IMG/VR virus record: IMGVR_UViG_3300022921_000002
Location: 62,001 to 126,000 of that record
Reading direction: 5' to 3' (one strand)
DNA: 64,000 bases
Part shown: in pieces, positions 1 through 64,000 of the stretch
Layout of the letters: each line of letters starts with the position of its first letter
Numbering within the stretch: position 1 is the stretch's first letter
Notes under the pieces: generated by a model
What the model was told of the DNA's origin: nothing
The model's input: only the letters and a program-made list of their open reading frames with translations
The model's database searches: none
Position numbers and translations under genes: made by a program

Positions 1-481
1 CGTCAGGATCATCCGCAACAGTAACTTTGGTAACACGAGACATTTTTTGTCCATGAAGGTGTGTTTTCTGTAGCTCTTCACCACGTTCTAATCTGGAATG
101 ATGCGGTTGCCCTAAGTTTTCTGGTTGTTTTGCTCTACTGTTCAATTCAGGTTGTTCTGTTATTACACCCCAACCTTTTGTTTCAGGATTGATTTCTTCA
201 TTATATTGAGTAGGAACTGTTCCGATAATAATTGGTTGCTGTGCATCTCTACCATCAATAAACAAACCAAAAACGAAATCGTTTTCATCAGGAATTTGAT
301 TAAATAAGTCATTTACAAGGCAACTTGCCCATGGTAATGATTGAGTCGGAACTTTATCATTCAAACCATGTACTCCAAATGCTCTTACTTGAACTCGTCC
401 TTGCTTTTGTGGATCATCTCTATTCTCAATAACACCAATAAAGAATAAAGGTTCTCTTATGCCAACACCGTATGGGAACAT
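1..481 (-). CDS. gp5: Baseplate hub/tail spike gp5, N-terminal OB domain (partial; continues beyond position 1)
   Basis: Manual translation from ATG at 481 gives MFPYGVGIREPLFFIGVIENRDDPQKQGRVQVRAFGVHG...LPWA, matching the gp5 pattern FVGVVEDRxDPxKLGRVRVR. TAATG overlap with the upstream gene. Not in the ORF track. Confidence 0.85.
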   Translation of the reverse strand, partial: MFPYGVGIREPLFFIGVIENRDDPQKQGRVQVRAFGVHGLNDKVPTQSLPWASCLVNDLFNQIPDENDFVFGLFIDGRDAQQPIIIGTVPTQYNEEINPETKGWGVITEQPELNSRAKQPENLGQPHHSRLERGEELQKTHLHGQKMSRVTKVTVADDPD

Positions 482-1854
482 TAATCATTACTCCAATCAT
501 ATTTAACAAGCTCAAAGTTGGTCCGTACTTTATCGTTTTCCAATGTATGCTTGGTTGTAAATACAAGATACCTACCTGATAGCTGTTGATGGTTATTAGA
601 AGTACCTAAAGCATCAAATCCTTGAACTGTAAGATCAATTAATTGACCAGGCATAATATCCATTCGGCCTGTTAATGATGCCGATACTTTAGTGTTGTAT
701 AAATGGTGCCTGTATGCTATTCGGTTTGAAACTAAATCATCAAGTCTTTGGTCAGATGCCAATTCACGTGAAGTAGCATAAGGTCCGGTAAAATCACGGA
801 ATGCAAGAAACCGTGGACCGTTGTCAATTCTAAATGTTTCTTCAGCAAATTCTCTAGAATGTGGAAAATCAATTTGGCCTCTTCGTGCCTGAACTCCTGA
901 CATATCAACAAACTCAGCTTCTTCGGTATACTTATATGTTGATTCAGTATAGTTGTGGTTTAATATATCAACTACACAAACCGTACTTGCATATCCGCCT
1001 GATTTTATATCTTTACCAATATCACTACCTCTTGAATTAATAGTGATATATTCAATACGATTAAGTTGCTTTTCAGGTTCAGTAGGATCATATGTTGCAT
1101 TAGGTGAATAAAAGAATTTTTGTATTACGTCATCTGCTTCAACTGATTCTTTAATTAAATATTCATCAGTCACAAAAAAGTAATCAGTTAAATTTTCAAA
1201 GAAACGATAAGTCTGTGAATTTGCTTCACCATAAGCACGTCGAGCAAGGAACAACATTGTTTCCGACGGTGTGTAATGCGGGATAGCTAAATTGTTTAAA
1301 CCAATTGTAGGTTGTATTGTAAACTTTCGGCTTTCATTTGTTGCAAAATTAACTAATGGAAATTTAGCAGTACCATATGGGAATGTTCTGCTTCCTTCAT
1401 TTCTAACAGCAGTGCCAAGTGTTGCGAAATAATTTCTAAACGTATATTCAACAATTTGGTTTATTGATTTATTGGCAAACCCTTCTTCAACATCCGACGC
1501 AACGGCTGCCGAATAAGTAACTGCTGATATAAAATGAATATTATACCGAACACCATTCATACTTTCAGTAGGTACTAAATTATCAATACGAATAACCTGA
1601 CACGCCAAATCATATTCAGTATCAAGGTCGTGGGATACAATTTTTAAAATTAATTGTTCTTCGCCAAGTAATGGTGTCTTGTCAAGGAAACCAACGGTGT
1701 CTAGGACAGCGGCTACACCACTCCATGAAGTCATACCCATCGACTGATTGATTTCAATACCATCAATCATCCCGGCGATATTTTCATCAAGGTTTGTGTA
1801 TTTGTTTCTTAACGTAAATGAAACAATCGTATATGATGATGGATTAAATGCCAT
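481..1854 (-). CDS. Baseplate hub protein, gp27-like
   Basis: 457 aa, lies between gp53 and gp5; N-terminal ...SGVAAVLDTVGFLDKTPLLGEEQL and C-terminal LSGRYLVFTTKH resemble phage hub proteins. Confidence 0.65.
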   Translation of the reverse strand: MAFNPSSYTIVSFTLRNKYTNLDENIAGMIDGIEINQSMGMTSWSGVAAVLDTVGFLDKTPLLGEEQLILKIVSHDLDTEYDLACQVIRIDNLVPTESMNGVRYNIHFISAVTYSAAVASDVEEGFANKSINQIVEYTFRNYFATLGTAVRNEGSRTFPYGTAKFPLVNFATNESRKFTIQPTIGLNNLAIPHYTPSETMLFLARRAYGEANSQTYRFFENLTDYFFVTDEYLIKESVEADDVIQKFFYSPNATYDPTEPEKQLNRIEYITINSRGSDIGKDIKSGGYASTVCVVDILNHNYTESTYKYTEEAEFVDMSGVQARRGQIDFPHSREFAEETFRIDNGPRFLAFRDFTGPYATSRELASDQRLDDLVSNRIAYRHHLYNTKVSASLTGRMDIMPGQLIDLTVQGFDALGTSNNHQQLSGRYLVFTTKHTLENDKVRTNFELVKYDWSND

Positions 1855-2109
1855 TTATAGTTTTATACTTTTTACAAATTCTTCGGTTACTTGTGGTAAA
1901 TACTTTTTATCAATTAAAAAGATCTCACGTTTGTTTTCGTTTATTGCTCGTTCGTTATCCCAAATGCGCCAAGGTTTCCATTCTTCAGGAATAATACGTT
2001 TAATAATAATTTTACGACCTTGTTCTGTTCTGATAATAACTCGGTCTTCCTTACGAAGATAAATTGTTTCAAAACTTTCAGGTGTTAATTTGACTAGATC
2101 AACTGCCAT
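1855..2109 (-). CDS. Baseplate wedge gp53, C-terminal portion as a separate ORF
   Basis: WDNERAINENKREIFLIDKKYL resembles the gp53 C-terminal E..ENE.KR.I.ii motif; in frame with 2113..2487; own SD AGGGAGG at 2118-2124. Confidence 0.6.
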   Translation of the reverse strand: MAVDLVKLTPESFETIYLRKEDRVIIRTEQGRKIIIKRIIPEEWKPWRIWDNERAINENKREIFLIDKKYLPQVTEEFVKSIKL

Positions 2110-2112
2110 TTA

Positions 2113-2487
2113 TTAAACCTCCCTATACCAATAGATGATGTTTTCATCGTTATCTTCTTGTGTCCAATCGACTACATCATCACCAATCCTACCTGATACA
2201 TTACCGTATTTGTCAATTAAGAAATCTTTAAATTCTGCTTCCGACAACGGCCACTCATGGTAAGGATCCATTATATTGTTTGCCATATAAACGAGCCAAG
2301 TATAATCAACTGAACCGTAATAAAAATTAGCAATATCCTCAGCTCTTTCACCTTCACTAATTGTATATGGTAAATAAAGTAAAGGGTTTGTACTTACGTT
2401 ACGAACAAATTGATTTCTTCGTGTAATGTCACGTACCTGTTTACCTTCGTATGTTATAATTGGAAAATTTTCAAAATACTTTGCCAT
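2113..2487 (-). CDS. gp53: Baseplate wedge gp53, N-terminal LysM-like portion
   Basis: MAKYFENFP...YTISEGERAEDIANFYYGSVDYTWLVYMANNIMDPYHEWPL, typical gp53 signature. Confidence 0.85.
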   Translation of the reverse strand: MAKYFENFPIITYEGKQVRDITRRNQFVRNVSTNPLLYLPYTISEGERAEDIANFYYGSVDYTWLVYMANNIMDPYHEWPLSEAEFKDFLIDKYGNVSGRIGDDVVDWTQEDNDENIIYWYREV

Positions 2488-3470
2488 TAAGTTTCTCCTA
2501 CCGCATTAGCATCTGCACCGGCGCTAACACCATAATCATTCGCAGTTTGAATTTCGAGTTCTTGGAAGGTTAATGCTATTTGAACTGCTGATGGTTTACC
2601 ACCTTTCATAATGCTTGTCAATCCGCCAACTTGATAATTAACAGTAAACTGTGTAACCATTGAAGTTTTATATTGCATCCAATGAGTAGGATCAATTCCC
2701 AATAAAAAGATATCTACTGTTGAAGGATATGACAAGAATGCCTGTGTAAGACCAGCAAAATCTCGTGCTACAGGTAATGTCTTTTGTTTGAACCTTTCAA
2801 CAATCTTTTTAATCAAAATTGAATCAGATTTATTCGTTGGATATAAATCAAATGTCATATTATGAGTTCTTAAATCAACACCTTCAAACGATAGTGTTTC
2901 TCTTGGGTTAACAGTATTTCCTTGCACCGTATCAAGTGTTCTGCCAATGTCACCTGGCAATTTACTACGCAAAAGGTATTGTGCTGACTTGGCGGTATCA
3001 GCAAGGCTTGATCCCATAATCGCCGATCCTGCTGCATTAATAGACATATCCTCAGGTGCATTTCTACCCATACCCGCTCCTAATGACATTAGTAGTTGTG
3101 GTAGATCTGAAACTTTTGAATTGCCAAAATCACCAGATGCAGCAAATTCTCTTGCCGCAGTAGCAAGGTATTCCGTTGTTTTATTTCTTTCAAACCCATT
3201 AATTCTAAGGTTCGTATCATCCTGTAGTGTTGTGGGAAAAGGTAGTTCAATAGAATTAATTGATCTTAATTCACTACCTACAGCTCTCTGCCCAACTCTT
3301 TCACTACTTGCGTTTAATCCACCGCCTAGTGCAGTTTTAAAATCATAATCTTTAAAAACGAACAGAACCGAATGTGGTACAGGCGATGTTGGAAACGATA
3401 AATTACCTTGAGTGTTCTTATTGCGCCATGCATTTCTGTCCAGCTCTGGGCGAGTTGATGTTTTCGCCAT
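2487..3470 (-). CDS. gp48: Baseplate tail-tube cap gp48
   Basis: IELPFP, VNPRETLSFEGVDLRTHNMTFDLYP, YPSTV and LTFQELE motifs. Confidence 0.75.
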   Translation of the reverse strand: MAKTSTRPELDRNAWRNKNTQGNLSFPTSPVPHSVLFVFKDYDFKTALGGGLNASSERVGQRAVGSELRSINSIELPFPTTLQDDTNLRINGFERNKTTEYLATAAREFAASGDFGNSKVSDLPQLLMSLGAGMGRNAPEDMSINAAGSAIMGSSLADTAKSAQYLLRSKLPGDIGRTLDTVQGNTVNPRETLSFEGVDLRTHNMTFDLYPTNKSDSILIKKIVERFKQKTLPVARDFAGLTQAFLSYPSTVDIFLLGIDPTHWMQYKTSMVTQFTVNYQVGGLTSIMKGGKPSAVQIALTFQELEIQTANDYGVSAGADANAVGET

Positions 3471-3488
3471 TTGATTCGGTCCTTTTCT

Positions 3489-3496
3489 TATAAATA
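3489..3496 (+). promoter_or_regulatory. T4-type late promoter TATAAATA (gp4-gp2-gp54-gp26 operon)
   Basis: Exact TATAAATA 27 nt upstream of gp4. Confidence 0.8.
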
Positions 3497-3507
3497 GTTT
3501 ATGTTCT

Positions 3508-3515
3508 TATTTATA
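3508..3515 (-). promoter_or_regulatory. T4-type late promoter TATAAATA (gp48-gp53-gp27-gp5 operon)
   Basis: tatttata on the + strand, 38 nt upstream of the gp48 start. Confidence 0.8.
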
Positions 3516-3522
3516 TGGAAGT

Positions 3523-3987
3523 GTGAGCAGGATATTGGCGTATAGTGGTAGGTTTCGGCCGAAAAACCCGCAGAAATATAAAGGTGACCCCACAAAGATT
3601 ATTTATCGTTCGCTGTGGGAGTTTAAATTCTTTAGACACGTAGATAAACATCCTGATGTGATTTGGTGGCAAAGTGAAGAGGTTATTGTACCTTATAGAT
3701 CACCAATTGATGGGCGGTTGCATCGGTATTTTCCTGATGTGATTGTTAGGCAGAAAAAGCCTGACGGTAAGACCGAAACATTAATGATTGAAATTAAACC
3801 AAAGGCACAGACAAGGCCACCTGATATTCGTAATAAAAGTACACTCAAAGGTCGTGTATCAAAACGCTATTTGAATGAGGTTAAAACCTGGGGTGTTAAT
3901 GAAGCAAAGTGGAAAGCAGCACAAAATTTCTGTGCTGACCGCGGATGGAAATTTTTGATATATACTGAAGATCATTTAGGAGTTTAA
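3523..3987 (+). CDS. gp4: Head completion nuclease gp4 (TnsA-like)
   Basis: AYSGRFRPKNPQKYKGDPTKIIYRSLWE, RYFPD, IEIKP, NEAKWKAA; GTG or TTG start. Confidence 0.92.
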   Translation: MSRILAYSGRFRPKNPQKYKGDPTKIIYRSLWEFKFFRHVDKHPDVIWWQSEEVIVPYRSPIDGRLHRYFPDVIVRQKKPDGKTETLMIEIKPKAQTRPPDIRNKSTLKGRVSKRYLNEVKTWGVNEAKWKAAQNFCADRGWKFLIYTEDHLGV

Positions 3988-3989
3988 AA

Positions 3990-4598
3990 ATGGTAGCAAA
4001 ATTATTTGACGATATACTATTAAGAGGTATCCGTGAAGGGCAAATCCCTGCACGTACTGCAGGTGCCAGAGATTGGTATCGTCAGCAAGCCGCTACAGTT
4101 GGAAAAGGTGAAGCAAAAGGTGAAAAACTTATTCGTGAAGCCGGTAAAGAAAGATATGAAAACAGATTTAGGTTAGGCCATATGTATATGTTTGCATATG
4201 ATCCAAAGCACAAAAAGACATTACCATACTATGATAGGTTTCCACTTATATTTCCGATAAATAGAGCACAAGGTGGTTTTCTTGGTATCAATATGCATTA
4301 TTTGCCACCCACCTTAAGAGCAAAATTAATGGACCAACTATATACTGTTGCCTCCAATAAAAAATATGATGAGACTACTAAATTGAGGATTAGTTATGAC
4401 GTATTAAACGGAGCATCTAAGTTTAAGTTATTTGCACCTACGGTGAAACATTATTTAACAAAGCAGGTAAGAACGAGATTAGTATATATTAATCCTTCAG
4501 AATGGGATATTGCATTATTCTTACCGACACAAAAATTTGTTGGTGCCAAACAATCAAAAGTTTGGTCTGACTCAAGAAAAGCCGTAAGAGGAAGATAA
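3990..4598 (+). CDS. gp2: DNA end protector protein gp2
   Basis: YDPKHKKTLPYYDRFPLIF, GINMHYLPP, VKHYL motifs. Confidence 0.92.
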   Translation: MVAKLFDDILLRGIREGQIPARTAGARDWYRQQAATVGKGEAKGEKLIREAGKERYENRFRLGHMYMFAYDPKHKKTLPYYDRFPLIFPINRAQGGFLGINMHYLPPTLRAKLMDQLYTVASNKKYDETTKLRISYDVLNGASKFKLFAPTVKHYLTKQVRTRLVYINPSEWDIALFLPTQKFVGAKQSKVWSDSRKAVRGR

Positions 4599-5366
4599 AT
4601 GTCTTTTAACATATCAAAATTTAAATCAAATATGGACCGTTACGGTGGACCTGCTCATACCTCATTATTTGAAGTTCAAATCATACCACCTGGTGTTAGA
4701 ATTGAATCAGGATTAACACCAAGAGAACTTACATTCTTTTGTAAAACTGCCGCGGTACCAGGTTTAACTGTAAGAACAGAAACACTTGAACAGATTGGCC
4801 AATTGCCAAAACAGTTTCCCGTAGGAATGGATAACCAACAATTTAATACAATCTTTATGCTTGACTCCGACCATGCTGTTGTGAGTTATTTCCATTCATG
4901 GATACAGTCAGTTGTAAATTACGGTTCAAAAGGTGGAAGCTTTGCCGAGGTTGATGGGCAACTGCCGTATGAGGTGGGATACAAAGATGAGTATTCATGC
5001 CGAATGATTATCAAATATTATTCAACACGTGGCAAAATTGAAACTTATTATGAAACAATTCTTGACGGATGTTATCCAACAATCATTGGTGATATTGATT
5101 TGGCGTGGGAAAACAATGACAGCTTTGGCACATTACCTGTTGCGTTTGCATACGATCGCATTGCATTTAGTGGAGAAAAGGTTGGTTTGGTTGGAACACT
5201 TGAACGGTTTGGACGAGGTGCAGGATTGTTATCATTACTCGAATCAGTAGGAAGCATTGGTCAAACAATTCAACAAGGTTTAAGACCTGTTGGTATTCAA
5301 GATGCAATTAATAAGTTTACTAAAGTAAGAAGCGATTTCGATAATATATCAAAAATATTTAGATAA
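4599..5366 (+). CDS. gp54: Baseplate-tail tube initiator gp54 (gp19 family)
   Basis: MSFNISKFKS...GGPAHTSLFEV, FCKTAAVPG, YPTIIGDIDLAW, LPVAFAY. Confidence 0.75.
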   Translation: MSFNISKFKSNMDRYGGPAHTSLFEVQIIPPGVRIESGLTPRELTFFCKTAAVPGLTVRTETLEQIGQLPKQFPVGMDNQQFNTIFMLDSDHAVVSYFHSWIQSVVNYGSKGGSFAEVDGQLPYEVGYKDEYSCRMIIKYYSTRGKIETYYETILDGCYPTIIGDIDLAWENNDSFGTLPVAFAYDRIAFSGEKVGLVGTLERFGRGAGLLSLLESVGSIGQTIQQGLRPVGIQDAINKFTKVRSDFDNISKIFR

Positions 5367-5383
5367 TAAGAGAGAGATAAATT

Positions 5384-6085
5384 ATGACACTACCAAAAAT
5401 TGATTTGCCGATTTATGAGATGGAATTGCCATCAACCGGTGAAACTATCAAGTACCGTCCCTTCACGGTTAAAGAAGAAAAGATTCTATTAGTTGCTCAA
5501 GCATCTAAAGATAGTACACAAGAAATGGTTGCATCAAAGCAAATTGTAAATAACTGTTTGATTGACTATGATGTTAATAAATTAGCAATGTTTGATCTTG
5601 AGCTTATTCTATTAACATTGAGATCAAAATCCGTTGATAACTTAATTGAAATGCAGATCACTGATCCTGAGACAGAAGAAACTGTTGATATTTCAATTGA
5701 TTTAATGGACACTGAAATTATTAAAAATGATAAGCATACTAACAAAGTTAGGATCAATGAAGATTACACATTAATTTTAAAGTATCCTTCGATTGATGAG
5801 TATATTAAGATTACTGAAATGGACGAAGAGGATCCATTGGTATCATATCAAATTATGGTTTCCTGTTTGGATAAAGTTGCATCGGAAGATGAAGTTTATG
5901 AGTTTTCAAAGTATTCACAAAAAGAAATAGATCAATTCATGGAAGATGTGACAACCCCGGTCGTTGACGGTATTAGACTATTTTTTGAAACAATGCCAAA
6001 AATAAGACACACTAAAACATACAAGAATAAAAACGGTGACACTAAAAACTTTGTAATAGAAGGAATGCGAAGTTTTTTTACATAA
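5384..6085 (+). CDS. gp26: Baseplate hub assembly protein gp26-like
   Basis: MTLPKIDLPIYEMELPSTGETIKYRPFTVKEEKILL, LRSKSV, FFETMPK motifs. Confidence 0.88.
   Translation: MTLPKIDLPIYEMELPSTGETIKYRPFTVKEEKILLVAQASKDSTQEMVASKQIVNNCLIDYDVNKLAMFDLELILLTLRSKSVDNLIEMQITDPETEETVDISIDLMDTEIIKNDKHTNKVRINEDYTLILKYPSIDEYIKITEMDEEDPLVSYQIMVSCLDKVASEDEVYEFSKYSQKEIDQFMEDVTTPVVDGIRLFFETMPKIRHTKTYKNKNGDTKNFVIEGMRSFFT
6073..6079 (+). other. Candidate -1 ribosomal slippery site T TTT TTT linking gp26 to the gp51 frame
   Basis: AGT TTT TTT ACA TAA; the -1 frame TTT TTT TAC ATA ATG TTG is open into gp51; SD-like AAGGA at 6060-6064. Confidence 0.5.
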
Positions 6086-6249
6086 TGTTGTGCCATTCAT
6101 CACTGAGCGAATATTACCAAACGATGTTTGCTCTGGTACAACATCATAAGTATTCTATATCAGATATTGAAAGTTTGGTACCGTATGAAAAAGAATTATA
6201 TTTTACAATGTTAATTGAGTTCATGGAAAAGCAAAACGAGAATAGGTAA
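6085..6249 (+). CDS. gp51: Baseplate hub assembly catalyst gp51-like (54 aa)
   Basis: Manual translation MLCHSSLSEYYQTMFALVQHHKYSISDIESLVPYEKELYFTMLIEFMEKQNENR; TAATG overlap; below the ORF-track cutoff. Confidence 0.85.
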   Translation: MLCHSSLSEYYQTMFALVQHHKYSISDIESLVPYEKELYFTMLIEFMEKQNENR

Positions 6250-6254
6250 GAAAC

Positions 6255-8381
6255 ATGGCTAGAGAATATTCCAAAGATACAGAAGCAATCATTCAAAGGC
6301 TTAGGGATGAAGGTGACCTGATCCGTAATAGTGGAACAAATTCATTAAAATCAGTCAGTTCAAAACTCGACAAGTTTGGTGATGTTTTCAAATCAATTAA
6401 CAATGGAATACAAGCTCAAAGCGTAATGCTAAAGCAAGCACAAGGTATTGCGGAAGAACAATACGAGTACACAAAAAGACAACAGGAATTTGATGATTTA
6501 AAATCAGAAAAGCTTTCTGATGATACTCGTAAGAATGCCGAAGCCCGTGACGCAAAATTAATTGACGGTGTTACAAAAGCATTTAACTTAGGTAACCTTA
6601 CCAAATTACTTGCAGGTGGTGCAGGACTTGCTGCCGCAGGCCTTATAGGTAAAGGGTTTATGGATGAAAGATTTCCTAATGCATTTGACGGTATCAAAGA
6701 TACAGTAGCGGACTTGCGAGGAACTATTGACGGTATGAACCAGGCAGCCGCTGAATTAACACGAACCGTTAATGAAATAAAAACAGATATTCAAAAATTT
6801 AAAGATGCTGTACCATGGGAAGCCCTTGCGATCACACTTGCAGGACTTGCCCTTCTTCCATCAAGAGCAGGTCGGTTTGGCTTTGGTCTTGCCGCAGGTG
6901 CTGCTACTGGTGCATATAAAGTATTTAAGGGTGCAAGGCAAGGTGATGCTGGTTTAGCACAAGCGAAGGCAATTAAAGAAGCACAAGAGCGAGCAGCGAA
7001 AGAAGCAGCAGAAGCAGCGGCAAAAGAAGCAGCAGAAGTTGCAGCAAAGCAAGCAGCGGAAGCGGCGGCTAAGAAAGCAGCTCAAACTGCTGCATCTGAT
7101 GATAAGTTAATTGCTATCGCGGCGGAGCAGGCAGCAAAAGTTGCAAGTGAAGAAGCAGCAGAAGCAGCGGCAAAACGTACGGCGGCAATCTCAGCATCAG
7201 TCGCATTGCAACAAGCAGCATATGCTGATGCCGCTGGTCCTAATAGATATAGAATTCAACCACCGTCATTACCTCACCCTGGCAAAATGTTTACAGCACC
7301 GGGTCAAATGCCCGCGCCTAATATTAATATTACAGAAACACCTTCTGGTTTTATTTATCAAGATATGGATAATAATAATAGGTTTATGCCAAGGGATGTG
7401 GCGCAACAACGATTATCAGCTGCAGGATTTGGACCTGACGGTTTACCAAATTATGGTAAGGCGCCTCGACAACCACGTGTCGGCCCAAGGGGTGGGGATG
7501 CTGGTTTAGCAGAGGCACGAAGAATGTTGCAAGTTGGAGAAAAGCAGGGTGCAGAACTTTTAGCAAATGCTGACCGAGGTTTGATGAAAAAAATGGTAGC
7601 ATCTGAAACCACTAAAATCGCGGTAAAATGGATTCCCGCTGTTGGTGCAGTTATAGGTCTTGGGTTTGTAGCATATAGTCTTATAATAGGAGATTATACA
7701 ACCGCCGGTTTAGAATCAGTCGGTGTGGCAATGCCTAGTATTACTGGTATTGCTGCTGATATCGCCGCAGCTACTACTTCAATATTTTTCCATGTTGGAG
7801 GAGTAGGTCCTTATAACCAATTCAACCCAGCACACCGTGCACTGTATATGGAAATTGCTGCGATGTTACGAGATTCAGTTGATAAGTATATGGAAGATAA
7901 AGCAAGGGCAAGAGCAGAACGAGCAGCACAACCTTCCCAATGGGAACTCTTAGCAAGAGAAGCAGAAATTAAAGGTGGCAATGCTCGTATTGCAAGTCAA
8001 GCAACTTATTATGAAAAAAATGAAAGTGGAGGATTTTTGGGATTGCGCCGTTATTCAGTATTTAATGCTGCAGGACAATTTGTTCGTTATTCACGTACAA
8101 AACCTGAAGGTACTACATCTATGGATGGTTTCCGTATTAATCAAGCAAGGAATACTAGTTACCCATCAGCACAGCGCCAAATGGCACGAGCACAAATGGT
8201 TGCAGCAGGTGCAATAGGCACAGGCGGACAATATAACATCCATATGGGTGATACCGTTAACGCCCCAATGAATTATACTGAAGGTTCTAAGTCACAGGCA
8301 AATGTTAGAATGAACGGTACAAGTCTGCACGGCGGTGCTACCGATGATCCGTTTAATAATTTGCCACCAGGTATTAACTAA
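6255..8381 (+). CDS. Tape-measure/baseplate hub-like protein (gp29 position)
   Basis: 708 aa, helical and Ala-rich, directly after gp26/gp51; hydrophobic Gly/Ala segments. Confidence 0.55.
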   Translation: MAREYSKDTEAIIQRLRDEGDLIRNSGTNSLKSVSSKLDKFGDVFKSINNGIQAQSVMLKQAQGIAEEQYEYTKRQQEFDDLKSEKLSDDTRKNAEARDAKLIDGVTKAFNLGNLTKLLAGGAGLAAAGLIGKGFMDERFPNAFDGIKDTVADLRGTIDGMNQAAAELTRTVNEIKTDIQKFKDAVPWEALAITLAGLALLPSRAGRFGFGLAAGAATGAYKVFKGARQGDAGLAQAKAIKEAQERAAKEAAEAAAKEAAEVAAKQAAEAAAKKAAQTAASDDKLIAIAAEQAAKVASEEAAEAAAKRTAAISASVALQQAAYADAAGPNRYRIQPPSLPHPGKMFTAPGQMPAPNINITETPSGFIYQDMDNNNRFMPRDVAQQRLSAAGFGPDGLPNYGKAPRQPRVGPRGGDAGLAEARRMLQVGEKQGAELLANADRGLMKKMVASETTKIAVKWIPAVGAVIGLGFVAYSLIIGDYTTAGLESVGVAMPSITGIAADIAAATTSIFFHVGGVGPYNQFNPAHRALYMEIAAMLRDSVDKYMEDKARARAERAAQPSQWELLAREAEIKGGNARIASQATYYEKNESGGFLGLRRYSVFNAAGQFVRYSRTKPEGTTSMDGFRINQARNTSYPSAQRQMARAQMVAAGAIGTGGQYNIHMGDTVNAPMNYTEGSKSQANVRMNGTSLHGGATDDPFNNLPPGIN
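6993..7177 (+). repeat. Imperfect coding repeats encoding (A)AKEAAEAA-type Ala/Lys/Glu helix
   Basis: gcagcgaaagaagcagcagaagcagcggcaaaagaagcagcagaa... translating to AAKEAAEAAAKEAAEVAAKQAAEAAAKKAA. Confidence 0.75.
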
Positions 8382-9771
8382 ATATCTTTTTAATTTGGTT
8401 ATCAATTGCAGTTTGCGGATCATTAATATATTGGTTTATATTAAATAGATCTTTAAGCTCATTCAGGATTTCAATCCTTACTGAATCATTATCGTTAAAG
8501 TATTTAATTCTTTCATCAATATCCCACGCATTAGCGACTAACAATTTTTCTTGAATATGTTTAGGTATTTGTAAACAATCAGGATCATATTGTGGATCAA
8601 GAAATGGTACAATATCGGAATAGGCATATAGTACAGGTCTAAAGTTTAGTGAGTCATTAATTGACACGCATCTAAAAATCATTCCATACTTATATCTTTT
8701 TGTTTTATCATTGACCTCGGACGGAAGCAATGCTTCTTTATAATTTTTATGTTCTATAACATTATTATATAGTTCTGTAAATGCAGCAGTTTCTTTAAGA
8801 GTTGTTTCCGCTCGTTCTGATCTACCGTCCTTTGATTTATTAACACCATTCTTTCTTAATGGAATATAATAAGAACAATCATCGGATTTGACATCCTTTA
8901 GAAACTTATCCCAAATAAATCTCCTACTGCCTTTGTCCTGAAATAACGTACCGGCAAAAAACATATTATGAGTTTTCTTAACTTCATCATCAAAGAAACT
9001 ATCGAGTGTTTTTGGTTTAAATTTTTCATCATAGATAATATGCTGTAATTGTGATATATCAAGTTGTTGAAAGTTTCTTGTACCACGTGTATCATCGGCA
9101 AAATAAAACAGTTTCGTTTTAATTCCCATTTTATCAAAGTACGGTGTATAGATTGCAGGATCAATTGAAAAGGCAATCAATTCTTTATTCAATTTATTTA
9201 CTTTATTGATATATCCAATACACTCCATAAACCAAAAGTAATCTTTTGTACTAAACGCATATGGTGATACACGCTTATCCCAATTAGAAGTCATATCGGT
9301 ATTCATTTCATCAATTTTTTGCATTATATCAGAATCAGTACCAATATAATCAAAGAATTCGTTTTGCATATTATGTAGGAATTCAGAATAATCTTTACCA
9401 CAAAACTTTTGTAATGGCAGCCTAAAGAAATCATCAGTACCTAAAATGATGTGGTCAACAACAGGTAAATCAACAAAACTATCATCCAACCAAGAACGCA
9501 TTGTAATTGCATTCTTTTCCTTATAGTCAGGTCCGTTACCTTCTTTTCTTAAAAGACTATCGGTAGCACCACGTTGGAGTTCATAGTAATTATCAGTGAG
9601 GCCGCAACCTGCACCGATTGTAATAATATTATATTTGTCTTTAATGTTTTCTTTTACAATACGAGCTGGGCCGTAGATGTGCGTATAGGAATTATGATTT
9701 CCTTTATCCATAAAAATAACGGTTGGTTTACTCTCATCAATAATAAGATTACCCATCAATTTAAAAATCAT
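8374..9771 (-). CDS. GT-B glycosyltransferase resembling T4 beta-glucosyltransferase (putative DNA sugar transferase)
   Basis: C-terminal half (KKTHNMFFAG...NFRPVLYAYSDIVPFLD...LLVANAWDIDERIKYFNDNDSVRIEIL) parallels the T4 BGT C-domain as I recall it; also similar to 18713..19975. Confidence 0.5.
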   Translation of the reverse strand: MIFKLMGNLIIDESKPTVIFMDKGNHNSYTHIYGPARIVKENIKDKYNIITIGAGCGLTDNYYELQRGATDSLLRKEGNGPDYKEKNAITMRSWLDDSFVDLPVVDHIILGTDDFFRLPLQKFCGKDYSEFLHNMQNEFFDYIGTDSDIMQKIDEMNTDMTSNWDKRVSPYAFSTKDYFWFMECIGYINKVNKLNKELIAFSIDPAIYTPYFDKMGIKTKLFYFADDTRGTRNFQQLDISQLQHIIYDEKFKPKTLDSFFDDEVKKTHNMFFAGTLFQDKGSRRFIWDKFLKDVKSDDCSYYIPLRKNGVNKSKDGRSERAETTLKETAAFTELYNNVIEHKNYKEALLPSEVNDKTKRYKYGMIFRCVSINDSLNFRPVLYAYSDIVPFLDPQYDPDCLQIPKHIQEKLLVANAWDIDERIKYFNDNDSVRIEILNELKDLFNINQYINDPQTAIDNQIKKIFS

Positions 9772-9788
9772 TTATCACCTCACATAGT

Positions 9789-9814
9789 AAAAGAAAGGGA
9801 CCGAAGCCCCTTTC
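9789..9814 (-). terminator. Intrinsic terminator with C(UUCG)G tetraloop
   Basis: Minus strand GAAAGGGGC-UUCG-GUCCCUUUC followed by UUUU. Confidence 0.85.
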
Positions 9815-9823
9815 AGTCATTTT

Positions 9824-10042
9824 TTAATCTTTATTTGAGACAAACGAGTACATTTCTGTAGCTTTTTTCGTAAGTTCCTCGACTGAATATAACTCAGTCA
9901 TTTTTTGATATTCTTCAAATTGAATTTGTCCTAATTCAAACATCTTAGCTGCGTAATGATGGTTAGTTTCATGGATTTGATCCATATACTCTTTAGCCAT
10001 TTGCAACATATCGGCACGAATTTCAAAAGGATTTTTACTCAT
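9824..10042 (-). CDS. Hypothetical protein
   Basis: 72 aa, MSKNPFEIRADMLQMAKEY; coupled to the upstream ORF and followed by a terminator. Confidence 0.65.
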   Translation of the reverse strand: MSKNPFEIRADMLQMAKEYMDQIHETNHHYAAKMFELGQIQFEEYQKMTELYSVEELTKKATEMYSFVSNKD

Positions 10043-10251
10043 TATTTCATTACCTTAGCTGCGGTTTCACCAGACGCATTCATAAAATCAGCCATTGATT
10101 TCATAGCAACCTTTGAAAAAGCTGTTTGAGCTTCAATAAAAGCATGCAGTGGCGCAGACAATTTTTCGTCTTTTACCAATGTATCAACCATTGTTTTCTT
10201 TGTAGACTGAACATGGTCAATCCAGTAGTTAGTTGTAAAGTCGTTAAACAT
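10042..10251 (-). CDS. Small helical protein, possibly phasin-like
   Basis: Start reassigned to ATG 10251 (SD AGGAG); amphipathic 69 aa IDHVQSTKKTMVD...FIEAQTAFSKVAMKS. Confidence 0.4.
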   Translation of the reverse strand: MFNDFTTNYWIDHVQSTKKTMVDTLVKDEKLSAPLHAFIEAQTAFSKVAMKSMADFMNASGETAAKVMK

Positions 10252-10289
10252 TTTTGTTCTCCTGTGTGTGTTAAAAGGGCGACAAAGGT

Positions 10290-10508
10290 TCATCCTCCAC
10301 CTGCCCACTTTTTACTTGAACGATACCAATTTTTTTGGTTATGAATGCGTCCAAGTAATTCTTGTATCTCATGCATTTCAGCACGAGATTGTTCTGATGC
10401 ATTACCTTGAGCAATAGCTAATCCTCTACGACCAGCCTTTGCTCTTAGTGCTTGTTCTATTACTTCAATGTCTCTGACCGACAAATCAAATTTTTTGTTG
10501 GGTTTCAT
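10290..10508 (-). CDS. Hypothetical protein
   Basis: 72-aa ORF in a co-directional chain. Confidence 0.55.
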   Translation of the reverse strand: MKPNKKFDLSVRDIEVIEQALRAKAGRRGLAIAQGNASEQSRAEMHEIQELLGRIHNQKNWYRSSKKWAGGG

Positions 10509-10722
10509 TTAATATCTCTTTTGTAATTTTGTTTGCTGGCATACAAGCAACATTTAATATTGTATCGTTAAATCCTGCAACATCAATAACTTCTATTGCA
10601 AGCCTATCACTATTAGCAGGATTGTTGATATATTGTTTACATACGTTTTGCGTTTCAAAAGGTAAGCTCTTTAATGCAAAAGGTTCTGCTTCTAACATTG
10701 TAAAAACTATTAACCATTTCAT
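10486..10722 (-). CDS. Hypothetical protein
   Basis: 78 aa, hydrophobic N-terminus, two Cys; SD gagg. Confidence 0.55.
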   Translation of the reverse strand: MKWLIVFTMLEAEPFALKSLPFETQNVCKQYINNPANSDRLAIEVIDVAGFNDTILNVACMPANKITKEILNETQQKI

Positions 10723-10751
10723 GTCCTGTTACCTCTTAGCATTATCGGTAC

Positions 10752-10955
10752 TTATCTACTGGGCGTCACATACCCATAATAAGAGCGATAAATTTCAGCA
10801 AGTTCTTGTTGGTCAGTTGACTCTTGAATAATATAGTCTTCTTTATCAACTCGAGATCCGTCTGCGATTGCAATAGCATCCTCTAAACGTGATGCTAATG
10901 CAATAACTTCACCATCTTTTGATCTTATAATATGCATCAGTTCAGCCCAAAGCAA
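10752..10955 (-). CDS. Hypothetical protein
   Basis: ORF in a co-directional chain; true start may be MHIIRSK. Confidence 0.5.
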   Translation of the reverse strand: MLWAELMHIIRSKDGEVIALASRLEDAIAIADGSRVDKEDYIIQESTDQQELAEIYRSYYGYVTPSR

Positions 10956-11134
10956 GGTAAGATATTAACATTACAATAACGACCATATTCTTCAAGGCCA
11001 ACCATTGCCATTAGCATTAGTACCGGTAATACCGCAATCATAAAAATAATAATTGCAAACGCCCAGCCTAATCCTTTAGTTGTGCAATATTGTGTTTGTT
11101 CACTCATGCTCGCCACCATTCGCACGGCCATCAT
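10937..11134 (-). CDS. Small membrane protein
   Basis: One long TM segment GLGWAFAIIIFMIAVLPVLMLMAMV. Confidence 0.5.
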   Translation of the reverse strand: MMAVRMVASMSEQTQYCTTKGLGWAFAIIIFMIAVLPVLMLMAMVGLEEYGRYCNVNILPCFGLN

Positions 11135-11459
11135 ATTTACGGCCTGATTTTAAAATGTTGTTAAATGACTTAGGATTGTTTTCAGCTTGACGGAATGTCA
11201 CGGCTGTGATTGTAATACCACTAATAAGTAATAGGTGAAACGTGGCACTAAGACCGAAAGCAATATAGCTTCCTACCATTAGGGCAAAAATACCAGACCA
11301 AATAAAGAATAGACTCTGGAAGATCATATGTGCTACCATGGGGTCTAAGTTGCGTAGTGGTGATTTTTCGACTGTCATTACGCTGTCCCACATGTCTTTG
11401 GGAATAGCAGCTAGTGTTGAGATAGTAGTTGCCCAACCAATGGGTTTTACTTTTTTCAT
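11100..11459 (-). CDS. Membrane protein (2 TM)
   Basis: 119 aa, hydrophobic core AHMIFQSLFFIWSGIFALMVG; SD GGAG. Confidence 0.65.
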   Translation of the reverse strand: MKKVKPIGWATTISTLAAIPKDMWDSVMTVEKSPLRNLDPMVAHMIFQSLFFIWSGIFALMVGSYIAFGLSATFHLLLISGITITAVTFRQAENNPKSFNNILKSGRKYDGRANGGEHE

Positions 11460-11478
11460 ATTATTCTCCGTGTGTGTT

Positions 11479-11505
11479 AAAAGTCAAACCCAGTTAGGGT
11501 TTGAC
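11479..11505 (-). terminator. Intrinsic terminator
   Basis: Perfect 9-bp stem GTCAAACCC/GGGTTTGAC followed by TTTT on the minus strand. Confidence 0.8.
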
Positions 11506-11518
11506 CGTTATTAGAATC

Positions 11519-11546
11519 AATATAACATAGTTTATTATTTTGTCAA
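11519..11546 (-). promoter_or_regulatory. Sigma70-type promoter TTGACA-16-TATATT with extended -10 and adjacent GANTC
   Basis: Minus strand TTGACA aaataataaactatgt TATATT gattc; overlaps the region between hsp20 and its terminator. Confidence 0.55.
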
Positions 11547-11552
11547 TAGTAA

Positions 11553-12005
11553 TTATCCGTTGAGTTGTTCAACTGCAGATGCAGCATTATTAATAGCAAT
11601 TTTACGAGGCTTCTTTTCTTCGGGAATTACATTTTCTAACGAAATAGTTAGAATGCCGCTATCAAGTGTTGCACCGTTTACTACAATCGTATCCGATAAT
11701 GTAAAGGTCCTGCGGAAGTTACGTGCGGAAATACCACGGTGCAGGTAATCAGGTTCATCTTCTTTGGGAGATTGATTTCCATCAATAGTGAGTGTTCCAT
11801 CTCTCAATTCAATGTCCAAATCATCATAAGTAAAGCCTGCAATTGCTAACTGCAATTCATAGGTTTCATCTGACGTTTTGATAATATTATAAGGGGGATA
11901 GTTTGCTTGACTCGGTGTTTCTTGTCTCATCCTTTCAATCATTCGGTCAAAGCCGATGAAGAATGGATCATTTAACATAGACGTATCTAATCTGCGTGTA
12001 TTCAT
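11553..12005 (-). CDS. hsp20: Small heat-shock protein Hsp20/IbpA
   Basis: NYPPYNII, ELQLAIAGF, YLHRGISARNFRRTFTL, LDSGILTISLENVIPEEKKPRKI. Confidence 0.96.
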   Translation of the reverse strand: MNTRRLDTSMLNDPFFIGFDRMIERMRQETPSQANYPPYNIIKTSDETYELQLAIAGFTYDDLDIELRDGTLTIDGNQSPKEDEPDYLHRGISARNFRRTFTLSDTIVVNGATLDSGILTISLENVIPEEKKPRKIAINNAASAVEQLNG

Positions 12006-12011
12006 TTTGTT

Positions 12012-12062
12012 TCTCCTTAAATAAGCAAGATTAATATAAGGAACCCTTTACGGCATTCCTAT
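12012..12062 (-). promoter_or_regulatory. ROSE-like RNA thermometer in the hsp20 5' UTR
   Basis: UCUU(G)CUU-AUUU-AAGGAGA pairs the SD with a bulged G (UUGCU motif); second hairpin AGGAA/UUCCU upstream. Confidence 0.65.
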
Positions 12063-12069
12063 ACAGTAT

Positions 12070-12096
12070 ATATAATACATTTTTCTAAAATGTCAA
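12070..12096 (-). promoter_or_regulatory. Putative sigma70 promoter for hsp20
   Basis: TTGACA at 12096-12091 with a TATATA-like -10. Confidence 0.45.
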
Positions 12097-12105
12097 TGGT
12101 TTTAA

Positions 12106-12426
12106 TTAATTATTTTCAGTATAAGGCTGAAAATTACTTCCATTGGCAACCATGCAGGCAATACCATTAGGATATAATGAAACTAAAGTCCATGAACCTG
12201 TATCCTGATTAACCGTGAAAACAAATTCAGTTTTGATGGTTTGTCCTGAGGCATGAATATTCAATATTTGTCCATTAAACAATACCGGTTCATTATGCCT
12301 TTGAGAAATTGCGGCAATCTCTTGCATCGTGGCACAAGATTGCATTGCATAAAATGGTGGGTAATTTGATTCTTGGGCAACAGCGGGTGCCGCAAGTAGT
12401 GCTGTAAGTAGTGTTAGATATTTCAT
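12106..12426 (-). CDS. Exported hypothetical protein
   Basis: Signal peptide MKYLTLLTALLAAPAVA; Cys pair. Confidence 0.6.
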   Translation of the reverse strand: MKYLTLLTALLAAPAVAQESNYPPFYAMQSCATMQEIAAISQRHNEPVLFNGQILNIHASGQTIKTEFVFTVNQDTGSWTLVSLYPNGIACMVANGSNFQPYTENN

Positions 12427-12435
12427 ATCATCTTC

Positions 12436-12978
12436 CTATTCTCCAGTACTACCAAACCCTCCGTCTCTTTCGGTTTTTTGTTCTGGACGTTCTGTGGTTT
12501 CATTTAATTCAATGTTTGTTGTTGGTTCAATTAAACATTGAGCTAATCGCTCACCGTGCTCAATAGTAATAAGACTATCACTAAAATTCGTGAGCATTAT
12601 AAACGACTCCTCGACATAATCAGAATCAATTATGCCAACACCATTTGCCATGGCTAAACCTTTTTTAAGTGCAGTACCTGACCTAATATACATCTTCATA
12701 ACGTGACCTTTTGGTACGTCAAAGATTAAACCTGTAGGGACGAGTACTCTCATCTCTGGTGGTAGTTGAAAGGCATCAGGTTTTTGTCCAACACCTTTCA
12801 CTACAATATCCAACTTCTTGTTCCATGTATTGTAACCAACAAGTCTTTGTTTTTGTTCAATACAGGCTGCTATATCAAAACATGCCGATCCTTCTGTTGC
12901 GTATTCAGGCATCGTAGCACGCTCATTCATTTTATAAACATTCATATTATTTCTTTCCAATATTATATTTTGCTTCAA
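12436..12978 (-). CDS. dut: Trimeric dUTPase
   Basis: Motifs ACFD, RSG, GIIDSDY, RLAQ, RDGGFGSTG; true start may be ATG 12945. Confidence 0.95.
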   Translation of the reverse strand: MKQNIILERNNMNVYKMNERATMPEYATEGSACFDIAACIEQKQRLVGYNTWNKKLDIVVKGVGQKPDAFQLPPEMRVLVPTGLIFDVPKGHVMKMYIRSGTALKKGLAMANGVGIIDSDYVEESFIMLTNFSDSLITIEHGERLAQCLIEPTTNIELNETTERPEQKTERDGGFGSTGE

Positions 12979-13354
12979 GTATCCAATTATCTTTTTCTTT
13001 ATGTGAAAGAATTTTGATTTGGTTTAAAGGTGCAATTGGGTCTTGCGCCTTTTCAGTGTTCACAATATTAACCAAACCCCATTCTTCCAATAAGTTAACT
13101 ATTGTATTACGTCTTGCATTATCTTCTTCGATAAACGTGTCCTTTTTACCATCTAGGATAAACAATTCTTTAAAATGTAGAATTGCATAGCGACCTTGTT
13201 TATGTAGGATGTGGCAAGATTGGTATAATTTCTTTTCTTTACGAGATGAAATACCAATACGTGTGAGTGTTTCTTTGATTTTTAGAAAGCTGTCCTGCGT
13301 TGGTAGGGAAATTTCAATGCCTACTCCTCTAAAAATGTTTTCTTCAATTTGCAT
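12947..13354 (-). CDS. regA: Translational repressor RegA
   Basis: FLKIKETLTRIGI, LYQSCHILHKQGRYAILHFKELFILDG. Confidence 0.96.
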   Translation of the reverse strand: MQIEENIFRGVGIEISLPTQDSFLKIKETLTRIGISSRKEKKLYQSCHILHKQGRYAILHFKELFILDGKKDTFIEEDNARRNTIVNLLEEWGLVNIVNTEKAQDPIAPLNQIKILSHKEKDNWILEAKYNIGKK

Positions 13355-13425
13355 AACGATAGCACCTTTATTATTGTTATTATTTAGGCGATGCTCTCAT
13401 GACCATCCGAATATTTATCATTTTC

Positions 13426-13821
13426 TTACCCTCCTGTGCTCAATTTGGAATGTACCTCTTTGAGATCAGCGGTTGATAATGCTTTGAGATAGAGTTTAGC
13501 AATTGTTCTATTGCATTGGTATACTTCTTGAATGGCATCAAGGTCTTTGCTTTTATCAGCTTTTGGCCATTTGCTAAACCGTTTACGTTTACGCAATACA
13601 CCTCGGTAATATTGAAATTGCGCATCTTTGAATAAGTGTGCTCTTTGATTCATTTCGTTTGCGTGAAGAATGGAATCCTCAAAGTTAGTGAACCCACGGT
13701 TAACAATATATGGAACATATAGATTTTCCGCCATCTCAGGGTTTTCATGGTTTGCAATCAAATCATCTTTTGAAAATGAGGCTGCGTTCATAAAATCAAA
13801 AGGTGTTATTTCTTTGACCAT
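13426..13821 (-). CDS. gp62: Clamp loader small subunit gp62
   Basis: PFDFMNA, YVPYIVNRGF, ANEMN, RKRKRFSKW. Confidence 0.9.
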   Translation of the reverse strand: MVKEITPFDFMNAASFSKDDLIANHENPEMAENLYVPYIVNRGFTNFEDSILHANEMNQRAHLFKDAQFQYYRGVLRKRKRFSKWPKADKSKDLDAIQEVYQCNRTIAKLYLKALSTADLKEVHSKLSTGG

Positions 13822-14005
13822 TTAGGTTCTCCTCAAGGTCTTTAAGCATATCATCAAAGTCATCGGCACAATTTTGACATAGCTTTAGGTGTAACGGTCC
13901 ATCCGCGGTATCAATGTCAACACTGTAAATGTCTTTCTTATTAACAGTGCTTTCACAATTAAAACAAGTGTGCATACCTATAAGTTTTTTAATCCATTCA
14001 CTCAT
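13796..14005 (-). CDS. Small zinc-finger protein
   Basis: CFNC...CQNC pair in 69 aa. Confidence 0.6.
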   Translation of the reverse strand: MSEWIKKLIGMHTCFNCESTVNKKDIYSVDIDTADGPLHLKLCQNCADDFDDMLKDLEENLNGQRNNTF

Positions 14006-14955
14006 TTGAAACTCGTTTCTATCATAATTTCGGTTAAGAATGCAACCATGTTAACTTCAAGGTCAGCAACAAAGTTGGCCTTATACATATAGTCAGCAAG
14101 TGTTACAACAAAACCTGGCATTGATCTCATTTCAATTTTATCGTTTGACATATCATAGATACGACGGAACATCTCATTCATATCCTGGTCACTGTTTTTA
14201 GCAACCCATTTACGCATATTGGTAAAATCTTTTGCTTTGAGTAATTCAAACAGTGCATCCATTGATTCTTGTTTAAGATTAATAAAAATACCTTCATCAA
14301 TTTTACCCGAAGCTGCATATGATTGCAATTCAGTTAAAACACGACGGAAGTCAGGAAAATGTTTTTGGATTACTTTTGCAACTACCGCTTTATCGTGAGC
14401 GACGTTTTCAGTTTCAAGAATTGCCTCTACTCGTTTCATAAATTGCATCGCAAGTTTAGGACGGTCACTGGTTTCAATACTGAAATCAACTTCTGATAAA
14501 CGAGAACGGAGTGGTGCAATGATACGGTTTTTGAAGTTACACGTAAAGATGAAACCACAATTGGATGAGAATTCCTCAATAAAATTACGGAGTGCGGGTT
14601 GCACGTTAGCAGCATTTAGGTAATCTGCTTCATCAAAGATAACATATTTACGGCCGCCTTGAAGTGATACCGCTGACGCATATGTTGAAATATCATAGCG
14701 GAGGGTATCAATGTTTACGTTCAATGATCCGTTCTTAACAATATAGTCACAACCCATTTCTTCGAGCATTGCTTTTGCAATTGTTGTTTTACCAACACCT
14801 GGTCCACCACTCAATAACAGATTAGGAATACTATCATCAGATACGAATTTTTTAAACATATCTTTAGTTTTTTGCGGAAGGATTGTGTCTTCGATAACCT
14901 GAGGTCTATATCGTTCAACCCACAATACTTCATTTGCTTTTGCATCTACAGCCAT
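14002..14955 (-). CDS. gp44: Clamp loader large subunit gp44
   Basis: LWVERYRP, Walker A GPGVGKT, DEAD, SRL, FPDFRR. Confidence 0.96.
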   Translation of the reverse strand: MAVDAKANEVLWVERYRPQVIEDTILPQKTKDMFKKFVSDDSIPNLLLSGGPGVGKTTIAKAMLEEMGCDYIVKNGSLNVNIDTLRYDISTYASAVSLQGGRKYVIFDEADYLNAANVQPALRNFIEEFSSNCGFIFTCNFKNRIIAPLRSRLSEVDFSIETSDRPKLAMQFMKRVEAILETENVAHDKAVVAKVIQKHFPDFRRVLTELQSYAASGKIDEGIFINLKQESMDALFELLKAKDFTNMRKWVAKNSDQDMNEMFRRIYDMSNDKIEMRSMPGFVVTLADYMYKANFVADLEVNMVAFLTEIMIETSFK

Positions 14956-14978
14956 TTAATCACCATTTCATAATATAA

Positions 14979-15005
14979 AAAATAAGGTGGGGGCATTTCA
15001 CCCCC
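14979..15005 (-). terminator. Putative intrinsic terminator
   Basis: GGGGG/CCCCC stem with a downstream T-rich tail on the minus strand. Confidence 0.55.
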
Positions 15006-15012
15006 GAAGTTT

Positions 15013-15273
15013 TTACTGAACTTTGTCAGCGAGCGGTGCATCTGCTGGAACATTAGCAGGCGCATCCATAGGCATTTGGCCTTGAGGTGCTTCACCTTGT
15101 GGAGCGTTCTGTTGCAAAAACATTTCCAACTTGTTGCGGAGCATGCCTACTCCTGCTAATTCACGGCCTTCAATGCCGCCGCGGCGTGATACAACATCAA
15201 TCATTTGAACAACTGTTGCGATATCTTGTAGCGAGAGTTGTACCTTCTCTTGCTCTTGATTTTCGTTTTCCAT
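15013..15273 (-). CDS. Hypothetical protein
   Basis: 86 aa between gp45 and gp44; LSLQDIATVVQMIDVVSRRG. Confidence 0.65.
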   Translation of the reverse strand: MENENQEQEKVQLSLQDIATVVQMIDVVSRRGGIEGRELAGVGMLRNKLEMFLQQNAPQGEAPQGQMPMDAPANVPADAPLADKVQ

Positions 15274-15939
15274 TTAGGATCCTTTCTTATAAGTCGACTT
15301 TGTGTCAATTGCTACGTAATATGTAGCTTCATTACCTTTGAACTCAGAGATACCTTTACTTGAAAGCGTAACTTTGTAGTCCTGAGGTAGGAGTTTCAAA
15401 TTATCAGTCTTGATGATAATTTTGAATGTGTCGGGTGTTACACCGATTTCTACACCATAATCATCAGCTCTTTCGCTAGATGAGTCAATGGCTTTAAGAT
15501 AGCATTTGCCATCTTGTCCAACAAATGCAACTTCAGAGAACTGAAGCACACCTGCTGCTTTCACCACTGATTGGATATCTTCCCACGATACCGCCACTTC
15601 AACGTCAGCGTCTGTGATCTGAATTTCTTTCTCAGGTGGTGTATGAATCATAGAGATATCAGCAAACGCATAACGTGTGCGCTGTTTACCTTCTGTGATA
15701 ATAAAGTATTTATCATGGAATTCTACATCCGGATTTGAATGAAGTGACAAAATTGATAGAAATCTTGACAAATCATAGATACAAGCCTGTGATGGAATTT
15801 GATCTGGAATTGTTGCTGATGCAAGCAATGTTTTCTCAGGTGTGATTGTTTTCAATACACTACCTGGTTGCATCAAAATTGATTTATTAATAGTAGAGAA
15901 ACTCTTCAGAATAGTCAGAGTACGGTCAGAAAATTGCAT
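15274..15939 (-). CDS. gp45: Sliding clamp gp45
   Basis: MQFSDRTLTILKSFSTINKSI, IYDLSRFLS, NLKLLPQDYKV. Confidence 0.95.
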   Translation of the reverse strand: MQFSDRTLTILKSFSTINKSILMQPGSVLKTITPEKTLLASATIPDQIPSQACIYDLSRFLSILSLHSNPDVEFHDKYFIITEGKQRTRYAFADISMIHTPPEKEIQITDADVEVAVSWEDIQSVVKAAGVLQFSEVAFVGQDGKCYLKAIDSSSERADDYGVEIGVTPDTFKIIIKTDNLKLLPQDYKVTLSSKGISEFKGNEATYYVAIDTKSTYKKGS

Positions 15940-15962
15940 TATATAAGACTCCTGTCATTGTG

Positions 15963-16856
15963 TTATCTGTTTATTTTATTACGCTTTTGCCTTTTTGTCA
16001 ATGGCTTTTTTGCTTTTTGAGATGTTTTATCAGCAGTTAGTGGTGCACCGAGTGAACCGATGTGTGCCATTGAACCTTTGAATACATATGCTCCAATATG
16101 TTGCAACTGCATCCATGGGCAAGTCCAAATTCTTAATCCAATATCACGTGCTTTACGGCAGAAGAAGTAATCTTCCGATAGATACCGTTTTGATACTGGG
16201 TCAATCATACAATCAAAGAATGCGTGGATCATTGTTTTACCATCAAAGTTTTCAGTACGAACATGGTCAGGTTTATAACTCATCTCAGGATATGCTTCTT
16301 TCCATTTAATAAGTGTTTCACGTGGGATGAGCATAAATCCTGTACCTGCTTCTGCAACCTCCATTGGTTCACCGACATTAAATGTTGCCTGTCCTTGAAC
16401 CGGGTTCATAACATAATCAGCAGTATAGTTTTCTAATTCAAACGGATCTTTATCAGCACGACCTTCTTTGGCAGCACGTGCTACCTTTTCCCAAGCAATT
16501 GTTTTCTTTGGGTAAGGACCTGTTACGATATTATAATTCTCAGGATCTGAAATGTTAACCGCAAGCATTGCAAGAATATCTTTTGCATTGAAACCAATAT
16601 CAGAATCAATAAAGACCATGTGGGTGCATTCTGACCTTAGGAATTCATCAACACAATAGTTACGTGCTCGCTGTACAAGGCTTTCATTAAACAAATAATA
16701 AAACTTTACGGTGATGCCATTTGCAGCACACATCATAGCCAAATCTGTTGAAGCCTTTGTATATGAGCCAGCACATTGGGCACCATACATCGGACTTGCT
16801 ATGAAGAGGGAAAACTTTCGTAATTCCTCAACTGTTACTTCTATTTTATTACTCAT
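15963..16856 (-). CDS. GT-A fold (GT2-like) glycosyltransferase
   Basis: ESLVQRARN, DxD motif FIDSD, GTGFMLI, YLSEDYFFC, H in LQHIG. Confidence 0.75.
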   Translation of the reverse strand: MSNKIEVTVEELRKFSLFIASPMYGAQCAGSYTKASTDLAMMCAANGITVKFYYLFNESLVQRARNYCVDEFLRSECTHMVFIDSDIGFNAKDILAMLAVNISDPENYNIVTGPYPKKTIAWEKVARAAKEGRADKDPFELENYTADYVMNPVQGQATFNVGEPMEVAEAGTGFMLIPRETLIKWKEAYPEMSYKPDHVRTENFDGKTMIHAFFDCMIDPVSKRYLSEDYFFCRKARDIGLRIWTCPWMQLQHIGAYVFKGSMAHIGSLGAPLTADKTSQKAKKPLTKRQKRNKINR

Positions 16857-17479
16857 ATCATCTCCATATCATTTTCAGCTCGATGGATTGCCTGCAAACG
16901 CATAACATCCGCAAGAATATCCCATGAGCTATCGTGTTCTTTAAAATTATTTTCCCACACTTCTGTACTATTGATTGGACAAAAACCATTGATCTTTGGG
17001 AAATCCAATTTTGCATCAATATAAGTACGTGTATCTCGTATTCTCCAAAACTTTAGGTATTCTTCCATGTGTAGAAGTTTGTTTTGTGATTTAAACAAAC
17101 GACCTAGAATAATAGGATCAAACGTATTTGATCTTGACCACCAATATGTAATGTTTGGTTGGCTAATCAAATAATCCATAAACTCTGAACAGAACATTTC
17201 AACAGTTAAATCATTGGGTGTTGGTTTGATATGCCTACGCACCTCAGGACCTAGTGACTCCCACCAATTAACTGTTGATGCATCAACTTCATATCCATAC
17301 TTTTTAACCTGATTAACAACATCAAGTTTAAACCGTTTTGCTTTTACAACATCGTTGAAGTTGTATGGCTCATCAAGAAACTTATCCCAATTGAATACCA
17401 TAACCGAACAGTCGATTACAGCACATTTATTAGCATCCTTTCCGAATGTTTCGAAGTCAATTATAAGATCGTTTCTCAC
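16853..17479 (-). CDS. dexA: DexA-like 3'-5' exonuclease (DEDD)
   Basis: IIDFET, WSRSNTFD, WRIRDTRT, HDSSWDILAD. Confidence 0.8.
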   Translation of the reverse strand: MRNDLIIDFETFGKDANKCAVIDCSVMVFNWDKFLDEPYNFNDVVKAKRFKLDVVNQVKKYGYEVDASTVNWWESLGPEVRRHIKPTPNDLTVEMFCSEFMDYLISQPNITYWWSRSNTFDPIILGRLFKSQNKLLHMEEYLKFWRIRDTRTYIDAKLDFPKINGFCPINSTEVWENNFKEHDSSWDILADVMRLQAIHRAENDMEMI

Positions 17480-18699
17480 GCAAAGAACTCCTCTAATGTA
17501 GGTTGATTACTTGTACCTCGGACATCCATTTCTGTCTTTTCAGTATGATTATTCTGACGCAAATAGTTTGTTTCAGACATAGGTAGTTCACCGTTAAGGA
17601 ATTTTGCAATCTGCAAGTGCATATCACGAGATGTTGGTACAGGAACATTTTGGGCAATGTGGTTCATAGAAGTCATTCCATTAAGCAACTCAAAATCATC
17701 AGGGAAACCCATCAAATACAATGCTTCACGGATTGTTAGTGAACGGTCATAGTGCGGATGTACTGTGTCTGCAAGGTTACGTCCAATAACAGCATTCATA
17801 CAATCATCAAACACATGGACTGATGCATCCCAAACGCCCAAACCTTGAGCAAACTTTTTGATGGCATGGTCAGTTACGTGTATCCCACGTGTATGTCCTG
17901 TCTCGTGCATCCATTTATTTGCCTCTTGAATTTTACCTGATTTGTTTACATATCCAAATGCCGTTGCCGCAATCTCACGGATAACTTGACGTGCTGTCAT
18001 ATTTGATCCTGGTGGTAGCATTGCTTCAACAAAATTATAATAAGGTTCATCCATTAGGTTTTTGTTTACAATCAAATCTTGGTGTAGTGCATCATCTTTG
18101 ACATCGTTTACATATTCATCAAATCTACGACGTGGGCGTTTATGCCAATCCATAATAGGTGCAGTTTCTGATTTCCAACCAATAGCAAAGGTACGGTCAC
18201 GTGCTTGTGGAATACCATGATATTTTGTTGATGTTTTATATAATGTCATACTATAACCTGCTTTGCTGCAAATGTCAAATAGTTTATCTGCTACAGGTCG
18301 ACCTTTATTAGTAAATAGTGCAGGAGCGTTTTCAACAATAATAGCTTTGGCTTCAAACCTATTAATACCTTCTTTAAAAACTTCGTACATCCATTCGTTC
18401 TTTTCACAACCTGCACCTTTTGCGTCAGGCGCTTTTGCAGTATTCAATTGTGACAATGCAGCACAAGGTGGTGTACCGCTGACAACATCAAGTGATCTTT
18501 TTGCGGCTTCAGGAATCATTGTATAGGCAATATCTCGACCTTTTGTTACATTCTGATAGTTAACATAGTGACTATCGTTTGCTCCAAAGTCAGGATAGGA
18601 ATAGATTGTTTCAGGTGGCTTGCCGAATGCTTTTTCCGCTCCTAGCATTTGACCGCCGATTAGTGGAATGATTGGAGCCCAGGTAATTTCTTTGTTCAT
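17476..18699 (-). CDS. C5-cytosine DNA methyltransferase-like protein with atypical motif I
   Basis: PPC (IV), VENAP (VI), PQARDR (VIII), LTIREALYLMGFPDDF (IX), IAQNVP (X); motif I reads IIPLIGG. Confidence 0.8.
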   Translation of the reverse strand: MNKEITWAPIIPLIGGQMLGAEKAFGKPPETIYSYPDFGANDSHYVNYQNVTKGRDIAYTMIPEAAKRSLDVVSGTPPCAALSQLNTAKAPDAKGAGCEKNEWMYEVFKEGINRFEAKAIIVENAPALFTNKGRPVADKLFDICSKAGYSMTLYKTSTKYHGIPQARDRTFAIGWKSETAPIMDWHKRPRRRFDEYVNDVKDDALHQDLIVNKNLMDEPYYNFVEAMLPPGSNMTARQVIREIAATAFGYVNKSGKIQEANKWMHETGHTRGIHVTDHAIKKFAQGLGVWDASVHVFDDCMNAVIGRNLADTVHPHYDRSLTIREALYLMGFPDDFELLNGMTSMNHIAQNVPVPTSRDMHLQIAKFLNGELPMSETNYLRQNNHTEKTEMDVRGTSNQPTLEEFFA

Positions 18700-18712
18700 A
18701 ATATATCCTTAT

Positions 18713-19975
18713 TTAAAAAAATGCTTCGAGTGTTGCTGGTTTTTGAACTTCATATCCAGTTAAATCAGGTCTCTTATAGTTACTGTCAAATGCGGTGAAG
18801 ATTTTATCATTAATAAAACTACCATCATAATATTCAGGTTTAAGAACAGCTTTACGCAATTCGTAGATTGTTTGCTCATATGCCAATTTGTTATCAATAA
18901 GATATTGAAGATTTTTATGGAATTCTTCAGGTGTTTTTGGGCGCAAGATCTCAGGAATAGGTGTGTGACCTTGCATATCATATGACGGATGTAAGAATGG
19001 AATAACACCAGCATGGATCATTTCAATATACTTTGACGTTACCCAACCTTCTTTAATAGGAATGATAAATGTAAACTTAACATCCTGTAGTTTGTTCTGC
19101 AATTGTTTTAAATGCATTGATCCTTTAAAACGATTATCTCCTTTTGCATTATTACCCCATTTGCCATAGATCTCAACATCATCAAATTTGTCGAGTACCC
19201 ATTCCTTCAGGAGTTTATAACGTGATGGTTTGCCTTCATTAAGAACAACCATGAAGTCAGTGTTACGATTAGTATTTACTTCTTCTGTATATTCGTAATC
19301 AACACAGAATGCTGTTTCCATTGCAGCGTATTCACAGTTAACAGGAATGTCTTGCCGTGATTGATCTTCAATGCTTTTAATTGGATGAGCAGTATAGGTA
19401 TAGTCATATTGGCTCAAACCTTTAAACGGTAGGTGCATAAAGTCACGTGCTTGCCGCATTGTGTATCGAGGATCATTGATAACTTCAACATAATGTGGCT
19501 TACATTCATTTAGCCAAAAAGTCAACGGTGTAACATACCATTTTGTCATATCAAGAACAAATGCTGGTTTGCCATCATCGTTTTCTTCACGAACCTTTTT
19601 CATCTTTTCGGGAATACTTACGTTACCGATTTGACCTACCATCATTACCGTGGCATCAAGCGTGATATTATTTTCTTCAAAATATGTTTTAATCCACCAA
19701 AAATACCGATCAGTTGGTACTCTTTCAATTTTCATTTCTGCCCAAATATCAATAACATTATTATAAGGAAACAGATCTGCTTTATCCGTTTCAGTTAATG
19801 AAGCGAAGTCAGATCTTCCTACAATATAAAATATTTTATCAGGGTTGTTGTTTGCAATAGCACGAAGAACACAAGATGCCTCATTGTCACCACCGACAGG
19901 AGAATATTTGTTTGTCCTTAGCTTTACTGATTTACCAATTTTGGCAAAGGCAATATGTTTCATAATTAAGTCCAT
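18713..19975 (-). CDS. GT-B glycosyltransferase, T4 beta-glucosyltransferase-like (putative hmC sugar transferase)
   Basis: MKHIAFAKIG N-terminus, DVEIYGKW, KFTFIIP...TSKYIEMIHAGVIPFLHPSYD; next to sugar-activation genes. Confidence 0.6.
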   Translation of the reverse strand: MDLIMKHIAFAKIGKSVKLRTNKYSPVGGDNEASCVLRAIANNNPDKIFYIVGRSDFASLTETDKADLFPYNNVIDIWAEMKIERVPTDRYFWWIKTYFEENNITLDATVMMVGQIGNVSIPEKMKKVREENDDGKPAFVLDMTKWYVTPLTFWLNECKPHYVEVINDPRYTMRQARDFMHLPFKGLSQYDYTYTAHPIKSIEDQSRQDIPVNCEYAAMETAFCVDYEYTEEVNTNRNTDFMVVLNEGKPSRYKLLKEWVLDKFDDVEIYGKWGNNAKGDNRFKGSMHLKQLQNKLQDVKFTFIIPIKEGWVTSKYIEMIHAGVIPFLHPSYDMQGHTPIPEILRPKTPEEFHKNLQYLIDNKLAYEQTIYELRKAVLKPEYYDGSFINDKIFTAFDSNYKRPDLTGYEVQKPATLEAFF

Positions 19976-20328
19976 TCCATAGTTTTAACGAATTGCTCGG
20001 GAGTTATTGCTTTATCGTCAATATAGTAAACACCGTATGGTTTACCCCAAACAATTTCATCATAAGGAACGTCGTACTTTTTTAGCCAATCGACTGTAAT
20101 CTGTCCGACGTCTTCAATAATTTTATTTATGTCACCGCCATGAGTTAACATTCTGCGTGCTGTATGTAGCACAATCCGATAACCTTTTGACTTTGCCTTT
20201 TGCAGACTTTTAATCATAGGTTCATTTGGTAGAGCCATAGCATACTTCTGTTCTGATTCTTTTTGGTTATGTCTAGGGTAACATATAGTATCGTCTATGT
20301 CAACTACAATTGTTTCTTGCGTACTCAT
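19966..20328 (-). CDS. HAD-family phosphatase (capsule biosynthesis EcbF/BcbF-like)
   Basis: VVDIDDTI, LHTARRM, VPYDEIVWGKP, YYIDDKA. Confidence 0.85.
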   Translation of the reverse strand: MSTQETIVVDIDDTICYPRHNQKESEQKYAMALPNEPMIKSLQKAKSKGYRIVLHTARRMLTHGGDINKIIEDVGQITVDWLKKYDVPYDEIVWGKPYGVYYIDDKAITPEQFVKTMEWT

Positions 20329-21775
20329 TAATATAATCTCTCATTCTTTGTTGTCTGTCTTCGCAGTCATAATGAAGTTTAATACAAGTTGCGATTAACA
20401 GTGCACCGCCATCTATGATTTCGTCATAATCATTAGGAAAGTACTCTTTAATTAATTCAGAAAAACATTCCCGAACCGCTGTGGGGTATTTATGCCCCGT
20501 AACTAGTTCGTTATATCCATGATATAGGTCGTGTGACAATTTGCACATATCATAAAGGTAATCACCACCGATACCTATATAATCACCATAAGATCCTCGT
20601 GGATCCAATAATGTAAAAGCATCATTATATGGGTTATACAGAATGTTGCCAAAGTGCAAATCACCGTGCATAGCATCAACAGGTTTTGCCTTTTTCAGAC
20701 AGCGTTCCGCAACATTTCGGTAATACGGACTATCAGTTTCTAATCGTTCTTCTGTTTTATCAATCCACATCTTTTTTGCATTGTCAGGAAAATTGGCAGT
20801 AAACTCAAGAGTTGGCTTACGATGAAAATGGTTTGACATTGTAACTATAACTCTTTCAATCAAATACCGTATAGTACTTTTTGATATGTCCTCATGAGCA
20901 AATAGATCAGATAGCAGAATGCCTGACTCATAGGACATGGTCAGGGAATAATCATCTTTTAATACTTTAGGAATGAGCATGCTTTGAATAGGTGACAGTG
21001 ATGTATACCAATTCTTTTCATTCATAATAGTTCTTGTGGCAAAACTGTTATTTGCATTTGGAATCTTTGTAATCATATTGAGATCGGCATGATATTCAAA
21101 CGAATTAAACTCACGTGCCTTTAGTGTCAACAATGTAGCACAAGTTTTATGGTATGAGGCAATATCACCAATATCATACCACAATTCTGTACTTACGTTA
21201 TTAAAGTTACCATAATCTTCAAGTGCATCCGAGATATCATATCCTTTGCTATCACAAAAAGCAATGGATGCAGTTTGACCACACTTAAAGCTGTATAGAC
21301 CTACGAGTGCGGTTGCGTTATCAATGTTTTCTTTTGGTTTATTGTAATATTTTTCACCATCCCACATACACCAAGCAAAGTGATCTTCAACTTGTTTTGT
21401 TAAAAGGAAGTCTGTACCCAACGGCATATTTTCTTCAAGGATAATTGCGTCACCCAACCAAACAACAAGAGGACATTCCCAATTACCCAAATTTTCAATA
21501 CCAACAGCAATAGCGTCACGAGGTCCATTTAGTGATCCTTGTTTTACACATTTAATATTTTTATATTTTGATTTTTCAACCCAGTCACGAATATCATTAT
21601 GCTTACCATCAACAATAACGATCTGCCCAACTTGATCAGCATTCTTATAAATTGATTCAATAATATATTCAATAGTAGGTTTACCGTGGACACGGATCAT
21701 AGCCTTGCTACAATTTGCTGTTAGCGGTTTAAGGCGTGTTGCTTCTCCTGCCGCTGGTATCACTACATTTATCAT
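20300..21775 (-). CDS. Fused sugar nucleotidyltransferase plus APH/choline-kinase-like domain
   Basis: N-terminal IPAAGEATRL, WLGD, WYDIG; C-terminal HGDLHFGNIL, LDPRG. Confidence 0.8.
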   Translation of the reverse strand: MINVVIPAAGEATRLKPLTANCSKAMIRVHGKPTIEYIIESIYKNADQVGQIVIVDGKHNDIRDWVEKSKYKNIKCVKQGSLNGPRDAIAVGIENLGNWECPLVVWLGDAIILEENMPLGTDFLLTKQVEDHFAWCMWDGEKYYNKPKENIDNATALVGLYSFKCGQTASIAFCDSKGYDISDALEDYGNFNNVSTELWYDIGDIASYHKTCATLLTLKAREFNSFEYHADLNMITKIPNANNSFATRTIMNEKNWYTSLSPIQSMLIPKVLKDDYSLTMSYESGILLSDLFAHEDISKSTIRYLIERVIVTMSNHFHRKPTLEFTANFPDNAKKMWIDKTEERLETDSPYYRNVAERCLKKAKPVDAMHGDLHFGNILYNPYNDAFTLLDPRGSYGDYIGIGGDYLYDMCKLSHDLYHGYNELVTGHKYPTAVRECFSELIKEYFPNDYDEIIDGGALLIATCIKLHYDCEDRQQRMRDYINEYARNNCS

Positions 21776-22409
21776 AATTTAATCTCCACTCGTCGTATTC
21801 ATCTTCAAGGTTAACCCATTGTGGTTTACATAGACCTGACCAACTATGTCTCTTGTCCCAAACAAACCACGCATATGCAATCATACCACCAATCTGATGT
21901 TTCTTTTCAATCGGCTCAATAGAATCCTTTTTGAATTGAACTCGGTCCGATAAAAATATTATATCACTAGGAGGGTGGTTTGTAAACAACTTTTTTCGTT
22001 TTTTTCCTTCTAAAAAGGTTAAACGTAGAAACATTGCTACATAATCATATTCACCTATCCATTTTTCCGCCATCTTTCGTGGTAAGTCTTTATGATATGG
22101 TGGGTTTGTCACTACTCCATCAAAACCTGTTGGCTTTTGCAATTCCATTGCGTCATAAGAAGTATTTATGCTACATAAAGAATCGGAATATTCATTGAGA
22201 TCATAACTTAAAACATTGTGACCATTCCGCGCAAGCTCAACCGAAATGTTACCACGACCTGCGCATGGTTCAACTATATCTCTTGGTGGTTTACAATACT
22301 TTGTGAGAACGAATGTTGCAAGTGGAGGTGTTGGGTAAAAATCATTCGTTCTTCGGTTAGGGTCATCTTTCTTGACCCCAACATAGACATCGGTTAAACT
22401 ATTAGCCAA
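21729..22409 (-). CDS. N6-adenine (or N4-cytosine) DNA methyltransferase
   Basis: DFYPTP, EPCAGRGNI, VVTNPPY. Confidence 0.85.
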   Translation of the reverse strand: MANSLTDVYVGVKKDDPNRRTNDFYPTPPLATFVLTKYCKPPRDIVEPCAGRGNISVELARNGHNVLSYDLNEYSDSLCSINTSYDAMELQKPTGFDGVVTNPPYHKDLPRKMAEKWIGEYDYVAMFLRLTFLEGKKRKKLFTNHPPSDIIFLSDRVQFKKDSIEPIEKKHQIGGMIAYAWFVWDKRHSWSGLCKPQWVNLEDEYDEWRLNYDKCSDTSGRRSNTP

Positions 22410-22905
22410 GGTGTGTTACCAAAATACCTGCCTCTTTAAACATAGGCGCAGATTGCGTGGTCCATAAGTCAACCCATTTCTCGGGTGTGTTGTATGTTGC
22501 TTCGCGGATTACAACTCGGCGAATACCGGATTGAATAATAAGTTTAGTACAGTCAGGACACACTGGCAATCCGTGGACATATATTGTTGCATTCTTTAAT
22601 GAAACACCAGAATACAAAGCATTCATCAAAGCATTAGTTTCCGCATGGACAATCCGTGGGTATTTTTCATCTCGGTTTTCTAAACGCTCAATACTATCTT
22701 CAATACCTTTTGGAAAACCATTATAACCAGTAGCAAGAATACGTCGTTCGTCATTTACACAAACAGCACCAATCTGACTCGACGGATCTTTACTCCATTT
22801 AGAAATTGTTTCAGCCAATTCCATAAATCGCTTATCCCATTTGAGTTGACGTTCATCTTCCTCACGGTATTTTCGACTTATAAATCTATCATATGGTTCT
22901 TGCAT
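22402..22905 (-). CDS. cd: dCMP deaminase
   Basis: SKDPSSQIGA, GYNGFPKG, HAETNA, PVCPDC. Confidence 0.92.
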   Translation of the reverse strand: MQEPYDRFISRKYREEDERQLKWDKRFMELAETISKWSKDPSSQIGAVCVNDERRILATGYNGFPKGIEDSIERLENRDEKYPRIVHAETNALMNALYSGVSLKNATIYVHGLPVCPDCTKLIIQSGIRRVVIREATYNTPEKWVDLWTTQSAPMFKEAGILVTHLG

Positions 22906-24143
22906 TACATACCTCGAATAGCAATAGTTGAATTTAAACCACCAAACGCAAAGTTATTACTGATTGCAACATCAACCTTCTTTTCCTTTGCGGTATTTGG
23001 TACGACGTCAAGATCACATTCAGGATCAGGTTCTTCATAATTAATTGTTGGTGCAATAATGCCATCGTTTACTGCCATAATTGCCGCAAGTAATTCAACT
23101 GCACCTGTTCCGCCAATACAATGTCCGTGCATAGATTTGGTTGAACTTACACTCAATTTATGAGCATGGTCACCGAATGTTTGTTTGATAGCATCAATTT
23201 CAGTTCTATCATTTGGAACTGTGCCTGTACCATGAGCATTTATATAATCAACTTGTTCTGGGTTAATTGATGCATCTTTGAGGCATTTTTTCATTGATCT
23301 AATCAATCCTGAAACTTCAGGCATCACAAGATCACTTGAGTCTGCAGTACACGCCGCACCTAATACTTCACAGATGATATTTGCACCACGATTTTTAGCA
23401 TGCCAATATTCTTCAAAGACAAATACACCTGCGCCTTCACCGTGAACAATACCTTGACGCCCAAGAGAAAACGGTCGACAGTAACCTGGGCTTACAACGC
23501 GCAAACCTTCCCATGCTTTCATTCCTGATAGATTTAGAATTGCTTCTGAACCACCTGTCAGCATAACAGGAGCCATACCGTATTTAACCATATGGAATGC
23601 TTGTGTCATTGCGTGGTTAGCAGAAGCACATCCTGACGTTACAGTAAATGATGGACCTTTGATATTATGTTCCATTGAGATATGGCAAACAGGAGCATTA
23701 CCCATAACACGTGGAATAATAAAAGGATTAGCACGGCGTTTTGGATTATCAGATGCAAAGTAATTATGATATGTCCGTTCCCAGGTTTCAGCGCCACCAC
23801 TACCGTTACCCATAATAATACCTGCTTCCTCAGCAAGTTCACCATCAAATTCTAAACCTGATTGTTCTACTGCCTCGCGGGCTGCAAGTATATTGAGTTG
23901 TGTAAACCTATCAAAGATTGCAATTTGCATTCTTGTCCAATGGTCTTTTTCATCATAGCCTTTAATTTGGCCACCACGAGTGTAGCGCATATTTTGAATT
24001 TCTATGATGTTTTGGAGTTCGCTAATGCCGTCGGTGCCTTCGGCCATTGCTTTCATTGTATCTTGGGCAGTCCATCCTAAAGAATTTATAGTGCCCATGC
24101 CTGTAATAACAACACGGTTAGTCTGTCTTGTTGAGCTCATCAA
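22905..24143 (-). CDS. fabF: Beta-ketoacyl-ACP synthase II, FabF/NodE-like
   Basis: RVVITGMG; catalytic Cys in TSGCASANHA; His in INAHGTGT and KSMHGH; NNFAFGG; KAWEGLRV segment typical of NodE-like paralogues. Confidence 0.93.
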   Translation of the reverse strand: MMSSTRQTNRVVITGMGTINSLGWTAQDTMKAMAEGTDGISELQNIIEIQNMRYTRGGQIKGYDEKDHWTRMQIAIFDRFTQLNILAAREAVEQSGLEFDGELAEEAGIIMGNGSGGAETWERTYHNYFASDNPKRRANPFIIPRVMGNAPVCHISMEHNIKGPSFTVTSGCASANHAMTQAFHMVKYGMAPVMLTGGSEAILNLSGMKAWEGLRVVSPGYCRPFSLGRQGIVHGEGAGVFVFEEYWHAKNRGANIICEVLGAACTADSSDLVMPEVSGLIRSMKKCLKDASINPEQVDYINAHGTGTVPNDRTEIDAIKQTFGDHAHKLSVSSTKSMHGHCIGGTGAVELLAAIMAVNDGIIAPTINYEEPDPECDLDVVPNTAKEKKVDVAISNNFAFGGLNSTIAIRGM

Positions 24144-24321
24144 TTAATGTTTTCCTTTTTTCACTACCCATTGCTCCATCAAAAAGTGATTTGGCAGAAG
24201 TCATAAGACAACTGCCGAGCATTAGGATTTCTTCATTATCATCACACATCATAATAAGCCGATCTAATTCAGAATTAAAATAAGTCATTCTTTTTACAAC
24301 GTGGCGTGCGGAATGTGGCAT
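24118..24321 (-). CDS. Hypothetical protein
   Basis: 67-aa ORF coupled to its neighbours. Confidence 0.5.
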   Translation of the reverse strand: MPHSARHVVKRMTYFNSELDRLIMMCDDNEEILMLGSCLMTSAKSLFDGAMGSEKRKTLIDELNKTD

Positions 24322-24593
24322 TACTCTTCAACAAGCTCCACTGAAATAACTTTCTTTACTTTAATACCATCCCACCGATCCTTGCGGATATCGTAACAAC
24401 CAGTATGAGAAGGTGTCAACACAGGTGGATTGTTTATGCGGCCGCGCTTGTTTGGCATATCAGGAATTAGTTCAGGCTTGAGTGTGTAATGCTTACTGCG
24501 TGTACCAGTTTTATCATTACGTTCCCAGGTGACAAGGCATTCGCCTTCCTGTAATTTAGCTTTAAATGCTGCTTTACTCCATGTCCCTAGCAT
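24321..24593 (-). CDS. WYL-like/Sm-like small protein
   Basis: KLQEGECLVTW...YTL...YDIRKDRWDGIKVKKV resembles the DUF2693/WYL_2 pattern. Confidence 0.45.
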   Translation of the reverse strand: MLGTWSKAAFKAKLQEGECLVTWERNDKTGTRSKHYTLKPELIPDMPNKRGRINNPPVLTPSHTGCYDIRKDRWDGIKVKKVISVELVEE

Positions 24594-24810
24594 CGGATTC
24601 TCCTATCATTCGTTTTTCCATATTTTCTTTTACGTCCATTACTTTTTCATTTTCAATTATATTAATAATGATATTAGTAATGTCTAAATCTTTTTGTAGG
24701 AAAGACATTTTGGTTTTTATTTTTTCAATCTGTGCTCGATAAAATTCAAGCTCTTTTTCTTTTCTGAGTTTTGTCTCGATAACATCTGATATTCGTATTA
24801 ATTTACTCAT
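24574..24810 (-). CDS. Coiled-coil hypothetical protein
   Basis: 78 aa, heptad-rich. Confidence 0.55.
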   Translation of the reverse strand: MSKLIRISDVIETKLRKEKELEFYRAQIEKIKTKMSFLQKDLDITNIIINIIENEKVMDVKENMEKRMIGESDARDME

Positions 24811-24818
24811 GGATATAT

Positions 24819-25517
24819 TTATACAACAAGATCAAAATGACGTTCGTATACGTGCAAGTTCATCACTTGCCATGTCAGCATGCCTTTTTCAATAGTAAAG
24901 TGTTTATTACCAGGAAGCTCACAACGGCTGTTCCATCGAGTAACAAGTTGATCCATTAGGTATTGAGCCCATGCGTAATCATTCTTGTAACCAAATACAA
25001 CATCATTAGAACGCATTTGCGATACCATATGTAGAATACCATCACGGATATAGAATGTTTGAGCGTTGGTACAAATGAAATCAGACTTACCGTTTTCATC
25101 AAACTCAACCCAGATAGATGGACGATTGTAAACCATTTGAGCACGACGGCTGTCAGGATTACGCCACAGTTCATCAAAAGCATTTTCAAATTGATTGAAA
25201 TACTTTGGTGAATTTACAAGGTGACCGTAGTTTGAATTGATTTCACCGTTTGGATCAGCAGCATATTGCCATGCCGCAGGTGGTTCTTTAGATGGTCCGT
25301 AAATATCATTAATATTTGTTGAACCTGATTTGTACCATTCCAATTCTGATTCAATATAACTTTGACTTGGTTTACCAAAGATTGCTGGTTCAGTTGCAAG
25401 AAAGTTTGCACCGATTAATTCAATAGTACGTTGGCCTGTTTTATCAATAGTGAATGCTTCATCTTTAAGCTCACCTTTGAAAAACTCACGGATATCATAT
25501 ACGCTATCAATTCTCAT
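24819..25517 (-). CDS. gp42: dCMP hydroxymethylase (T4 gp42 family)
   Basis: DKTGQRTIELIGANF, ELEWY, GEINSNYG, NPDSRR, DFICT, MRSNDVVFGYKNDYAW (Asp at the dCMP-specificity position), LHVYERHF. Confidence 0.93.
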   Translation of the reverse strand: MRIDSVYDIREFFKGELKDEAFTIDKTGQRTIELIGANFLATEPAIFGKPSQSYIESELEWYKSGSTNINDIYGPSKEPPAAWQYAADPNGEINSNYGHLVNSPKYFNQFENAFDELWRNPDSRRAQMVYNRPSIWVEFDENGKSDFICTNAQTFYIRDGILHMVSQMRSNDVVFGYKNDYAWAQYLMDQLVTRWNSRCELPGNKHFTIEKGMLTWQVMNLHVYERHFDLVV

Positions 25518-26014
25518 GCGAATGTCCTTTTATAGTTTGACTTGTCTATTTCTTTAATTCTATTATACAACGGTTCGTTATTAATGTCAATAATTTTATT
25601 AAATGTTTCGAGCGCAAATCCTGCGGTATGCCTATTGTCTCGTTTGTTTTGAATAACTCTAAACCTACGTTGACCAGGTGGAGGTGCTTCCCATAATGTA
25701 ACAAGCTTTGATCCAGGCCGTGGGTTTTGAACAATAATCCATCGGTCGGCATTTAAACACTTATCAAGTTGATTACTTACGGCACCACCTTTAGTTGTTG
25801 TAATCGGAACAGTAAATGCCTCATACGTTTCCATGTTAGGTACTTTAAAATGGTAATAAATTGTTTGGAATTTAACTTCGGCATGTCTGCCGTCAATCAT
25901 CATATCCTTTGACATATCAAACGGATCTTCCGACATTTCAACTTTGCAATTTTGCATTTCAAAGTATTCTTTTACAATACGTTCACCTAATTTACCTAAC
26001 CGTTCTATGCTCAT
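25514..26014 (-). CDS. PD-(D/E)xK nuclease-like protein
   Basis: GKLGERIV...D-MMIDGRHA-EVK pattern. Confidence 0.55.
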   Translation of the reverse strand: MSIERLGKLGERIVKEYFEMQNCKVEMSEDPFDMSKDMMIDGRHAEVKFQTIYYHFKVPNMETYEAFTVPITTTKGGAVSNQLDKCLNADRWIIVQNPRPGSKLVTLWEAPPPGQRRFRVIQNKRDNRHTAGFALETFNKIIDINNEPLYNRIKEIDKSNYKRTFA

Positions 26015-26322
26015 TTTTTAAACCTATCATCAGTATCAATTGGATCAGACTCAATTGTTGTCATAACAAGAATCATCATTTGAGTTAAGGCATGAGACAA
26101 ATGTGGCAAACCTGATTCAGGATCTTGATCTTCACCTGACATATATGCTAACAAATGACGCTGAATAGATGAGTAATGACGAGAGACAGGAAACTTTTCA
26201 ATGTCTTGTCGCCAATTGTTTTCACCGTACTTTTCAGCACCAAAACCAAATACCTTTGCTGCTTCGATAATAGCTTCAGGTGGAACTAAATGGATTTTGG
26301 GTTTGTCATTATCATACTTCAT
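26011..26322 (-). CDS. DUF5664 dATP/dGTP diphosphohydrolase-like protein
   Basis: KYDNDKP, GAEKYGENNW, RHL, DPESGLPHLSHA. Confidence 0.88.
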   Translation of the reverse strand: MKYDNDKPKIHLVPPEAIIEAAKVFGFGAEKYGENNWRQDIEKFPVSRHYSSIQRHLLAYMSGEDQDPESGLPHLSHALTQMMILVMTTIESDPIDTDDRFKK

Positions 26323-26842
26323 TACGAGAGCCTCTGCCTTTTATTTGAGAATTGAGTAGTGGCTGATAATGGTCAATAGATGCATCTTCAATTAATGGAG
26401 CAATCTTTAAGTCATAATCAGCGGTGTTAATGTATTTTATCACAACATCCATAGTTTGTAAACCATTTTCTTTTAGATATTGTCTATATTTTCTACCTGT
26501 TACTTCATGGTGTGAGTCAGGTTTAGTAAACGAACTGCGGTGATTGCCTATCCGTGCATGGATTGAAGAAGTCTTACCATCCGTTTTGCCAATATAAAGT
26601 ATTTTACCTGTGGATTTTTCTTGCCACATATAAACACCTTTATGTTCAAATGCAGCTATGCGCCTACCGTGATTACAGCGACGCAATGGAGTTACAATAT
26701 CAGCTTTATATTCTGTCTTATAACCATGCTCTATGATTTGTAAACAGACTTCACCGTATTCTATGGCTTCCTCCCAATACTCTTCAATATTGGAAAGAAT
26801 TTTATCTTGCAGCAAAGCCGCAAGGTCATCAAGTTTTGACAT
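26312..26842 (-). CDS. GIY-YIG endonuclease
   Basis: GVY...LYIGKT, conserved R (HARIGNH), E (LIEDA) and N (PLLN). Confidence 0.8.
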   Translation of the reverse strand: MSKLDDLAALLQDKILSNIEEYWEEAIEYGEVCLQIIEHGYKTEYKADIVTPLRRCNHGRRIAAFEHKGVYMWQEKSTGKILYIGKTDGKTSSIHARIGNHRSSFTKPDSHHEVTGRKYRQYLKENGLQTMDVVIKYINTADYDLKIAPLIEDASIDHYQPLLNSQIKGRGSRNEV

Positions 26843-26854
26843 AACGTCAGTCCT

Positions 26855-27016
26855 TTATGATTTGTGGTTACGATCCTGTAACCCAATCTTTTTAGCACCT
26901 TTATTCCAGGCACCTGATTTACCACGCCATGTTTTGAAGCGTTTCTTTGACGGTTCACATTTTGTAATGGAACCGCCTTCAGAGACAAACTTTTTTACAA
27001 GATCTTTATAATCCAT
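26855..27016 (-). CDS. Small basic protein (53 aa)
   Basis: Manual translation MDYKDLVKKFVSEGGSITKCEPSKKRFKTWRG...; TAATG coupling. Confidence 0.55.
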   Translation of the reverse strand: MDYKDLVKKFVSEGGSITKCEPSKKRFKTWRGKSGAWNKGAKKIGLQDRNHKS

Positions 27017-27309
27017 TATGAATAATCCCGGATGTAAACGTCGTAATGAGTTGCATTTTCAGCAGGTGTGTCATAAGCCCAAGAATTTTTGCGAGGACCG
27101 CGAGGACGAATACGAAGTCCTTGTGTTTTTTGGTTAAAAATACAAAATCTGCGGGCACGTTTGATAAAACCGTTGCGTTCAACAAGTATTTTTTTAAGGT
27201 TTGCAATCTCAGGATCATCAAGAGATTTACAAGTAAAACGATAGTCAGAAGAAGAGCGGTTTTTGTAAGTTACATAAGCCATGATATAGTTCCTTTTCAT
27301 TTGATACAA
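27016..27309 (-). CDS. Early hypothetical protein
   Basis: First ORF downstream of the early promoter at 27312. Confidence 0.6.
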   Translation of the reverse strand: MYQMKRNYIMAYVTYKNRSSSDYRFTCKSLDDPEIANLKKILVERNGFIKRARRFCIFNQKTQGLRIRPRGPRKNSWAYDTPAENATHYDVYIRDYS

Positions 27310-27311
27310 TC

Positions 27312-27340
27312 AATATAACTGATTCTAAAGCATTTGTCAA
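27312..27340 (-). promoter_or_regulatory. Early promoter TTGACA-17-TATATT with TAGAATCAGT spacer (copy 1)
   Basis: Consensus boxes, 17-nt spacer, motif repeated five times in the window. Confidence 0.85.
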
Positions 27341-27354
27341 TAGTTAATTTGAAA

Positions 27355-27516
27355 TTAAATCAAATTAAGTAGACCTGCTGTACCTAAAAACAAAATTAAA
27401 CCTGTTAATGACCATGCCAATACTTCTAACTCAGCACCAACTTTTTTGTCATCCACAATATATGCACCAAACAGTCCACCTGCAATCATACCTGCTATAA
27501 TAAAAACTACTTCCAT
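27355..27516 (-). CDS. Small membrane protein (53 aa)
   Basis: Manual translation MEVVFIIAGMIAGGLFGAYIV...; SD AAGGAG. Confidence 0.5.
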   Translation of the reverse strand: MEVVFIIAGMIAGGLFGAYIVDDKKVGAELEVLAWSLTGLILFLGTAGLLNLI

Positions 27517-27519
27517 CGC

Positions 27520-27759
27520 TTACTCCTTAAGTTGGAATTTTGAACTAAATCCAACCGCGTCTTGTTTATATTCAAAAAAGAATGTATCTTCATATACATC
27601 TGTAAATTTTCGGTGCACCCATTGCTGTTTATGCAATTGCACTTTGCACCATTGAGTGGCTGCCCACCTATTATCCGAATGAATGGCAACGGCGTAAAAA
27701 TTACCGCTGCTCATCCATCGTTGTTTATGATCTGCTATTTCTTGTGGCGTCATACCCAT
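27520..27759 (-). CDS. Hypothetical protein
   Basis: 79-aa ORF in an early chain. Confidence 0.6.
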   Translation of the reverse strand: MGMTPQEIADHKQRWMSSGNFYAVAIHSDNRWAATQWCKVQLHKQQWVHRKFTDVYEDTFFFEYKQDAVGFSSKFQLKE

Positions 27760-28151
27760 TCCTTATATTCAACAATACCCAACAGATCTTCAATTAATTT
27801 CTTACCATATTTAGTAAACAAAATTCCTTGTTCCCATACAAAATGCTCAACATCTTGACTATGATAAAAGGTTTCTTGACCAGTAATCCAACTTAATGCT
27901 GTTTTACGGTCACCGGCACCAAGGCTGATAACATCTTGAACGCGTGCTTCAAACTTTGCAACATCTCGTTCTTCCTGAGATTTTGTTTCAGCCATTTGGA
28001 TATCAAGGGCACGGCAATACTCATCCCACGTTTTTTGTTTTTCCGCAGGTGTACAGTTATTCCAATCATCCCAATATGCACCACGAGGTCTATAACCATA
28101 AACTTCTTTGTGTAAATCTGAAATACAATCATCTGAATATGTATAAGTCAT
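27750..28151 (-). CDS. Early hypothetical protein
   Basis: Start reassigned to MTYTYSDD (SD AAAGGAG); the ORF-track start lies inside the promoter. Confidence 0.7.
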   Translation of the reverse strand: MTYTYSDDCISDLHKEVYGYRPRGAYWDDWNNCTPAEKQKTWDEYCRALDIQMAETKSQEERDVAKFEARVQDVISLGAGDRKTALSWITGQETFYHSQDVEHFVWEQGILFTKYGKKLIEDLLGIVEYKEWV

Positions 28152-28176
28152 TGTTTGCTCCTTTGTTGATGATTCC

Positions 28177-28205
28177 AATATAACTGATTCTAAACCAAAT
28201 GTCAA
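28177..28205 (-). promoter_or_regulatory. Early promoter with TAGAATCAGT spacer (copy 2)
   Basis: TTGACA-17-TATATT; a second GANTC at 28171-28175. Confidence 0.85.
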
Positions 28206-28236
28206 TAGGAAACATCATTTTTTAGTAGATAAATCT

Positions 28237-28265
28237 ATGATAACACAGCTATGATAGTCTGTCAA
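28237..28265 (-). promoter_or_regulatory. Tandem sigma70 promoter TTGACA-17-TATCAT
   Basis: Extended -10 TG present. Confidence 0.6.
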
Positions 28266-28292
28266 CAAAATAAATAAGACATGGAGGAGTAA

Positions 28293-28394
28293 ATGAAACT
28301 AAAGTATAGAATCAAGTTCTTTATGTCTAAATTAAAGTTTTGGAAAAAAGGAAGTTACGGTAAAGGTACGTTCATCTACGAAGATGATGATTAG
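28293..28394 (+). CDS. 33-aa basic peptide with acidic tail
   Basis: MKLKYRIKFFMSKLKFWKKGSYGKGTFIYEDDD; strong SD GGAGGAG; upstream AATAAATA late-like box. Confidence 0.55.
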   Translation: MKLKYRIKFFMSKLKFWKKGSYGKGTFIYEDDD

Positions 28395-28986
28395 GTTCAT
28401 AATTAAATGTTTTGATATCTCTTTCATACCAATCTCCTATATCATTTATAAGCTTAGGAGTCCAAAGATTAGGGTAATCGCCTGTGACATTATACTTTTC
28501 TTGTAGTTCAACGCTGAAATAGTTTTTTACATCTTTCTTTAAAGTCTCAGTTTTCATCACATGGCACATTATTTTCCCATCATCGTTAGTAATGTGGTCT
28601 AATTGATTATGCCAATGAAGATGTGGTCTGTGCCATGTGAACGGCATTTCTATAAGTCTGTGCCTATCTTCAATAAATGCCTCAAAGCTTGAAAGATCAG
28701 TACCATGAACCTCATAATCTCTTGTCTTTGCATGCCAATAGCGAGAAGCTGTTCTCTGCCATGGATTTCTTACAACAGCAAATGCTTCAAACTTATCTCT
28801 ATATTCTGGGTAAAGGTCTTTCCATCTACTATGCTCAGCTCCTGGATATCCAATAACTTTTAAGCCCTGAATATAATCATAGTCTTTTAATTTATCTACA
28901 GTGTTAATGATAATTTGAGACTTTAGTGCGTTGCAATATCTTATAGAGAACCCACCTGTCTTTGGAATATGAATAAAAATTTTCAT
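28372..28986 (-). CDS. Sulfotransferase (Sulfotransfer_2 family)
   Basis: PAPS-binding motifs FIHIPKTGG and VRNPWQR. Confidence 0.85.
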   Translation of the reverse strand: MKIFIHIPKTGGFSIRYCNALKSQIIINTVDKLKDYDYIQGLKVIGYPGAEHSRWKDLYPEYRDKFEAFAVVRNPWQRTASRYWHAKTRDYEVHGTDLSSFEAFIEDRHRLIEMPFTWHRPHLHWHNQLDHITNDDGKIMCHVMKTETLKKDVKNYFSVELQEKYNVTGDYPNLWTPKLINDIGDWYERDIKTFNYEPNHHLRR

Positions 28987-29438
28987 AATCTATATACTGC
29001 GTATGCATTTTCTCCGTGTTTAAATGTCATCCACTCAGTCATACGAATGAACCCAAACTCTTCAGCATGAGAAAATGTAGGCCTACGAGGTAAACACCAT
29101 AAAAACTCACAACCTTCTCTTCTTCCTTGGTCTGCCACAGCTTGCCACATTATTTGAGATAACTTTTGTCTTCTATAATCTTCATCTACCCACACTCCAC
29201 GTCCTCTATAATAAGTTTCTGAAGTCTTGTGTCCTGAGTTTGAAGCTATAAGTTTATCTCCGTCATACAAGCCCCAGTAGGTGGCTTTATATTTTGTAAA
29301 TATTTCTTTATTGTTTCCAAGTTCAGGAAAAGTCATATCAGAAATATAATAGTGCTCATTCCCAGGCCACAACTTGTCCCAGGCTTCTTTAATCTGTTCT
29401 TTGGTTATTTCTCTAAGCTGATAATTCTGCATAGTCAT
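28983..29438 (-). CDS. GNAT acetyltransferase
   Basis: RGVWVDEDYRRQKLS acetyl-CoA motif. Confidence 0.8.
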   Translation of the reverse strand: MTMQNYQLREITKEQIKEAWDKLWPGNEHYYISDMTFPELGNNKEIFTKYKATYWGLYDGDKLIASNSGHKTSETYYRGRGVWVDEDYRRQKLSQIMWQAVADQGRREGCEFLWCLPRRPTFSHAEEFGFIRMTEWMTFKHGENAYAVYRL

Positions 29439-29961
29439 TCAGTACATTTACTACAAGGTGTATTCTATCTTCTTTACTTGAATTGAAGGCAGTGTGCTTT
29501 AACATAGTATTGGTTAAATACCACGTGTCTTGTTTGAGATGCATAATCTCATCATCTATAACCATAAAGCATCCTTCCTGTGTTTTTACAGGATAGTGTA
29601 TTCTTATTTGAGAATCAGTATGCCATGATAAACAAGTAAACGGTAAAGATTTCATTAATCTGACTCTACCGATTTTATATCTTTCATTCAACATATTATA
29701 AACAGTTTCAAGTACGGTGCCACGGAACACTGAGCACACGGTGTTGAAATCTTGTTCCTTGAGTTCTGTTTCTCGCAATGGTACTATAGTCTGACCATTT
29801 TTATAAACCTTTTTTGACCAATCATATTTCAAACTACCACATGCCATCTTTGTGTTATCAGGTGCATCCGATGTAGTTGTAATACCGATCTGTGTTTGAC
29901 CATCCCATTCAATATGATCTAATGTAAATGGCGGTAATTCTAATTCAGTAAAATTTTTCAT
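29413..29961 (-). CDS. Aspartyl/asparaginyl beta-hydroxylase-like 2OG-Fe(II) oxygenase
   Basis: RVRLM, WHTD, RIHYP, HTAFN, RIHLV. Confidence 0.75.
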   Translation of the reverse strand: MKNFTELELPPFTLDHIEWDGQTQIGITTTSDAPDNTKMACGSLKYDWSKKVYKNGQTIVPLRETELKEQDFNTVCSVFRGTVLETVYNMLNERYKIGRVRLMKSLPFTCLSWHTDSQIRIHYPVKTQEGCFMVIDDEIMHLKQDTWYLTNTMLKHTAFNSSKEDRIHLVVNVLNDYAELSA

Positions 29962-30650
29962 GGTTCAATCACAAGAAAAGGATATTCTAATTCGTGTACG
30001 ATTTGAATAGTACCACCAAGATGGCCTAATACGAACGGTGGTCTATACATTGTCAAAAATGTTTGGCATGGAGTATTATTTGCTTGTATCTGATCTCGTA
30101 TCAATACATTGTTATCGGTAAGATAAGCTATGTTTGTATCGGTCTCATTCTCTAAGTTACGTATATCAATACTTGACCCATCTCTTTCAACACGTGCCTT
30201 ATAAAACCTATCAAGTAATTTTGTACTATTCGTTCCGATAAGACTGATGATGATTTTCTTATAGGTAAATGTTTCTTTCATCCACCGAACGGTTTGTTTG
30301 AACTCATTAAAATCTGTATGGGTAAATACACTAAACGCAAAAATAATATCTTGCTTTGTATTGATATTGGGAAACGGTTCGTCGAGATTACCAGTCTGAT
30401 TATAAACTTTATTATATTTGTTATAGTGAAAAAAGTTAGCATCAGGATAATTTTTTGCACCAACATCCAATGCACCTTTATCAACATCAACACAAGTATA
30501 GTTACTTTGTTTGATTGGAAAATTATCAAACGATAATAGGTTACCTTGATTGCCACCCCAATCTAAAAATGTTGTTGTACTTGATAAATCATCAACCTCT
30601 AAAAGGCTGTTAAGACTGATTACCGATTTTTCTACCGGGTATAAATCCAT
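29958..30650 (-). CDS. Class I SAM-dependent methyltransferase
   Basis: FLDWGGNQG, CVDVD, FSVFTH. Confidence 0.75.
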   Translation of the reverse strand: MDLYPVEKSVISLNSLLEVDDLSSTTTFLDWGGNQGNLLSFDNFPIKQSNYTCVDVDKGALDVGAKNYPDANFFHYNKYNKVYNQTGNLDEPFPNINTKQDIIFAFSVFTHTDFNEFKQTVRWMKETFTYKKIIISLIGTNSTKLLDRFYKARVERDGSSIDIRNLENETDTNIAYLTDNNVLIRDQIQANNTPCQTFLTMYRPPFVLGHLGGTIQIVHELEYPFLVIEP

Positions 30651-31344
30651 AATCCCAATCTCCCCATATTAATTTGCGTTCACCACAAGACCAACATACA
30701 CCACACGGTTTTTCTGTGTCAGGTATATTAGTACAGCATGACCTCGTTTCCTGCAACAAATCAAATAAATCAAATCTCCTGTAGATTGACGCAACAAACC
30801 TTTTATCAACATTTGCAAATGGAGAATAGTATGGATATCCAAATCTATCAATTGTAATAGGAATATCGTTTTCATTCCGTATACCAATCATTGGATCACA
30901 TTCTTTCCAAAGATTAATATGCGTACCATCTTTTAATTCAATGTCAACATCAAATCGAGGGTTAGCTGTATTACCGCCAATAAGCATATCATACTCACCA
31001 CGGCCAAACACTTCTTTTTGATATTTATGTAGGTGAGAGTCGTTATAATCATCACCGTAGACTGTATGGTGAGACAAGATGTTGTGGTAATCAAACTTGC
31101 TAATCATATATTCAATGATGTTGGCAGACCTTCGTGCCTGCCATCTATACCGCTTGTCAAAGGCTAGAGTAAGGCATCCAATCGTTGTATCGTGTCGGTT
31201 ATTTTCCGTTAAGTATTTGATTAGTAAATAAAAAACCAATGCCGAATCAGCACCACCGCTTAAATTAAAAAGTATTCTTTTACATTCTAACGGTATTTCA
31301 AAGCTTATAGATTGACCAAACTCATCCTCAAGATACATCATCAA
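30610..31344 (-). CDS. QueC-like PP-loop ATPase
   Basis: LSGGADS and TRSCC...PCGVCWSC Zn motif. Confidence 0.7.
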   Translation of the reverse strand: MMMYLEDEFGQSISFEIPLECKRILFNLSGGADSALVFYLLIKYLTENNRHDTTIGCLTLAFDKRYRWQARRSANIIEYMISKFDYHNILSHHTVYGDDYNDSHLHKYQKEVFGRGEYDMLIGGNTANPRFDVDIELKDGTHINLWKECDPMIGIRNENDIPITIDRFGYPYYSPFANVDKRFVASIYRRFDLFDLLQETRSCCTNIPDTEKPCGVCWSCGERKLIWGDWDYGFIPGRKIGNQS

Positions 31345-32161
31345 TCCACTTGTTTATCGCTGCACCGAGGTTTATTTGTCCTTTTGCATCAGGATGAGAG
31401 TCAAGTTCTGAAATTTTACTTTCTGCTGATATCCATTTACCACCAATCTCTTTCCATACAGGCCAACCATATACTTCAACAGGTTTGATCTTTTCAACTT
31501 TTGCAAATGCCTCGCCTGAGATTAATTCGTTTAAAATTGCCTTAGTTAAAAAACAATTCTCAACTCTTTCATCAATCATTAAGTTAAAAACTTTCCATTC
31601 CTTGGGGTGCTTTTGTCTAAAGTTATCGAGGTACCACCACCAGTAATCGGATGTAAACGGCCATATTGGGACATCAGATTGAAATATATTTAATTTAATA
31701 TTAAGTTTACGGCATAACATAATTACCTTCTCAATATAAAACAACGTGTTTTCTAATATAGGTATAGGTCCGTCGAGTGCTAATGGCAATGTATGTAAAC
31801 CCATTAAGTATTCAGCGCTTGAGTTATCTTTTCTGAATTTCTTTTCAGAATTAGATTCCATTGCAAACACCTCCCACCTTTTACAAGGCATTATTCTGCG
31901 CCTACCTAATTGCAATCTTGACCAATCGGTAAGTTGCCAACAAATGTGTGATGGAGGATCATCTGATAATACCGCGTCCATTATTTCAATATAAGCATAC
32001 TCATTTGAACTACCAGATCTACCTTTATTAACGGCAGGCAATCCCAAATGCTTTCCAACATATTCTGGCCATTTCGGCCATGAGCAATCAAGTTCTTCAT
32101 GCTGAAAAGAAAAGTAATTGTGGTCAGTCCAACTACATCCTACTGCAAGCAAATAACTCAT
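31328..32161 (-). CDS. SGNH/GDSL hydrolase-like protein
   Basis: GCSWT block I, GRSGSSN, DSHP block V. Confidence 0.65.
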   Translation of the reverse strand: MSYLLAVGCSWTDHNYFSFQHEELDCSWPKWPEYVGKHLGLPAVNKGRSGSSNEYAYIEIMDAVLSDDPPSHICWQLTDWSRLQLGRRRIMPCKRWEVFAMESNSEKKFRKDNSSAEYLMGLHTLPLALDGPIPILENTLFYIEKVIMLCRKLNIKLNIFQSDVPIWPFTSDYWWWYLDNFRQKHPKEWKVFNLMIDERVENCFLTKAILNELISGEAFAKVEKIKPVEVYGWPVWKEIGGKWISAESKISELDSHPDAKGQINLGAAINKWIDDVS

Positions 32162-33930
32162 TACATTATCAACCCAAAGTTTTTAGAAATAAAGTGTATG
32201 AATTGAAGTTCTTTAAACTTTATGTTTGTTTCTAACTCATGCTTTCTTTGTTTAAAATGGCGGTTGGTTGGATCATAGGCAGCCAGCTTAGTAGTATCGT
32301 GTTTGAAATGCCATTTCTCTTGTAGGCGCATTACAGGTACATTATTGATCTTAGTCTTATATGACATTATAGTTTCATTATCGTGTCCAAATGATCTACG
32401 GATCTCCTCAGTATACATTGAGAATTCCTTAACCTCATCCATTAAATCTAACAATTCATCAATGCCACCAAAATAATCAAGTTGTTCCATAATCTTTCGG
32501 CTTGACATCATAATCCCAGTATTGAATACCCAATTGTCACCATCAAGATCTTCCTCTGCCAACAATGCGTGCGCATTCCAATACTTTGCTTGGGGATTAC
32601 GGAAATCTTTATTATAATTTTTGAAATATAATGGATCTCTTACATTAACTCCTGCTTCATACGCGGTGTTTACATCACAACAAAATCCTTGTTCTGCTCT
32701 CAAATAATTAAACGCATCAAACTTATCAGCAAAATATACATCGTAATCAATATACAAAACTAAATCATAATCGTGAGTTAATTTATCAAGTAACCAAACT
32801 TTATATAGATTAATAATATTGTATTCTGTTAGTTGTGGAAATCTTGCCGCAAATGTTTCGTATTGCTCATCACGCCCAAACTGAATAAATTCTGCACCGC
32901 ATAGATCTGCATAATCTCGGTGGTTTTTATCTAACTTATCTTTAAATTCTGCAAGCCGTTGTTTAACACGGAGACTTTTCGGAACATCATCATCGGATGG
33001 ACCACGAGGATTGTCAAGACGTTCGTCAGGTATTTCAATATAAATTGAATAGATACATTTAGTTTTATCGTTAAAGAAATGATTGAACTTTTTATTAATA
33101 AAATGAGCAACCTTAATCTCATCCCAATCAACAGTTATAAGATCATCGGATACAATGTAATGCCATTCTCTATCCATCAAAACATACGGGATATTGAATT
33201 CTTCCATAATCCATGAAAACAATGATTCGTTGTTTGGATAATAATACATTCTCAAATAAGTACTATTAACACCCATAAGATTATCGTGCTTTATTTGATT
33301 AATCTTTTTTATGCCTTTTTTAATTCTTGCGATATACTTGATCTTTTTGATGTGTTCAGACTTGCCAACCATAATACCTGTATTCATCACATGGCAATCA
33401 AACTTATCATTAAGTAGATCTCTTGTGATATGGTATTTTAATGTTGGGTTACGCACGCCAATTTCTTGAAAGACAACTTCATTAATGTTTCTATTCAATA
33501 TCTTTTCATCTTGATCTTTAATATGAATGCCTTTACTCAAATCCAATTCATCAAACATATTCTCATCGGTATTGAATACCACATCCATATCAATATACAT
33601 TACTTCATCATATTCTTCAGCAAGTTTGGCAAATAAGTGATGTTTATATAAGTTAACCTTTGTAAACTCAACGTCGTGCTCGACAACAAAGTCTTTCATT
33701 GTGTTATGGAATAATTTAAATTCTACACCAATTTTATCGGCATAATCTTTTTTGTTGTCAATCAGTTTATCCCAATAATCTTTTTGCTGTTCGTGTGACC
33801 AATGATTAACATTCCATGCATCATCTTCACGACTAATATCATCCCAAACTGTAAATATAATTCGTTTCATATACCAATCACCATATATCTTTGATATTGA
33901 GCATTCTCCGGTGTAGTAAATCCTGACCAA
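32161..33930 (-). CDS. Tandem two-domain GT-A glycosyltransferase
   Basis: Two repeats: K..L...YIDMDV...MNTGIM and K..L...YIDYDV...FNTGIM. Confidence 0.75.
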   Translation of the reverse strand: MVRIYYTGECSISKIYGDWYMKRIIFTVWDDISREDDAWNVNHWSHEQQKDYWDKLIDNKKDYADKIGVEFKLFHNTMKDFVVEHDVEFTKVNLYKHHLFAKLAEEYDEVMYIDMDVVFNTDENMFDELDLSKGIHIKDQDEKILNRNINEVVFQEIGVRNPTLKYHITRDLLNDKFDCHVMNTGIMVGKSEHIKKIKYIARIKKGIKKINQIKHDNLMGVNSTYLRMYYYPNNESLFSWIMEEFNIPYVLMDREWHYIVSDDLITVDWDEIKVAHFINKKFNHFFNDKTKCIYSIYIEIPDERLDNPRGPSDDDVPKSLRVKQRLAEFKDKLDKNHRDYADLCGAEFIQFGRDEQYETFAARFPQLTEYNIINLYKVWLLDKLTHDYDLVLYIDYDVYFADKFDAFNYLRAEQGFCCDVNTAYEAGVNVRDPLYFKNYNKDFRNPQAKYWNAHALLAEEDLDGDNWVFNTGIMMSSRKIMEQLDYFGGIDELLDLMDEVKEFSMYTEEIRRSFGHDNETIMSYKTKINNVPVMRLQEKWHFKHDTTKLAAYDPTNRHFKQRKHELETNIKFKELQFIHFISKNFGLIM

Positions 33931-34538
33931 AATACTCTTGTTAAACCCAATGATTTTTCAAATTCTTCAATACTGTTATGAGTATTAATGTGCTCAGCTT
34001 CATTATGAAAGTTATTACTTTGAAAGCATACAATGCAATTTGGTTTCTTAAGGCGGATAATCATTTCAATATCCTCCTGTTCCATATGCTCACAACTTGT
34101 ATTAATAATGAGTTGAAAATTTTCTGCGCGTTCAATAAAATAATCTATTGCATCATCATGCTTCCAATGAATATTTTGGCAATGCTCAATATCTTTGTGT
34201 AGCATAGGACCGTATATTTCACATTGGTAATCTGAATCAACATTCCATACCGCAACATCATTATCGAGATGTTCTTTCATTAATAATCCGGCAATACCAT
34301 ACCATGCACCCATAACTAAAACGTGCTCAATCGGCCCGTCTCGTAGAAAGGTTTCATCGTTTACAAATTCTTTGAGGTTTTCAACCAGCCATTGCTTACT
34401 TGTTGTTTGGCTAGGATTAACGGCAGTCATAATATCGAGTGAACGGTATAAATCTACATTAGGATTATACTTTGACTCAACATATATTTCTTCAATTATT
34501 TTAAGAGCATTTTTATAAAGTGTTTCTAGGTAATTCAT
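33867..34538 (-). CDS. SAM-dependent methyltransferase-like protein
   Basis: SKQWL, VLVMGAWYG, VDSD, INTSCEHM. Confidence 0.65.
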   Translation of the reverse strand: MNYLETLYKNALKIIEEIYVESKYNPNVDLYRSLDIMTAVNPSQTTSKQWLVENLKEFVNDETFLRDGPIEHVLVMGAWYGIAGLLMKEHLDNDVAVWNVDSDYQCEIYGPMLHKDIEHCQNIHWKHDDAIDYFIERAENFQLIINTSCEHMEQEDIEMIIRLKKPNCIVCFQSNNFHNEAEHINTHNSIEEFEKSLGLTRVFWSGFTTPENAQYQRYMVIGI

Positions 34539-35130
34539 ATTTCATTCCATTATACATATCAATTGGTGCAGTGCCATTATAAGGATTGGCAATTGAGTTT
34601 ACTAATCCGTGTTCAAACGTATTAAATTCAATACCTTCATGGACAAGAAAACGATCTATACCTGCGTACTTTCTCATAAAGTAATCTTTATTTGACATAA
34701 AGTGATCCCAGATATGATTCTGTTCACCAGCAGTCCATGTGATTACTGAACTATTTATGTGAACATCATAAGCATGAGGTGCCATGTATAAATCGTCTTT
34801 CCAATAATCTTTAATGATTGTTAACCCATCCCAATTCAACCATGGGCGCGGATCAGCTTTAATATCCATGTCTAAATCAAAGAATAAACATTTACCTCTG
34901 ACTGGAAAATCTTTACTAAACATTGCAAGTTTATTCCACCAAAATCTAAGTGATGGTTTTTTGAAACATGGAATACACTCAATCTCAACATTCAACGGAT
35001 TATCAGTATAGCACAAGTATTGAGAATTAGGATAGTATTCTCGTAGCTGATCTCTCAATCTGTTAACGTGTTCAGGGTCGTACTTGTCACCATGTTTCAC
35101 AAATATAATATTATCGGTCATTAATTGCAT
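34513..35130 (-). CDS. GT8-like glycosyltransferase
   Basis: KHGDKY, WWNKL, FFDLD, INSSV. Confidence 0.75.
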   Translation of the reverse strand: MQLMTDNIIFVKHGDKYDPEHVNRLRDQLREYYPNSQYLCYTDNPLNVEIECIPCFKKPSLRFWWNKLAMFSKDFPVRGKCLFFDLDMDIKADPRPWLNWDGLTIIKDYWKDDLYMAPHAYDVHINSSVITWTAGEQNHIWDHFMSNKDYFMRKYAGIDRFLVHEGIEFNTFEHGLVNSIANPYNGTAPIDMYNGMKYELPRNTL

Positions 35131-36211
35131 TCCTCAATAAGTTCATAATTTTTGTAACTGCATTCCTGCTATTACGGTTAGACAGGTTTAATATTTTTAG
35201 TCTATTCATTATATCTTCTAATACATCTTTTGATAACAAATTAATATTCCAATTTTCAGTATGCTGCCGTCCTGCTCTATCATATGCATTTATAAACGCG
35301 CCAAAACCATTCCACTCCGCATATTTAAAAAACAAATCAATATTTTCGGCATTGACTTTCATAAGAGTTGAATTAACTTTAATGTTTTCAGGACCTAATA
35401 CATCTTTAAACTTTTGAATGTTATCCATTGTTTCATTATACTTACCGCCAATTCTAATCATATCATATTCCGATTCAACAACAGTATCTAATGAAACTGA
35501 AAGACTAATGTTGTTTTCTTGGCACATCCTTAAAACTTTTTTATTAAATACACTACCGTTAGTACAGATTTGTACTCTCATCTCAGGATTAATGTCGGCA
35601 ATCAACGCACAAAGTTTATATAATGCTTTATGAGAAAACGGTTCTCCACCAACAAATCTTATCTCTTTTAGGTGTGGAATAAACTCGACAAACTGTTCAA
35701 GCAATTGTTCTAGGTTTTCATCATTATCAAACACGTTTGGATCATATTGTTTAAGATCTTTATCGCGTCCTAACATATGTTTTGATGATAATTCGCCAAA
35801 GCACATTGGGCACGCCATATTACACAGATTACTAATTTCAAATTCAAAAACTCTAGGCCATGAGTTAGCATCCATTGCGTGTTCTAATCTATCTCTGCCA
35901 ACATTATAATCATATTCAATAATAGGTGGTGTTTCACCTTTATCAATTCTTTTTTGACAAGCAGCCTGACAACCTGCACTTAATTTATTCTCAAGGAAGT
36001 CATCTTTATAAGTGTTGTTTAATTCACCAAACCAATAATCTTTTAAACCAAACTGATCTTTTTTCCATATTTTCATTTTACGGCTAAAGCAGCAAGGATG
36101 CATCCCGCCGTTTCTTCTTATTCGCATATGATTAAATGCGGCATAGCATGAGATAATTTTATGTTCTTCGGGTATAGTTCGTTTACTTTGAAATAAATCC
36201 CACTTATTCAT
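35111..36211 (-). CDS. Radical SAM protein with N-terminal twitch/SPASM-like cluster
   Basis: CNMACPMC (CX3CX2C), GGEP; N-terminal C...PCC...C. Confidence 0.9.
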   Translation of the reverse strand: MNKWDLFQSKRTIPEEHKIISCYAAFNHMRIRRNGGMHPCCFSRKMKIWKKDQFGLKDYWFGELNNTYKDDFLENKLSAGCQAACQKRIDKGETPPIIEYDYNVGRDRLEHAMDANSWPRVFEFEISNLCNMACPMCFGELSSKHMLGRDKDLKQYDPNVFDNDENLEQLLEQFVEFIPHLKEIRFVGGEPFSHKALYKLCALIADINPEMRVQICTNGSVFNKKVLRMCQENNISLSVSLDTVVESEYDMIRIGGKYNETMDNIQKFKDVLGPENIKVNSTLMKVNAENIDLFFKYAEWNGFGAFINAYDRAGRQHTENWNINLLSKDVLEDIMNRLKILNLSNRNSRNAVTKIMNLLRNAINDR

Positions 36212-37415
36212 TATCTTTGTATTCCTTCAAATATGGAGCCAAATCCCATATGTCTTCATTATTTTCACGTGCCACTAAACAAAAGTCAATCCATTCAACC
36301 ATTCTTTCTTGTATCTCTGCCTTTTCGCCATTCCATTCTTCTTCTTGTGGTACAACACTTAATACGTTATTAGTATTACTCAAATCAAGTTTTGGGTTTC
36401 GCCAATAAAATTTATCGACTTGTTCAAATTTAGAATTAAGATATTCAAATAGTTTATCAATACCTTCTTTTTGGTGATGATCCTCTAACCAAACAGGTGA
36501 ACAATATTTTGGAAATGTAACAAGGTTTGCCATACTTACACGAGGCACACCAGGTACATCAATAAAGTAATCAATCAATTCTGGTAAGTGCATCCAATTA
36601 TAAATTGAGACCGTTGCAACAACTATTACGATGCGTCCTTCGACAGCGTGGTACCGATTGATATTATTTATTGTGCGTTCAAAGTTACCGCCACGGATCC
36701 AATCATATGTTTCGTGTACTCCATCAATACTTGCTTGAATGTGTACTTCTTCAATCTGATGTAAAATATCAATAACAGTATTAGTAACCAATTGAAAGTT
36801 AGTACAAATCTCAACACGGCATTTAGGATTTGTTTCCGCAACCTTTTTCAATATTTTTATATTGTTTGGGTCAGCAAATGGTTCACCACCTTTAATGGTT
36901 AGGTGCTGTAAATGTGGAACAAGATCAAGTACCTTATCAACATCGGCGTCAGTCATCTTATACATATCAGTGTGGAATTTATGATTTTGGTTTCGCCAAT
37001 CTAAACCAGACTCCACCGCCATTTTTTCATATGGTGCCCACTTTGACGAATACTTACCTGAACAGGTTACGCACATTTGGTTACAGATATTACTTGTTGT
37101 AAGCTCAAGAAACCTTATTGGTGTTACCTCAGCGGCAACGTCTTCTTCATATGTTGGAAATTTAAAACGGTTGTAAGTATCAAACCGAGCAAGGCGCCCT
37201 GCATCCCAATGGCGCCAACAGACATCACATTGAGGCGGGAATTTCTTTTCTTTAAAATCTGCACGGATTTGGTTGTATATATCACCGTTAAAGAACTCAG
37301 TTAAATCAGGAACATCTTTAATATGTGATACCGCAGTGTTATCACCGGCACAGCATAAGACAATTTCTCCAATAGGATTGATTGTCAATCCAGTTTCAGG
37401 TACCATACATTTCAT
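36204..37415 (-). CDS. Radical SAM protein with N-terminal twitch/SPASM-like cluster
   Basis: CNQMCVTC, GGEP; N-terminal C...LCC...CDVC. Confidence 0.9.
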   Translation of the reverse strand: MKCMVPETGLTINPIGEIVLCCAGDNTAVSHIKDVPDLTEFFNGDIYNQIRADFKEKKFPPQCDVCWRHWDAGRLARFDTYNRFKFPTYEEDVAAEVTPIRFLELTTSNICNQMCVTCSGKYSSKWAPYEKMAVESGLDWRNQNHKFHTDMYKMTDADVDKVLDLVPHLQHLTIKGGEPFADPNNIKILKKVAETNPKCRVEICTNFQLVTNTVIDILHQIEEVHIQASIDGVHETYDWIRGGNFERTINNINRYHAVEGRIVIVVATVSIYNWMHLPELIDYFIDVPGVPRVSMANLVTFPKYCSPVWLEDHHQKEGIDKLFEYLNSKFEQVDKFYWRNPKLDLSNTNNVLSVVPQEEEWNGEKAEIQERMVEWIDFCLVARENNEDIWDLAPYLKEYKDNE

Positions 37416-37420
37416 AATAA

Positions 37421-38008
37421 TTAATCCAATACTGTGTTGATAATAGAGATTGCCTCAGTAATTTTAGTTGAGCGTCGGATTTTAGATTTGATTTCTTTTG
37501 GTGCCTTTTTAATTATATCTTGTTCTAATGACCATAGTTTAAATTTAAATACTGCTTCTTTATTAGTATTGTTATCAAGGATATATTCAAACGCAACATT
37601 ATCAACCTTATTCGTTTTCATTTTAAATGCTTGGTCCAACGTTGTCAAGTCATCTTTTGTTTTCTCAAGGTCCACACGTTTTGTATGTAGATCTTTAAGT
37701 ACACGTGCCTTTTCTTTTTCAAGTTCTTCAATACCAAGGATCTCCCTTGCCCTCATATTAACACGTGTATTGAACTCACGAGAATAACGACGTTTAAATT
37801 CTACCGTGTCATCAAGAATTGATTCTTCATCCCATCCTTCTTCAATCAATGCTTTATAATCTGCGCTATCGGGATTGTTTTCAATAACGTGAGCAACTTT
37901 AGTGTCGCCATCCTCGAATATAATCTCAATTGTATTATAACCTTCATCTATATAATGTGCTTCAATTACCTTACCACTAAACACTGACATCTTCATCACC
38001 CTCATCAA
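37421..38008 (-). CDS. Hypothetical protein (paralogue of 37977..38486)
   Basis: VFSGKVIEAHY...DYKALIEEGW...SREF...FKFKLWSLE. Confidence 0.7.
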   Translation of the reverse strand: MMRVMKMSVFSGKVIEAHYIDEGYNTIEIIFEDGDTKVAHVIENNPDSADYKALIEEGWDEESILDDTVEFKRRYSREFNTRVNMRAREILGIEELEKEKARVLKDLHTKRVDLEKTKDDLTTLDQAFKMKTNKVDNVAFEYILDNNTNKEAVFKFKLWSLEQDIIKKAPKEIKSKIRRSTKITEAISIINTVLD

Positions 38009-38486
38009 TAGCTTGTTGGATTATACCTAACGTGCTCAAAATTGTTTTACTTTTACGAATATCTCGTTTTAATTTTGAATCACTGTCTTTAATAAAAGGC
38101 AATTCCAACGCCCATAATTTAACTTTAAATATTTCTTCTTTACTTGTATTGTTATCCATAATAGCTTCATACTTATCAAGACCCATTGTTTTGAGTTTTT
38201 TCTCAGCCTTCATACTTTGACTAATAATTAAATGCTTTGCCTGGGCATTAACAAATGTTGCAAATTCTCTACTTGTTCTCTGTTTATATTCTGCAGTTGA
38301 ATCGAGGAGTCTATCTTTTGTCCATCCTTCTTCAACCAGATCAATATAATCAGGATTATCGGTATCATCTGCGGGAAGGTGGAATACGTGCTCTTTGCCA
38401 TCATCGTCAAGCCATTTGACAAAAATAGTATCGTAGTTGTTACTGATATAATACGCTGTAACTATGCGTTTGCTAAATACTGCCAT
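37977..38486 (-). CDS. Hypothetical protein (paralogue of 37421..38008)
   Basis: VFSKRIVTAYY...DYIDLVEEGW...SREF...FKVKLWALE. Confidence 0.7.
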   Translation of the reverse strand: MAVFSKRIVTAYYISNNYDTIFVKWLDDDGKEHVFHLPADDTDNPDYIDLVEEGWTKDRLLDSTAEYKQRTSREFATFVNAQAKHLIISQSMKAEKKLKTMGLDKYEAIMDNNTSKEEIFKVKLWALELPFIKDSDSKLKRDIRKSKTILSTLGIIQQAIDEGDEDVSV

Positions 38487-38501
38487 AATATATTCACTTT
38501 C

Positions 38502-39545
38502 TTATGATTTTACAATTCTTAAATAATATGTTTCTCTTGTTTGTGTTACACCGCTTGGAAATTCTTGAGTACGATAATCATCGGTATTGACAAATCTTGT
38601 TTGGTAACCGTCATCTGATTCACCTGATAGATATGTATCCGCCATACCCGTACCACGTTGCAGCCCATCACCTGTATATGTCGAGTCAGTGATTTCATAT
38701 GTGATCTTATAACCATCAACAGTACGAGCAACAAGGTTGATTTCATATGAAAGCATATCTTGGAATTCTTCCAACGTATATGTTTGCACTGATCCATCGG
38801 CGGCGGCGTAACATGGAATTTTTACACCAAATTCTGTCCCATCACTCGAGACATTAATTTCGCTAACGGCATTCTTTATGTATAGATAATAAGTGTTTAC
38901 AATAAAATAAATGTCACGGTCATAAAAAGGTTCGCCAATCTGATCTCCAGGTGTGACATCATAACCGCCAGTTATATCATATTTTGAATCTTGGAAAACT
39001 GAACGTGTTCCTACTTGAGTAAAACCAGATTCAGCACCTGTACCAATTTTATATGTGCCTTGCTGATTATCGCCAACAGCTTGGAATGCCATTTCGTTAA
39101 TCGTAGGATAAATGTATGTGTCACGGAAATCCTCACGAGACATAGAACGCAAATTAGCATCACTATCAACGTATAACGGATATCGGTGTGTTTCTTCTGA
39201 TATTGGATATGTTGGCTCAGTTATAGAATTAAATCTTTGTTTAATACCACGCCAAGGTGTTGTAACTAATTCAATGTCAGGTGTTTCCGCAGGAGTGTCA
39301 AAATTTGTTATGTCGGTGGTATCTTCGCCTGCTTTATAACGTGTATCCGTAATAGTACCAATAATATCAGGATCATTAGCAAACTGTGTAAACGGGTTTA
39401 ATACATATAACTCAACTGCGGGGTTTAGTGCATATTGCCGTGCTGCTTCACGTCGCCAAAACGATTGTTCTAGGGATGGTGATTCTCGAAACGATAACAC
39501 ACCGTTAGTGTCAACTGAAACATAGGCTGCTGTGCGTGCGGTCAT
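38502..39545 (-). CDS. Putative virion structural protein (paralogue of 39779..40774)
   Basis: Thr/Asp-rich; DFRDTYIYPTI, GTYKI, YRTQEFPSG; late promoter upstream. Confidence 0.6.
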   Translation of the reverse strand: MTARTAAYVSVDTNGVLSFRESPSLEQSFWRREAARQYALNPAVELYVLNPFTQFANDPDIIGTITDTRYKAGEDTTDITNFDTPAETPDIELVTTPWRGIKQRFNSITEPTYPISEETHRYPLYVDSDANLRSMSREDFRDTYIYPTINEMAFQAVGDNQQGTYKIGTGAESGFTQVGTRSVFQDSKYDITGGYDVTPGDQIGEPFYDRDIYFIVNTYYLYIKNAVSEINVSSDGTEFGVKIPCYAAADGSVQTYTLEEFQDMLSYEINLVARTVDGYKITYEITDSTYTGDGLQRGTGMADTYLSGESDDGYQTRFVNTDDYRTQEFPSGVTQTRETYYLRIVKS

Positions 39546-39757
39546 TAATCATCACTTCCACAGTAAAATGTTTTAAGAACGGTACCGTCTGAAGCTTTAA
39601 CTTCAAACTTGTGATCCTTGGCAACCACACCAGAGTTAATTGTCGCGGTTGTAATTTTTTGGTTAATGATGGTAGACGTTCCTGCGTCAATATCGGCAAT
39701 GTTTTCTAAATGCCGAGTATCATCAATAACTATGCTAGTTCCTACTTTTAATGGCAT
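39545..39757 (-). CDS. Small virion/fibre protein (paralogue of 40787..40972)
   Basis: LKVGTSIVIDD...LKTFYC. Confidence 0.6.
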   Translation of the reverse strand: MPLKVGTSIVIDDTRHLENIADIDAGTSTIINQKITTATINSGVVAKDHKFEVKASDGTVLKTFYCGSDD

Positions 39758-39775
39758 CCTTGCCTCCTATGAATT

Positions 39776-39783
39776 TATTTATA
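39776..39783 (-). promoter_or_regulatory. Late promoter TATAAATA
   Basis: tatttata 19 nt upstream of the 39757 start. Confidence 0.7.
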
Positions 39784-40774
39784 TTTTTCTAATACGAAGA
39801 CCATATGAAATTAGATTTGTCGGTGAACCAACCGGGAATTCTTGAGTACGATATAAGTCATTACCTGTTGTTCCAACTTGTCTTGTTGTATAACCTGCTG
39901 CTGATGTTCCGTCAAGAATCGTGTCATTCATCAATGTACCTTTGAGTGTAAGAGGACTTGAACTACTTGTAAGGCTATATTGAATTTCATTTCCTGTAGA
40001 ATCAGACGCAATGTGTTTTAACTCACCGAGAATTAAAGCATCAAATGCCGCAACAGTATATTGTCTAATATCTCCATTTGTGTCAATATAAAAAGGTGGT
40101 TCATATGCTACCGCCGACGTATTAACTTTATGTAAGTAATACTGATTAATAATGATTGGCTGATCTTCATTCTCAGGAATACCACCTGACGTATAAACTG
40201 CAGAATCAGCACGCCTATCAATAAACACGGGGTTGGCATTTTGGAGTGTTGCACCTGTAACACTATTTGTTGCCGCAATAAAATATGTACCACCTTGGTC
40301 CGCGGTTTCACCTGAAGAAACAAGTGCATCAATTGTAGGAATAATAAACGTATCTCTAAAATCAGCTTTGGTCATTGCTCTAATTCCGAGTGATCCTGTC
40401 CCAACTGCATATACAGGAAACGCAAGGTTTTCATCAGTATACGTAGGTGCTGCTGCTAAAGTATAATCAACTTGTAATGTAGTATAGGTAACTTCTTCAC
40501 TACCTGTATCAGGTGTGGCTGCCTCAGATGCATAGTTAGCAACAGTAGAAGGACCGTTTTCTGTTGCCGCTCCAGCTGTCCTACGAGTATCAATCATACT
40601 ACCCATATTACCACCACTTGCAACACGAGAAACTGTAACTACTTCATCGTTTGCTAATAGGTGTGCTGCATTTTGAAATATGGCTTGCAGATCTGTACTT
40701 GACATTTCAGTAAGTCTTGTCACTGCAGTATTGGAATTTGCTTCATCCCAATATAATGGTAACCTTGCTGTCAT
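39779..40774 (-). CDS. Putative virion structural protein (paralogue of 38502..39545)
   Basis: DFRDTFIIPTI, GTYFI, YRTQEFPVG. Confidence 0.6.
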   Translation of the reverse strand: MTARLPLYWDEANSNTAVTRLTEMSSTDLQAIFQNAAHLLANDEVVTVSRVASGGNMGSMIDTRRTAGAATENGPSTVANYASEAATPDTGSEEVTYTTLQVDYTLAAAPTYTDENLAFPVYAVGTGSLGIRAMTKADFRDTFIIPTIDALVSSGETADQGGTYFIAATNSVTGATLQNANPVFIDRRADSAVYTSGGIPENEDQPIIINQYYLHKVNTSAVAYEPPFYIDTNGDIRQYTVAAFDALILGELKHIASDSTGNEIQYSLTSSSSPLTLKGTLMNDTILDGTSAAGYTTRQVGTTGNDLYRTQEFPVGSPTNLISYGLRIRKI

Positions 40775-40786
40775 TTTATTGTCCTT

Positions 40787-40972
40787 TTATAAGGCGCAAT
40801 AATACGCAGCAATAATTGTGCCTGCCGCATTATAAACTGTTAGAACATTTGCTTGGTTTTTAATTGAGTTATTAATCGCGGTATCAGTTGTTGTATCTGT
40901 GCTTGCCACGTTTTTTAACTGTAACGCATTATCAATTACTTCGGTGCCTGCTACTTGAATCGCCATCTTCAT
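40787..40972 (-). CDS. Small virion/fibre protein
   Basis: AIQVAGTEVID...IAAYYC. Confidence 0.6.
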   Translation of the reverse strand: MKMAIQVAGTEVIDNALQLKNVASTDTTTDTAINNSIKNQANVLTVYNAAGTIIAAYYCAL

Positions 40973-41003
40973 CTCCTTTGACTATTAGCAATCTTATTAG
41001 TTT

Positions 41004-41015
41004 TATTTATAAATA
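41004..41015. promoter_or_regulatory. Palindromic bidirectional late promoter TATTTATAAATA
   Basis: Contains TATAAATA on both strands between divergent genes. Confidence 0.8.
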
Positions 41016-41066
41016 TTCTCAGTGAGTTATTTGCTATGTTACTGATTTTTTCACAGGAGCTATTAT

Positions 41067-41438
41067 ATGGCTTATGTCAACGCCTTTGGAGTGGAGATGA
41101 AAACTATGGCAAAGAAAGAAATAACAGTTGATGCTGAAGCAGCAGCTGCACTCGACACAAATAATGACGGTCATATCTCGGCAGAAGAGCTGAGTATGGA
41201 GTTGGAATTTAAACGCAAGCGCCTTGAAGATCAAGATGCTCAACGAGATGCAATGCGTAAAATGACTTGGTTTGCATTGTTTGGAATGTTATTGTACCCA
41301 GTAGGTATTGCTATAACATCATGGTTAGGATTAGATGAAGCATCAGGATTAATTGGAGATATTGCACCGACATATTTTGTTGCAATTTCTGCACTTGTTT
41401 CTGTTTTCTTTGGTGCTAACGCATACAGTAGTAAGTAA
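41067..41438 (+). CDS. EF-hand plus 2-TM holin-like protein
   Basis: Canonical loop DTNNDGHISAEE; two TM helices; late promoter; second in-frame start at 41106. Confidence 0.6.
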   Translation: MAYVNAFGVEMKTMAKKEITVDAEAAAALDTNNDGHISAEELSMELEFKRKRLEDQDAQRDAMRKMTWFALFGMLLYPVGIAITSWLGLDEASGLIGDIAPTYFVAISALVSVFFGANAYSSK

Positions 41439-41441
41439 AAC

Positions 41442-41476
41442 AAAAATAGGGAGGCTAACTTAATAACCTCCCTATT
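41442..41476. terminator. Hairpin terminator between convergent units
   Basis: 10-bp stem AATAGGGAGG/CCTCCCTATT; T-tail on the minus strand. Confidence 0.7.
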
Positions 41477-41567
41477 ACTCGGGTCTTGTATGTGGACTTC
41501 GGGCTGTGTGTTACACCTCTCCCAGGCTGTCCCTACCTATCTGGTTTTCACGTCACCAGAATTCCTT

Positions 41568-41634
<67 letters not shown>

Positions 41635-41644
<10 letters not shown>

Positions 41645-41802
41645 TTTCTTGTTATAAGATCAAGAACAATGCTCAACTCATATATTGATTTATCTAAAAC
41701 TAAATGAGCAGTTTTATCATCATTCTTTTTCTTTTCTTCGCGAAGAAACTCTAACCTTACCTTTATATAGTTTTCTGCTTCAGGTTTGTTTCCTCTACGC
41801 AT
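41635..41802 (-). CDS. Small hypothetical protein between tRNAs (55 aa)
   Basis: MRRGNKPEAENYIKVRLEFLREEKKK...; SD AAGGA; stop overlaps the tRNA-Pro 5' end. Confidence 0.5.
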
Positions 41803-41819
41803 AATATATCCTTTTTATT

Positions 41820-41893
41820 TGGCAAGGGTGGTAGGAATCGAACCCACACCAACGGGTTTGGAATCCGTTGTACTGCCATTATACTACACCCTA
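41820..41893 (-). tRNA. tRNA-Trp(CCA)
   Basis: Cloverleaf with TTCCAAA anticodon loop, GTGGG-TTCGATT-CCTAC T-arm, G discriminator and CCA; mismatches at pairs 1-72 and 31-39. Confidence 0.88.
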
Positions 41894-41901
41894 TCAAACT
41901 C

Positions 41902-42277
41902 CTTAATACTGAATAGTAGTCTTAACTTAGTCCCTCACCAGGATTTTACGGGTTCGGTTGCTAGCACCTACCTACCTGTTACGTTTCTTTGCTCGTACTA
42001 TGCAGTATTAAGAAGTTTTCGTGGGAGGGACTTTCTGCAGTGCCCCTCCCCTTATTTGCATTTTACGTATGCAACAACCGACTGGGTTTTTTTACGGTAC
42101 CAGTTCTTTTTACCGACCTATATGTCCGACGCGCCTCGAACCACATATAGGGTTTGCTTGGGTACGTTCGACGTGATTGTCAGGCTTTCCCCGTGTGCCT
42201 AATAAAGAATGAGTTCGTTACCGTCATGCTTTTTTACCCGAAGGTGATAGCGTCGTGGCCTATTCCTCATTCCTTAT
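41902..42277 (-). ncRNA. Candidate structured non-coding RNA(s)
   Basis: At least six helices, a C(UUCG)G tetraloop, no credible minus-strand ORF; starts right after an early promoter. Confidence 0.55.
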
Positions 42278-42283
42278 ATAAAC

Positions 42284-42312
42284 AATATAACTGATTCTAT
42301 AGTAAATGTCAA
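42284..42312 (-). promoter_or_regulatory. Early promoter with TAGAATCAGT spacer (copy 3)
   Basis: TTGACA-17-TATATT driving the ncRNA/tRNA block. Confidence 0.85.
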
Positions 42313-42315
42313 TAG

Positions 42316-43026
42316 TTATTTGAAGTTTTTTTGTTTCCAAAACATTTTTTTGTACCGATCTACCCACATTGTTGCTAGTTTATTAACAAACTTTTTATGT
42401 GCGGATTGGTCTATATGATGTTGTTCAGATTTCCATGATTCTCTTTTAAAAGGAATAACTTGTACAAGTGGTGTTCCTTTTTTAATTATAACAGGTCGAC
42501 CTGTAAAGTTTCTAAAAAAGAATGGCAAGTTAACTTGATTGTTTTTATACTCATCGGTATCAACAATTGCTGTTTGGAAATAAACACCACTTAATTGTAA
42601 CGTAGGATCATTTAACATTGGTGTAAATAAACAACTATAACCTGGTGGTGTTTCAATTATAAAATGTTGATTGTATTTGAGTACCATTGCAGGTTCAGTG
42701 AAATACGGATGGCCGTTAACTTGATTAGTATTGTGGTCGGTAATTAAATTTTCCAAACCGTCATTTGACCATGAGGCTTCCCATTTGGGTTTATCATTTT
42801 CAATAGAACCGACAAGCATAAGATCACAGTGTGCAGTAATGGTATAACCTGCAGTCATTGCGTCAAGAAACGGAATACATTTTTTGACGGACCCAATTTG
42901 TACTCCTTCTATAACAGGAGATATCTTTTTAAACCAACTTGGTATTGTTTTGACTGCAGGTTTCGGATATTCACTTGCATCGGATAAAAACTCATCAACT
43001 GAAAATTTAATCCGTTTATCTTTCAT
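42316..43026 (-). CDS. Hypothetical protein, possibly dUTPase-like beta fold
   Basis: KKCIPFLDAMTAGY, IETPPGYSCLF, IKKGTPLVQVIPFKRE. Confidence 0.5.
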   Translation of the reverse strand: MKDKRIKFSVDEFLSDASEYPKPAVKTIPSWFKKISPVIEGVQIGSVKKCIPFLDAMTAGYTITAHCDLMLVGSIENDKPKWEASWSNDGLENLITDHNTNQVNGHPYFTEPAMVLKYNQHFIIETPPGYSCLFTPMLNDPTLQLSGVYFQTAIVDTDEYKNNQVNLPFFFRNFTGRPVIIKKGTPLVQVIPFKRESWKSEQHHIDQSAHKKFVNKLATMWVDRYKKMFWKQKNFK

Positions 43027-43039
43027 AATATAATATCCT

Positions 43040-43504
43040 TTATTTTTTCATTTTAGCGGCTGCTTTATCAACTTCCTCTTGTGATACAACACCTTCAGAT
43101 AACAGACGTGCTCGGTTTGTGTTATGAGCTGCTTGTGTGTCATCTTTTGATCCACCTGTATATGGTACAGCATGACCTTCACTAATCATAATAGCAGTTA
43201 CCATACGACCATCTTCAGCAATAAAATCACCGAGGATACGACCAAACTTACCCTTCATATCTTCACCGTCTTTTGCAGCAAATGTTTTAAGTGTAGTTGT
43301 TTTGCCAAGGATGCCTTTTAGTCTATTCTTTGCGGCTAATCCAAATACCTTTTCAACCTTATCGGATGTGCGTGACTCAGGAGTATCAATACCCATAATA
43401 CGTACTCGCTCATCTTTCATCCAAATACCAAATCCTAGATCAATGTCTACATCCACTGTATCACCGTCCACGATTTTAGTTACGTGTGCTTTATATTCAT
43501 ACAT
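43040..43504 (-). CDS. Thermonuclease (SNase-like)
   Basis: IVDGDT, RVRIMGIDTPE, GKFGRIL. Confidence 0.88.
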   Translation of the reverse strand: MYEYKAHVTKIVDGDTVDVDIDLGFGIWMKDERVRIMGIDTPESRTSDKVEKVFGLAAKNRLKGILGKTTTLKTFAAKDGEDMKGKFGRILGDFIAEDGRMVTAIMISEGHAVPYTGGSKDDTQAAHNTNRARLLSEGVVSQEEVDKAAAKMKK

Positions 43505-43563
43505 TCTTTGATTCCTTTTATGATTTAAGAGCTCAAAGAATTATAATATAAGTTGCTCAGGTA

Positions 43564-43872
43564 TTATTTATTAAGTTCAAACCGTTCTTCGACGTGCTCA
43601 ATACAAGCAGCAATGATATGGCCGATAGTCGGTTCACTATCAATCCATAATCTAACCGCATAGTTATCAATATCAACGTCAGGAAAGAACTTCTCCTCAG
43701 CTGCCATGATGAAATATAGTACACCCATAGAATCCATAATATCATCAAGTGCTGATTCTAAAGTAATGTCATCACGTCTGTAGTCATCTTTCAAGTATTC
43801 AAGTGCCCAATCATACATTTGTTCAAGAGGTGGGCCGCCATATTTTGTAACCATATCCAATTCCTTATTCAT
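43564..43872 (-). CDS. Acyl carrier protein, NodF-like
   Basis: ITLESALDDIM-DS-MGVLYFIMAAEEKF keeps the ACP DS-x7-MAxEExF register; acidic, 102 aa. Confidence 0.7.
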   Translation of the reverse strand: MNKELDMVTKYGGPPLEQMYDWALEYLKDDYRRDDITLESALDDIMDSMGVLYFIMAAEEKFFPDVDIDNYAVRLWIDSEPTIGHIIAACIEHVEERFELNK

Positions 43873-43880
43873 CTGTATCT

Positions 43881-43909
43881 ACTATATCAAACTTTATTTA
43901 CTTTGTCAA
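43881..43909 (-). promoter_or_regulatory. Sigma70 promoter TTGACA-17-TATAGT for the ACP gene
   Basis: Consensus boxes immediately upstream of 43872. Confidence 0.65.
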
Positions 43910-43921
43910 CAACTTTTGCCT

Positions 43922-43929
43922 TATAAATA
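43922..43929 (+). promoter_or_regulatory. Late promoter TATAAATA heading the curli operon
   Basis: Exact match 21 nt upstream of 43950. Confidence 0.8.
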
Positions 43930-43949
43930 ACCGTAGAGGAGTATTAATT

Positions 43950-44228
43950 ATGGATTTTTTAACGCTTGTTGGTGATGTAGGTTTCCCTATTGCTGGTGCC
44001 CTAGCTGCCGGTGTATTTGTATTTATCACACTTAAGTTTATCCTTGCAAGCGTTACTGACACTGTAAATTCCCTCAAAAATATTATGACGGGTTTGGACA
44101 ACCGAGTTCAGACTATGAATAACGATTTAGTGAAAATTGATGCCCTTTTAAGTTATGCTCTAAATGTTAAACCAAACATTGACCGCATAGCTGCAAATGA
44201 AGGCAAGGATGATGCAAGGAGAGATTAA
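43950..44228 (+). CDS. Small membrane protein (paralogue of 44588..44968)
   Basis: GDVGFPIAGA...LDNRVQTMNNDL. Confidence 0.7.
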   Translation: MDFLTLVGDVGFPIAGALAAGVFVFITLKFILASVTDTVNSLKNIMTGLDNRVQTMNNDLVKIDALLSYALNVKPNIDRIAANEGKDDARRD

Positions 44229-44398
44229 TGCTTTGGAAAGATTTACTATTAATGAAATTTAAAAATGGTTTTCGCATTCTCAATAACGACGATGATAAAT
44301 TTTTTGTTATTGACGACGTGAAACTAAATATCGGTGACATTTATCGAGTTGGCCCAAACGGTTACTTCGAGTTAATTGAAGAAGGACCGCCGCTATGA
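44228..44398 (+). CDS. Small hypothetical protein (56 aa)
   Basis: Manual translation; TAATG and ATGA coupling on both sides; resembles 44395..44586. Confidence 0.6.
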   Translation: MLWKDLLLMKFKNGFRILNNDDDKFFVIDDVKLNIGDIYRVGPNGYFELIEEGPPL

Positions 44399-44586
44399 TG
44401 TGGATGGAATATGCGATTAATCAAGCTGGAAAAAACTTTGAAATAAAAGGTGACTGGCCCGGAGAGGTTATGGGAAAACTAAAAGACGGTACGGATAAAG
44501 AATATTATCTATACAAACCAGGCGATAAGTTTATAGTTAATGAAGATGGTTGGTTGATGCATCACGGAAACATTAACGAGGAATAA
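44395..44586 (+). CDS. Small hypothetical protein
   Basis: YKPGDKFIVNEDGWL, compared with LNIGDIYRVGPNGYF in the preceding ORF. Confidence 0.6.
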   Translation: MMWMEYAINQAGKNFEIKGDWPGEVMGKLKDGTDKEYYLYKPGDKFIVNEDGWLMHHGNINEE

Positions 44587-44587
44587 T

Positions 44588-44968
44588 ATGGAATTTGACA
44601 TTGCAGGAGCCATAAGTGAATATGGATTTCCTATAGTTGCGGCTTTTGGAATGGGCTATTTTATATTTTTTATATGGAAATGGGTTACGGAAGTAATTGA
44701 TCCGGTCCTAGGTGAAGCGATGTTTACTTTGATTAAATTAGTAGATCGTGTACGTATGCTTGATAATGATATGATTAGACTTAATAGCAAGTTATCTATG
44801 GTACTTGAATATAGGTCAAAACTAAATCCTAAGCGACAAGATGAGTTGCATAGGTTGGTTGCCGAATATCAGGCAGGTAGTAAAGCGTTTAATTCAACTG
44901 GGGTTGTAGATGAAGAAAATATTAACAATAGTGGCGGTGATGATGCCGGCACAGGTAATAGCAAGTGA
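44588..44968 (+). CDS. Small membrane protein (paralogue of 43950..44228)
   Basis: SEYGFPIVAA...LVDRVRMLDNDM. Confidence 0.7.
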   Translation: MEFDIAGAISEYGFPIVAAFGMGYFIFFIWKWVTEVIDPVLGEAMFTLIKLVDRVRMLDNDMIRLNSKLSMVLEYRSKLNPKRQDELHRLVAEYQAGSKAFNSTGVVDEENINNSGGDDAGTGNSK

Positions 44969-45371
44969 ATTAGTTTGGGGATTTAAATCTCCCGCTTTTC
45001 ATTATGGTAATGGATATTCAACTCACGTTTTGTCGGTTGAACAACTTTCTCACAACAGAAAACAAGATTATAAAGACGAGCAACAACGTATTGCCGATGA
45101 ACTTGAGCGAGAAGCAGAAAATACTACTTTAGCCAAATTCCTTCGCAACGTAGAGTCAAGAATTTACGCTACGTTATCCAAACAAATGGTTGATGCTATG
45201 TTTGCCGATTGTGGCGACAGTTGTTCCAACAGCGGTTCAACTGACCTTGAAGATAATACGATTGCTTGGTTAAGAGACCCGGTAACAGGTTCTATCACAT
45301 TAACGATTACCGAAGCAGATGGTAGTACTACTGAAATCACAATACCAGGTGCTGGGGAGTTTAATTTCTAA
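44910..45371 (+). CDS. csgF: Curli assembly protein CsgF-like
   Basis: Signal peptide then ELVWGFKSPAF...EQ (CsgF N-terminus); directly upstream of csgG. Confidence 0.75.
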   Translation: MKKILTIVAVMMPAQVIASELVWGFKSPAFHYGNGYSTHVLSVEQLSHNRKQDYKDEQQRIADELEREAENTTLAKFLRNVESRIYATLSKQMVDAMFADCGDSCSNSGSTDLEDNTIAWLRDPVTGSITLTITEADGSTTEITIPGAGEFNF

Positions 45372-46184
45372 ATGAGATTTTTACCCTTCATACTAATATT
45401 CTTTTTAAGTGCCTGCGCAACACCCGGAAGTTTGAAAGTTTTAGGTGACCTTGATAAATCTCCAACATTATCAGGAAGTCCTATTGATGATAGATTACTC
45501 GCCGTTCCTGAACTGTCAGGTCCAAAGATTACAATTGCAGTTTATGAATTTGCCGATAAGACAGGTCAAAGAAAGACGAGTTCCAACTCATCATTATCAA
45601 GTGCCGTAACTCAAGGTGCTGAGGTTTGGGTAATTAAAGCATTACAAGATGTGGGCAATCAAACATGGTTTGAGGTAGTTGAAAGAGTTGGCATTGATAA
45701 TCTAATTAAAGAAAGACAGCTTATTCGCCAAACGCGTGAAGTATATGAAAAAGAAAAAGAAAAAGGCCCGACACCTTTACAGCCAATGTTATTTGCCGGC
45801 TTATTACTTGAAGGTGGTGTTGTAGGTTATGACTCCGATACCGCGGCCGGTGGAGTAGGTGCAAGATTCCTAGGAGTCGGAGCCTCAACAGAATATAGAG
45901 TTGATACAGTAACAGTTGTTATGAGACTTGTGAGTGTTAATTCAGGAAAGGTGTTAATGAGTATCGCAACTGAGAAATCAATTGCAAGTTACAGATCTTC
46001 AACCGATGTATTTAAATTTATTGATTTAGGACAAGAAAATATTGAGGTTGAAAATGGGTATTCCGTAAATGAACCTGTGAACTATGCAGTAAGGGCTGCA
46101 ATAGAACAGGGTGTGATAGAATTGGTTAAAGACGGGGTCGATAAGGGATTATGGTCGTATAAAATAAAAGAGATAAGAGGATAG
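45372..46184 (+). CDS. csgG: Curli secretion channel CsgG
   Basis: Lipobox FLSAC, IAVYEFADKTGQRK, AVTQGA, WFEVVER, EGGVVGYD, EPVNYAVRAAIE. Confidence 0.93.
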   Translation: MRFLPFILIFFLSACATPGSLKVLGDLDKSPTLSGSPIDDRLLAVPELSGPKITIAVYEFADKTGQRKTSSNSSLSSAVTQGAEVWVIKALQDVGNQTWFEVVERVGIDNLIKERQLIRQTREVYEKEKEKGPTPLQPMLFAGLLLEGGVVGYDSDTAAGGVGARFLGVGASTEYRVDTVTVVMRLVSVNSGKVLMSIATEKSIASYRSSTDVFKFIDLGQENIEVENGYSVNEPVNYAVRAAIEQGVIELVKDGVDKGLWSYKIKEIRG

Positions 46185-46186
46185 AA

Positions 46187-46924
46187 ATGAAGCATTTCAT
46201 ATTTTTGATTATGATGATGTTTGGTTCTGCAGCCTATGCCAACGATATCTACATTACACAAAGCGGTGACAATTTAGATTTAGACATAACACAAGATGGG
46301 CAAGATAACGAATTCGGTGATAGTACCACTGATGCAACTTTGACGGGTGATACAATGACTTTTAATATCACCCAAACAGGTGATTTTAACAAGATTGACG
46401 TTATCATTGATGGTAACAACTACACAGGTACTTGGGCATTTACAGGTGACGATAACACTGTTGATATGACTTGTGATTCCGCATCAGGTTTGAATTGTGA
46501 AACAGTTCAGGTTGATGTTACTGTTATAGGTGATGATTCTGACTTTAAGATTTACATTGGTGAAACAGCAGATGCCGATAGTTTAGTTGCTGACTTTACT
46601 GTTACAGGTGATGGTAACGCATTTTATCTTGATGCTGATGGCACAAATCAGAATTTTGATGTTAATGTTAATTCAAGCGCAACATTACTTACAGCAGGTA
46701 CAGATCGTACACATTTAACTTACGATGTTAATGCTGATAGTGCCGGTAACTTGATTGCTATTGACAGCACAGGAGATGGTGATGTTAATGGGCATGAAGT
46801 AGATCTTACAGTTACTGGTGGCGGCGGAGATTTTATTATTGTTCAAAGCGGTATTTACGATAATCTCGTAAACGCAACTTTCAGTGGAGATTCAGCAAAT
46901 GTTCAAATTACACAATCTGATTAA
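46187..46924 (+). CDS. Curlin-repeat-like secreted protein
   Basis: Signal peptide; NDIYITQSGDNLDLDITQDGQDN and repeated xQ/TxGDxN units; very acidic. Confidence 0.7.
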   Translation: MKHFIFLIMMMFGSAAYANDIYITQSGDNLDLDITQDGQDNEFGDSTTDATLTGDTMTFNITQTGDFNKIDVIIDGNNYTGTWAFTGDDNTVDMTCDSASGLNCETVQVDVTVIGDDSDFKIYIGETADADSLVADFTVTGDGNAFYLDADGTNQNFDVNVNSSATLLTAGTDRTHLTYDVNADSAGNLIAIDSTGDGDVNGHEVDLTVTGGGGDFIIVQSGIYDNLVNATFSGDSANVQITQSD

Positions 46925-48069
46925 TGAAATTTCATACTATTGGCTTCATTGCCATTCTGCTGATACCGAGCTTATGCTTTGGCGCTGTAGATGAAGATGC
47001 GGGGGCAATCGGTGAATTTTCAGGATCAGGAGTCATTGAGCGTGGGAGAGATGTTATTGATGGTGGCCAAGGTGTTGGGGTGCAACCCATGGATACCGCC
47101 GTCACAGCAAAAGGCCGAATGCGAATCGACTTTATTGATGATACGAGAGTCGATATTACCGAACACGCAAGGTTAGTAATTGATGATTTCGTTTATGACC
47201 CAAATGCTGGGACTGGTAAGCTGGGATTACGTGCGACATTGGGAACAGTACGCTATGCGTCTGGAGCAATTGCAAAGAACAGCAGAAGAAACGTCAGCAT
47301 CAAAACACCGTCAGCAACGATAGGTGTACGTGGTACTGATTTCGTTATGGTGGTTGATGAAATAGGTGGCACGATGGTGACATTATTACCATCGTGTTCC
47401 ATCGACTCCCTCGGAAAAACCAATTGCGTGACCGGTGAAATTTCAGTTGAGTCTGACACCGGGTTTGTTATTATGAATAAAGCATTTCAGGCAACAATAG
47501 TAAAAAGCAGATGGACAAAACCAACTAAGCCATTATTATTGGCGCTTAATGAAAGTGACATAACAAACCTTTTGATTTTAAGAAAGAAAAAACCTTTATT
47601 TGAAGAAGATGGGCAACCATTAGAACAAATGACGGATTTCCTAGATATAGATTTCTTAAATTTTGACGGTTTGGATGTTGATATTTTATCCGATAGTATT
47701 AAAGACATATGGTTAACAGAGTTTGATTTAAGAGATAGTGATTATTATCTCGGTGAACTACTACACGACATGGTTGAACAATTAAACATTGCTTTAATGC
47801 GAAGACTTATGGGTGAATTAGATGCACAGAATGCCGAGTTCTTTAATTTCAGAGAAGAAGGTTATGATCCTGTAACAAGAATTACTTTAAACAGAGAAGA
47901 TCCTAGTTGGATTTTTGAAAGAGACGATAGTGGTTATTATCACCACCTAAGAATATATGTGGAGCAGCAATATGGATATACGATTAATATCCAACAACAG
48001 GACGAGTATGTTTGGGATTACCGTCTTGGCGTTGGTAATAATAATATTGACATCATCCAAATCAAATAG
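46924..48069 (+). CDS. FecR-domain protein
   Basis: Signal/TM segment, DDTRVDITEHARLVID, GTVRYASG, IKTPSATIGVRGTDF. Confidence 0.88.
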   Translation: MKFHTIGFIAILLIPSLCFGAVDEDAGAIGEFSGSGVIERGRDVIDGGQGVGVQPMDTAVTAKGRMRIDFIDDTRVDITEHARLVIDDFVYDPNAGTGKLGLRATLGTVRYASGAIAKNSRRNVSIKTPSATIGVRGTDFVMVVDEIGGTMVTLLPSCSIDSLGKTNCVTGEISVESDTGFVIMNKAFQATIVKSRWTKPTKPLLLALNESDITNLLILRKKKPLFEEDGQPLEQMTDFLDIDFLNFDGLDVDILSDSIKDIWLTEFDLRDSDYYLGELLHDMVEQLNIALMRRLMGELDAQNAEFFNFREEGYDPVTRITLNREDPSWIFERDDSGYYHHLRIYVEQQYGYTINIQQQDEYVWDYRLGVGNNNIDIIQIK

Positions 48070-48850
48070 TGGACCAAATGAAGTTTATATGTATCAAACA
48101 GGTGACGACTTTACGTTAACTATCACCCAAGATGGCAGTCAGAATTATATAACTGGTGTAAGTGGACAGACTAAAGGTATTGAAGGTGACAACAATACGG
48201 TTGATATGGTACAAATAGGACAGTATCATGGTATCGCAGGAATGTTAGATGGTGATAACAATAACATAGATTTTTATCAAGGTGGCGGTGGTGACAGCGG
48301 AATGATTACTGCAATGGTAACAGGTAATAATAATGACCTGGTGGTGTGGCAAGGTAAGCATCCTGATGGTACAACTGACTTGTCAGAAGGCGGTGACCAC
48401 ACTGCAACGGTTACCATTACTGGTGATTATAATGATATTAAGGCCGGACAAACTGATCAAGGACAAATTAATCAAACTTATGGTAGGCATGAATTAACCG
48501 CAGAAATTACCGGTGATAGCAATGATGTTGGAATGACACAAAAAGGAAATCAAAAGCATACATTGGACCTTGATATTTCTGGTGATGGTAATGATGTTAC
48601 AACTTATCAGCATGGTAATGGCGGACAAAAAACTGCAACCATTGAAGTTTCTGGCAACTATAACGTAATTGATGTAAACCAACGTGGAACAAATTCAGCG
48701 TCAGCAACCATTTCAGTAGAAAGCATATATGGTCCTGCCTATAATGTAACACTTAGCCAACAAACCGACACTTCTGCTAAATCATTTTCTTTAAGTGGTG
48801 TATGTAATGATCCAAATGGATGTGTCGTAAGTGTCGAGCAACACAACTAG
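47957..48850 (+). CDS. Second curlin-repeat-like secreted protein
   Basis: More than eight Q-x-G-x-x-N / GDxN repeats; true start probably 47975 or 48008. Confidence 0.7.
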   Translation: MWSSNMDIRLISNNRTSMFGITVLALVIIILTSSKSNSGPNEVYMYQTGDDFTLTITQDGSQNYITGVSGQTKGIEGDNNTVDMVQIGQYHGIAGMLDGDNNNIDFYQGGGGDSGMITAMVTGNNNDLVVWQGKHPDGTTDLSEGGDHTATVTITGDYNDIKAGQTDQGQINQTYGRHELTAEITGDSNDVGMTQKGNQKHTLDLDISGDGNDVTTYQHGNGGQKTATIEVSGNYNVIDVNQRGTNSASATISVESIYGPAYNVTLSQQTDTSAKSFSLSGVCNDPNGCVVSVEQHN

Positions 48851-48858
48851 GAGAAGTA

Positions 48859-48969
48859 ATGGATACAGTCGTCGCGTTTTTCATAGCAGGATTTTTTACA
48901 GCATTCGGTTGGTGGGCAGCAAACAAAATAACAACCCAAATTGATACACATATTGAGCAGGCTGAGTAA
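48859..48969 (+). CDS. 36-aa membrane peptide
   Basis: MDTVVAFFIAGFFTAFGWWAANKI...; SD AGGAG; TAATG coupling. Confidence 0.55.
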   Translation: MDTVVAFFIAGFFTAFGWWAANKITTQIDTHIEQAE

Positions 48970-49331
48970 TGGATTTAATTTTAAGTTTGGCTTTGTCAAC
49001 ACATTTGGGTCTTTCTCAAGATTATAATGAAATTCATCCTCATATAAGATTAACTAATGATAAATATATCGCAGGCGCATATTATAACAGCGTCGAAAAA
49101 TTGAGTGTATACTCAGGAATAAAATATAGTTATGGTGATATTGCAATAGAAGGAGGTGTGGCTACAGGCTATAGGCCACATCCAATAGCTCCTTATGGTA
49201 GGGTAACCTACGATTACGTGGATAATATAAGATTATTTGGGACTACGGCATTTGAATCCGACGGCTCTGCAGCTCGAGGAGGAATTGTATTAGGAATAGA
49301 ATTTATACTAAATCCACGGGAGAAGCAATGA
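48969..49331 (+). CDS. Small outer-membrane beta-barrel-like protein (PagP-like pattern)
   Basis: YNE.HP, AYYNS...S.Y.G, GVATGY...P motifs; alternating beta strands. Confidence 0.45.
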   Translation: MDLILSLALSTHLGLSQDYNEIHPHIRLTNDKYIAGAYYNSVEKLSVYSGIKYSYGDIAIEGGVATGYRPHPIAPYGRVTYDYVDNIRLFGTTAFESDGSAARGGIVLGIEFILNPREKQ

Positions 49332-51322
49332 AACATTTACTATTAACAACTGCATTAGTCATACCAAGCTGGGCTATTGCTGATACTTCGAGTTTACAAA
49401 CATCATCTCACGGTTTACTTGAGAACCAATGGGTTAAAGCTGGCATTAATAAAGACTCAGGCACATTTGGCTCTGGCGGAAGTACATCACCGGGCCTGTT
49501 ATTTGATCCTGAAGGTTCGGGTACATTTAATTCTAGTTATGATTATCTGACGCCTGGCTCGCCGTTTGACGGACAAGCACTAAAGGTAGATGGCACAAAT
49601 AAAGCAAATAATAATACAGGCTCAAAAACTATCGTTGACTCTGACGGTTTAACAGACGGCACAGACAGCATGACTTGGAGTGGTGATGTTGATGTTGATG
49701 GCGGTACATGGAATGTTGAAAATACATTTACATTAGAAGATAATAAACCATACATTGATGTTGAAACAAAAATTACCGCAGGTTCTGATGCTGATACTGT
49801 AGCATATGGTAAATTTATTGACCCAGACTCACAAGGTATGCCGGGAGATAGTTCATCAACAGATAACGTACTTGGGTATTCAGGTGTTCCTGATACAAAC
49901 ATTGCCTTTTCAGAAGCAACTGTTTCAAAGTATGCATTAGGTGTTTATTCAACGGATACAAACACTACTGCAGGCGTCAATGGTTGGTCATCAGAAGCAG
50001 ATGGATATAACGGAACAAGTTATACAGATGCCGAAGGCAATGCTGTCAATTACGGCAATTCAGATGATACTATTGGTATTAGTTGGTCTTGGACTGGTGT
50101 ATCAACAGGCGACATTCTTACAGCAAAATATGCTTATATCTTCGGCCCATCAGCGTTTGATGCACTTGATGATGCAGTAGATGGTGGAGCAGGCGGTGGT
50201 ACTCCTGGTGAATTACCTACAGGGTGGTCACTTGATGATGTTGGATCAGCAACAGATGCTGCCGAAAGCGGCGGAGCACCAACAGTTGTAAGTACCGCAA
50301 CCGAAACTATTACTTCAACATCAGAAGCAATAAGCACAACACTACCTGTTTTAACTGGTGCAATCACAACGCATGACTCATCTACAGCTGACGGTGTTCA
50401 AACTATTGACCGTGAAACTACTACGACTGTAACAACACCGATGGATGTAACAACCACAAGCTTTGTTAGAACTACTGATACTATGAGTGACGGCAGCGAA
50501 GTTGTTACAGACGGTACTCCAACATCAACTACAGTTGTTCGTAATGATGCTGTTGTAACTGTAACTGATCCAGGTTCATTCGTTGGACGTATGGATCAAG
50601 CATCGCAATTAATCGGATTAAATACTCATCGCAATTTAAATATAGCTGATGGCGTATCAGTAGGTCGCATTAACCATTCGATGGGTGATAACTACGAAGC
50701 AACATCAACGGTGGTTGGTCTTGGTCACACACTTGTAACCGACGATGCGTTAAGACTAAGCCTAGGTATTAATAGAATTGATACTGAAATGTCAGAAGGC
50801 GGCGATGGTGAAATAATAACAAACGCTGTGTCTGCTGAATTAGGAAAGGCAATAGAAGATAAAGACATTACCGTCGTAGGACGAGTAAACATGGCTAAAT
50901 CTGATATTGAATATTCAAGAACAATCGGTACTTTTTCTGCGGCAGGTGAAACATCAGCTTCTGACGTTTCTGCTGGGCTAACAATTGAAAAATCAACTGG
51001 TTCTGTTAGACCTTTCGGTGGATTAACTATCGGAAAATCAAGCACTGATGGATGGACTGAAACCGGAGATGTTCAAGCTGTTTTAACTCATGATGAAGCA
51101 GACGCTACATACAGATATGGTACAATAGGTTTCAATATTGATGAAGGACCAATTACCGCTACATTTAGTAAAAACATTGGCGACAATGATGCCACTAATA
51201 TAAGAATTGGTTTTGAACAAGAAATAAATGAATATGCTATTGTCGGTGTAGATTATAATAGAACTTTGGATGAAGATAATTCAAGCAATTATTTCTCAGC
51301 AGGTATCAAGATACGGTTTTAA
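49328..51322 (+). CDS. Autotransporter-like outer-membrane protein
   Basis: Signal peptide, acidic passenger, Thr-rich linker, C-terminal amphipathic strands ending SAGIKIRF. Confidence 0.65.
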   Translation: MKHLLLTTALVIPSWAIADTSSLQTSSHGLLENQWVKAGINKDSGTFGSGGSTSPGLLFDPEGSGTFNSSYDYLTPGSPFDGQALKVDGTNKANNNTGSKTIVDSDGLTDGTDSMTWSGDVDVDGGTWNVENTFTLEDNKPYIDVETKITAGSDADTVAYGKFIDPDSQGMPGDSSSTDNVLGYSGVPDTNIAFSEATVSKYALGVYSTDTNTTAGVNGWSSEADGYNGTSYTDAEGNAVNYGNSDDTIGISWSWTGVSTGDILTAKYAYIFGPSAFDALDDAVDGGAGGGTPGELPTGWSLDDVGSATDAAESGGAPTVVSTATETITSTSEAISTTLPVLTGAITTHDSSTADGVQTIDRETTTTVTTPMDVTTTSFVRTTDTMSDGSEVVTDGTPTSTTVVRNDAVVTVTDPGSFVGRMDQASQLIGLNTHRNLNIADGVSVGRINHSMGDNYEATSTVVGLGHTLVTDDALRLSLGINRIDTEMSEGGDGEIITNAVSAELGKAIEDKDITVVGRVNMAKSDIEYSRTIGTFSAAGETSASDVSAGLTIEKSTGSVRPFGGLTIGKSSTDGWTETGDVQAVLTHDEADATYRYGTIGFNIDEGPITATFSKNIGDNDATNIRIGFEQEINEYAIVGVDYNRTLDEDNSSNYFSAGIKIRF

Positions 51323-51758
51323 ATCTCGGTAACACCACACCGCATTGTTCCATAATCTTATAGAGTGTAAGTAATGCTTCGCACTCAAATTCATGGTAGG
51401 TTTTTTGATTTAAAACAATTGTATCTAATTCAGGAATGTCCATAGGGGCTATTACAATCTTATGAGGTAATAGCCCGCCGACATTAACAAGTCCTTCGAC
51501 AATAGGAGAGTTTGCTCTTGTTGTAATACCGATGATACAGTCAGCAAAAGTTCCGTATTCATATATCCATCTTTTATGCCAACCCTCATCACCACCCAAG
51601 GCGGTTAGGTGAATAGCATCAGGTGCAAAGCAATGTTTGCCAAGATGCCTTGTCATATCAGATGCAGCGTGTTGAGCAATAGCAAGGTTTCCGCCATTGC
51701 CTACAATAGCAATCTTTGGTGAATGAGATATTTTTTTAATAAGATTAAGATCTATCAA
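51306..51758 (-). CDS. SIS-domain phosphosugar isomerase (GmhA-like)
   Basis: IAIVGNGGNLAIAQHAASD, TALGGD, TYHEFE. Confidence 0.75.
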   Translation of the reverse strand: MIDLNLIKKISHSPKIAIVGNGGNLAIAQHAASDMTRHLGKHCFAPDAIHLTALGGDEGWHKRWIYEYGTFADCIIGITTRANSPIVEGLVNVGGLLPHKIVIAPMDIPELDTIVLNQKTYHEFECEALLTLYKIMEQCGVVLPRFKTVS

Positions 51759-52434
51759 GGTATTCCTCCACTAATTTTATATCGTCTGGTACATCAACCG
51801 CAGGTGTACGTTCATTAATCATATATGGTATAACATCAACCATTCCTATGAATGCTAATGTGTCTAGTCCTTTATGTGCATATACTAATTCTTGATCATA
51901 TTCTGGAAAATGCATAATTGTACCAAGATCATATGCATATAAGCCATTAATACCAACAAGATTAGGACTATCAATTAATTCACGGTCAGGTGTTCGTGTT
52001 AAGTAAACAATTTTCCCATTGCTGATAACAGCCTTAACTACGTTTACATTACTTCTTTCTTCATCGGTTAATGGATAACAACACTGAACCATTTCAGCAT
52101 TTGTTTCAAACATTTTACGAATGATTCCAGATATCATTTCAGGTGTAACACACGGTTCATCACTTTGTAAATTCACAATATAATCAGCATCAGTTTGAAT
52201 AACCGCCTCAGCAACTCGTGAAGTACAAGTGTTGTGAATCTTTTTTGTTTTAATAAGATTAGGCGCCCATATGCTGTCGTATTCGTCAGCAGCTACATAT
52301 ACTTTATTAATATCTGCGCAAGCGTTCGCGTTATCAATACAATGATTAAGAACAGATTTACCGTTTACTTCGGCAAATATTTTGCTTGGGAAACGAGTTG
52401 ATCCTGTTCTTGCTGGTATAATACAATCAATCAT
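51745..52434 (-). CDS. kdsB: CMP-Kdo synthetase KdsB-like cytidylyltransferase
   Basis: IIPARTGSTRFPSK, HNTCTSRV, IVNLQSDEP, VKAV, GLYAY, VDVPDDI. Confidence 0.8.
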   Translation of the reverse strand: MIDCIIPARTGSTRFPSKIFAEVNGKSVLNHCIDNANACADINKVYVAADEYDSIWAPNLIKTKKIHNTCTSRVAEAVIQTDADYIVNLQSDEPCVTPEMISGIIRKMFETNAEMVQCCYPLTDEERSNVNVVKAVISNGKIVYLTRTPDRELIDSPNLVGINGLYAYDLGTIMHFPEYDQELVYAHKGLDTLAFIGMVDVIPYMINERTPAVDVPDDIKLVEEYLDRS

Positions 52435-53269
52435 TTAATATATTCCTTATTTCCTCGGGTTTCAAATATGATATAGTTGAATACTCGATAGGTGCGGATA
52501 CAGCTTCATTTCTGAATTGTAATATTTTGTTTGGGCTGATACCCATAAATCCCCACGTGTCGGGTAAGTTATCATAATAGTGAGTATATTTGGTTGTCGG
52601 TGTTCCCGTCATTCCTGCGGTGTAATAAGTACCGCCGTCATAACTAAAATGGTGTGTGGTTGATAACAATATATCATAGATTTCTTCCATTGTCAAGGAG
52701 TAATGAATAAATTTTACACCATACCCAAACTCGTGAGCAATTTTAGTTATGTTCGGTAATATTGTTTTTTCTTTTTCCATTAATCCGCCGATCCGTCGCT
52801 TTGACATTAACGGTTCAGATTTATGAATTGAAACGAATTTACCTTTCTTATTCCATTGTTTTTTAAACGGCCATAATTGATTTACCGTCCAAGGTGTTGC
52901 AACTGTCTGCTTTTGTTCGTACCGATATATGCTTACAATCATACCATTCTTAGGAGGTAGCATATTATTAAGAAACCATTTCATAACATCATATGAGGTT
53001 TCGGCATTACTAGGTTTACGTTTAAATGGATTGATAAATTGTTCAGGCCACATAATAGAAACACGATATGGGCCTTGTGCATAGTCTTCATCTGACATTA
53101 ATTGTGCTTTAAAGAAAACATCACTTAATAAACACATAATAGTGCAGTGAGCATGGGCTGTATCAGCACAAAAACGTACTATGTGGGATGATGTTGGCAG
53201 TGAAATGCTTTTATTATTTTCACAACCTATATAAATAGTTTCAATTAGATTTGCCATGATATAATCCAT
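52427..53269 (-). CDS. Possible GT9 (heptosyltransferase)-like glycosyltransferase
   Basis: LTMEEIYDILLSTTHHFSYDGGTYYTAGMTGTPT resembles the GT9 D-S-G-x-x-H-x-A...P motif. Confidence 0.5.
   Translation of the reverse strand: MDYIMANLIETIYIGCENNKSISLPTSSHIVRFCADTAHAHCTIMCLLSDVFFKAQLMSDEDYAQGPYRVSIMWPEQFINPFKRKPSNAETSYDVMKWFLNNMLPPKNGMIVSIYRYEQKQTVATPWTVNQLWPFKKQWNKKGKFVSIHKSEPLMSKRRIGGLMEKEKTILPNITKIAHEFGYGVKFIHYSLTMEEIYDILLSTTHHFSYDGGTYYTAGMTGTPTTKYTHYYDNLPDTWGFMGISPNKILQFRNEAVSAPIEYSTISYLKPEEIRNILND
53230..53237 (+). promoter_or_regulatory. Late promoter TATAAATA (Cys-rich peptide/cyclase/lipase operon)
   Basis: Exact match inside the 5' end of the opposite-strand gene. Confidence 0.65.
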
Positions 53270-53280
53270 TAATAAAATAA

Positions 53281-53288
53281 TATTTATA
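53281..53288 (-). promoter_or_regulatory. Late promoter TATAAATA (GT9/KdsB/SIS cassette)
   Basis: tatttata 12 nt upstream of 53269. Confidence 0.7.
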
Positions 53289-53300
53289 AGGAGTATAAGA

Positions 53301-53423
53301 ATGATAGGTCAAGAGAGATTTTGTAAAAAGTGTGGTCACCGCTGCCACTGTTATGCATCAGACTGTAAAGAATGTGTCAATGATGTTTGCACAAGCTGTG
53401 ATTGTAAGAAAGATAAAGAATGA
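53301..53423 (+). CDS. Cys-rich metallothionein-like peptide (40 aa, 9 Cys, 2 His)
   Basis: MIGQERFCKKCGHRCHCYASDCKECVNDVCTSCDCKKDKE; SD AAGGAG; ATGA overlap with the cyclase. Confidence 0.7.
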   Translation: MIGQERFCKKCGHRCHCYASDCKECVNDVCTSCDCKKDKE

Positions 53424-55462
53424 AAAATATTTTATTATCTCCTATATGGAGCATATTATTGTTAGGGTTACTTGCTTGGCTGCATACTATTAATCCTTCA
53501 TTCATTGAAAGTTTAAGATTACGGTATTTTGACCAGCTTATTGTAAATCAAGAGGTTGTCCCAAATAACATTTATTCAGTAAACATTGATGAAGATGCAA
53601 TAACCGAATATGGACAATGGCCATTTCCTAGACAAGTATACTCAGAATTTATTATAGATCTGTACAATAGAGGTGCAGGTCTTGTTGTTTTAAATATTCT
53701 TATGTCTGAACCTGATAGATCCGGCGGAGATGAAGACCTTGCTATAACTATGCAGCAAGTACCAATAATTTTAACCATGCTTGGAGCTGAGGAGAACAAA
53801 AATGAAGCGATTAATCCAGGAGCCTCTATTATTAATAGCGATTATATTTCTCTCATTCCAAGTGTACCTGGGATTATCGCTAACATCAATGAGCTTGAAA
53901 CTAATGCAGTGGGGTCAGGAATCATCAACACATTCCCAGAGATCGACGGGGTTACCCGCAGAGCACCGTTGGTATTCGAGTCCGGGGGGAACCTCTTCCC
54001 TAATGTCACCCTTGAGGTATTGCGAGTCCTTGCCGGAGACCCATCCTTCCAAATCAAGTTGTCGCCGCTCGGGGTTGATAAATTAAGAATACCACAATTT
54101 GGAATGATACCAACAAATGAGGTTGGCGAGGTATGGATAGATTGGTCTCAAGGTTATCAATCAGAATCAATAATGAATTTGCCAGATGATTTAGGAGGTG
54201 CTGTAGTATTTGTTGGACCAACAGCTGCAGGTACTATTCAACCGATTTCAACTGCGGTTGGTGGAGTATATCCACAAGAAATACAAGCAGCAATGCTTGG
54301 TACTGTATTTAATGAGTCAAACATCACACGTCACGCCGATGCAAAAGCATGGGGTGAACTGGCTGCTCTAATTGTAGCAGGGCTATTAATAATTGGTTTA
54401 TCCTATTGGACTTTTATAGGCATCGGCGCATTCGTATTAACGATTGGCGGCTTTATAGGAGGGTCTATCTATGTATTCCAAAGTTCAAATTTACTTATTG
54501 ACGGCATCACTATTTCTGTTATGCTGTTCCTTGTTGGTAGTTTACGATATATTGTAAAATTCGTAGACGAGTTTTTACAGAAACAAGCAATCAAAAAACA
54601 ATTCGCGGGTTACGCTTCACCAACGGTTGTTAAGTTATTACAAGAAAATCCGTCGTTAGTTAAGGATGGGCAAAAGAAAGACGTATCAATAGTATTCAGT
54701 GACCTTCGCGGTTTTACTCCTTTAGGAGAAAGCTTTGGCGATGATGTTAAAGGCTTAACGGAGATTATGAATGGTTATATGGATGCAATAACCGAACCAG
54801 TATTAGATGCCAATGGCATGATTATTAAGTATATCGGCGATGCTTCAATGCATATTCACAACGCACCGATAGATGATCCTGACCACCCACGAACCGCGGT
54901 GCAAGTGGCTTTCAAAATGCTGAAAGCAGTGGAGAAATTTAATGTGGCACTTCAAAGAAGTAACCGGCCGCCAGTGGGCATGGGTGCTGGTATTAATTCT
55001 GGCCTGGGTTACATTGGGGAGATGGGTAGTAGTAAGCGGCACAGCTACGACATACTTGGGGATGCTGTATCAACAGCAGCAAGAATTGAGTCTAAATGTA
55101 AAGAATATGGAATGGTACTCCTCATTGGAGAAGAAACGCAACGCCACACAGCTGATGAATTCTTTTACCTCAAGATCGACGACTTGGCAGTCAAAGGTAA
55201 ATCGGTAGGAATTGGAATTTGGACAGCACTTGATGATGTAAAACAACCATGGTATGCAGCACAGAAAAAACACCAAGAAATGTTTGCTGCGTATCAAGCA
55301 CAAGATTTTGATAAAGCTATTGAACTATGTGATATATTACATGGCCACTTTGATAATAAAATGGACGGATATTATGATATGTGGAAAGAAAGATGTGAAT
55401 ATATGAAAACACAAGACCTTCCAGAAGATTGGAACGGCGTATTTATTGCGACCACAAAATGA
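53420..55462 (+). CDS. CHASE2-domain class III adenylate cyclase
   Basis: CHASE2 (GQWPFPR, DGVTRR, YPQEIQA), three TM helices, cyclase motifs FSDLRGFT, KYIGDA, GINSG, GDAVSTAARIES. Confidence 0.92.
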   Translation: MKNILLSPIWSILLLGLLAWLHTINPSFIESLRLRYFDQLIVNQEVVPNNIYSVNIDEDAITEYGQWPFPRQVYSEFIIDLYNRGAGLVVLNILMSEPDRSGGDEDLAITMQQVPIILTMLGAEENKNEAINPGASIINSDYISLIPSVPGIIANINELETNAVGSGIINTFPEIDGVTRRAPLVFESGGNLFPNVTLEVLRVLAGDPSFQIKLSPLGVDKLRIPQFGMIPTNEVGEVWIDWSQGYQSESIMNLPDDLGGAVVFVGPTAAGTIQPISTAVGGVYPQEIQAAMLGTVFNESNITRHADAKAWGELAALIVAGLLIIGLSYWTFIGIGAFVLTIGGFIGGSIYVFQSSNLLIDGITISVMLFLVGSLRYIVKFVDEFLQKQAIKKQFAGYASPTVVKLLQENPSLVKDGQKKDVSIVFSDLRGFTPLGESFGDDVKGLTEIMNGYMDAITEPVLDANGMIIKYIGDASMHIHNAPIDDPDHPRTAVQVAFKMLKAVEKFNVALQRSNRPPVGMGAGINSGLGYIGEMGSSKRHSYDILGDAVSTAARIESKCKEYGMVLLIGEETQRHTADEFFYLKIDDLAVKGKSVGIGIWTALDDVKQPWYAAQKKHQEMFAAYQAQDFDKAIELCDILHGHFDNKMDGYYDMWKERCEYMKTQDLPEDWNGVFIATTK

Positions 55463-55764
55463 TTAGAACTTTATTTGAAATGTTCTTTAAAAATTATATT
55501 GATGAACAAATAGACAAACGGTTCACGGAGAATATGATTGAAAGATACTGGGCTCAAAGACAGAATGAAACATCAAGACGACTTCAACAAGCAAGAGATC
55601 GCTACAAGATTGATTATCCGCCTTCCCATGAGGCCGAGCAAGATATGTCCGAGCCCAAAGTATTGTCCAGTGGTGACTTACGATGGGACGACGCCAAATC
55701 CCGAGTACAAACAAAAACCACTACATCTTCGTTAAAAGATAAACTAAAGGGGATTAACAAATGA
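55429..55764 (+). CDS. Hypothetical protein
   Basis: ORF in the operon; true start probably MIRTLF. Confidence 0.5.
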   Translation: MERRIYCDHKMIRTLFEMFFKNYIDEQIDKRFTENMIERYWAQRQNETSRRLQQARDRYKIDYPPSHEAEQDMSEPKVLSSGDLRWDDAKSRVQTKTTTSSLKDKLKGINK

Positions 55765-56501
55765 TAGAAAAATGCGCAACTATGGCTCAGTGTGCTCAAA
55801 TAGCATATATGGACGGTAAAGAAGCAAAAGCTGAATATAAAAAGTTAGGTTATACACAACATAAATTTATTGAAAAGGATGGTGCTCAGGTACACCTTAT
55901 TCAGAATAAGAACGAAATTGTTTTATGTTTCCGTGGTACAGAGCCTGGTGAATTTTCTGATATTAAAGCAGATCTAAATGCTATGCCCGACAAAGCAAAC
56001 AACGGATCAGGTCTTGTCCATAACGGTTTTCAAACAGAAGTTGATAAAGTATGGGTTGCAATTGAAGCAGCATTGGCAAAGGCAAAACCTAAAGACCTAT
56101 TCATATGCGGACATTCATTAGGTGGTGCAATGGCAACAATTGCAACATCTCGTTTGGCTGATGGTCCTTGGAATCCTGTGGCATTATATACATATGGATC
56201 ACCGAGAGTTGGTACTCGTAAATTCGTCAAGAGTTTTAAAAATGTTACTCACTATCGCCATGTCAACAATAATGATTTGGTAACAACTGTACCGTTTGCA
56301 CTTATTGGCTATAGACATCATTGCCCACCACGTTATATTAATTACTACGGTAATATTAGAAAAATGTCGAAGTGGCAAAGAATTAAAGACAAGTGGCGCG
56401 GCCGTTGGAGAGCATTGAAAAAAGGTATGCCTTTTGATGGTGCATATGACCACGGTATGAACCATTACTGCAAATACACGGAGCAAAATAATGATAGATA
56501 G
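55761..56501 (+). CDS. Class 3 lipase
   Basis: FRGT, VHNGF, GHSLGGA, YGSPRVG, DLVTTVP, DHGM. Confidence 0.9.
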   Translation: MIEKCATMAQCAQIAYMDGKEAKAEYKKLGYTQHKFIEKDGAQVHLIQNKNEIVLCFRGTEPGEFSDIKADLNAMPDKANNGSGLVHNGFQTEVDKVWVAIEAALAKAKPKDLFICGHSLGGAMATIATSRLADGPWNPVALYTYGSPRVGTRKFVKSFKNVTHYRHVNNNDLVTTVPFALIGYRHHCPPRYINYYGNIRKMSKWQRIKDKWRGRWRALKKGMPFDGAYDHGMNHYCKYTEQNNDR

Positions 56502-56793
56502 AATGCTAGAAGACACGTTATGGATCTACACCGCAATTGGCGGATCCATAATTGGCGCAGTTGTACTTGCATATTTGAGTACAACACGCATTGGACTATG
56601 GGGCTATGCTAAATTTGATTTGATGATTGATTACTTAGTTGAGCGCTGGGGTTTAACCTGGCTTGAACAACCTGAAGACGCATGGCGAAAGAAGTATCCA
56701 AAAATCACTCAAAAGATTGATGATATGGAGCGCCGGCTAAATGCCGTTGAAGCAAAAGCTGGTGTTAAAATCCTAGGAGGAAAAAAGAAATGA
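56491..56793 (+). CDS. Membrane protein with coiled-coil tail
   Basis: N-terminal TM, WRKKYPKIT...ERRL. Confidence 0.6.
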   Translation: MIDRMLEDTLWIYTAIGGSIIGAVVLAYLSTTRIGLWGYAKFDLMIDYLVERWGLTWLEQPEDAWRKKYPKITQKIDDMERRLNAVEAKAGVKILGGKKK

Positions 56794-56948
56794 ATTGGAT
56801 TAAAAACAGACTTAAGGAAAGAACAACTTGGGACGGCTGTGCTTTGGTAGCACTCGGTATGTTGGTTCTCTTCATGGCACCATTAGCAAAAATTGCTGCA
56901 GGCATTGCAATTGCCTGGGGCGCTTGGACAATTTGGAAATCTGAATAA
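56790..56948 (+). CDS. Small 2-TM holin-like protein (52 aa)
   Basis: MNWIKNRLKERTTWDG + two TM helices; SD AGGAGG. Confidence 0.55.
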   Translation: MNWIKNRLKERTTWDGCALVALGMLVLFMAPLAKIAAGIAIAWGAWTIWKSE

Positions 56949-56949
56949 G

Positions 56950-57705
56950 TTAAGCTTTCCGCCAATGTTCAAATGAAGGCAGTGTTCTACTATATTCGGC
57001 GACATTTGGTTTTCTTACAATCATAACATCTCCTGCCACACAAAACCTACTTAGTTTTAAATCAGTTTTTGTTTTGAAACTTTGGAGGCCAGGTCCATCG
57101 TCACCTTCCTGTGCAACAATATCATGGTTAAGGTTTGATGGAAATACTAGTAGAACACCGTCCTTTACTGGGAATTGCCATGTTCTTGCATTTGCATAAG
57201 TCCAATTCCCACCCACGTGTTCGCCAAAGAATTTTGAATAGGGCTCATTAGGATGAGCATCACGTGGATCATAGAATCTAATATCACGGTGCCTTTGAAT
57301 ATTTACGTGTGGATAATACACCCATGAGATATGATTCTCAGCATGGTTATGGATATTTATGGATGCTTTATCGGTTATATTAAAGAATGCTTTTGTTATA
57401 AACAAATCAATCTTCATTCGGTTCACACCGATTGTCTCAAGGTACAGGTTTAAACAGTTTGGTAATACTACATCAAACCATTCCGCTAATGCAGGATCAT
57501 TGTGTACTTTCTCATAACCGATAAAGTCATGAGATACACCACTTTCCTTTGAATGTCTAAGATAAGCGTCAAACCACATATCTTTTTCTTTTTGAGTTAC
57601 AGGTTTTCTAACTTCTGTAATTGTTGTTGGAAAAATAAAGTGATTTTGAAATTCACCTTCTTGAGTTGTCGGAAACTTTTCCTCATATCTAAATTGATTT
57701 GCCAT
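56950..57705 (-). CDS. 2OG-Fe(II) oxygenase (TIGR02466-like)
   Basis: HNHAENHISWVYY, LLVFPSNLNH. Confidence 0.75.
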   Translation of the reverse strand: MANQFRYEEKFPTTQEGEFQNHFIFPTTITEVRKPVTQKEKDMWFDAYLRHSKESGVSHDFIGYEKVHNDPALAEWFDVVLPNCLNLYLETIGVNRMKIDLFITKAFFNITDKASINIHNHAENHISWVYYPHVNIQRHRDIRFYDPRDAHPNEPYSKFFGEHVGGNWTYANARTWQFPVKDGVLLVFPSNLNHDIVAQEGDDGPGLQSFKTKTDLKLSRFCVAGDVMIVRKPNVAEYSRTLPSFEHWRKA

Positions 57706-58573
57706 GCTTTCCCATTTCTAACTTATACTGATCGTGGCACATATCACCAAGCGATTTTGTCAGGTTACATAATTTTGATGGATTATCAACTATAGATTTA
57801 ACAGCATCACCGGCACGACGGCCGACAATTTTTCTATTCATTGATTTACCGGTAATTTTTTCCATAGTATCTAAGACTTCGTGGACAGTCCATCCTTGAT
57901 TACTTCCGAGGCATTCGTATGGAGTATTGGATGGTCCAGATATAGCAGCGTTGAGTAAAGAATTACAGAGATCGTTAACGTGAATGTAATCACGTACACA
58001 AGTCCCATCCCGTGTTTCATAATCATCTCCATATACTTCTACGTGTTGCCGTATGCCTGCAGCAACTTCCGCTCCAATTCTAATGAGGTGAGAACTATCC
58101 CCAAGCTGACGATTAATACCATCACTCCCACTAACATTAAAGAAACGAAAAATAGTGTACCCATCAGCTTTCTCCTTTATAATATCTTCAGCACCAACTT
58201 TTGAGCGAGCATATGGTGATGCCATTTCAAAAGCCGATGATGTAGATGCGAATATGAAATTATCAGTACGTAATTTTTGAACCGCATTGAGCGTACCCAT
58301 TGTATTGATACGATAATATGCTGATGGTTCTTTTAATGATTGTGGAACAATACTACGGCCTGCAAGGTGAACTACTGCATCACCCCAACCCATAAGCCAA
58401 TGATCCATAATATCCTGTACCCAAAACTTGTCACAGTATTTAGAAACATCATTGCTTTCGCCATGGAAATTGTTATCAAACCCATGGACTTCATATCCAT
58501 GTTCTTTTGCCAACCGACAAAAATGTGATCCGATATAACCGGACGCACCTGTCACTAATAACTTCATAACCAT
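57689..58573 (-). CDS. galE: UDP-glucose 4-epimerase
   Basis: TGASGYIGSH, ASTS, YARSK, RFFNV, DGTCVRDYIHV. Confidence 0.9.
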   Translation of the reverse strand: MVMKLLVTGASGYIGSHFCRLAKEHGYEVHGFDNNFHGESNDVSKYCDKFWVQDIMDHWLMGWGDAVVHLAGRSIVPQSLKEPSAYYRINTMGTLNAVQKLRTDNFIFASTSSAFEMASPYARSKVGAEDIIKEKADGYTIFRFFNVSGSDGINRQLGDSSHLIRIGAEVAAGIRQHVEVYGDDYETRDGTCVRDYIHVNDLCNSLLNAAISGPSNTPYECLGSNQGWTVHEVLDTMEKITGKSMNRKIVGRRAGDAVKSIVDNPSKLCNLTKSLGDMCHDQYKLEMGKHGKSI

Positions 58574-58581
58574 ACTAATAT

Positions 58582-58788
58582 TTATGTAAAGTACTTATCC
58601 AACATATCAAGTACATCCTGGTATTTTGCAATTTCAAGGATTTCTGTTTCCATTGCTTCAAATACGTCGGGGTGTTCACCTACACCTGCTGGGTTATTAA
58701 GATAAACTTCAACATTATACTTATGCTTATCAATATGACCTCTTGCGTGTGAGCGTAGTGCTTCTATTGTGTATTCTTGATGAATCAT
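58582..58788 (-). CDS. Hypothetical protein
   Basis: NVEVYLNNPAGVGEHPDV, 68 aa. Confidence 0.7.
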   Translation of the reverse strand: MIHQEYTIEALRSHARGHIDKHKYNVEVYLNNPAGVGEHPDVFEAMETEILEIAKYQDVLDMLDKYFT

Positions 58789-58797
58789 AATATTCTC

Positions 58798-59091
58798 CTA
58801 TACAATTAAGCTTGATTGTGGTGTAACCAAACCACTCGTCATTTGTCGGTATGCGTTAGCAACCTCTTCATTTGTTTTAACTACTAATGAAATGTTATAT
58901 AATACACATTCCTTAGGATCTTGTTCACCTGTCATAGCAATTCCATTTGAAAAACCCATACCTTGTTCACTCATTGTGAGGAACCTAGGATTTTTTAGCT
59001 CAACTGTTGAGCCATCTTGTGATATTAGTTTACCTACGTATTCACCGTTTTGTGTAATTACTGTTACAATATCATTAGCTTTAAATGCCAT
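58798..59091 (-). CDS. Small Sm-like beta protein
   Basis: Start reassigned to MAFKAND; GEYVGKL...ELKNPR. Confidence 0.55.
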   Translation of the reverse strand: MAFKANDIVTVITQNGEYVGKLISQDGSTVELKNPRFLTMSEQGMGFSNGIAMTGEQDPKECVLYNISLVVKTNEEVANAYRQMTSGLVTPQSSLIV

Positions 59092-59272
59092 CTTTTTCAC
59101 CTTTATAAATGCAAATTGCTTGTTGACCTGCTTCAAAATAACCATCGCCTTTACCAACGTCAGAACTTAGATCTTCACGTGCATAAAAGCACTCATACAT
59201 ATTAGTATGTTTGCTGACAAGTTCTACGTAAGGTATTTCATCGTACATATATACGAACACTAAAACCCACAT
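59081..59272 (-). CDS. Hypothetical protein
   Basis: MWVLVFVY...CFYARE...AIC. Confidence 0.5.
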   Translation of the reverse strand: MWVLVFVYMYDEIPYVELVSKHTNMYECFYAREDLSSDVGKGDGYFEAGQQAICIYKGEKDGI

Positions 59273-59287
59273 TGTTATTCCTTTATT

Positions 59288-59365
59288 TGGTGATCTCTGT
59301 AGGACTCGAACCTACGACCTAGTGCTTAGAAGGCACTTGCTCTAATCCTGCTGAGCTAAGAGACC
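59288..59365 (-). tRNA. tRNA-Arg(TCT)
   Basis: Cloverleaf: GGTCTCT/AGAGATC acceptor, AGTGC-CTTCTAA-GCACT anticodon arm, TTCGAGT T-loop, CCA. Confidence 0.97.
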
Positions 59366-59841
59366 TATCTTTGAAAATTAAGAACGTATCGTTTACCGTC
59401 AATAAAAAATCTAATCGTCGAGTGCGAATACACGTCGGCGTTTACGGTATCTCGATATTCAACAACATCACATTGTTCAGTCCATTCATAACCAACAATA
59501 CGTTGTTGTGTTTTTGGTCGTGATCCTTGATCTGCACCAACCAATCCTCCAATTACCGCGCCGACTGCTGCACCATCATCGTTACCTGATACTCCTTTAC
59601 CTAGGATACCTCCGATAATCATACCTGCAAGAGCACCACCTGCGGCATCACCTTGGGATTGTACCGTCTCGTAAATCGGTACTTTCACATCATTACAAAC
59701 GAGCTTTTCAACAATCTGAACGGAACGTGCTTGCTTTGTATGGTCAAACACTCTCACGTTAGTCGGAGTTTCGTTTGCAAAGACTGGTGTTGCAACAGTC
59801 AGCGCGGTTAGAAATACTAAATTTTTCATTTTATTATCCAA
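59365..59841 (-). CDS. Glycine-zipper 2TM exported protein
   Basis: Signal peptide; GGALAGMIIGGILG...GAAVGAVIGGLVG. Confidence 0.75.
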   Translation of the reverse strand: MDNKMKNLVFLTALTVATPVFANETPTNVRVFDHTKQARSVQIVEKLVCNDVKVPIYETVQSQGDAAGGALAGMIIGGILGKGVSGNDDGAAVGAVIGGLVGADQGSRPKTQQRIVGYEWTEQCDVVEYRDTVNADVYSHSTIRFFIDGKRYVLNFQR

Positions 59842-60058
59842 TCAATCTTTTAGCATAACGAACGGTCATTAGTTGTGCTTCACTAAGACCTTTCATAGAT
59901 GCAGTTTCAGCAAGATGCTCACCTACATCCGAAAAGGAATTCAGGATAGGTAACGGAATGTTCATAAATTCACCTGATTCAGATGCCCACATCATTTTAC
60001 GGCCAAAGGATGAAACGATTTTTTGTGCGGCAGTTTGTTCAAAGAATGTAATGTTCAT
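59834..60058 (-). CDS. Early hypothetical protein
   Basis: First ORF after the promoter at 60086; SD AAGGA. Confidence 0.6.
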   Translation of the reverse strand: MNITFFEQTAAQKIVSSFGRKMMWASESGEFMNIPLPILNSFSDVGEHLAETASMKGLSEAQLMTVRYAKRLIG

Positions 60059-60085
60059 AGATAGTTTCCTTTATTTGATTATTCC

Positions 60086-60114
60086 ATAATAACTGATTCT
60101 AAAGCATTTGTCAA
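60086..60114 (-). promoter_or_regulatory. Early promoter with TAGAATCAGT spacer (copy 4)
   Basis: TTGACA-17-TATTAT; spacer identical to copy 1. Confidence 0.85.
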
Positions 60115-60530
60115 TGGTTAATTTCAATTATTTTAACAAATTCTGTAATTAATTCTTTAGATTTTTCACGTGCCTCAGTTTCCCACCAACAAGTTTCGTA
60201 TTCTGTGTCAGTTTGTAATGCAGCATTAAGATCATCAAACTCATATTGTTTAACGTGAACAAGCTCGTGAGCAATGGTTGAAAATATTTCCGTGATATTA
60301 CGATTAATGGTTTTTACCAAAATCAGATAATAACCTTTTTCTATATCAACACATATACCATTGCCTTCGAGCTCATCCTCAGCTTCGAGGACGATTTGCT
60401 CTGGGAACACGTTTAGATTGTTACAACAAAATGCAACAAACTTTTTTACCAGATCTTCATTATCAAGATTAGTTTTAATCATCATCTTCGTAATCAAAGT
60501 CTTCAAGGTATTCGTTATATTCTTCTTCAA
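60111..60530 (-). CDS. HExxH metallopeptidase-like protein
   Basis: TIAHELVHVKQY...WWETEA; true start probably 60485. Confidence 0.7.
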   Translation of the reverse strand: MKKNITNTLKTLITKMMIKTNLDNEDLVKKFVAFCCNNLNVFPEQIVLEAEDELEGNGICVDIEKGYYLILVKTINRNITEIFSTIAHELVHVKQYEFDDLNAALQTDTEYETCWWETEAREKSKELITEFVKIIEINH

Positions 60531-60981
60531 TGCTAAAATGTTCTAGCAAATCATCAGGAATTTCATCAATTGACGAACGGTCTTCCAAATTATATTCGTA
60601 ATACTCGTCTTCCATTGTTTCAGAATTAAATTGCCCAACAAACCCAATGCCTGACTCCCAATATTTCAAATCAACAGAACAGTCTTTGTTAAGGGTGGCG
60701 AATGTTTCCAATGCGGTGATTGGTGGACCCCATGCAGAATCGACAGTACCAACAATACGAAGTGTATTAGCGTTTACAACATCAAGTTCTAGGTTCTCAG
60801 GATCAACATCCCATTTAGTACCCCATGCTTCAAGCTGGTCACCGATTCCGATTGATTCATCTTCCTTAAGAGGTACGAGTTGTTGAAGTAAACCACCTTG
60901 ATCTTGAGCCTTTTCAAAAATCTCAGTGATTAAATCAGTCGGTCCGCTTATTTCAATATCATTCATACACCAATTGGGCAT
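60475..60981 (-). CDS. YubB/DUF1281 ferredoxin-like domain protein
   Basis: MPNWCMN, WGTKWD, SAWGPP, YWESGIGF. Confidence 0.7.
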   Translation of the reverse strand: MPNWCMNDIEISGPTDLITEIFEKAQDQGGLLQQLVPLKEDESIGIGDQLEAWGTKWDVDPENLELDVVNANTLRIVGTVDSAWGPPITALETFATLNKDCSVDLKYWESGIGFVGQFNSETMEDEYYEYNLEDRSSIDEIPDDLLEHFSIEEEYNEYLEDFDYEDDD

Positions 60982-61006
60982 GCTGTTTCTCCTTTGTTAT
61001 TATGTT

Positions 61007-61035
61007 ATTATAACTGATTCTATTTTGAATGTCAA
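61007..61035 (-). promoter_or_regulatory. Early promoter with TAGAATCAGT spacer (copy 5)
   Basis: TTGACA-17-TATAAT. Confidence 0.85.
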
Positions 61036-61436
61036 TAGGATTTAAAGCAATCAAACATAATCTTTTCTAATTCGAAGGCTTCTTGTTCCCATGGTGAATT
61101 ATAATAATCACCATCAAATGTTTTACCATACCAACGTGACGGTTTCTTACCGATACCTGAAACAAGCTCACCTTTTAGGTATTGTTTAACGTGTACCATT
61201 TCATGGAAGAAAGTAGTGAGGATCTGGTCTTGCTGGTTTTTTCCATCAATATAAACACACAGCTCAAGATCCTCAGGGTCGTATTCAACATAACCAAAAC
61301 AATCATTATCGAACTCACCATTAAATAACACTTCCATTTCACCTTCGATTTCAAGGAACTCTGATGCAAACGCAACAGCACGGTCCATCATGGCATCAGG
61401 TATTTTTGCTGGTTTATCATATGAGACATAAAACAT
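61032..61436 (-). CDS. HExxH metallopeptidase-like protein
   Basis: TFFHEMVHVKQY...PWEQEA. Confidence 0.72.
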   Translation of the reverse strand: MFYVSYDKPAKIPDAMMDRAVAFASEFLEIEGEMEVLFNGEFDNDCFGYVEYDPEDLELCVYIDGKNQQDQILTTFFHEMVHVKQYLKGELVSGIGKKPSRWYGKTFDGDYYNSPWEQEAFELEKIMFDCFKSY

Positions 61437-62776
61437 TATGCCACCTCTTTAAGATCAAGCTCAAATTGTTTCTTTGCAGTTGTATTGTTCCAATACCGCA
61501 AATCAGTTTCAGCTTCTTTGATTTCCTTGGCAAGCTTTTGTACCATTTCATCAGTTAGGCTCATAATGTTAATTGCGAGTAACTTATCAGCATCTTCTGG
61601 TAATGCTGAGGTGACATTAAGGATTTGCTCGGCGACATCTTTTTTCTTGCGGTTCTTGAATACAATTTTATCATCAAGTACTGCTTGGATGAATTCCATT
61701 TTAACACGTAACCAACGTGCTAATTCGATTGCTTCTTGTTTACGCAATTCAATACGAGCATTGAGAATACCCAAACGGTAATCACAAAAATCTTTAATGA
61801 GATCAAGTTCATTTTTGTACTCACGGAGTTTACCATTAAAATCAATAACAGTAATATTTTCGGTGAGTGGCTTTGATAATTTGAACTTACGATATATTTT
61901 ATCGTTATCCCAATCTGAACTACCTTTTTGTTTTAATTTAACATCAAAACGAAAACCAGTTTTATCACATAAATCTTCATATGATACAATGTCACCATCT
62001 TCCTCAAGTTTATCGAGAACCTTAACGTAACCTTCACGGTCAAAACCGTATGGTACTTCAGTGATTGTCATTGTTGTTTTGGTTGGTTTACTGAAAACAC
62101 CATTAACAGAATACTTATCTTCGATAGAATCATATGTAACTGTACCATTGAAATCAGGAAAGGACACTGGAAGTCTTCTCGATATGTTACCACTCGACAA
62201 GTATTCATCGCAAGCACGAGAGAGATCGTTTTTTGATCGCGGAAGAATGTTTGTTGCGAAACCAGTTGCAATTCCTTTAGTTCCATTTGCCAATACCAAA
62301 GGAATAACTGGCAGGTAGAATGCTGGCGGCTCATGCTCAGGATCATTATGTTCAGGTGACAATTCCAAATCTTTGATATATGTTTTGAAATTTTCATGGA
62401 CACGAGTATATACATAACGTGCCGCACCAGGTTCTTGAACAAGTCGAGTACCAAATGACCCACGGCCTTCAACTAAACAAATATTGTTATTCCATGTTGC
62501 TGCCATCAATTGACCGGCACCTGCCGCTGATGTTTCACCGTGGTTGTAGCCGTAATCAGAAATGATACCAGCAACAGCAGATACCTTTTTGAAATCTGAT
62601 TTAGAGTTTAGCAATGAGGAGTACAAATAAAACCGTTGTACTGGTTTCAACCCATCAATCATATTTGGGATTGCTCTCGACTCAACCGTATACATTGCAA
62701 ATGATAACCATTCGTTTTTAGCAACGGCGCTAATTGGGTATTGGTGTTGATCTTCAACAAAATCTAAAACGCTCAT
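61436..62776 (-). CDS. gp52: DNA topoisomerase II subunit gp52 (GyrA/ParC-like)
   Basis: RAIPNMIDGLKPVQR, YNHGETS, GAARYVY (catalytic Tyr), GIATGFAT. Confidence 0.96.
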   Translation of the reverse strand: MSVLDFVEDQHQYPISAVAKNEWLSFAMYTVESRAIPNMIDGLKPVQRFYLYSSLLNSKSDFKKVSAVAGIISDYGYNHGETSAAGAGQLMAATWNNNICLVEGRGSFGTRLVQEPGAARYVYTRVHENFKTYIKDLELSPEHNDPEHEPPAFYLPVIPLVLANGTKGIATGFATNILPRSKNDLSRACDEYLSSGNISRRLPVSFPDFNGTVTYDSIEDKYSVNGVFSKPTKTTMTITEVPYGFDREGYVKVLDKLEEDGDIVSYEDLCDKTGFRFDVKLKQKGSSDWDNDKIYRKFKLSKPLTENITVIDFNGKLREYKNELDLIKDFCDYRLGILNARIELRKQEAIELARWLRVKMEFIQAVLDDKIVFKNRKKKDVAEQILNVTSALPEDADKLLAINIMSLTDEMVQKLAKEIKEAETDLRYWNNTTAKKQFELDLKEVA

Positions 62777-62800
62777 AGTAATTCCTTTATGATTCTATCC

Positions 62801-62829
62801 ATTCTACAACATTAAACCTGGTTTGTCAA
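62801..62829 (-). promoter_or_regulatory. Sigma70 promoter TTGACA-17-TAGAAT for gp52, with GANTC at 62791-62795
   Basis: Consensus boxes. Confidence 0.7.
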
Positions 62830-62964
62830 CCGATAATTACAGTACACCATCCAACCTTCATAAGCAAAGTATGCCATGATGGGTCCAATGAATGGTGCAA
62901 AGAATAGGTTGAGCATTATCCATGCAAACAAAATAGCTAACAATATGTCATACCATAAAATCAT
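62812..62964 (-). CDS. Small membrane protein (50 aa)
   Basis: Manual translation MILWYDILLAILFAWIMLNLFFAPFIGP...; ATGA overlap with the topoisomerase stop. Confidence 0.5.
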   Translation of the reverse strand: MILWYDILLAILFAWIMLNLFFAPFIGPIMAYFAYEGWMVYCNYRLTNQV

Positions 62965-64000
62965 GCGAACATATACTCCTTACGCAAGGTTGAGTCTTTA
63001 CCGAACATCATTTGGAATACTGATGCATCATCAACCGTAACCGTATCATAAACCGGTTTATTAATAATGGTATCATATTCATCTTCGGTCAAGCTGCCTA
63101 GGCCTTTGATATAACGGTGCTTCCAATTTGTTTGTTCTTGTTTGAACTTTGAAGCATCTTCATATGTGTAGAACCATTTAATGTCTTTGCCTTTAGTTGA
63201 AATCATAATTGGAGTACGTGTGATTTTAACACGTTTCTCAGATAACAACCGCGGCCAAAATTTGTAAAAGAATGCAATCAGCAACGGACTGATGTGGCCA
63301 ATACCATCGTGGTCAGCATCGGTTAATGTTGCAATTGATTCATATGACATATTATCAATAGAATTTGGATTGTTAATGTCGAGGTTTAGAACCGCAACCA
63401 ATTCTGACAATTCTTTGTTCTTTAGCACATCCGCAGGTTTCATATCCCACGTGTTCATAATAACACCACGCAATGGATATGCACCAACCGTATCAGGATC
63501 ACGTACTTTGAGTAAGAAACCCATTGCCGAGTCACCTTCAACAATTTTCAGTGTTGAGTTTGGTTTGTTAGCAGAGATGTGCTTTGCAACTTTGACTTTT
63601 CTCAAATTCTTTTGAGCAATTGTAGCGGCACGTTTATCAGCAGCCTGTTTCTTTGCAAGCTGTGCTTCGATAATTGGTTCAATAATTGACGGTGTTGCCA
63701 TGATCTTACGAGCAAAGAATAAAGCATCTTTTACGTTTGCTTCTGTGTAGTGTTCTTTGACATTACCCATTGGGTTTGTTAACCGTTCCTTTGTTTGAGA
63801 ATCAAACTTTGGATTGGTGAAGTTTCGAGCAAACATAACCATGGTCAAACCATTTTTAATTGTCATATTACCGACTTCAATACGGTGTTTCCGTTTAATC
63901 ATAACAGCCAATTGAGTAATTACGTTATGCATTATCCAATCAACATAAGTACCACCTTGACGAGTATTCACACCATTAACAAATGAGTTTGAACGGAACC
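62961..64000 (-). CDS. gp39: DNA topoisomerase II large subunit, fused gp39+gp60 (partial; start beyond the window)
   Basis: FDSQTKERL, TOPRIM EGDSA, PLRG, DADHDG, RYIKGLGS in one open frame. Confidence 0.95.
   Translation of the reverse strand, partial: FRSNSFVNGVNTRQGGTYVDWIMHNVITQLAVMIKRKHRIEVGNMTIKNGLTMVMFARNFTNPKFDSQTKERLTNPMGNVKEHYTEANVKDALFFARKIMATPSIIEPIIEAQLAKKQAADKRAATIAQKNLRKVKVAKHISANKPNSTLKIVEGDSAMGFLLKVRDPDTVGAYPLRGVIMNTWDMKPADVLKNKELSELVAVLNLDINNPNSIDNMSYESIATLTDADHDGIGHISPLLIAFFYKFWPRLLSEKRVKITRTPIMISTKGKDIKWFYTYEDASKFKQEQTNWKHRYIKGLGSLTEDEYDTIINKPVYDTVTVDDASVFQMMFGKDSTLRKEYMFA

Follow-up and report, generated by a model that had tools for sequence, protein, structure and literature searches.

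How does a T4-like phage whose gp26-like gene is followed at once by an apparently truncated, 54-codon gp51-like open reading frame (ORF) produce a functional gp51? The locus lies in a 64,000-nucleotide stretch (positions 62,001 to 126,000 of IMG/VR record IMGVR_UViG_3300022921_000002; hereafter the window), and the initial annotation noted from the sequence alone that the two ORFs could be fused by a programmed -1 ribosomal frameshift. Here we show that the sequence features are as described and that comparative evidence strongly supports the frameshift, although this support is not protein-level proof. We conclude that this phage, like nearly every other T4-like phage outside the T-even group, very probably makes a short and a long form of a tail/hub assembly chaperone from one gene, which would explain the truncated appearance of its gp51.

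Sequence anatomy of the gp26-gp51 junction

The relevant features of the window are the following:

4599..5366 (+), tail-tube-like gene (gp54/gp48-type 'baseplate-tail tube initiator') immediately upstream of the chaperone gene
5384..6085 (+), gp26-like ORF in the 0 frame, 233 aa, the short form, ending ...EGMRSFFT*
6059..6064 (+), SD-like GAAGGA, 8 nt upstream of the heptamer, a possible but unproven dnaX-type upstream stimulator
6073..6079 (+), slippery heptamer T_TTT_TTT (AG[T TTT TTT]), the proposed site of tandem -1 slippage of two tRNA-Phe
6083..6085 (+), 0-frame stop TAA, one codon after the heptamer, overlapping the ATG at 6085-6087
6079..6249 (+), -1 frame extension of 56 codons (YI plus the 54-aa gp51-like ORF 6085-6249) and a stop, the C-terminal tail of the predicted 288-aa long form
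6085..6144 (+), bipartite stem-loop 5 nt downstream of the heptamer, with outer helix 6085-6095/6134-6144 and inner helix 6105-6115/6123-6133
6255..8381 (+), 708-aa gene immediately downstream, inferred to be a probable tape measure protein (gp29 analogue)

The gp26-like ORF ends AGT TTT TTT ACA TAA, and its run of seven T begins at a third codon position and thus forms an in-phase X_XXY_YYZ heptamer. The gp51-like ORF is in the -1 frame and its ATG overlaps the stop (TAATG), with no purine-rich SD 5-12 nt upstream. As the initial annotation had stated, slipping at the heptamer reads TTT TTT TAC ATA ATG TTG TGC and yields a 232 + 56 = 288-aa fusion with the junction SFFYIMLCH. Both gene assignments hold: the first ORF matches PF12322 (T4_baseplate) at E 1.4e-51 over profile positions 2-218 of 219 and phrog_150 at E 7e-56 (positions 5-233 of 282), whereas the second matches phrog_634, 'baseplate hub assembly catalyst', at E 2e-20. 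A promoter and terminator scan showed nothing above chance between the ORFs.

Importantly, runs of six or more T are common in this 37% GC window (68 on the + strand), so that the single occurrence proves nothing and the case rests on comparison. We also considered whether the frame change could be a homopolymer sequencing error or a pseudogenizing mutation in a gene that is really continuous, as homopolymer runs are error-prone and T4 gp51 is continuous. However, independent Logan assemblies of three RNA libraries and one DNA library reproduce positions 5300-6700 with no difference, and, as detailed below, the same phase is found in 189 independent loci, including Sanger-era isolate genomes (KVP40, Aeh1, P-SSM4 class), with a 0-frame stop always placed 0-6 nt after the run. 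We therefore regard an artefact or gene decay as effectively refuted.

Conservation of the slip site

As no stretch of a 13-sequence alignment was conserved enough for an alignment-based search, we used single-protein scans from five lineages and collected 191 loci with a gp26-like gene end from IMG/VR contigs, cyanophage ACG-2014d, Pelagibacter phage HTVC008M, Methylophilales phage Melnitz, Vibrio phi-pp2 (KVP40 species), Aeromonas Aeh1 and Asswx_1, Sinorhizobium phiM7, Agrobacterium Atu_ph04, Pseudomonas Milchi and Stenotrophomonas Moby. In 189 of these, an in-phase T_TTT_TTN lies 0, 3 or 6 nt before the gp26 stop (TTTTTTC 114, TTTTTTT 65, TTTTTTA 10). The phenomenon is not confined to marine phages, for which the initial annotation had proposed it. 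Among the exceptions noted, locus L073 of our collection is an in-frame deletion variant or a mis-assembly, and Vibrio phages VAP7 and K476 have only GTT TTT C / CTT TTT G, with an ATG overlapping the stop.

Conservation is at the nucleotide level, as the codon before the run always ends in T whatever the amino acid (AGT, GAT, AAT, ACT, GCT, TCT) and the second codon may be Leu TTA, so that the T run rather than the FF dipeptide is conserved. Given each lineage's own codon usage and amino acids, the expected frequency of the heptamer is about 0.3-0.4 per lineage, yet it is observed in 57 of 58 clusters at 70% identity, against 21.5 expected, and in 21 of 22 clusters at 50% identity, against 6.6 expected (joint probability about 1e-13). 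In contrast, the conserved FFxxMP motif about 30 codons upstream carries such a run in 5 of 48 lineages, and all internal FF/FL dipeptides carry it in only 15 of 173 cases (9%).

The same data bear on transcriptional slippage, in which RNA polymerase would add one U in the T run and a subset of mRNAs would encode exactly the same fusion without ribosomal slippage. Homopolymer U/A runs are known slippage sites, and UUUUUUU is under-represented in all frames in E. coli genes (PMC4066793). Nevertheless, 124 of 189 loci have only six T (TTTTTTC or TTTTTTA), which is short for efficient polymerase slippage, generally associated with runs of about 9 or more, and the run is fixed in the ribosomal X_XXY_YYZ phase with T forced at the preceding wobble position, which polymerase slippage does not require. 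Contigs from the three RNA libraries carry T7 like the DNA, although minority forms would be invisible at the contig level. We thus consider transcriptional slippage very unlikely.

The -1 frame peptide and the architecture of T4 gp51

In every locus the gp51-like peptide lies in the -1 frame, and, read from the heptamer, the tails align without gaps (FF-x-[ILV]-x-L-S-H at the junction, through to I-P-W-E-R-x-I-Y). In 28 of 57 dereplicated lineages there is no ATG, GTG or TTG in the first ten codons, and the next Met lies about 20 codons in, inside the conserved core. GenBank records reflect this: some start gp51 at the internal Met (HTVC008M, Melnitz, Milchi, phi-pp2), others do not call it at all (ACG-2014d, Atu_ph04, Aeh1, Asswx_1), and none of the records examined has a ribosomal-slippage join.

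These observations argue against simple translational coupling, in which ribosomes would terminate at the TAA and reinitiate at the overlapping ATG to make gp26 and a free 54-aa gp51, the T run being incidental. Such coupling is suggested by the TAATG overlap itself, by several close relatives that keep ATG or GTG at this position and by GenBank records that annotate a separate small gp51. However, the ATG is absent in about half of the lineages although the peptide is conserved right up to the heptamer, and within the window's own clade it is replaced by AGC or ACG (loci L020-L040 and L046). Furthermore, coupling does not explain the synonymous-site conservation of the heptamer, and the only experimentally studied gp51, that of T4, has the fused architecture. 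Coupling therefore cannot be the conserved mechanism and is very unlikely as the sole explanation, although it may still add some free 54-aa peptide in this particular phage.

Phage T4 supplies the control. Its genes 26 (208 aa) and 51 (249 aa) are separate and divergently transcribed, and both products match PF12322. In line with the initial annotation, T4 gp51 carries both parts, namely a PF12322 domain (residues 1-201) and a C-terminal tail matching phrog_634 and the window's 54-aa ORF. In multiple alignments, T4 gp51 and four other full-length gp51 proteins run colinearly and gap-free across the predicted junction (...VDVF-KLLVNPDEIFTFYQ... against ...RSFF-YIMLCHSSLSEYYQ...), and the predicted long form therefore has the architecture of a protein known to be essential. 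In the window itself the two parts are in different frames and only a -1 shift would produce this architecture, so that the long form would be a functional equivalent rather than the product of an ordinary gp51 gene. T4 gp26, in turn, ends ...GLKEFFELL, encoded GAG TTC TTT, and among seven phages with a separate gp51 none has T_TTT_TTN in gene 26, while the FF itself drifts to FV, FL or LL. Mixed TTC/TTT codons, which the initial annotation had named as the refuting pattern, thus appear only where no shift is needed.

A maximum-likelihood tree places the separate gp26 proteins and the gp51 N-domains together on one side of a 100/98-supported branch, opposite all frameshift-type genes, which, although the root is not established, fits a duplication inside the T-even-like lineage. 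RB16 still has gp54-gp51-gp26-gp25 in tandem.

Potential stimulatory elements

In E. coli, U_UU.Y is the second most shift-prone A-site tetramer, H_HH.U_UU.Y heptamers, which include U_UU.U_UU.Y, are among the most efficient, and U_UU.U_UU.C is used by IS elements (PMC4066793). The hairpin that the initial annotation had placed 25 nt downstream of the heptamer (6105-6114/6124-6133), farther than typical stimulators, is real but represents only the inner half of a larger stem-loop, whose outer helix starts 5 nt after the heptamer. The structure folds at -25 kcal/mol with z -5.8, and none of 200 dinucleotide shuffles is as stable. In the window's clade (43-100% gp26 identity) the outer helix is 93% paired and has three compensatory pairs (A-U/G-C, U-A/C-G and A-U/U-A), whereas partners slid by 1-3 columns pair in 43% of cells or fewer. 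A universal downstream structure is, however, not supported: other lineages often have a hairpin 0-6 nt downstream but at differing positions, and family-wide the downstream 60-nt windows have mean z -0.98 against -0.62 for controls (p 0.07).

As to the upstream element, the initial annotation had noted AAGGA (6060-6064) 8 nt before the heptamer. GGAG/GAGG/AGGA/AAGG is present 6-12 nt upstream (SD-like GARGGN) in 49 of 57 dereplicated lineages, but it encodes a conserved (E/R/K)-G dipeptide that T4 gp26 also has, and a stimulatory role cannot be separated from this coding constraint.

Predicted folds and gene neighbourhood

An AlphaFold2 model of the gp26 domain is confident (pLDDT 90.5, pTM 0.82), and its residues 1-93 match tail-assembly-chaperone folds (HK97 TAC, YqbN), whereas the -1 tail is predicted as a small three-helix module (pLDDT 82); the two pieces were analysed separately. 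A profile search of PDB sequences found no solved relative.

The upstream gene matches phrog_45 'tail tube' at E 3e-29 and, weakly, PF23849 (Phage_TTP_2), and the syntenic genes in HTVC008M, phi-pp2, phiM7 and Milchi are annotated tail tube or baseplate-tail tube initiator. The tape measure assignment of the downstream 708-aa gene, in contrast, is only inferred from its position and size, its composition (coiled-coil/Ala-rich and hydrophobic Gly-rich segments), an Atlas feature hit to a PF25671 T4_Tape_measure cluster at 0.90, which is a lead only, and the tape measure annotation of the corresponding large gene in HTVC008M, which there lies one small ORF further downstream. It has no Pfam or PHROG hit, BLASTP against T4 gp29 gave E 0.027 over 56 aa, the hhalign probability was 0.4%, and homologues are all 'hypothetical'.

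Proposed model and implications

We propose that ribosomes translating the gp26-like gene reach AG-U UUU UUU one codon before the stop, where most terminate and release the 233-aa short form, while a fraction slips back one nucleotide, with both tRNA-Phe re-pairing on UUU UUU, and continues for 56 more codons to yield the 288-aa long form. In this clade the slip is probably promoted by the stem-loop 5 nt downstream, possibly also by the upstream GAAGGA and the adjacent stop. That slippage occurs, its efficiency and the chaperone role are inferred, yet we hold with high confidence that the frameshift is real and functional. The two proteins would be the counterparts of T4 gp26 and gp51.

With less certainty, but as more likely than not, we further propose that gp26 and gp51 are the lambda G/G-T-type tail assembly chaperone pair of the T4 superfamily, with a conserved -1 frameshift at U_UUU_UUY just upstream of the probable tape measure gene as the ancestral and still predominant way to make them. 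T-even-like phages would later have replaced recoding with gene duplication, one copy fixed in the shifted frame becoming gp51 and one truncated copy becoming gp26. This would extend the tail-chaperone frameshift rule to the one large group of long-tailed phages thought to lack it, and would be a clean natural case of recoding exchanged for paralogy, in which a fixed translational ratio was replaced by two separately expressed genes.

A conserved frameshift would also account for two oddities recorded without explanation by Sullivan et al. 2010, namely that cyanophage and vibriophage gp51 is about 20% of normal length and that gp51 is 'missing' in Aeh1 (PMC3037559), as Aeh1 has both the heptamer and the tail. 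It would correct the annotation of hundreds of phage genomes and, as T4-like phages, including the cyanomyoviruses and pelagimyophages sampled here, are described as ubiquitous and among the most abundant in the ocean (PMC3037559), would be one of the most widespread recoding events in nature. The chaperone idea itself is not new: Leiman et al. list gp26 and gp51 as hub assembly chaperones (PMC3004832), and one GenBank record (Acinetobacter phage Octan) already labels gp26, gp51 and gp28 'tape measure protein assembly chaperone'. The frameshift, however, appears to be new, as we found no description of recoding in gp26/gp51 among open-access papers and bioRxiv preprints, which does not exclude an earlier report elsewhere.

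Comparison with known recoding systems

The closest system is lambda G/G-T and the conserved -1 frameshift of tail assembly chaperone genes (Xu, Hendrix & Duda 2004). Both have two overlapping ORFs downstream of a tail-tube-type gene and upstream of the tape measure gene (here only inferred, in which case the order matches the lambda V - G/G-T - H layout), a slippery heptamer a few codons before the stop of the first ORF, a second ORF in the -1 frame without reliable initiation signals, and short and long forms (here predicted) sharing the N-terminal domain, whose modelled fold here matches HK97 TAC and YqbN. T4 gp51 is essential and required for assembly but absent from the final particle (PMC3004832), which is only indirect support for the analogy. 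Conversely, the gp26-like protein has no detectable sequence similarity to known TAC families, its ORF is about twice as long (233 aa, with an extra C-terminal alpha/beta domain), the extension is short (56 aa), the heptamer is U_UUU_UUY rather than G_GGA_AAG, and the role is tied in T4 genetics to central-hub assembly.

T4 gp26 and gp51 belong to the same Pfam/PHROG family, with the window's short form corresponding to gp26 and the predicted long form colinear with gp51, tail included; T4, however, encodes the two as separate paralogous genes, its gene 26 has no slippery heptamer, and it has an annotated internal product, 26'. The window's tripartite layout of SD-like element, heptamer and stable downstream stem-loop resembles that of E. 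coli dnaX, except that the SD-like element here cannot be separated from coding constraint and that in dnaX the shift gives the shorter product, whereas here it gives the longer one. Finally, IS3/IS1-family transposase frameshifts at U_UU.U_UU.C use the same heptamer class with a downstream structure to produce a fusion protein by a -1 shift (PMC4066793), but in unrelated proteins with unrelated biology.

Divergent gp26-like gene ends and T runs

In addition to the gene-terminal heptamer, gp26 in the window carries a second, internal T run within the conserved FFETMP motif:

Window 5981-5986, second T6 run inside gp26 (CTA TTT TTT GAA)

This run is preceded by A and is therefore not an X_XXY_YYZ heptamer, nor is it conserved as a T run in homologues (5 of 48). 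Among the related loci, three gp26-like genes depart from the common arrangement at their 3′ ends:

L073:1179-1901, locus from IMG/VR 3300038844_000058
L098:789-1717, Vibrio phage VAP7 (Ackermannviridae)
L100:702-1705, Vibrio phage K476

The gp26-like ORF of L073 lacks the ...LEGLxSFF end and most of the -1 tail, with the 0 frame running directly into the charged C-terminus of the tail (...NVKKENERVEKENQRAKRQTRNK*), and represents either an in-frame deletion variant or a mis-assembly, the only such case among 191 loci. In contrast, the gp26-like genes of VAP7 and K476 end GTT TTT CGC TAA TG and CTT TTT GCG TAA TG, respectively, featuring only a T5 run and not a canonical heptamer, whereas the -1 ORF has its own ATG overlapping the stop and a diverged tail (...MAPWQV...). 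These phages may use coupling or single-tRNA slippage instead.

Annotation of gp51 and neighboring genes

In the public records corresponding to loci L095:1553-1690, L096:1550-1693, L097:1595-1738, L003:1549-1668; L001, L002, L099 and L102, 'gp51' is either started at an internal Met, which cuts off about 20 conserved residues, or is not annotated at all, and Aeh1 was reported as lacking gp51 (PMC3037559). If the frameshift is real, these annotations need a ribosomal-slippage join. Immediately downstream of the gp51-like ORF in the window lies a large gene:

Window 6255-8381, 708-aa protein

This protein features an N-terminal coiled-coil region, a long Ala/Glu/Lys-rich repeat (KEAAEAAAKEAAE...), Gly-rich hydrophobic segments and a Pro/Gly-rich middle. 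It has no Pfam or PHROG family, and its homologues are all 'hypothetical' proteins of 642-708 aa.

Comparison with phages encoding separate gp26 and gp51

We also noted three loci in phages with separately annotated gp26 and gp51:

L201:889-3950, Acinetobacter phage Octan (MT409116)
L085:5797-5810, minus strand, T4 gene 26/gene 25 junction
L204:710-3287, Escherichia phage RB16

In Octan, the depositors annotate gp26, gp51 and gp28 all as 'tape measure protein assembly chaperone', a functional view that we could not trace to a paper in the literature searched. In T4, the gene 26 stop overlaps the gene 25 start (CTA TAA TG) in the same -1 phase relation as the gp26/gp51 junction in other phages, but T4 has no slippery site here. 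Finally, in RB16 gp54, full-length gp51, gp26 and gp25 lie in tandem on one strand, an arrangement that looks like an intermediate between the single frameshifted gene and the divergent 26/51 pair of T4.

What the first reader, a model, noticed from the sequence alone, without database searches (positions are those of the whole stretch)
15963..26842. Complete, non-T4 cytosine hypermodification locus
Seen: a gp42-family enzyme with the dCMP-specifying Asp (GYKNDYAW), dCMP deaminase, a BGT-like GT-B enzyme, a GT-A enzyme, a kinase-nucleotidyltransferase fusion, a HAD phosphatase, a Dcm-like protein, a DUF5664 pyrophosphatase, DexA and two nucleases, all in one minus-strand run. Known: T4 makes hmC with gp42 and glucosylates it from host UDP-Glc, whereas RB69-like phages encode their own sugar activation and use arabinose. 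Inference: this phage makes its own non-glucose donor, so its DNA probably carries an uncharacterised sugar on hmC (or hydroxy-C).
Basis: partly seen in the sequence, partly recalled or inferred. Interest (0 to 1): 0.72.

Follow-up and report, generated by a model that had tools for sequence, protein, structure and literature searches.

The report
Clamp-linked glycosyl-hydroxymethylcytosine DNA modification island
A large marine T4-like phage carries a gene island that most likely replaces cytosine with hydroxymethylcytosine and then attaches a sugar made by the phage itself, and its sugar-adding enzyme and a neighbouring methylase-like enzyme both end in the same short tail that the phage DNA polymerase uses to hold the sliding clamp.

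Summary
The thymidylate-synthase homologue is a T4 gp42-type dCMP hydroxymethylase: 47% identical to gp42 and 26.5% to the RB69 5-hydroxy-dCMP synthase. It keeps the catalytic Cys, has Asp for Asn177 and Asp for Leu143, and retains Asp169, which is Asn in hydroxy-C makers. The base is therefore hmC, not hydroxy-C.

The 420-aa protein folds like T4 beta-glucosyltransferase. The kinase-nucleotidyltransferase fusion and the small HAD phosphatase are distant homologues of the RB69/HY126 AfhE/AfhF donor-making pair. No arabinose-5-phosphate isomerase is present, so the sugar stays unknown.

The island is syntenic in 80 or more environmental phage contigs, and some of them have swapped donor modules.

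New here: the GT-B enzyme, the C5-methyltransferase-like protein (always beside it) and the DNA polymerase are the only three proteins in the 221-kb genome that end in TLExFF, the polymerase's clamp-binding tail type.

The GT-A gene, DexA and the two weakly supported "nucleases" are not shown to belong to the pathway.

Verdict: a new variant of a known kind.

The parts
24819..25517 (-). T4 gp42-type dCMP hydroxymethylase (5-hm-dCMP synthase), 232 aa
   Evidence: PF00303 and phrog_160. 47% identity to T4 gp42, 26.5% to RB69 gp48. Catalytic Cys in SDFICTN, Asp for Leu143, RSND keeps Asp169, NDYAW has Asp for Asn177. All environmental relatives examined keep RSND..NDYAW.
26011..26322 (-). PF18909 (DUF5664, MazZ-like) nucleotide pyrophosphohydrolase, 103 aa; proposed dCTP-clearing enzyme
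   Evidence: PF18909 E 1e-28, phrog_801. 88-93% identical in relatives and next to the hydroxymethylase. Substrate not tested. No T4 gp56 homologue in the genome.
22402..22905 (-). dCMP deaminase, 167 aa
   Evidence: PF00383 E 4e-22, phrog_174 E 6e-49. Feeds ThyX, found at G000:169239-169823.
20300..21775 (-). Bifunctional sugar-1-phosphate nucleotidyltransferase (N-terminal) and APH-type kinase (C-terminal), 491 aa; AfhE-like
   Evidence: PF00483/PF12804 over residues 4-115 and a weak ABC1 hit at 346-391. Matches RB69 gp53 (31% over 72 aa) and the kinase catalytic loop of RB69 gp52 (35% over 57 aa). Distant RmlA/GlmU/GalU/MurU-type hits.
19966..20328 (-). Small HAD phosphatase, 120 aa; AfhF-like
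   Evidence: 26% identity over the full length to RB69 gp51, E 2e-10. phrog_1238 E 1e-22 and TIGR01689 capsule-biosynthesis phosphatase E 2e-22.
18713..19975 (-). GT-B DNA glycosyltransferase candidate, 420 aa, T4 BGT-like fold; the C-terminal PATLEAFF (18716-18739) is a polymerase-type clamp-binding tail
   Evidence: AF2 pLDDT 79.6; top six PDB hits are T4 BGT. Tail motif found in only three proteins of the genome and conserved in about 73 of 81 relatives. Complex model with the gp45 trimer contacts residues 412-420 (weak support).
17476..18699 (-). C5-cytosine methyltransferase-like protein, 407 aa; the C-terminal PTLEEFFA (17479-17502) is the same clamp-type tail
   Evidence: PF00145 at 78 bits, TIGR00675. 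Motifs PPC, ENAP, PQARDR, RSLTIREA..MGFP and QNVPVP are conserved, while motif I reads PLIGG instead of FxGxG. Adjacent to the GT in 81 of 81 loci, including Pseudoalteromonas phage XG4. Tail present in 71 of 72 relatives.
21729..22409 (-). NPPY-motif DNA methyltransferase (N6-adenine or N4-cytosine type), 226 aa
   Evidence: phrog_799 E 1e-40; only weak Eco57I/UPF0020 Pfam hits; the sequence shows VVTNPPY. Present in many relatives but not all.
15274..15939 (-). gp45 sliding clamp, 221 aa; proposed docking platform
   Evidence: PF09116 E 1e-15. 32% identity to T4 gp45.
15963..16856 (-). GT-A fold glycosyltransferase, 297 aa, invariant DSD; acceptor unknown and probably not part of the hmC island
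   Evidence: Foldseek hits are all GT-A. Atlas neighbours carry Anp1/GT2. Conserved beside gp45 in Cr30, phiM12-group and DLP_6 phages; GT420 and C5MT searches of the phage collection hit none of them, and the DLP_6 locus has neither.
16853..17479 (-). DexA-type 3'-5' exonuclease, 208 aa
   Evidence: PF16473 E 4e-14 and phrog_255. 32% identity to RB69 DexA, E 8e-24.
22905..24143 (-). FabF/NodE-like beta-ketoacyl-ACP synthase, 412 aa; a recent insertion and probably an auxiliary metabolic gene
   Evidence: PF00109+PF02801 and TIGR03150, E 7e-123. 58-59% identical to marine Rhodobacteraceae proteins. Present only in the nearest relatives. No ACP gene in the genome.
24118..24810 (-). Three small ORFs (67, 90 and 78 aa) travelling with the ketoacyl synthase insertion
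   Evidence: o24118 co-occurs only with the synthase; o24321 and o24574 also occur in a few synthase-less relatives (L028, L030, L035, L040, L056). No informative family hits.
25514..26014 (-). 166-aa protein of unknown function; PD-(D/E)XK nuclease is only a lead
   Evidence: No Pfam hit and a weak phrog_6927 hit. One Atlas neighbour cluster carries PDDEXK_16, at rank 95.
26312..26842 (-). GIY-YIG-like protein, 176 aa
   Evidence: Sub-threshold PF09517 (Eco29kI, a GIY-YIG enzyme) at 20.7 bits against a cut-off of 30.8. The sequence shows GVY...YIG...R...H. No similarity to T4 SegA or SegF.

Best explanation
The locus is a two-stage cytosine hypermodification island of a marine or estuarine T4-like phage.

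Stage 1, before replication:
- The PF18909 pyrophosphohydrolase is proposed to return dCTP to dCMP.
- The gp42-type enzyme converts dCMP to 5-hydroxymethyl-dCMP.
- A gp1-family dNMP kinase encoded elsewhere in the genome, plus host NDP kinase, make hm-dCTP for the polymerase.
- dCMP deaminase and ThyX cover dTMP.

Stage 2, on DNA:
- The AfhE-like enzyme phosphorylates C1 of a sugar phosphate.
- The AfhF-like HAD enzyme removes the distal phosphate.
- The nucleotidyltransferase domain makes an NDP-sugar.
- The BGT-like GT-B enzyme transfers that sugar to the hydroxymethyl group of hmC in duplex DNA.

The GT and the adjacent C5-methyltransferase-like enzyme are proposed to be recruited to newly made DNA through a C-terminal TLExFF tail that docks on the gp45 clamp, as the polymerase's own tail does.

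Shown: gene identities, diagnostic residues, fold, synteny and motif distribution. Inferred: every enzymatic step, the dCTPase role, the sugar, clamp docking, and what the C5-methyltransferase-like enzyme does. The default guess is SAM-dependent methylation of cytosines that escape replacement.
For: - hmC synthase: 47% identity to T4 gp42 with all four diagnostic positions of the hydroxymethylase type (criteria from PMC13326640).
- Supporting nucleotide genes: PF18909 protein, dCMP deaminase, dNMP kinase phrog_139 at E 2e-29, ThyX at E 2e-43.
- Donor module: same domain architecture as RB69 gp52:53 and gp51, with detectable homology. The AfhE/AfhF biochemistry is described in PMC13326640.
- GT: best structural matches are T4 BGT.
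- Functional linkage: TS, HAD, NT-kinase, GT and C5MT travel together in 80 IMG/VR loci and in the unrelated-looking Pseudoalteromonas phage XG4 record.
- Donor genes are swapped in sister lineages while GT and C5MT stay. L051 and L062 carry a HAD+APH fusion plus an RfaE-domain-II-like nucleotidyltransferase.
- Clamp tail: only C5MT, GT420 and the gp43 homologue end in the motif, against 0.125 expected per genome from shuffles.
- The tail aligns with T4 gp43's ASLDFLFG clamp-binding end.
- The motif is conserved behind a variable linker in relatives and matches the polymerase tails of three other genomes.
- T4 alpha-GT is known to bind gp45 (PMC13216743).
- Complex prediction of the gp45 trimer with GT residues 386-420: weak support, score 0.53 against a best control of 0.01. 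The mark was reached by 51 of 78 solved complexes and 2 of 108 mismatches. At 0.60 or under it was reached by only 5 of the 78 solved complexes and by all 4 mismatches that passed. Contacts were residues 412-420.
Against: - No chemistry was measured.
- PF18909 family members are named dATP/dGTP pyrophosphohydrolases, so dCTP specificity is assumed, and the gene is missing from some relatives' loci.
- A C5-methyltransferase has no substrate on fully hmC-substituted DNA, so either replacement is incomplete or the enzyme does something else.
- The GT has no sequence-level match to any characterised DNA glycosyltransferase.
- The HAD enzyme's best curated match is a capsule-biosynthesis phosphatase. 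The genome holds other sugar-nucleotide genes as well: GalE-like, KdsB-like and dTDP-glucose-dehydratase-like. The donor module could therefore serve a non-DNA target.
- The XG4 homologues lack the tail.
- The complex score is in the range where passes are often wrong, and it may reflect memory of the RB69 clamp-peptide structure.
Confidence: 0.62

Rival explanations
1. Mosaic modification. Replacement of C by hmC is incomplete, and the clamp-tethered C5-methyltransferase methylates the remaining cytosines behind the fork. Virion DNA would then carry glycosyl-hmC plus 5-methylcytosine. This refines the best explanation rather than excluding it.
For: - The C5MT-like protein keeps the catalytic motifs PC, ENx, QxRxR, IX and X and scores well above the PF00145 cut-off.
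- Its 30%-identical relative in cyanophage S-TIM5 stands alone with no GT nearby, as an ordinary methylase would.
- There is no gp56-type dCTPase.
- The PF18909 gene is absent from some relatives' loci.
Against: - Motif I is PLIGG instead of FxGxG, and the motif III acidic residue is not conserved across the family, so SAM binding is not assured.
- Strict adjacency to the GT, even in phage XG4, suggests a closer functional tie than an independent methylase would have.
Confidence: 0.3
2. RB69/DLP3-type system: arabinose, or another sugar, attached by an ether bond to 5-hydroxycytosine.
For: - AfhE-like and AfhF-like genes are present.
Against: - The TS homologue keeps Asp169 (RSND), whereas every tested 5-hydroxy-dCMP synthase has Asn there (PMC13326640).
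- It is 47% identical to gp42 and 26.5% to RB69 gp48.
- No arabinose-5-phosphate isomerase or SIS domain is in the genome.
- No homologue of the RB69 arabinosyltransferases was found.
Confidence: 0.04
3. hmC is made, but the kinase-nucleotidyltransferase, the HAD enzyme and perhaps the GT-B act on a non-DNA target such as a host envelope or capsule glycan. The DNA would then carry plain hmC, or glucosyl-hmC made from host UDP-glucose.
For: - The HAD enzyme's best curated hit is a capsule-biosynthesis phosphatase.
- The genome carries many envelope-type auxiliary genes: KdsB-like, GalE-like, sulfotransferase, LpxO-family hydroxylase-like and a ketoacyl synthase.
- The GT-A neighbour also has no known acceptor.
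Against: - The GT's closest fold is a DNA glucosyltransferase.
- Its polymerase-type clamp tail makes sense only for an enzyme that works on DNA.
- The donor genes are wedged between the GT and the nucleotide-metabolism genes in 80 loci and in XG4. This is the same layout as the proven RB69 DNA-arabinosylation cluster (PMC13326640).
Confidence: 0.1
4. The C5-methyltransferase-like enzyme is not a methylase. It uses its C6-attacking cysteine on hmC or glycosyl-hmC to exchange or extend the C5 substituent, giving a further, undescribed cytosine derivative.
For: - Invariant catalytic Cys and Glu with an altered cofactor motif I.
- Obligate pairing with the GT across two phage lineages.
- A shared clamp tail.
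- From my own knowledge, not a tool result: bacterial C5-methyltransferases can add or remove C5 hydroxymethyl groups and couple thiols to hmC in vitro.
Against: - There is no precedent in nature.
- The S-TIM5 relative lacks a GT partner.
- Motif differences could simply be subfamily variation.
Confidence: 0.08

Closest known systems
T4 hydroxymethylcytosine and glucosylation pathway (gp56, gp42, gp1, Cd, alpha-GT, beta-GT)
   Same: - A gp42-type hydroxymethylase with identical active-site signature.
- dCMP deaminase.
- A gp1-family dNMP kinase.
- A GT whose fold is closest to beta-GT.
- A GT-clamp link has precedent in T4 alpha-GT binding gp45 (PMC13216743).
   Different: - No gp56; a PF18909 pyrophosphohydrolase stands in its place.
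- No sequence homologue of alpha-GT or beta-GT.
- The phage encodes its own NDP-sugar route, whereas T4 uses host UDP-glucose.
- ThyX replaces Td.
- A C5-methyltransferase-like partner is present.
- The clamp tail is of the polymerase type. T4 alpha-GT and beta-GT do not end in this motif.
RB69 / DLP3 / HY126 arabosyl-5-hydroxycytosine clusters (Afh genes; PMC13326640)
   Same: - A thymidylate-synthase homologue next to a HAD phosphatase, a kinase-nucleotidyltransferase fusion and GT-B enzymes, in the replication-gene region of a T4-like phage.
- The same logic for making the donor.
   Different: - The base is predicted to be hmC, not 5-hydroxy-C (Asp169 kept).
- No arabinose-5-phosphate isomerase.
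- No TMPK-like kinase.
- The GT is unrelated in sequence to the RB69 gp3 and gp46:47 enzymes.
- Afh homology is remote, 26-35% over parts.
Pseudoalteromonas phage vB_Psh_XG4 (PP712099, unannotated record)
   Same: The closest isolate. It has the TS (hmC-type RSCD..NDLAW), HAD, NT-kinase, GT (42% identity) and C5MT-like protein (46% identity) in the same order.
   Different: - It has a gp56-like ORF and an extra 368-aa GT-like ORF between GT and C5MT.
- Its GT and C5MT lack the TLExFF tail.
- No modification data were found in the literature searches made, none of which named XG4.
Shewanella phage Thanatos pentosyl-cytosine system (PMC12838424)
   Same: A marine T4-like phage with a TS homologue next to a 561-aa nucleotidyltransferase-phosphotransferase fusion.
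   Different: The Thanatos TS homologue produced 5-hydroxy-dC in the in vivo assay of diverse TS homologues carrying the Asn169 signature (PMC13326640). Its transferase has not been identified. No sequence comparison was run here.
Phage methyltransferase-TET-glycosyltransferase pathways (PMC8256090; bioRxiv 10.1101/2023.12.21.572611)
   Same: A C5-cytosine methyltransferase and a DNA glycosyltransferase encoded side by side.
   Different: No TET/JBP dioxygenase in this genome (though the control genomes did not ring either). hmC is supplied here by a thymidylate-synthase homologue before replication.

Membership tests
T4 gp42-type dCMP hydroxymethylase | Thymidylate-synthase fold with catalytic Cys (E. 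coli ThyA Cys146) | tested here: met
   PF00303, E 1.5e-13. SDFICTN aligns with T4 SDFMCTN.
T4 gp42-type dCMP hydroxymethylase | Asp at the ThyA Asn177 position (dCMP specificity) and an acidic residue at Leu143 | tested here: met
   NDYAW and SDFIC align with the T4 gp42 residues. Criteria from PMC13326640.
T4 gp42-type dCMP hydroxymethylase | Produces 5-hydroxymethyl-dCMP from dCMP and methylene-tetrahydrofolate | not testable with these tools
   Needs an enzyme assay or in vivo expression followed by LC-MS.
5-hydroxy-dCMP synthase (RB69 gp48 type) | Asn at the ThyA Asp169 position | tested here: not met
   The window protein and all relatives read RSND. RB69 gp48 reads RSQN.
Afh-type arabinosylation system (RB69/HY126) | Bifunctional kinase and NDP-sugar pyrophosphorylase (AfhE) plus HAD phosphatase (AfhF) | tested here: met
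   Same architecture and weak but significant pairwise matches.
Afh-type arabinosylation system (RB69/HY126) | Phage arabinose-5-phosphate isomerase (SIS domain) | tested here: not met
   tblastn with RB69 gp55 found nothing. PF01380 and PF13580 are absent, with positive controls ringing.
Afh-type arabinosylation system (RB69/HY126) | Homologues of the RB69 arabinosyltransferases gp3 and gp46:47 | tested here: not met
   No tblastn hit in the genome.
T4 beta-glucosyltransferase family (PF09198) | Sequence membership in the family | tested here: not met
   No Pfam family at E 0.01 or better. No tblastn hit with T4 b-gt. No PDB sequence hit with a profile.
T4 beta-glucosyltransferase family (PF09198) | BGT-like GT-B fold | tested here: met
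   Top six Foldseek PDB hits are T4 BGT, E 5e-9 to 3.5e-7, TM 0.51-0.65, sequence identity 10-11%.
DNA (cytosine-5) methyltransferase | Catalytic motifs IV (PC), VI (ENV), VIII (QxRxR), IX and X | tested here: met
   PPC, ENAP, PQARDR, RSLTIREA..MGFP and QNVPVP are invariant or nearly so in 10 relatives. PF00145 at 78 bits.
DNA (cytosine-5) methyltransferase | SAM-binding motif I FxGxG and motif III acidic residue | tested here: inconclusive
   Motif I is PLIGG, with the first Gly replaced. The candidate motif III Asp varies among relatives. The single-sequence PDB alignment does not cover residues 1-68.
gp45 clamp-binding proteins of T4-like phages | C-terminal hydrophobic tail like that of gp43 (T4 ASLDFLFG) | tested here: met
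   TLEAFF and TLEEFFA against the polymerase's TLEDFFG. Only these three proteins in the genome carry it. It is conserved in relatives and matches their polymerases.
gp45 clamp-binding proteins of T4-like phages | Physical binding to the clamp | tested here: inconclusive
   Complex prediction gave weak support, 0.53 against a best control of 0.01. A pull-down is needed.
Beta-ketoacyl-ACP synthase II (FabF) | Two KAS domains and the curated family score | tested here: inconclusive
   PF00109+PF02801 are strong. TIGR03150 scores 410 bits, below its 494 cut-off. PRK07314 scores 386.4 against 387. Nearest relatives are named NodE-like.

The most novel reading that the evidence does not exclude
Replisome-coupled double modification. 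The GT-B enzyme and the C5-methyltransferase-like enzyme both ride the gp45 clamp through a polymerase-type tail, and together they produce a cytosine derivative not yet described. That derivative could be a new sugar on hmC combined with 5mC, or a further C5 substitution made by a methyltransferase-fold enzyme acting on hmC. This would be happening in an abundant clade of marine and estuarine T4-like phages.
Probability: 0.2. Interest if true: 0.8.

Novelty: new variant of a known kind. Interest (0 to 1): 0.6.

Why it matters
Glycosylated hmC (T4) and glycosylated 5-hydroxy-C (RB69, DLP3) are the two known routes to sugar-coated cytosine. This island combines the T4 base with the RB69-style self-made donor, in uncultured phages that are common in salt-marsh and seawater samples. 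It therefore predicts a third combination and probably new glycans, because sister lineages swap the donor genes or add a second GT.

The shared polymerase-type tail gives a simple, testable mechanism for how DNA-modifying enzymes keep pace with replication. It also offers a sequence tag for finding other replisome-coupled modification enzymes in T4-like phages.

The obligate C5-methyltransferase-like partner is unexplained on fully substituted DNA. It is the most likely place for new chemistry.

Such modifications determine resistance to restriction enzymes and CRISPR nucleases, and they explain poor nanopore base-calling of environmental phage DNA.

Tried and rejected
- Megablast of the whole interval against 50,697 phage records found no match.
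- tblastn of T4 gp56, alpha-GT, beta-GT and Dam, and of RB69 gp3, gp45, gp46, gp47, gp50 and gp55, against the whole genome found nothing.
- T4 gp1 by tblastn gave only E 0.95. The kinase was later recovered by a PHROG profile.
- TET/JBP (PF12851) was absent, but the control genomes did not ring either, so this is a weak negative.
- ACP (PF00550) was absent with good controls, so the ketoacyl synthase would have to use a host ACP.
- A PDB sequence search with the GT profile gave no hit.
It was redone without that row.
- I considered that the GT-A gene belongs to the pathway. I rejected this as unsupported, because it is a fixed neighbour of gp45 in phages that lack the island at that place.
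- I considered that the ketoacyl synthase takes part in the modification. I rejected this because it occurs only in the closest relatives, and at a different place in L044/L046/L049.
- Public sequencing runs hold the locus only as Illumina assemblies. Three metatranscriptome assemblies contain it as 7-18 kb flat-depth contigs, which shows presence and not transcription. No raw nanopore reads were available to look for base-calling errors at C.
- Literature searches found no paper describing this island or a clamp-tail motif on DNA-modifying enzymes.

Full report
**Setting**

The window is bases 62001-126000 of a 221,447-bp IMG/VR virus record judged complete. T4 core replication genes are present: gp44, gp45, regA, gp43, gp46/47, uvsX, gp41, gp61 and gp55. 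It is therefore a large T4-like phage with about 37% G+C. Near-identical DNA is found in salt-marsh and seawater metagenomes. The interval 15963-26842 lies in a long minus-strand run directly downstream of the sliding-clamp gene.

**Checking the observation**

- The 232-aa protein (24819-25517) matches thymidylate synthase.
- The 167-aa protein is a dCMP deaminase.
- The 491-aa protein has an N-terminal sugar-phosphate nucleotidyltransferase domain and a weak C-terminal APH/ABC1-type kinase signal.
- The 120-aa protein is a HAD phosphatase.
- The 407-aa protein is a C5-cytosine methyltransferase family member, 78 bits against a cut-off of 22.
- The 103-aa protein is PF18909, formerly DUF5664.
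- The 208-aa protein is 32% identical over its length to RB69 DexA.

The two proteins without sequence-family hits were folded.

- The 420-aa protein (pLDDT 79.6) has T4 beta-glucosyltransferase as its six best PDB matches.
- The 297-aa protein (pLDDT 66.6) matches only GT-A enzymes and has an invariant DSD.

The two "nucleases" are weak calls. One is a GIY-YIG-like pattern with a sub-threshold Eco29kI hit. The other has only a PD-(D/E)XK lead.

**Which base?**

A 2026 study showed that RB69-type phages do not make hmC. They make 5-hydroxy-dCMP with a flavin-using thymidylate-synthase homologue, and Asn at the ThyA Asp169 position marks those enzymes (PMC13326640).

- The window protein reads MRSNDVVFGYKNDYAW. 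T4 gp42 reads MRSNDVVFGFRNDYAW and RB69 gp48 reads MRSQNCAVVMQLDF.
- It therefore keeps Asp169, has Asp for Asn177, has Asp three residues before the catalytic Cys (the Leu143 position), and keeps the Cys.
- It is 47% identical to gp42 and 26.5% to gp48.
- All environmental relatives examined, and phage XG4, keep the same signature.

The predicted product is 5-hydroxymethyl-dCMP.

A gp1-family dNMP kinase (phrog_139, E 2e-29) and ThyX lie elsewhere in the genome, so a T4-like nucleotide route is plausible. No gp56 homologue exists. The PF18909 protein beside the hydroxymethylase is the candidate dCTP-clearing enzyme, but that is an assumption.

**Which sugar?**

The HAD protein is 26% identical over its full length to RB69 gp51 (E 2e-10). 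The 491-aa protein matches RB69 gp53 at its nucleotidyltransferase end and the catalytic loop of gp52 at its kinase end. In HY126 and RB69 these are AfhF and AfhE. They convert arabinose-5-phosphate via the 1,5-bisphosphate and the 1-phosphate to UDP-arabinose (PMC13326640). The same three activities are therefore predicted here.

The phage lacks the arabinose-5-phosphate isomerase that feeds the RB69 route. tblastn and two SIS-domain searches, with positive controls, were negative. The substrate must be a host sugar phosphate, and its identity cannot be read from sequence. Host arabinose-5-phosphate from the Kdo pathway is not excluded.

T4 needs none of these genes, because it uses host UDP-glucose. 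Their presence beside the GT supports a phage-specified donor.

**Comparative evidence**

A scan of IMG/VR with the GT returned 95 relatives, of which 80 were kept. The order gp44, gp45, GT-A, DexA, C5MT, GT, HAD, NT-kinase, (N6-methylase), dCMP deaminase, hydroxymethylase, (PF18909) recurs at 57-100% protein identity.

Three variations are informative.

- A sub-clade (L051, L062, L065, L067) lacks the NT-kinase fusion. Instead it has a HAD domain fused to an APH-like kinase, plus a separate RfaE-domain-II-like nucleotidyltransferase. The three activities are kept with different parts, which suggests a different donor.
- L044-type contigs and phage XG4 have an extra 368-377-aa ORF between GT and C5MT. 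The XG4 copy has weak glycosyltransferase hits, which suggests a second sugar.
- The ketoacyl synthase occurs only in the nearest relatives, and two of its three small companion ORFs also turn up in a few relatives that lack it. Its closest cellular homologues are NodE/FabF-like proteins of marine Rhodobacteraceae at 58-59% identity. No ACP gene is present. It looks like a recently acquired auxiliary gene, and it gives a hint about the host.

The only isolate with the module is Pseudoalteromonas phage vB_Psh_XG4, whose record is unannotated.

**The GT-A gene**

Its homologues sit next to gp45 in Caulobacter phage Cr30, the Sinorhizobium phiM12 group, Stenotrophomonas phage DLP_6 and others. 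Searches with the GT and the C5MT-like protein hit none of these phages. In DLP_6 the neighbourhood contains no C5MT, GT-B or thymidylate-synthase homologue. It is a fixture of the replication module in this wider phage group, not a part of the hmC island. Its acceptor is unknown.

**A shared tail**

The C5MT-like protein ends in ...QPTLEEFFA and the GT in ...KPATLEAFF. A scan of all ORFs found only one other protein with such an end, an 844-aa ORF ending ...NTLEDFFG. That ORF is the gp43 DNA polymerase homologue, aligned end to end with T4 gp43, whose last residues are ASLDFLFG. By established T4 and RB69 biochemistry, cited here from my own knowledge, that tail is what binds the gp45 clamp.

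- A stricter pattern is expected 0.125 times per genome from shuffled proteins and is seen three times.
- The motif is conserved in 71 of 72 C5MT relatives and about 73 of 81 GT relatives. It follows a variable linker, as short linear motifs do.
- In three other genomes of the clade the polymerase ends in TLESFFV, SLESFFM or TLESFFM, while the GT and C5MT end in TLEDFFA/TLEEFFA or TLADFFV/TLEGFFV.
- T4 alpha-glucosyltransferase is known to bind gp45, whereas beta-GT does not (PMC13216743). Neither T4 enzyme ends in this motif.
- A complex prediction of the gp45 trimer with GT residues 386-420 gave weak support: score 0.53 against a best control of 0.01. That mark was reached by 51 of 78 solved complexes and 2 of 108 mismatches. 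At 0.60 or under it was reached by only 5 of the 78 solved complexes and by all 4 mismatches that passed. The confident contacts were residues 412-420. The pass may reflect likeness to the solved RB69 clamp-peptide complex.

I take the motif evidence as good and the binding as inferred.

**The C5-methyltransferase-like protein**

It is beside the GT in 81 of 81 loci, including XG4, whose homologues lack the tail. It keeps the catalytic PC, ENx, QxRxR, IX and X motifs. Its motif I is PLIGG rather than FxGxG, and the motif III acidic residue is not conserved.

On DNA in which every C is hmC it would have no substrate. Two readings follow.

- The simple reading is that replacement is incomplete and the enzyme methylates the remaining cytosines at the fork. 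A 30%-identical relative in cyanophage S-TIM5 stands without any GT, as an ordinary methylase would.
- The bolder reading is that it acts on hmC or glycosyl-hmC.

No TET enzyme was found, so the methylase-TET-GT route does not apply. The control genomes did not ring for that search either, so this negative is weak.

**Verdict**

The base is hmC rather than hydroxy-C. A phage-made donor and a BGT-like transferase are well supported by homology, fold and synteny. The sugar is unknown, and no step has been measured.
- The island is best filed as a new variant that joins the T4 base pathway to an RB69-style donor pathway.
- It has two features not described in the papers I could search: a polymerase-type clamp tail on both DNA-modifying enzymes, and an obligate C5-methyltransferase-like partner.

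Noticed in passing
window 22905-24143 (with small ORFs 24118-24810): An intact-looking FabF/NodE-like beta-ketoacyl-ACP synthase sits inside the DNA-modification island. It is 58-59% identical to marine Rhodobacteraceae proteins. No ACP gene is in the phage and there is no true phage homologue in the isolate collection. A 30%-identical synthase sits elsewhere in L044, L046 and L049, beside a class I methyltransferase.
   Followed up: partly
window 28372-36211: A run of auxiliary-looking genes lies just upstream of the island: sulfotransferase (PF03567), GNAT acetyltransferase, Asp/Asn beta-hydroxylase-family protein (the family of lipid A hydroxylase LpxO), class I methyltransferase, PP-loop/QueC-like protein and a radical SAM/SPASM enzyme. 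Together with the NodE-like synthase they resemble a lipid or glycan decorating set.
   Followed up: no
window 51745-52434, window 57689-58573, and G000:174819-175841: Further sugar-nucleotide genes lie elsewhere in the genome: a KdsB-like CMP-Kdo synthetase, a GalE-like UDP-glucose 4-epimerase and a dTDP-glucose 4,6-dehydratase-like SDR. They could tailor the DNA sugar donor or remodel the host envelope.
   Followed up: no
G000:173380-174141 (L097:53-814): A 253-aa ORF matches only positions 147-394 of 5-aminolevulinate synthase (E 2e-104). It is either a truncated gene or a start lying upstream of the fetched stretch.
   Followed up: no
L094/L095 (record G001, 170402-173930): In a 201-kb relative with terminal repeats the DNA polymerase gene is in two pieces about 0.9 kb apart. 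Each match is reported with one TAA inside. This could be an intein, an intron, a homing-endonuclease insertion or a split polymerase.
   Followed up: no
L051:8357-9979 and L062:8487-9976: Sister lineages replace the NT-kinase fusion by a HAD+APH-kinase fusion (344-348 aa) and an RfaE-domain-II/TagD-like nucleotidyltransferase (144-147 aa). The GT and the C5MT-like gene are kept.
   Followed up: partly
L044:11262-12395 and L084 (phage XG4):4238-5344: An extra 368-377-aa ORF lies between the GT and the C5MT-like gene. In XG4 it has weak GT47 and Glyco_trans_1_2 hits, so it may be a second glycosyltransferase. XG4 also has a gp56-like ORF at 7022-7552, judged by its N-terminal sequence only.
   Followed up: partly
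L044:6860-7411: A redoxin/AhpC-family gene lies between the hydroxymethylase and the dCMP deaminase in one sub-clade.
   Followed up: no
window 17476-22409: The locus is present at 98-99% of sampled words in many 2018 salt-marsh and seawater metagenomes. It also appears as 7-18 kb contigs in three metatranscriptome assemblies. This shows presence only and does not prove transcription.
   Followed up: partly
G000:205610-206035 (L088:211-636): A 141-aa P-loop kinase (phrog_10255, E 3e-29; weak thymidylate-kinase hits) is a possible second nucleotide kinase.
   Followed up: partly

What the first reader, a model, noticed from the sequence alone, without database searches (positions are those of the whole stretch)
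17476..18699. C5-methyltransferase homologue with a broken SAM-binding motif in an hmC phage
Seen: catalytic motifs PC, ENxP and QxRxR and motifs IX and X are intact, but motif I reads IIPLIGG instead of FxGxGG, and motif X reads AQNVP instead of GNxVP. The gene directly follows the BGT-like gene. Known: C5-MTases form a covalent C6 adduct and, without SAM, can add or remove hydroxymethyl groups or couple nucleophiles to hmC in vitro. A conventional 5mC writer is redundant if C is already replaced by hmC. Inference: it may be repurposed as a DNA-level hmC editing or coupling enzyme.
Basis: partly seen in the sequence, partly recalled or inferred. Interest (0 to 1): 0.6.

Follow-up and report, generated by a model that had tools for sequence, protein, structure and literature searches.

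The report
Clamp-tethered methyltransferase-like enzyme in hmC phages
A marine T4-like phage that replaces cytosine with hydroxymethylcytosine encodes a DNA cytosine-methyltransferase look-alike that keeps its catalytic residues, has a rebuilt cofactor pocket and carries the DNA polymerase's clamp-binding tail, so it probably performs an as yet unknown chemical step on the modified cytosines of newly copied phage DNA.

Summary
Window 17476-18699(-) encodes a 407-aa protein with a confident C5-MTase fold (Z 25 to M.HaeIII). Cys79, Glu123, Arg167 and Arg169 are invariant. The AdoMet-site residues are replaced in a conserved way: PLIGG instead of FxGxGG (Leu in 136 of 138 relatives), no fixed motif II acid, and xQNVP instead of GNxVP.

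Three new points:
1. The family is large (269 clusters at E<1e-30). Nearly every sufficiently complete genome carrying it also has an Asp-type (dCMP-specific) thymidylate-synthase homologue, usually with a BGT-fold glycosyltransferase and sugar-nucleotide genes. This includes cultured phages XG4, S-TIM5 and Bacillus phage G.
2. In this genome only three ORFs end in TLExFF: the gp43 polymerase, this protein and the adjacent BGT-fold glycosyltransferase. The tails covary with the polymerase tail across lineages, so they are probably gp45 clamp-binding peptides (complex prediction: weak support, 0.59 vs 0.01).
3. There is no TET gene. gp42 is T4-type, and a PRA-PH candidate dCTPase is present.

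Best reading: a replisome-tethered, post-replicative enzyme of the cytosine-hypermodification module that acts on 5-substituted cytosine without ordinary SAM methyl transfer. The chemistry is untested. A divergent but ordinary 5mC writer is not excluded.

The parts
17476..18699 (-). MTL: 407-aa C5-cytosine-methyltransferase-fold protein with a re-lined cofactor site (the finding)
   Evidence: ORF; Pfam PF00145 partial; AF2 pLDDT 93.8; Z 25.2 to M.HaeIII
18652..18672 (-). Motif I variant IIPLIGG (residues 10-16), in place of FxGxGG
   Evidence: Leu13 in 136/138, Gly15 and Gly16 invariant
18463..18468 (-). Catalytic Pro78-Cys79 (motif IV, TPPCAALS)
   Evidence: Cys invariant in 143/143 aligned representatives
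18322..18333 (-). Motif VI ENAP (Glu123 invariant)
18193..18207 (-). Motif VIII QARDR (Arg167 and Arg169 invariant)
17641..17655 (-). Motif X variant AQNVP (Gln350 replaces the Asn of GN)
   Evidence: Gln in 146/149
17479..17499 (-). C-terminal tail TLEEFFA, a putative gp45 clamp-binding peptide
   Evidence: one of only 3 such ORF ends in the 221-kb genome; matches the gp43 tail NTLEDFFG; covaries across lineages; complex prediction weak support, 0.59 vs 0.01
18713..19975 (-). GT420: 420-aa GT-B glycosyltransferase, best structural match T4 beta-glucosyltransferase; constant upstream partner of MTL
   Evidence: no Pfam; model pLDDT 86.3; Foldseek top hits 1j39/1qkj/1c3j; synteny
18716..18736 (-). 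C-terminal tail ATLEAFF of GT420, the same putative clamp-binding peptide
19966..20328 (-). HAD-family phosphatase (capsule-biosynthesis phosphatase type), sugar-activation cassette
   Evidence: counterpart of DLP3 gp81 / RB69 gp51 in PMC13326640
20300..21775 (-). Sugar-1-phosphate nucleotidyltransferase fused to a kinase-like domain (NDP-sugar synthesis)
   Evidence: same architecture as DLP3 gp82 / RB69 gp52:53
22402..22905 (-). dCMP deaminase
   Evidence: conserved in the module
24819..25517 (-). gp42 orthologue: dCMP-specific thymidylate-synthase homologue (predicted dCMP hydroxymethylase)
   Evidence: E 1e-61 to T4 gp42, NDYAW Asp kept; 47-50% identical to T4-type
16853..17479 (-). DEDD 3'-5' exonuclease (Rv2179c-like); its start overlaps the MTL stop codon; conserved downstream neighbour
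15963..16856 (-). p297: conserved ORF, possibly a GT-A (Anp1-like) glycosyltransferase (lead only)
   Evidence: phrog_1574; weak HpsN hit; Atlas feature neighbours named Anp1 / nucleotide-diphospho-sugar transferase
15274..15939 (-). gp45 sliding clamp, the proposed docking partner of the tails
   Evidence: Pfam gp45-slide_C 1e-15; 32% identical to T4 gp45, E 7e-25
14002..14955 (-). gp44 clamp-loader large subunit

Best explanation
MTL is a replisome-tethered, post-replicative enzyme of the phage's cytosine-hypermodification module.

Shown:
- It has the complete C5-cytosine-methyltransferase fold.
- It keeps every residue needed to flip a cytosine out of the helix and add Cys79 to C6 (Cys79, Glu123, Arg167, Arg169, motifs IX and X backbone).
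- The residues that line the AdoMet site in canonical enzymes are replaced by a different set that is itself strongly conserved.
- It ends in the same peptide as the phage's gp43 DNA polymerase, and so does the BGT-fold glycosyltransferase encoded directly upstream.
- The family occurs almost only in viral genomes that make a C5-modified dCMP with an Asp-type thymidylate-synthase homologue.

Inferred:
- The tail docks the enzyme on the gp45 sliding clamp, so it scans newly made phage DNA together with the glycosyltransferase.
- Its substrate is the 5-substituted cytosine (hmC or glycosyl-hmC), not plain cytosine. The C5 substituent of a flipped base points into the former AdoMet site, which would explain why that site was rebuilt.
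- Cys79 adds to C6. The most likely outcome is chemistry at the 5-methylene carbon: loss of the oxygen substituent to give an exocyclic methylene intermediate, then capture by another nucleophile. This has been seen in vitro with SAM-free C5-MTases. The product and any co-substrate are unknown.
For: - Fold: AF2 pLDDT 93.8. M.HaeIII Z 25.2, rmsd 2.8 over 272 residues, model residues 5-368. Foldseek top hits M.HaeIII, DNMT1, M.HhaI.
- Catalytic residues are invariant and cofactor residues are replaced in a conserved way. The family profile aligns to solved C5-MTases only over motifs IV-VIII and IX-X. Motif I mapping by hhalign.
- Family size: 2003 hits at E<1e-3 and 269 at E<1e-30 among 50%-identity representatives.
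- Tail: only MTL, GT420 and gp43 end in TLExFF among 647 ORFs. T4 gp43 ends ASLDFLFG, while T4 alpha- and beta-GT lack such a tail.
- Within-genome matches in G001-G003, L090 and L091, and in L147, L151, L158-165, L170-175. The strict tail occurs in 10/130 diverse representatives against a chance rate of about 8e-5.
- gp45 plus tail complex prediction: weak support, score 0.59, best control 0.01, partner pLDDT at least 42, runs agree in at least 90% of contacts. The mark was reached by 58 of 80 solved complexes and 2 of 110 mismatched pairs, but at 0.60 or under by only 7 of those 80 and by both mismatches that passed.
- Invariant synteny GT420-MTL-exonuclease-p297-gp45-gp44 with gp42 upstream in about 35 long loci. 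The same module is found around a subclade roughly 35% identical.
- Asp-type TS homologues in XG4, S-TIM5, phage G and 13/19 large contigs, often 1-6 kb from MTL. gp42-like genes occur in only 1408 of 50,697 isolate phage records.
- No TET/JBP gene.
- Precedents: T4 alpha-GT binds gp45 (PMC13216743). C5-MTases form covalent complexes with 5hmC and 5OHC DNA and dehydroxymethylate 5hmC without SAM (PMC11347137).
Against: - No biochemical or DNA-composition data exist for any carrier.
- I could not open the model's coordinates, so whether Leu13 and its neighbours really close the AdoMet site is not shown.
- An Asp after strand 3 (the adenine-N6 contact in canonical enzymes) is kept in 102/141 relatives, so an adenosine-containing cofactor, even SAM in an unusual pose, remains possible for the family.
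- Pfam still calls it DNA_methylase at 78 bits.
- Some distant members are long fusions, one with a CXXC zinc finger, which is typical of ordinary eukaryotic-type DNA methyltransferases.
- XG4 and S-TIM5 homologues lack the polymerase-like tail.
- The clamp-binding prediction is only weak support.
- Completeness of C-to-hmC replacement is unknown: the candidate dCTPase rests on a 40-bit PRA-PH hit, and T4 gp56, MazG and dUTPase_2 searches were negative.
- Co-occurrence with Asp-type TS would also be expected for an enzyme that mops up residual unmodified C.
Confidence: 0.45

Rival explanations
1. MTL is an ordinary SAM-dependent 5-methylcytosine writer with an unusually divergent motif I/II/X. 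It methylates cytosines that escape replacement, or particular sites, as anti-restriction protection.
For: Complete fold and all catalytic motifs. Pfam DNA_methylase at 78 bits. Terminal GG of motif I kept, and Asp after strand 3 in 102/141 relatives. A CXXC-fused distant member. Phage C5-MTases are common anti-restriction genes (PMC8256090).
Against: Leu replaces the first Gly of FxGxG in 136/138. There is no Phe and no fixed ribose-binding acid, and GN becomes xQ; all of these are conserved rather than drifting. The family profile cannot be aligned to motifs I-III of any solved C5-MTase. It falls below the NCBIfam dcm cut-off. Near-obligate co-occurrence with dCMP-type TS homologues, whose product cannot be C5-methylated, is not expected of a generic anti-restriction methylase.
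Confidence: 0.22
2. MTL is a DNA-level mop-up enzyme. It converts the few unmodified cytosines left in nascent DNA into hmC (or another 5-substituted C) using a one-carbon donor other than SAM, such as formaldehyde or methylene-tetrahydrofolate, so that no plain C remains.
For: Clamp tethering suits scanning all new DNA. Co-occurrence with pre-replicative C replacement. Re-lined cofactor site. C5-MTases add aldehydes to C in vitro (established literature, recalled; related chemistry in PMC11347137).
Against: No folate-related gene in the module. No known natural example. A candidate dCTPase already limits C incorporation.
Confidence: 0.12
3. MTL is a non-catalytic base-flipping or adaptor protein that holds modified cytosines out of the helix, or recruits the glycosyltransferase to the clamp, without doing chemistry itself.
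For: Loss of canonical cofactor motifs. Constant pairing with GT420. Both carry the tail.
Against: Absolute invariance of Cys79, Glu123, Arg167 and Arg169 over 150 representatives down to about 32% identity is hard to explain without catalysis. GT420 has its own tail, and T4 BGT flips its own substrate (established knowledge).
Confidence: 0.1
4. MTL acts on RNA (DNMT2-like tRNA methylation) or on host DNA rather than on phage DNA.
For: DNMT2 shares the fold (Z 19-20).
Against: Polymerase-type clamp tail, position inside the replication module and linkage to DNA-modification genes. Cofactor motifs that DNMT2 retains are lost here.
Confidence: 0.03

Closest known systems
Bacterial and phage DNA (cytosine-5) methyltransferases (M.HaeIII, M.HhaI, E. 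coli Dcm; Pfam PF00145)
   Same: Same two-domain fold (Z 24-25). Same catalytic Pro-Cys, ENx Glu and QxRxR arginines, and motif IX.
   Different: Motif I is PLIGG, not FxGxGG. There is no fixed motif II acid. PCQ becomes PCA, ENV becomes ENAP, and GN becomes xQ. It carries a polymerase-like C-terminal tail and lives in genomes whose cytosine is already C5-substituted.
DNA cytosine C5-carboxymethyltransferase with Cx-SAM (PDB 8yf3)
   Same: A natural C5-MTase-fold enzyme that departs from plain methyl transfer. It is among the structural matches.
   Different: It still binds a SAM derivative in a canonical pocket. Here the pocket-lining motifs themselves are replaced.
SAM-free side reactions of C5-MTases on 5hmC (dehydroxymethylation, coupling of thiols/selenols; covalent complexes with 5hmC and 5OHC DNA)
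   Same: This is the chemistry proposed for MTL: Cys addition at C6 activates the 5-substituent (PMC11347137; earlier work recalled from memory).
   Different: Those are slow in vitro side reactions of SAM-dependent enzymes. MTL would be a natural enzyme built for such chemistry, which is unproven.
T4 alpha-glucosyltransferase binding to the gp45 clamp
   Same: A post-replicative hmC-modifying enzyme associated with the sliding clamp (PMC13216743 and Sommer 2004).
   Different: T4 alpha-GT has no polymerase-type C-terminal tail. Here a BGT-fold GT and an MTase-fold protein both carry the polymerase's own tail.
Phage C5-MT / TET / glycosyltransferase pathway (Burke et al. 2021, PMC8256090)
   Same: A C5-MTase-family gene clustered with DNA glycosyltransferases for cytosine hypermodification.
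   Different: That pathway makes 5hmC in DNA from 5mC and needs a TET. This genome has no TET and makes hmC as a nucleotide with gp42.
DNMT1-PCNA tethering in eukaryotes (own knowledge)
   Same: A cytosine-C5 methyltransferase recruited to the replication clamp by a short peptide.
   Different: Different peptide and position (an internal PIP box versus a C-terminal gp43-like tail), different clamp, and DNMT1 is a genuine SAM enzyme.
Thymidine hypermodification (5-hmdU kinase plus aGPT-Pplase)
   Same: Post-replicative substitution at the 5-hydroxymethyl carbon of a pyrimidine in phage DNA (PMC11472151, listed).
   Different: There the hydroxyl is activated by phosphorylation. Here activation would come from covalent catalysis at C6, and there is no kinase of that family in the module.

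Membership tests
SAM-dependent DNA (cytosine-5) methyltransferase (PF00145 / TIGR00675) | Two-domain C5-MTase fold | tested here: met
   AF2 pLDDT 93.8; Z 25.2 to 1dct, Z 24 to M.HhaI
SAM-dependent DNA (cytosine-5) methyltransferase (PF00145 / TIGR00675) | Catalytic motif IV Pro-Cys, motif VI Glu, motif VIII Arg-x-Arg | tested here: met
   Cys79, Glu123, Arg167 and Arg169 invariant in 143-151 aligned representatives
SAM-dependent DNA (cytosine-5) methyltransferase (PF00145 / TIGR00675) | Motif I FxGxGG (AdoMet loop) | tested here: not met
   IIPLIGG; Leu at the first Gly in 136/138; never Phe at the Phe position. Pfam alignment starts at profile position 36
SAM-dependent DNA (cytosine-5) methyltransferase (PF00145 / TIGR00675) | Motif II acidic residue at the end of strand 2 (ribose hydroxyls) and motif X Gly-Asn | tested here: not met
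   Position 36 is P/S/D/K/E/T/G; GN is replaced by x-Gln in 146/149
SAM-dependent DNA (cytosine-5) methyltransferase (PF00145 / TIGR00675) | Curated family score cut-offs | tested here: inconclusive
   Pfam 78.4 bits, above the 22-bit cut-off but a partial match. NCBIfam dcm 62.9 bits, below the 100.65 cut-off
SAM-dependent DNA (cytosine-5) methyltransferase (PF00145 / TIGR00675) | Binds AdoMet and forms 5-methylcytosine | not testable with these tools
Clients of the T4-type gp45 sliding clamp (gp43-like C-terminal clamp-binding peptide) | Extreme C-terminal peptide resembling that of the cognate DNA polymerase | tested here: met
   MTL TLEEFFA, GT420 ATLEAFF, gp43 NTLEDFFG; the only three among 647 ORFs. 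T4 gp43 ends ASLDFLFG
Clients of the T4-type gp45 sliding clamp (gp43-like C-terminal clamp-binding peptide) | Tail covaries with the polymerase tail in other genomes | tested here: met
   G001-G003, L090, L091; L147, L151, L158-165, L170-175, and a separate ...S(L/I)(F/I) type in about 17 loci. XG4 and S-TIM5 lack it
Clients of the T4-type gp45 sliding clamp (gp43-like C-terminal clamp-binding peptide) | Physical binding to gp45 | tested here: inconclusive
   Complex prediction gives weak support: 0.59 vs best control 0.01. No experiment
T-even-type cytosine hypermodification module (dCMP-type TS homologue plus DNA glycosyltransferase) | TS homologue with Asp at the E. coli ThyA Asn177 position | tested here: met
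   Window gp42 NDYAW. Same in relatives, XG4, S-TIM5, phage G and 13/19 large contigs
T-even-type cytosine hypermodification module (dCMP-type TS homologue plus DNA glycosyltransferase) | DNA glycosyltransferase and NDP-sugar supply genes | tested here: met
   GT420 best matches T4 BGT. Nucleotidyltransferase-kinase fusion and HAD phosphatase; epimerase/dehydratase in the distant clade
T-even-type cytosine hypermodification module (dCMP-type TS homologue plus DNA glycosyltransferase) | Modified cytosine actually present in virion DNA | not testable with these tools
   Needs LC-MS of nucleosides
Phage C5-MT / TET / GT pathway | TET/JBP dioxygenase in the genome | tested here: not met
   No PF12851 match at E<=0.1 in the complete 221-kb record

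The most novel reading that the evidence does not exclude
MTL is the first natural SAM-independent enzyme of the C5-methyltransferase fold. Riding the sliding clamp, it adds Cys79 to C6 of hydroxymethylcytosine (or its glycoside) in nascent DNA, expels the oxygen substituent to form an exocyclic methylene intermediate and captures a new nucleophile bound in the former AdoMet site. This would create a still undescribed hypermodified cytosine that is widespread in marine phages.
Probability: 0.27. Interest if true: 0.92.

Novelty: new variant of a known kind. Interest (0 to 1): 0.76.

Why it matters
If the reading is right, it shows a second route besides phosphorylation for activating a 5-hydroxymethyl pyrimidine in DNA. 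It would also be a natural counterpart of the SAM-free C5-MTase chemistry so far known only as an in vitro curiosity, and possibly a new DNA base in abundant marine phages.

Independently of the chemistry, polymerase-type clamp-binding tails on two DNA-modifying enzymes give a simple, testable picture of how hypermodification is coupled to the replication fork.

The family is large, and three cultured phages carry members (Pseudoalteromonas phage XG4, cyanophage S-TIM5, Bacillus phage G), so the question is directly testable. Enzymes that derivatise hmC site-selectively would also be useful tools for epigenetic sequencing.

If MTL instead proves to be a normal 5mC writer, it would redefine which motif I/II/X residues are needed for AdoMet binding.

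Tried and rejected
- **MT-TET route:** rejected. No TET/JBP gene in the complete genome.
- **RB69-type 5-hydroxy-dCMP synthase instead of gp42:** rejected for this window. The TS homologue is 47-50% identical to T4-type hydroxymethylases and about 26% to Mosigvirus-type enzymes (PMC13326640).
- **T4 gp56 by tblastn, MazG and dUTPase_2 profiles:** no hit. PRA-PH gave a 40-bit hit next to gp43.
- **Sequence similarity of GT420 to T4 alpha- or beta-GT:** none. The fold search was needed.
- **p297 against the GT2 of the distant clade:** no similarity.
- **The search for related loci with the diverse alignment A2:** failed, no conserved stretch. I used A1 and a subclade alignment A4 instead.
- **Whole-record TS search for metagenome contigs L090-L092:** records not held.
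- **Source names for distant or fused members:** none available.
- **Literature:** nothing found on a clamp-tethered phage C5-MTase, on this family, or on S-TIM5 DNA modification.
- **Upstream ORFs at 26-40 kb:** scanned for a donor-synthesis pathway. Only generic enzymes turned up, with no evident link.
- **Pocket analysis of the AF2 model:** not possible, because coordinates are not exposed to the script box.
- **gp45 plus tail complex job:** returned 'weak support' only. I do not treat it as proof of binding.
Full report
**What is at the coordinates.** Window 17476-18699 (minus strand) is a clean 407-aa ORF in a 221,447-bp, CheckV-complete virus record. The window is bases 62001-126000 of that record. 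The ORF sits in a minus-strand operon-like row:
- gp44 clamp loader (14002-14955)
- gp45 sliding clamp (15274-15939)
- a 297-aa ORF of unknown function
- a DEDD exonuclease whose start overlaps the target's stop codon
- the target, called MTL here
- a 420-aa ORF 13 nt upstream (GT420)
- a HAD phosphatase
- a sugar-1-phosphate nucleotidyltransferase fused to a kinase-like domain
- an NPPY-type methyltransferase-like ORF
- dCMP deaminase
- a beta-ketoacyl synthase
- a thymidylate-synthase homologue

Pfam DNA_methylase matches at E 8.7e-22, but only from profile position 36, so motif I is left out. NCBIfam's dcm model scores 62.9 bits against a cut-off of 100.65. The translation shows TPPCAALS, ENAP, QARDR and RSLTIREALYLMGFPDDF, which are canonical catalytic and DNA-side motifs. 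It shows IIPLIGG and AQNVP where FxGxGG and GNxVP are expected. A profile-profile alignment against tool-derived canonical enzymes (E. coli Dcm, a Nostoc phage MTase, Bacillus phage G gp301; 99.8% probability) puts Dcm FIDLFAGIGG opposite WAPIIPLIGG. HMMER puts IAQNVP opposite IGNAVP.

The AlphaFold model is confident (pLDDT 93.8, pTM 0.92). It superposes on M.HaeIII with Z 25.2 (rmsd 2.8 A, 272 residues, model residues 5-368), and on M.HhaI and DNMT1 with Z about 24 (Foldseek). The Rossmann cofactor subdomain therefore exists as a fold. What differs is its lining.

**The deviations are selected, not decayed.** An exhaustive HMMER search of 1.84 billion representatives gives 2003 hits at E<1e-3 and 269 at E<1e-30. 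The word-indexed search gives more than 610 proteins. I aligned 150 representatives, down to about 32% identity:

| Position | Residues found |
|---|---|
| First Gly of FxGxG | Leu in 136/138 |
| Residue before it | Pro in 132/138 |
| Phe position of FxGxG | Ile/Val/Gln/Met, never Phe |
| Terminal Gly-Gly | invariant |
| End of strand 2 (ribose-binding acid in canonical enzymes) | P/S/D/K/E/T/G |
| PCQ | PC(A/S) |
| ENV | ENAP in 147-148/151 |
| GN of motif X | x-Gln in 146/149 |
| Cys79, Glu123, Arg167, Arg169 | invariant |

New conserved residues appear in helix B (Asn41 in 132/142, Asp42 or Glu in 134/142). The family profile aligns to solved C5-MTases only over motifs IV-VIII and IX-X.

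One caveat: an Asp after strand 3, the motif III position that contacts adenine N6 in canonical enzymes, is present in 102/141 relatives. This window's subclade has Pro there.

**Is this an hmC phage?** The TS homologue at 24819-25517 matches T4 dCMP hydroxymethylase at E 1e-61 and keeps the specificity Asp (NDYAW). This matters because RB69-type 'gp42' proteins are now known to make 5-hydroxy-dCMP (PMC13326640). The window's protein is 47-50% identical to T4-type enzymes and only about 26% to Mosigvirus-type ones, so hydroxymethylation is the better prediction.

There is no TET/JBP gene. T4 gp56, MazG and dUTPase_2 searches were negative. A PRA-PH domain ORF lies immediately downstream of gp43; PRA-PH is the domain that the MetaGPA study found co-occurring with thymidylate-synthase homologues on cytosine-modified contigs (PMC8670742). 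The DNA itself has not been analysed, so 'hmC phage' remains an inference.

**The neighbour.** GT420 has no Pfam, PHROG or NCBIfam hit and no BLASTP similarity to T4 alpha- or beta-GT. Its model (pLDDT 86.3) finds T4 beta-glucosyltransferase entries as its six best PDB matches (E about 1e-7), ahead of generic GT-B enzymes.

The nucleotidyltransferase-kinase fusion and the small HAD phosphatase have the same architecture as the NDP-arabinose supply genes of DLP3 and RB69. No sugar isomerase was sought, and the sugar is unknown.

The 297-aa ORF resembles Anp1-like/GT-A clusters by language-model features only. That is a lead, not a result.

**New finding 1: a shared polymerase-type tail.** The family alignment showed a conserved C-terminal TLEEFF(A), and GT420 ends ATLEAFF. 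A scan of all 647 ORFs of at least 60 aa in the genome found exactly three ending in L-[ED]-x-F-F: MTL, GT420 and an 844-aa ORF outside the window. That ORF is the gp43 family-B DNA polymerase (E 1e-122 to RB69 and T4 polymerases), and it ends NTLEDFFG.

T4 gp43 ends ASLDFLFG. From established knowledge, this is the peptide that docks the polymerase on the gp45 clamp. T4 alpha-GT and beta-GT have no such end.

The tails covary within genomes:

| Genome or loci | PolB tail | MTL tail | GT tail |
|---|---|---|---|
| G001 | DTLESFFM | ATLEEFFA | STLEDFFA |
| G003 | ASLESFFM | ATLEGFFV | TTLADFFV |
| L091 | STLEDFFS | NSLEEFFE | - |
| L090 | ADLTDLFG | STLEEAFQ | - |
| L158/161/162/165 | (S/T)LEDFFV | QLD(E/A)FMV | - |
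| L170/175 | NT(I/V)(E/D)xFF | DTLEAFI | IGLESFF (L175) |
| L147 | ASLEDFFGQV | ASLEDFT | - |
| about 17 loci (L105-L141) | IYTTSLF | KYKVKS(I/T)(I/F) | - |

In L091 an adjacent second MTL paralogue has no tail.

The strict tail occurs in 10/130 full-length diverse representatives, against a per-position chance of about 8e-5. XG4 and S-TIM5 homologues lack it.

A complex prediction of gp45 with MTL residues 372-407 gave 'weak support': score 0.59, best of three controls 0.01, partner pLDDT at least 42, runs agreeing in at least 90% of contacts. The mark was reached by 58 of 80 solved complexes and 2 of 110 mismatched pairs, but at 0.60 or under by only 7 of those 80 and by both mismatches that passed.

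There is a precedent for clamp association of an hmC-modifying enzyme: T4 alpha-GT, but not beta-GT, co-purifies with gp45 (PMC13216743, citing Sommer 2004). I regard clamp tethering as likely (about 0.75) on the comparative evidence. It is not proven.

**New finding 2: the family tracks pre-replicative cytosine replacement.**
- *Window's lineage.* In 80 viral-contig loci 62-100% identical, every locus long enough shows GT420-MTL-exonuclease-p297-gp45-gp44-gp62, with dCMP deaminase and a gp42 homologue upstream. The sugar-activation genes between them are swapped in some sublineages.
- *Isolates.* Among 50,697 isolate phage records, only XG4 (46% identical) and the S-TIM5 group (30%) carry full-length homologues. 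XG4 has a gp42-like gene 4.6 kb upstream and a GT420 homologue. S-TIM5's annotated ThyA reads GVPLDMFRY where E. coli ThyA has GLPFNIASY, so it has Asp at the Asn177 specificity position.
- *Distant subclade (about 35% identical to MTL).* It has more than 464 relatives in viral contigs. Of 19 large records searched whole, 14 have a TS-family gene. Thirteen of these have a divergent copy with Asp at that position, often 1-6 kb from MTL. All three records that are at least 90% complete are positive. The five negatives and the one with only a canonical Asn-type ThyA are 15-26% complete fragments.
- *Its neighbourhood repeats the module.* Among 52 loci: sugar epimerase/dehydratase directly upstream in 30, TS homologue in 26, GT420 homologue in 24, dCMP deaminase in 18 and a GT2 in 14, all amid PolB, UvsX and gp41.
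- *Other distant members.* They also sit beside clamp loader, clamp, gp32 and PolB.
- *Bacillus phage G.* Its gp301 is a still more distant relative (FIFGGS, NCPCSGLS, ENAP), and the phage has a second, Asp-type TS homologue about 13 kb away.
- *Baseline.* gp42-like genes occur in 1408 of 50,697 isolate records, and only six of those records carry MTL. MTL appears contingent on the Asp-type TS, not the reverse.

**Interpretation.** A base already substituted at C5 cannot accept a methyl group there. A generic anti-restriction methylase would have no reason to be confined to such genomes. In ternary complexes of canonical enzymes, the C5 substituent of the flipped base points at the cofactor (established structural knowledge). 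An enzyme that must accommodate hmC or glycosyl-hmC in the catalytic pocket therefore has to vacate or rebuild exactly the residues that are changed here.

Invariance of the nucleophile Cys and its helpers argues for covalent catalysis rather than mere binding. C5-MTases do form covalent complexes with 5hmC and 5OHC DNA and dehydroxymethylate 5hmC without SAM (PMC11347137).

I therefore favour a clamp-tethered, SAM-independent (or non-SAM cofactor) enzyme acting on the 5-substituted cytosine of nascent DNA, most plausibly through an exocyclic methylene intermediate that is captured by another nucleophile.
- *Shown:* fold, motif states, conservation, synteny, co-occurrence, tail identity and covariation.
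- *Inferred:* clamp binding, substrate, chemistry, product.

**Rivals.**
- *An ordinary SAM methylase with odd motifs (0.22).* This is kept alive by the surviving motif III Asp, the terminal GG and a distant member fused to a CXXC zinc finger.
- *A DNA-level mop-up hydroxymethylase for residual C (0.12).* It explains the co-occurrence and the tethering equally well, but it lacks any donor-pathway signal.
- *A non-catalytic adaptor (0.10).* It fits poorly with the invariant catalytic residues.
- *An RNA or host-DNA role (0.03).* It fits poorly with the tail and the context.

**Novelty.** The papers I searched and read describe phage C5-MT/TET/GT pathways, T-even glucosylation, arabinosyl-5-hydroxycytosine, hmC carbamoylation and thymidine hypermodification. 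None describes this family, its cofactor-site signature, its link to Asp-type TS genes or the shared clamp tail (searches found nothing).

It is a new variant of a known kind (the C5-MTase fold) with a plausible new function. The library lacks most subscription-journal papers, so prior description cannot be excluded.

**Limits.** Co-occurrence counts are not phylogenetically independent, and most contigs are fragments.

Noticed in passing
L084 (cyanophage S-TIM5, JQ245707.2) 5757-6593; TS ORF also in L086: The gene annotated ThyA has Asp at the E. coli ThyA Asn177 specificity position (GVPLDMFRY against GLPFNIASY). This predicts a dCMP-modifying enzyme and therefore modified cytosine in S-TIM5 DNA. 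I found no report of this in the library.
   Followed up: partly
L202 (Bacillus phage G, JN638751.1 about 233481-234188) and L200 (gp301): Phage G has a second, Asp-type TS homologue (TPYDIY) besides a canonical ThyA, about 13 kb from gp301. gp301 is a distant MTL-like protein (FIFGGS, NCPCSGLS, ENAP).
   Followed up: partly
window 21729-22409 (-): A 226-aa NPPY-type (N6-adenine or N4-cytosine) methyltransferase-like ORF overlaps the end of the nucleotidyltransferase-kinase gene. In related loci it was detected only where that gene is also present, and it is missing in the sublineages with a different sugar cassette.
   Followed up: no
window 22905-24143 (-): A full-length beta-ketoacyl-ACP synthase (KAS) gene sits between dCMP deaminase and gp42. 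It is found only in the closest relatives (L005-L012) and is absent from the other lineages.
   Followed up: no
window 28372-31344 (-): A run of small tailoring-type genes: sulfotransferase-like, GNAT acetyltransferase, Asp/Asn beta-hydroxylase-like cupin, Methyltransf_12 and a weak PP-loop/QueC-like ORF. Their function and any link to DNA modification are unknown.
   Followed up: no
window 35111-37415 (-): Two adjacent radical-SAM enzymes, one with a SPASM domain.
   Followed up: no
G000:C1:137463-137648 (outside the window; L100): A PRA-PH/MazG-type ORF immediately downstream of gp43 is the candidate dCTPase of this phage.
   Followed up: partly
L085 (Pseudoalteromonas phage XG4) MTL 5414-6568 and the upstream GT420 homologue: XG4's MTL and GT420 homologues both lack the polymerase-like tail, but they end in similar acidic stretches (…NEKVEDRG and …NEKEDINI). 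XG4 PolB ends ASLDDLFM. This may be a different shared docking peptide, or chance.
   Followed up: no
L091 10001-11206 and 11415-12668: Two tandem MTL paralogues. Only the first carries the polymerase-like tail (NSLEEFFE against PolB STLEDFFS). PIG-L deacetylase and WbqC-like genes lie directly upstream, and ThyX is nearby.
   Followed up: no
Proteins P0202 (598 aa), P0157 (1462 aa), P0163 (768 aa), P0206 (653 aa): These distant family members are long fusions. P0202 carries a C-terminal zf-CXXC domain. They share a PLIGGSxxGC motif I variant and come from short contigs, possibly eukaryotic or giant-virus.
   Followed up: partly
L030, L048-L054, L056-L082 (relatives of the window): Relatives carry two gp42 variants (70-100% and 41-47% identical to the window's), both Asp-type. 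Some replace the nucleotidyltransferase-kinase/HAD cassette with other genes while keeping GT420-MTL. The base-synthesis and sugar-supply parts seem to be exchanged as modules.
   Followed up: partly
window 15963-16856 (-): The conserved 297-aa ORF between the exonuclease and gp45 (phrog_1574) contains an FIDSDIGF stretch, and its language-model neighbours are named Anp1 / nucleotide-diphospho-sugar transferase. It may be a second, GT-A type DNA glycosyltransferase.
   Followed up: partly
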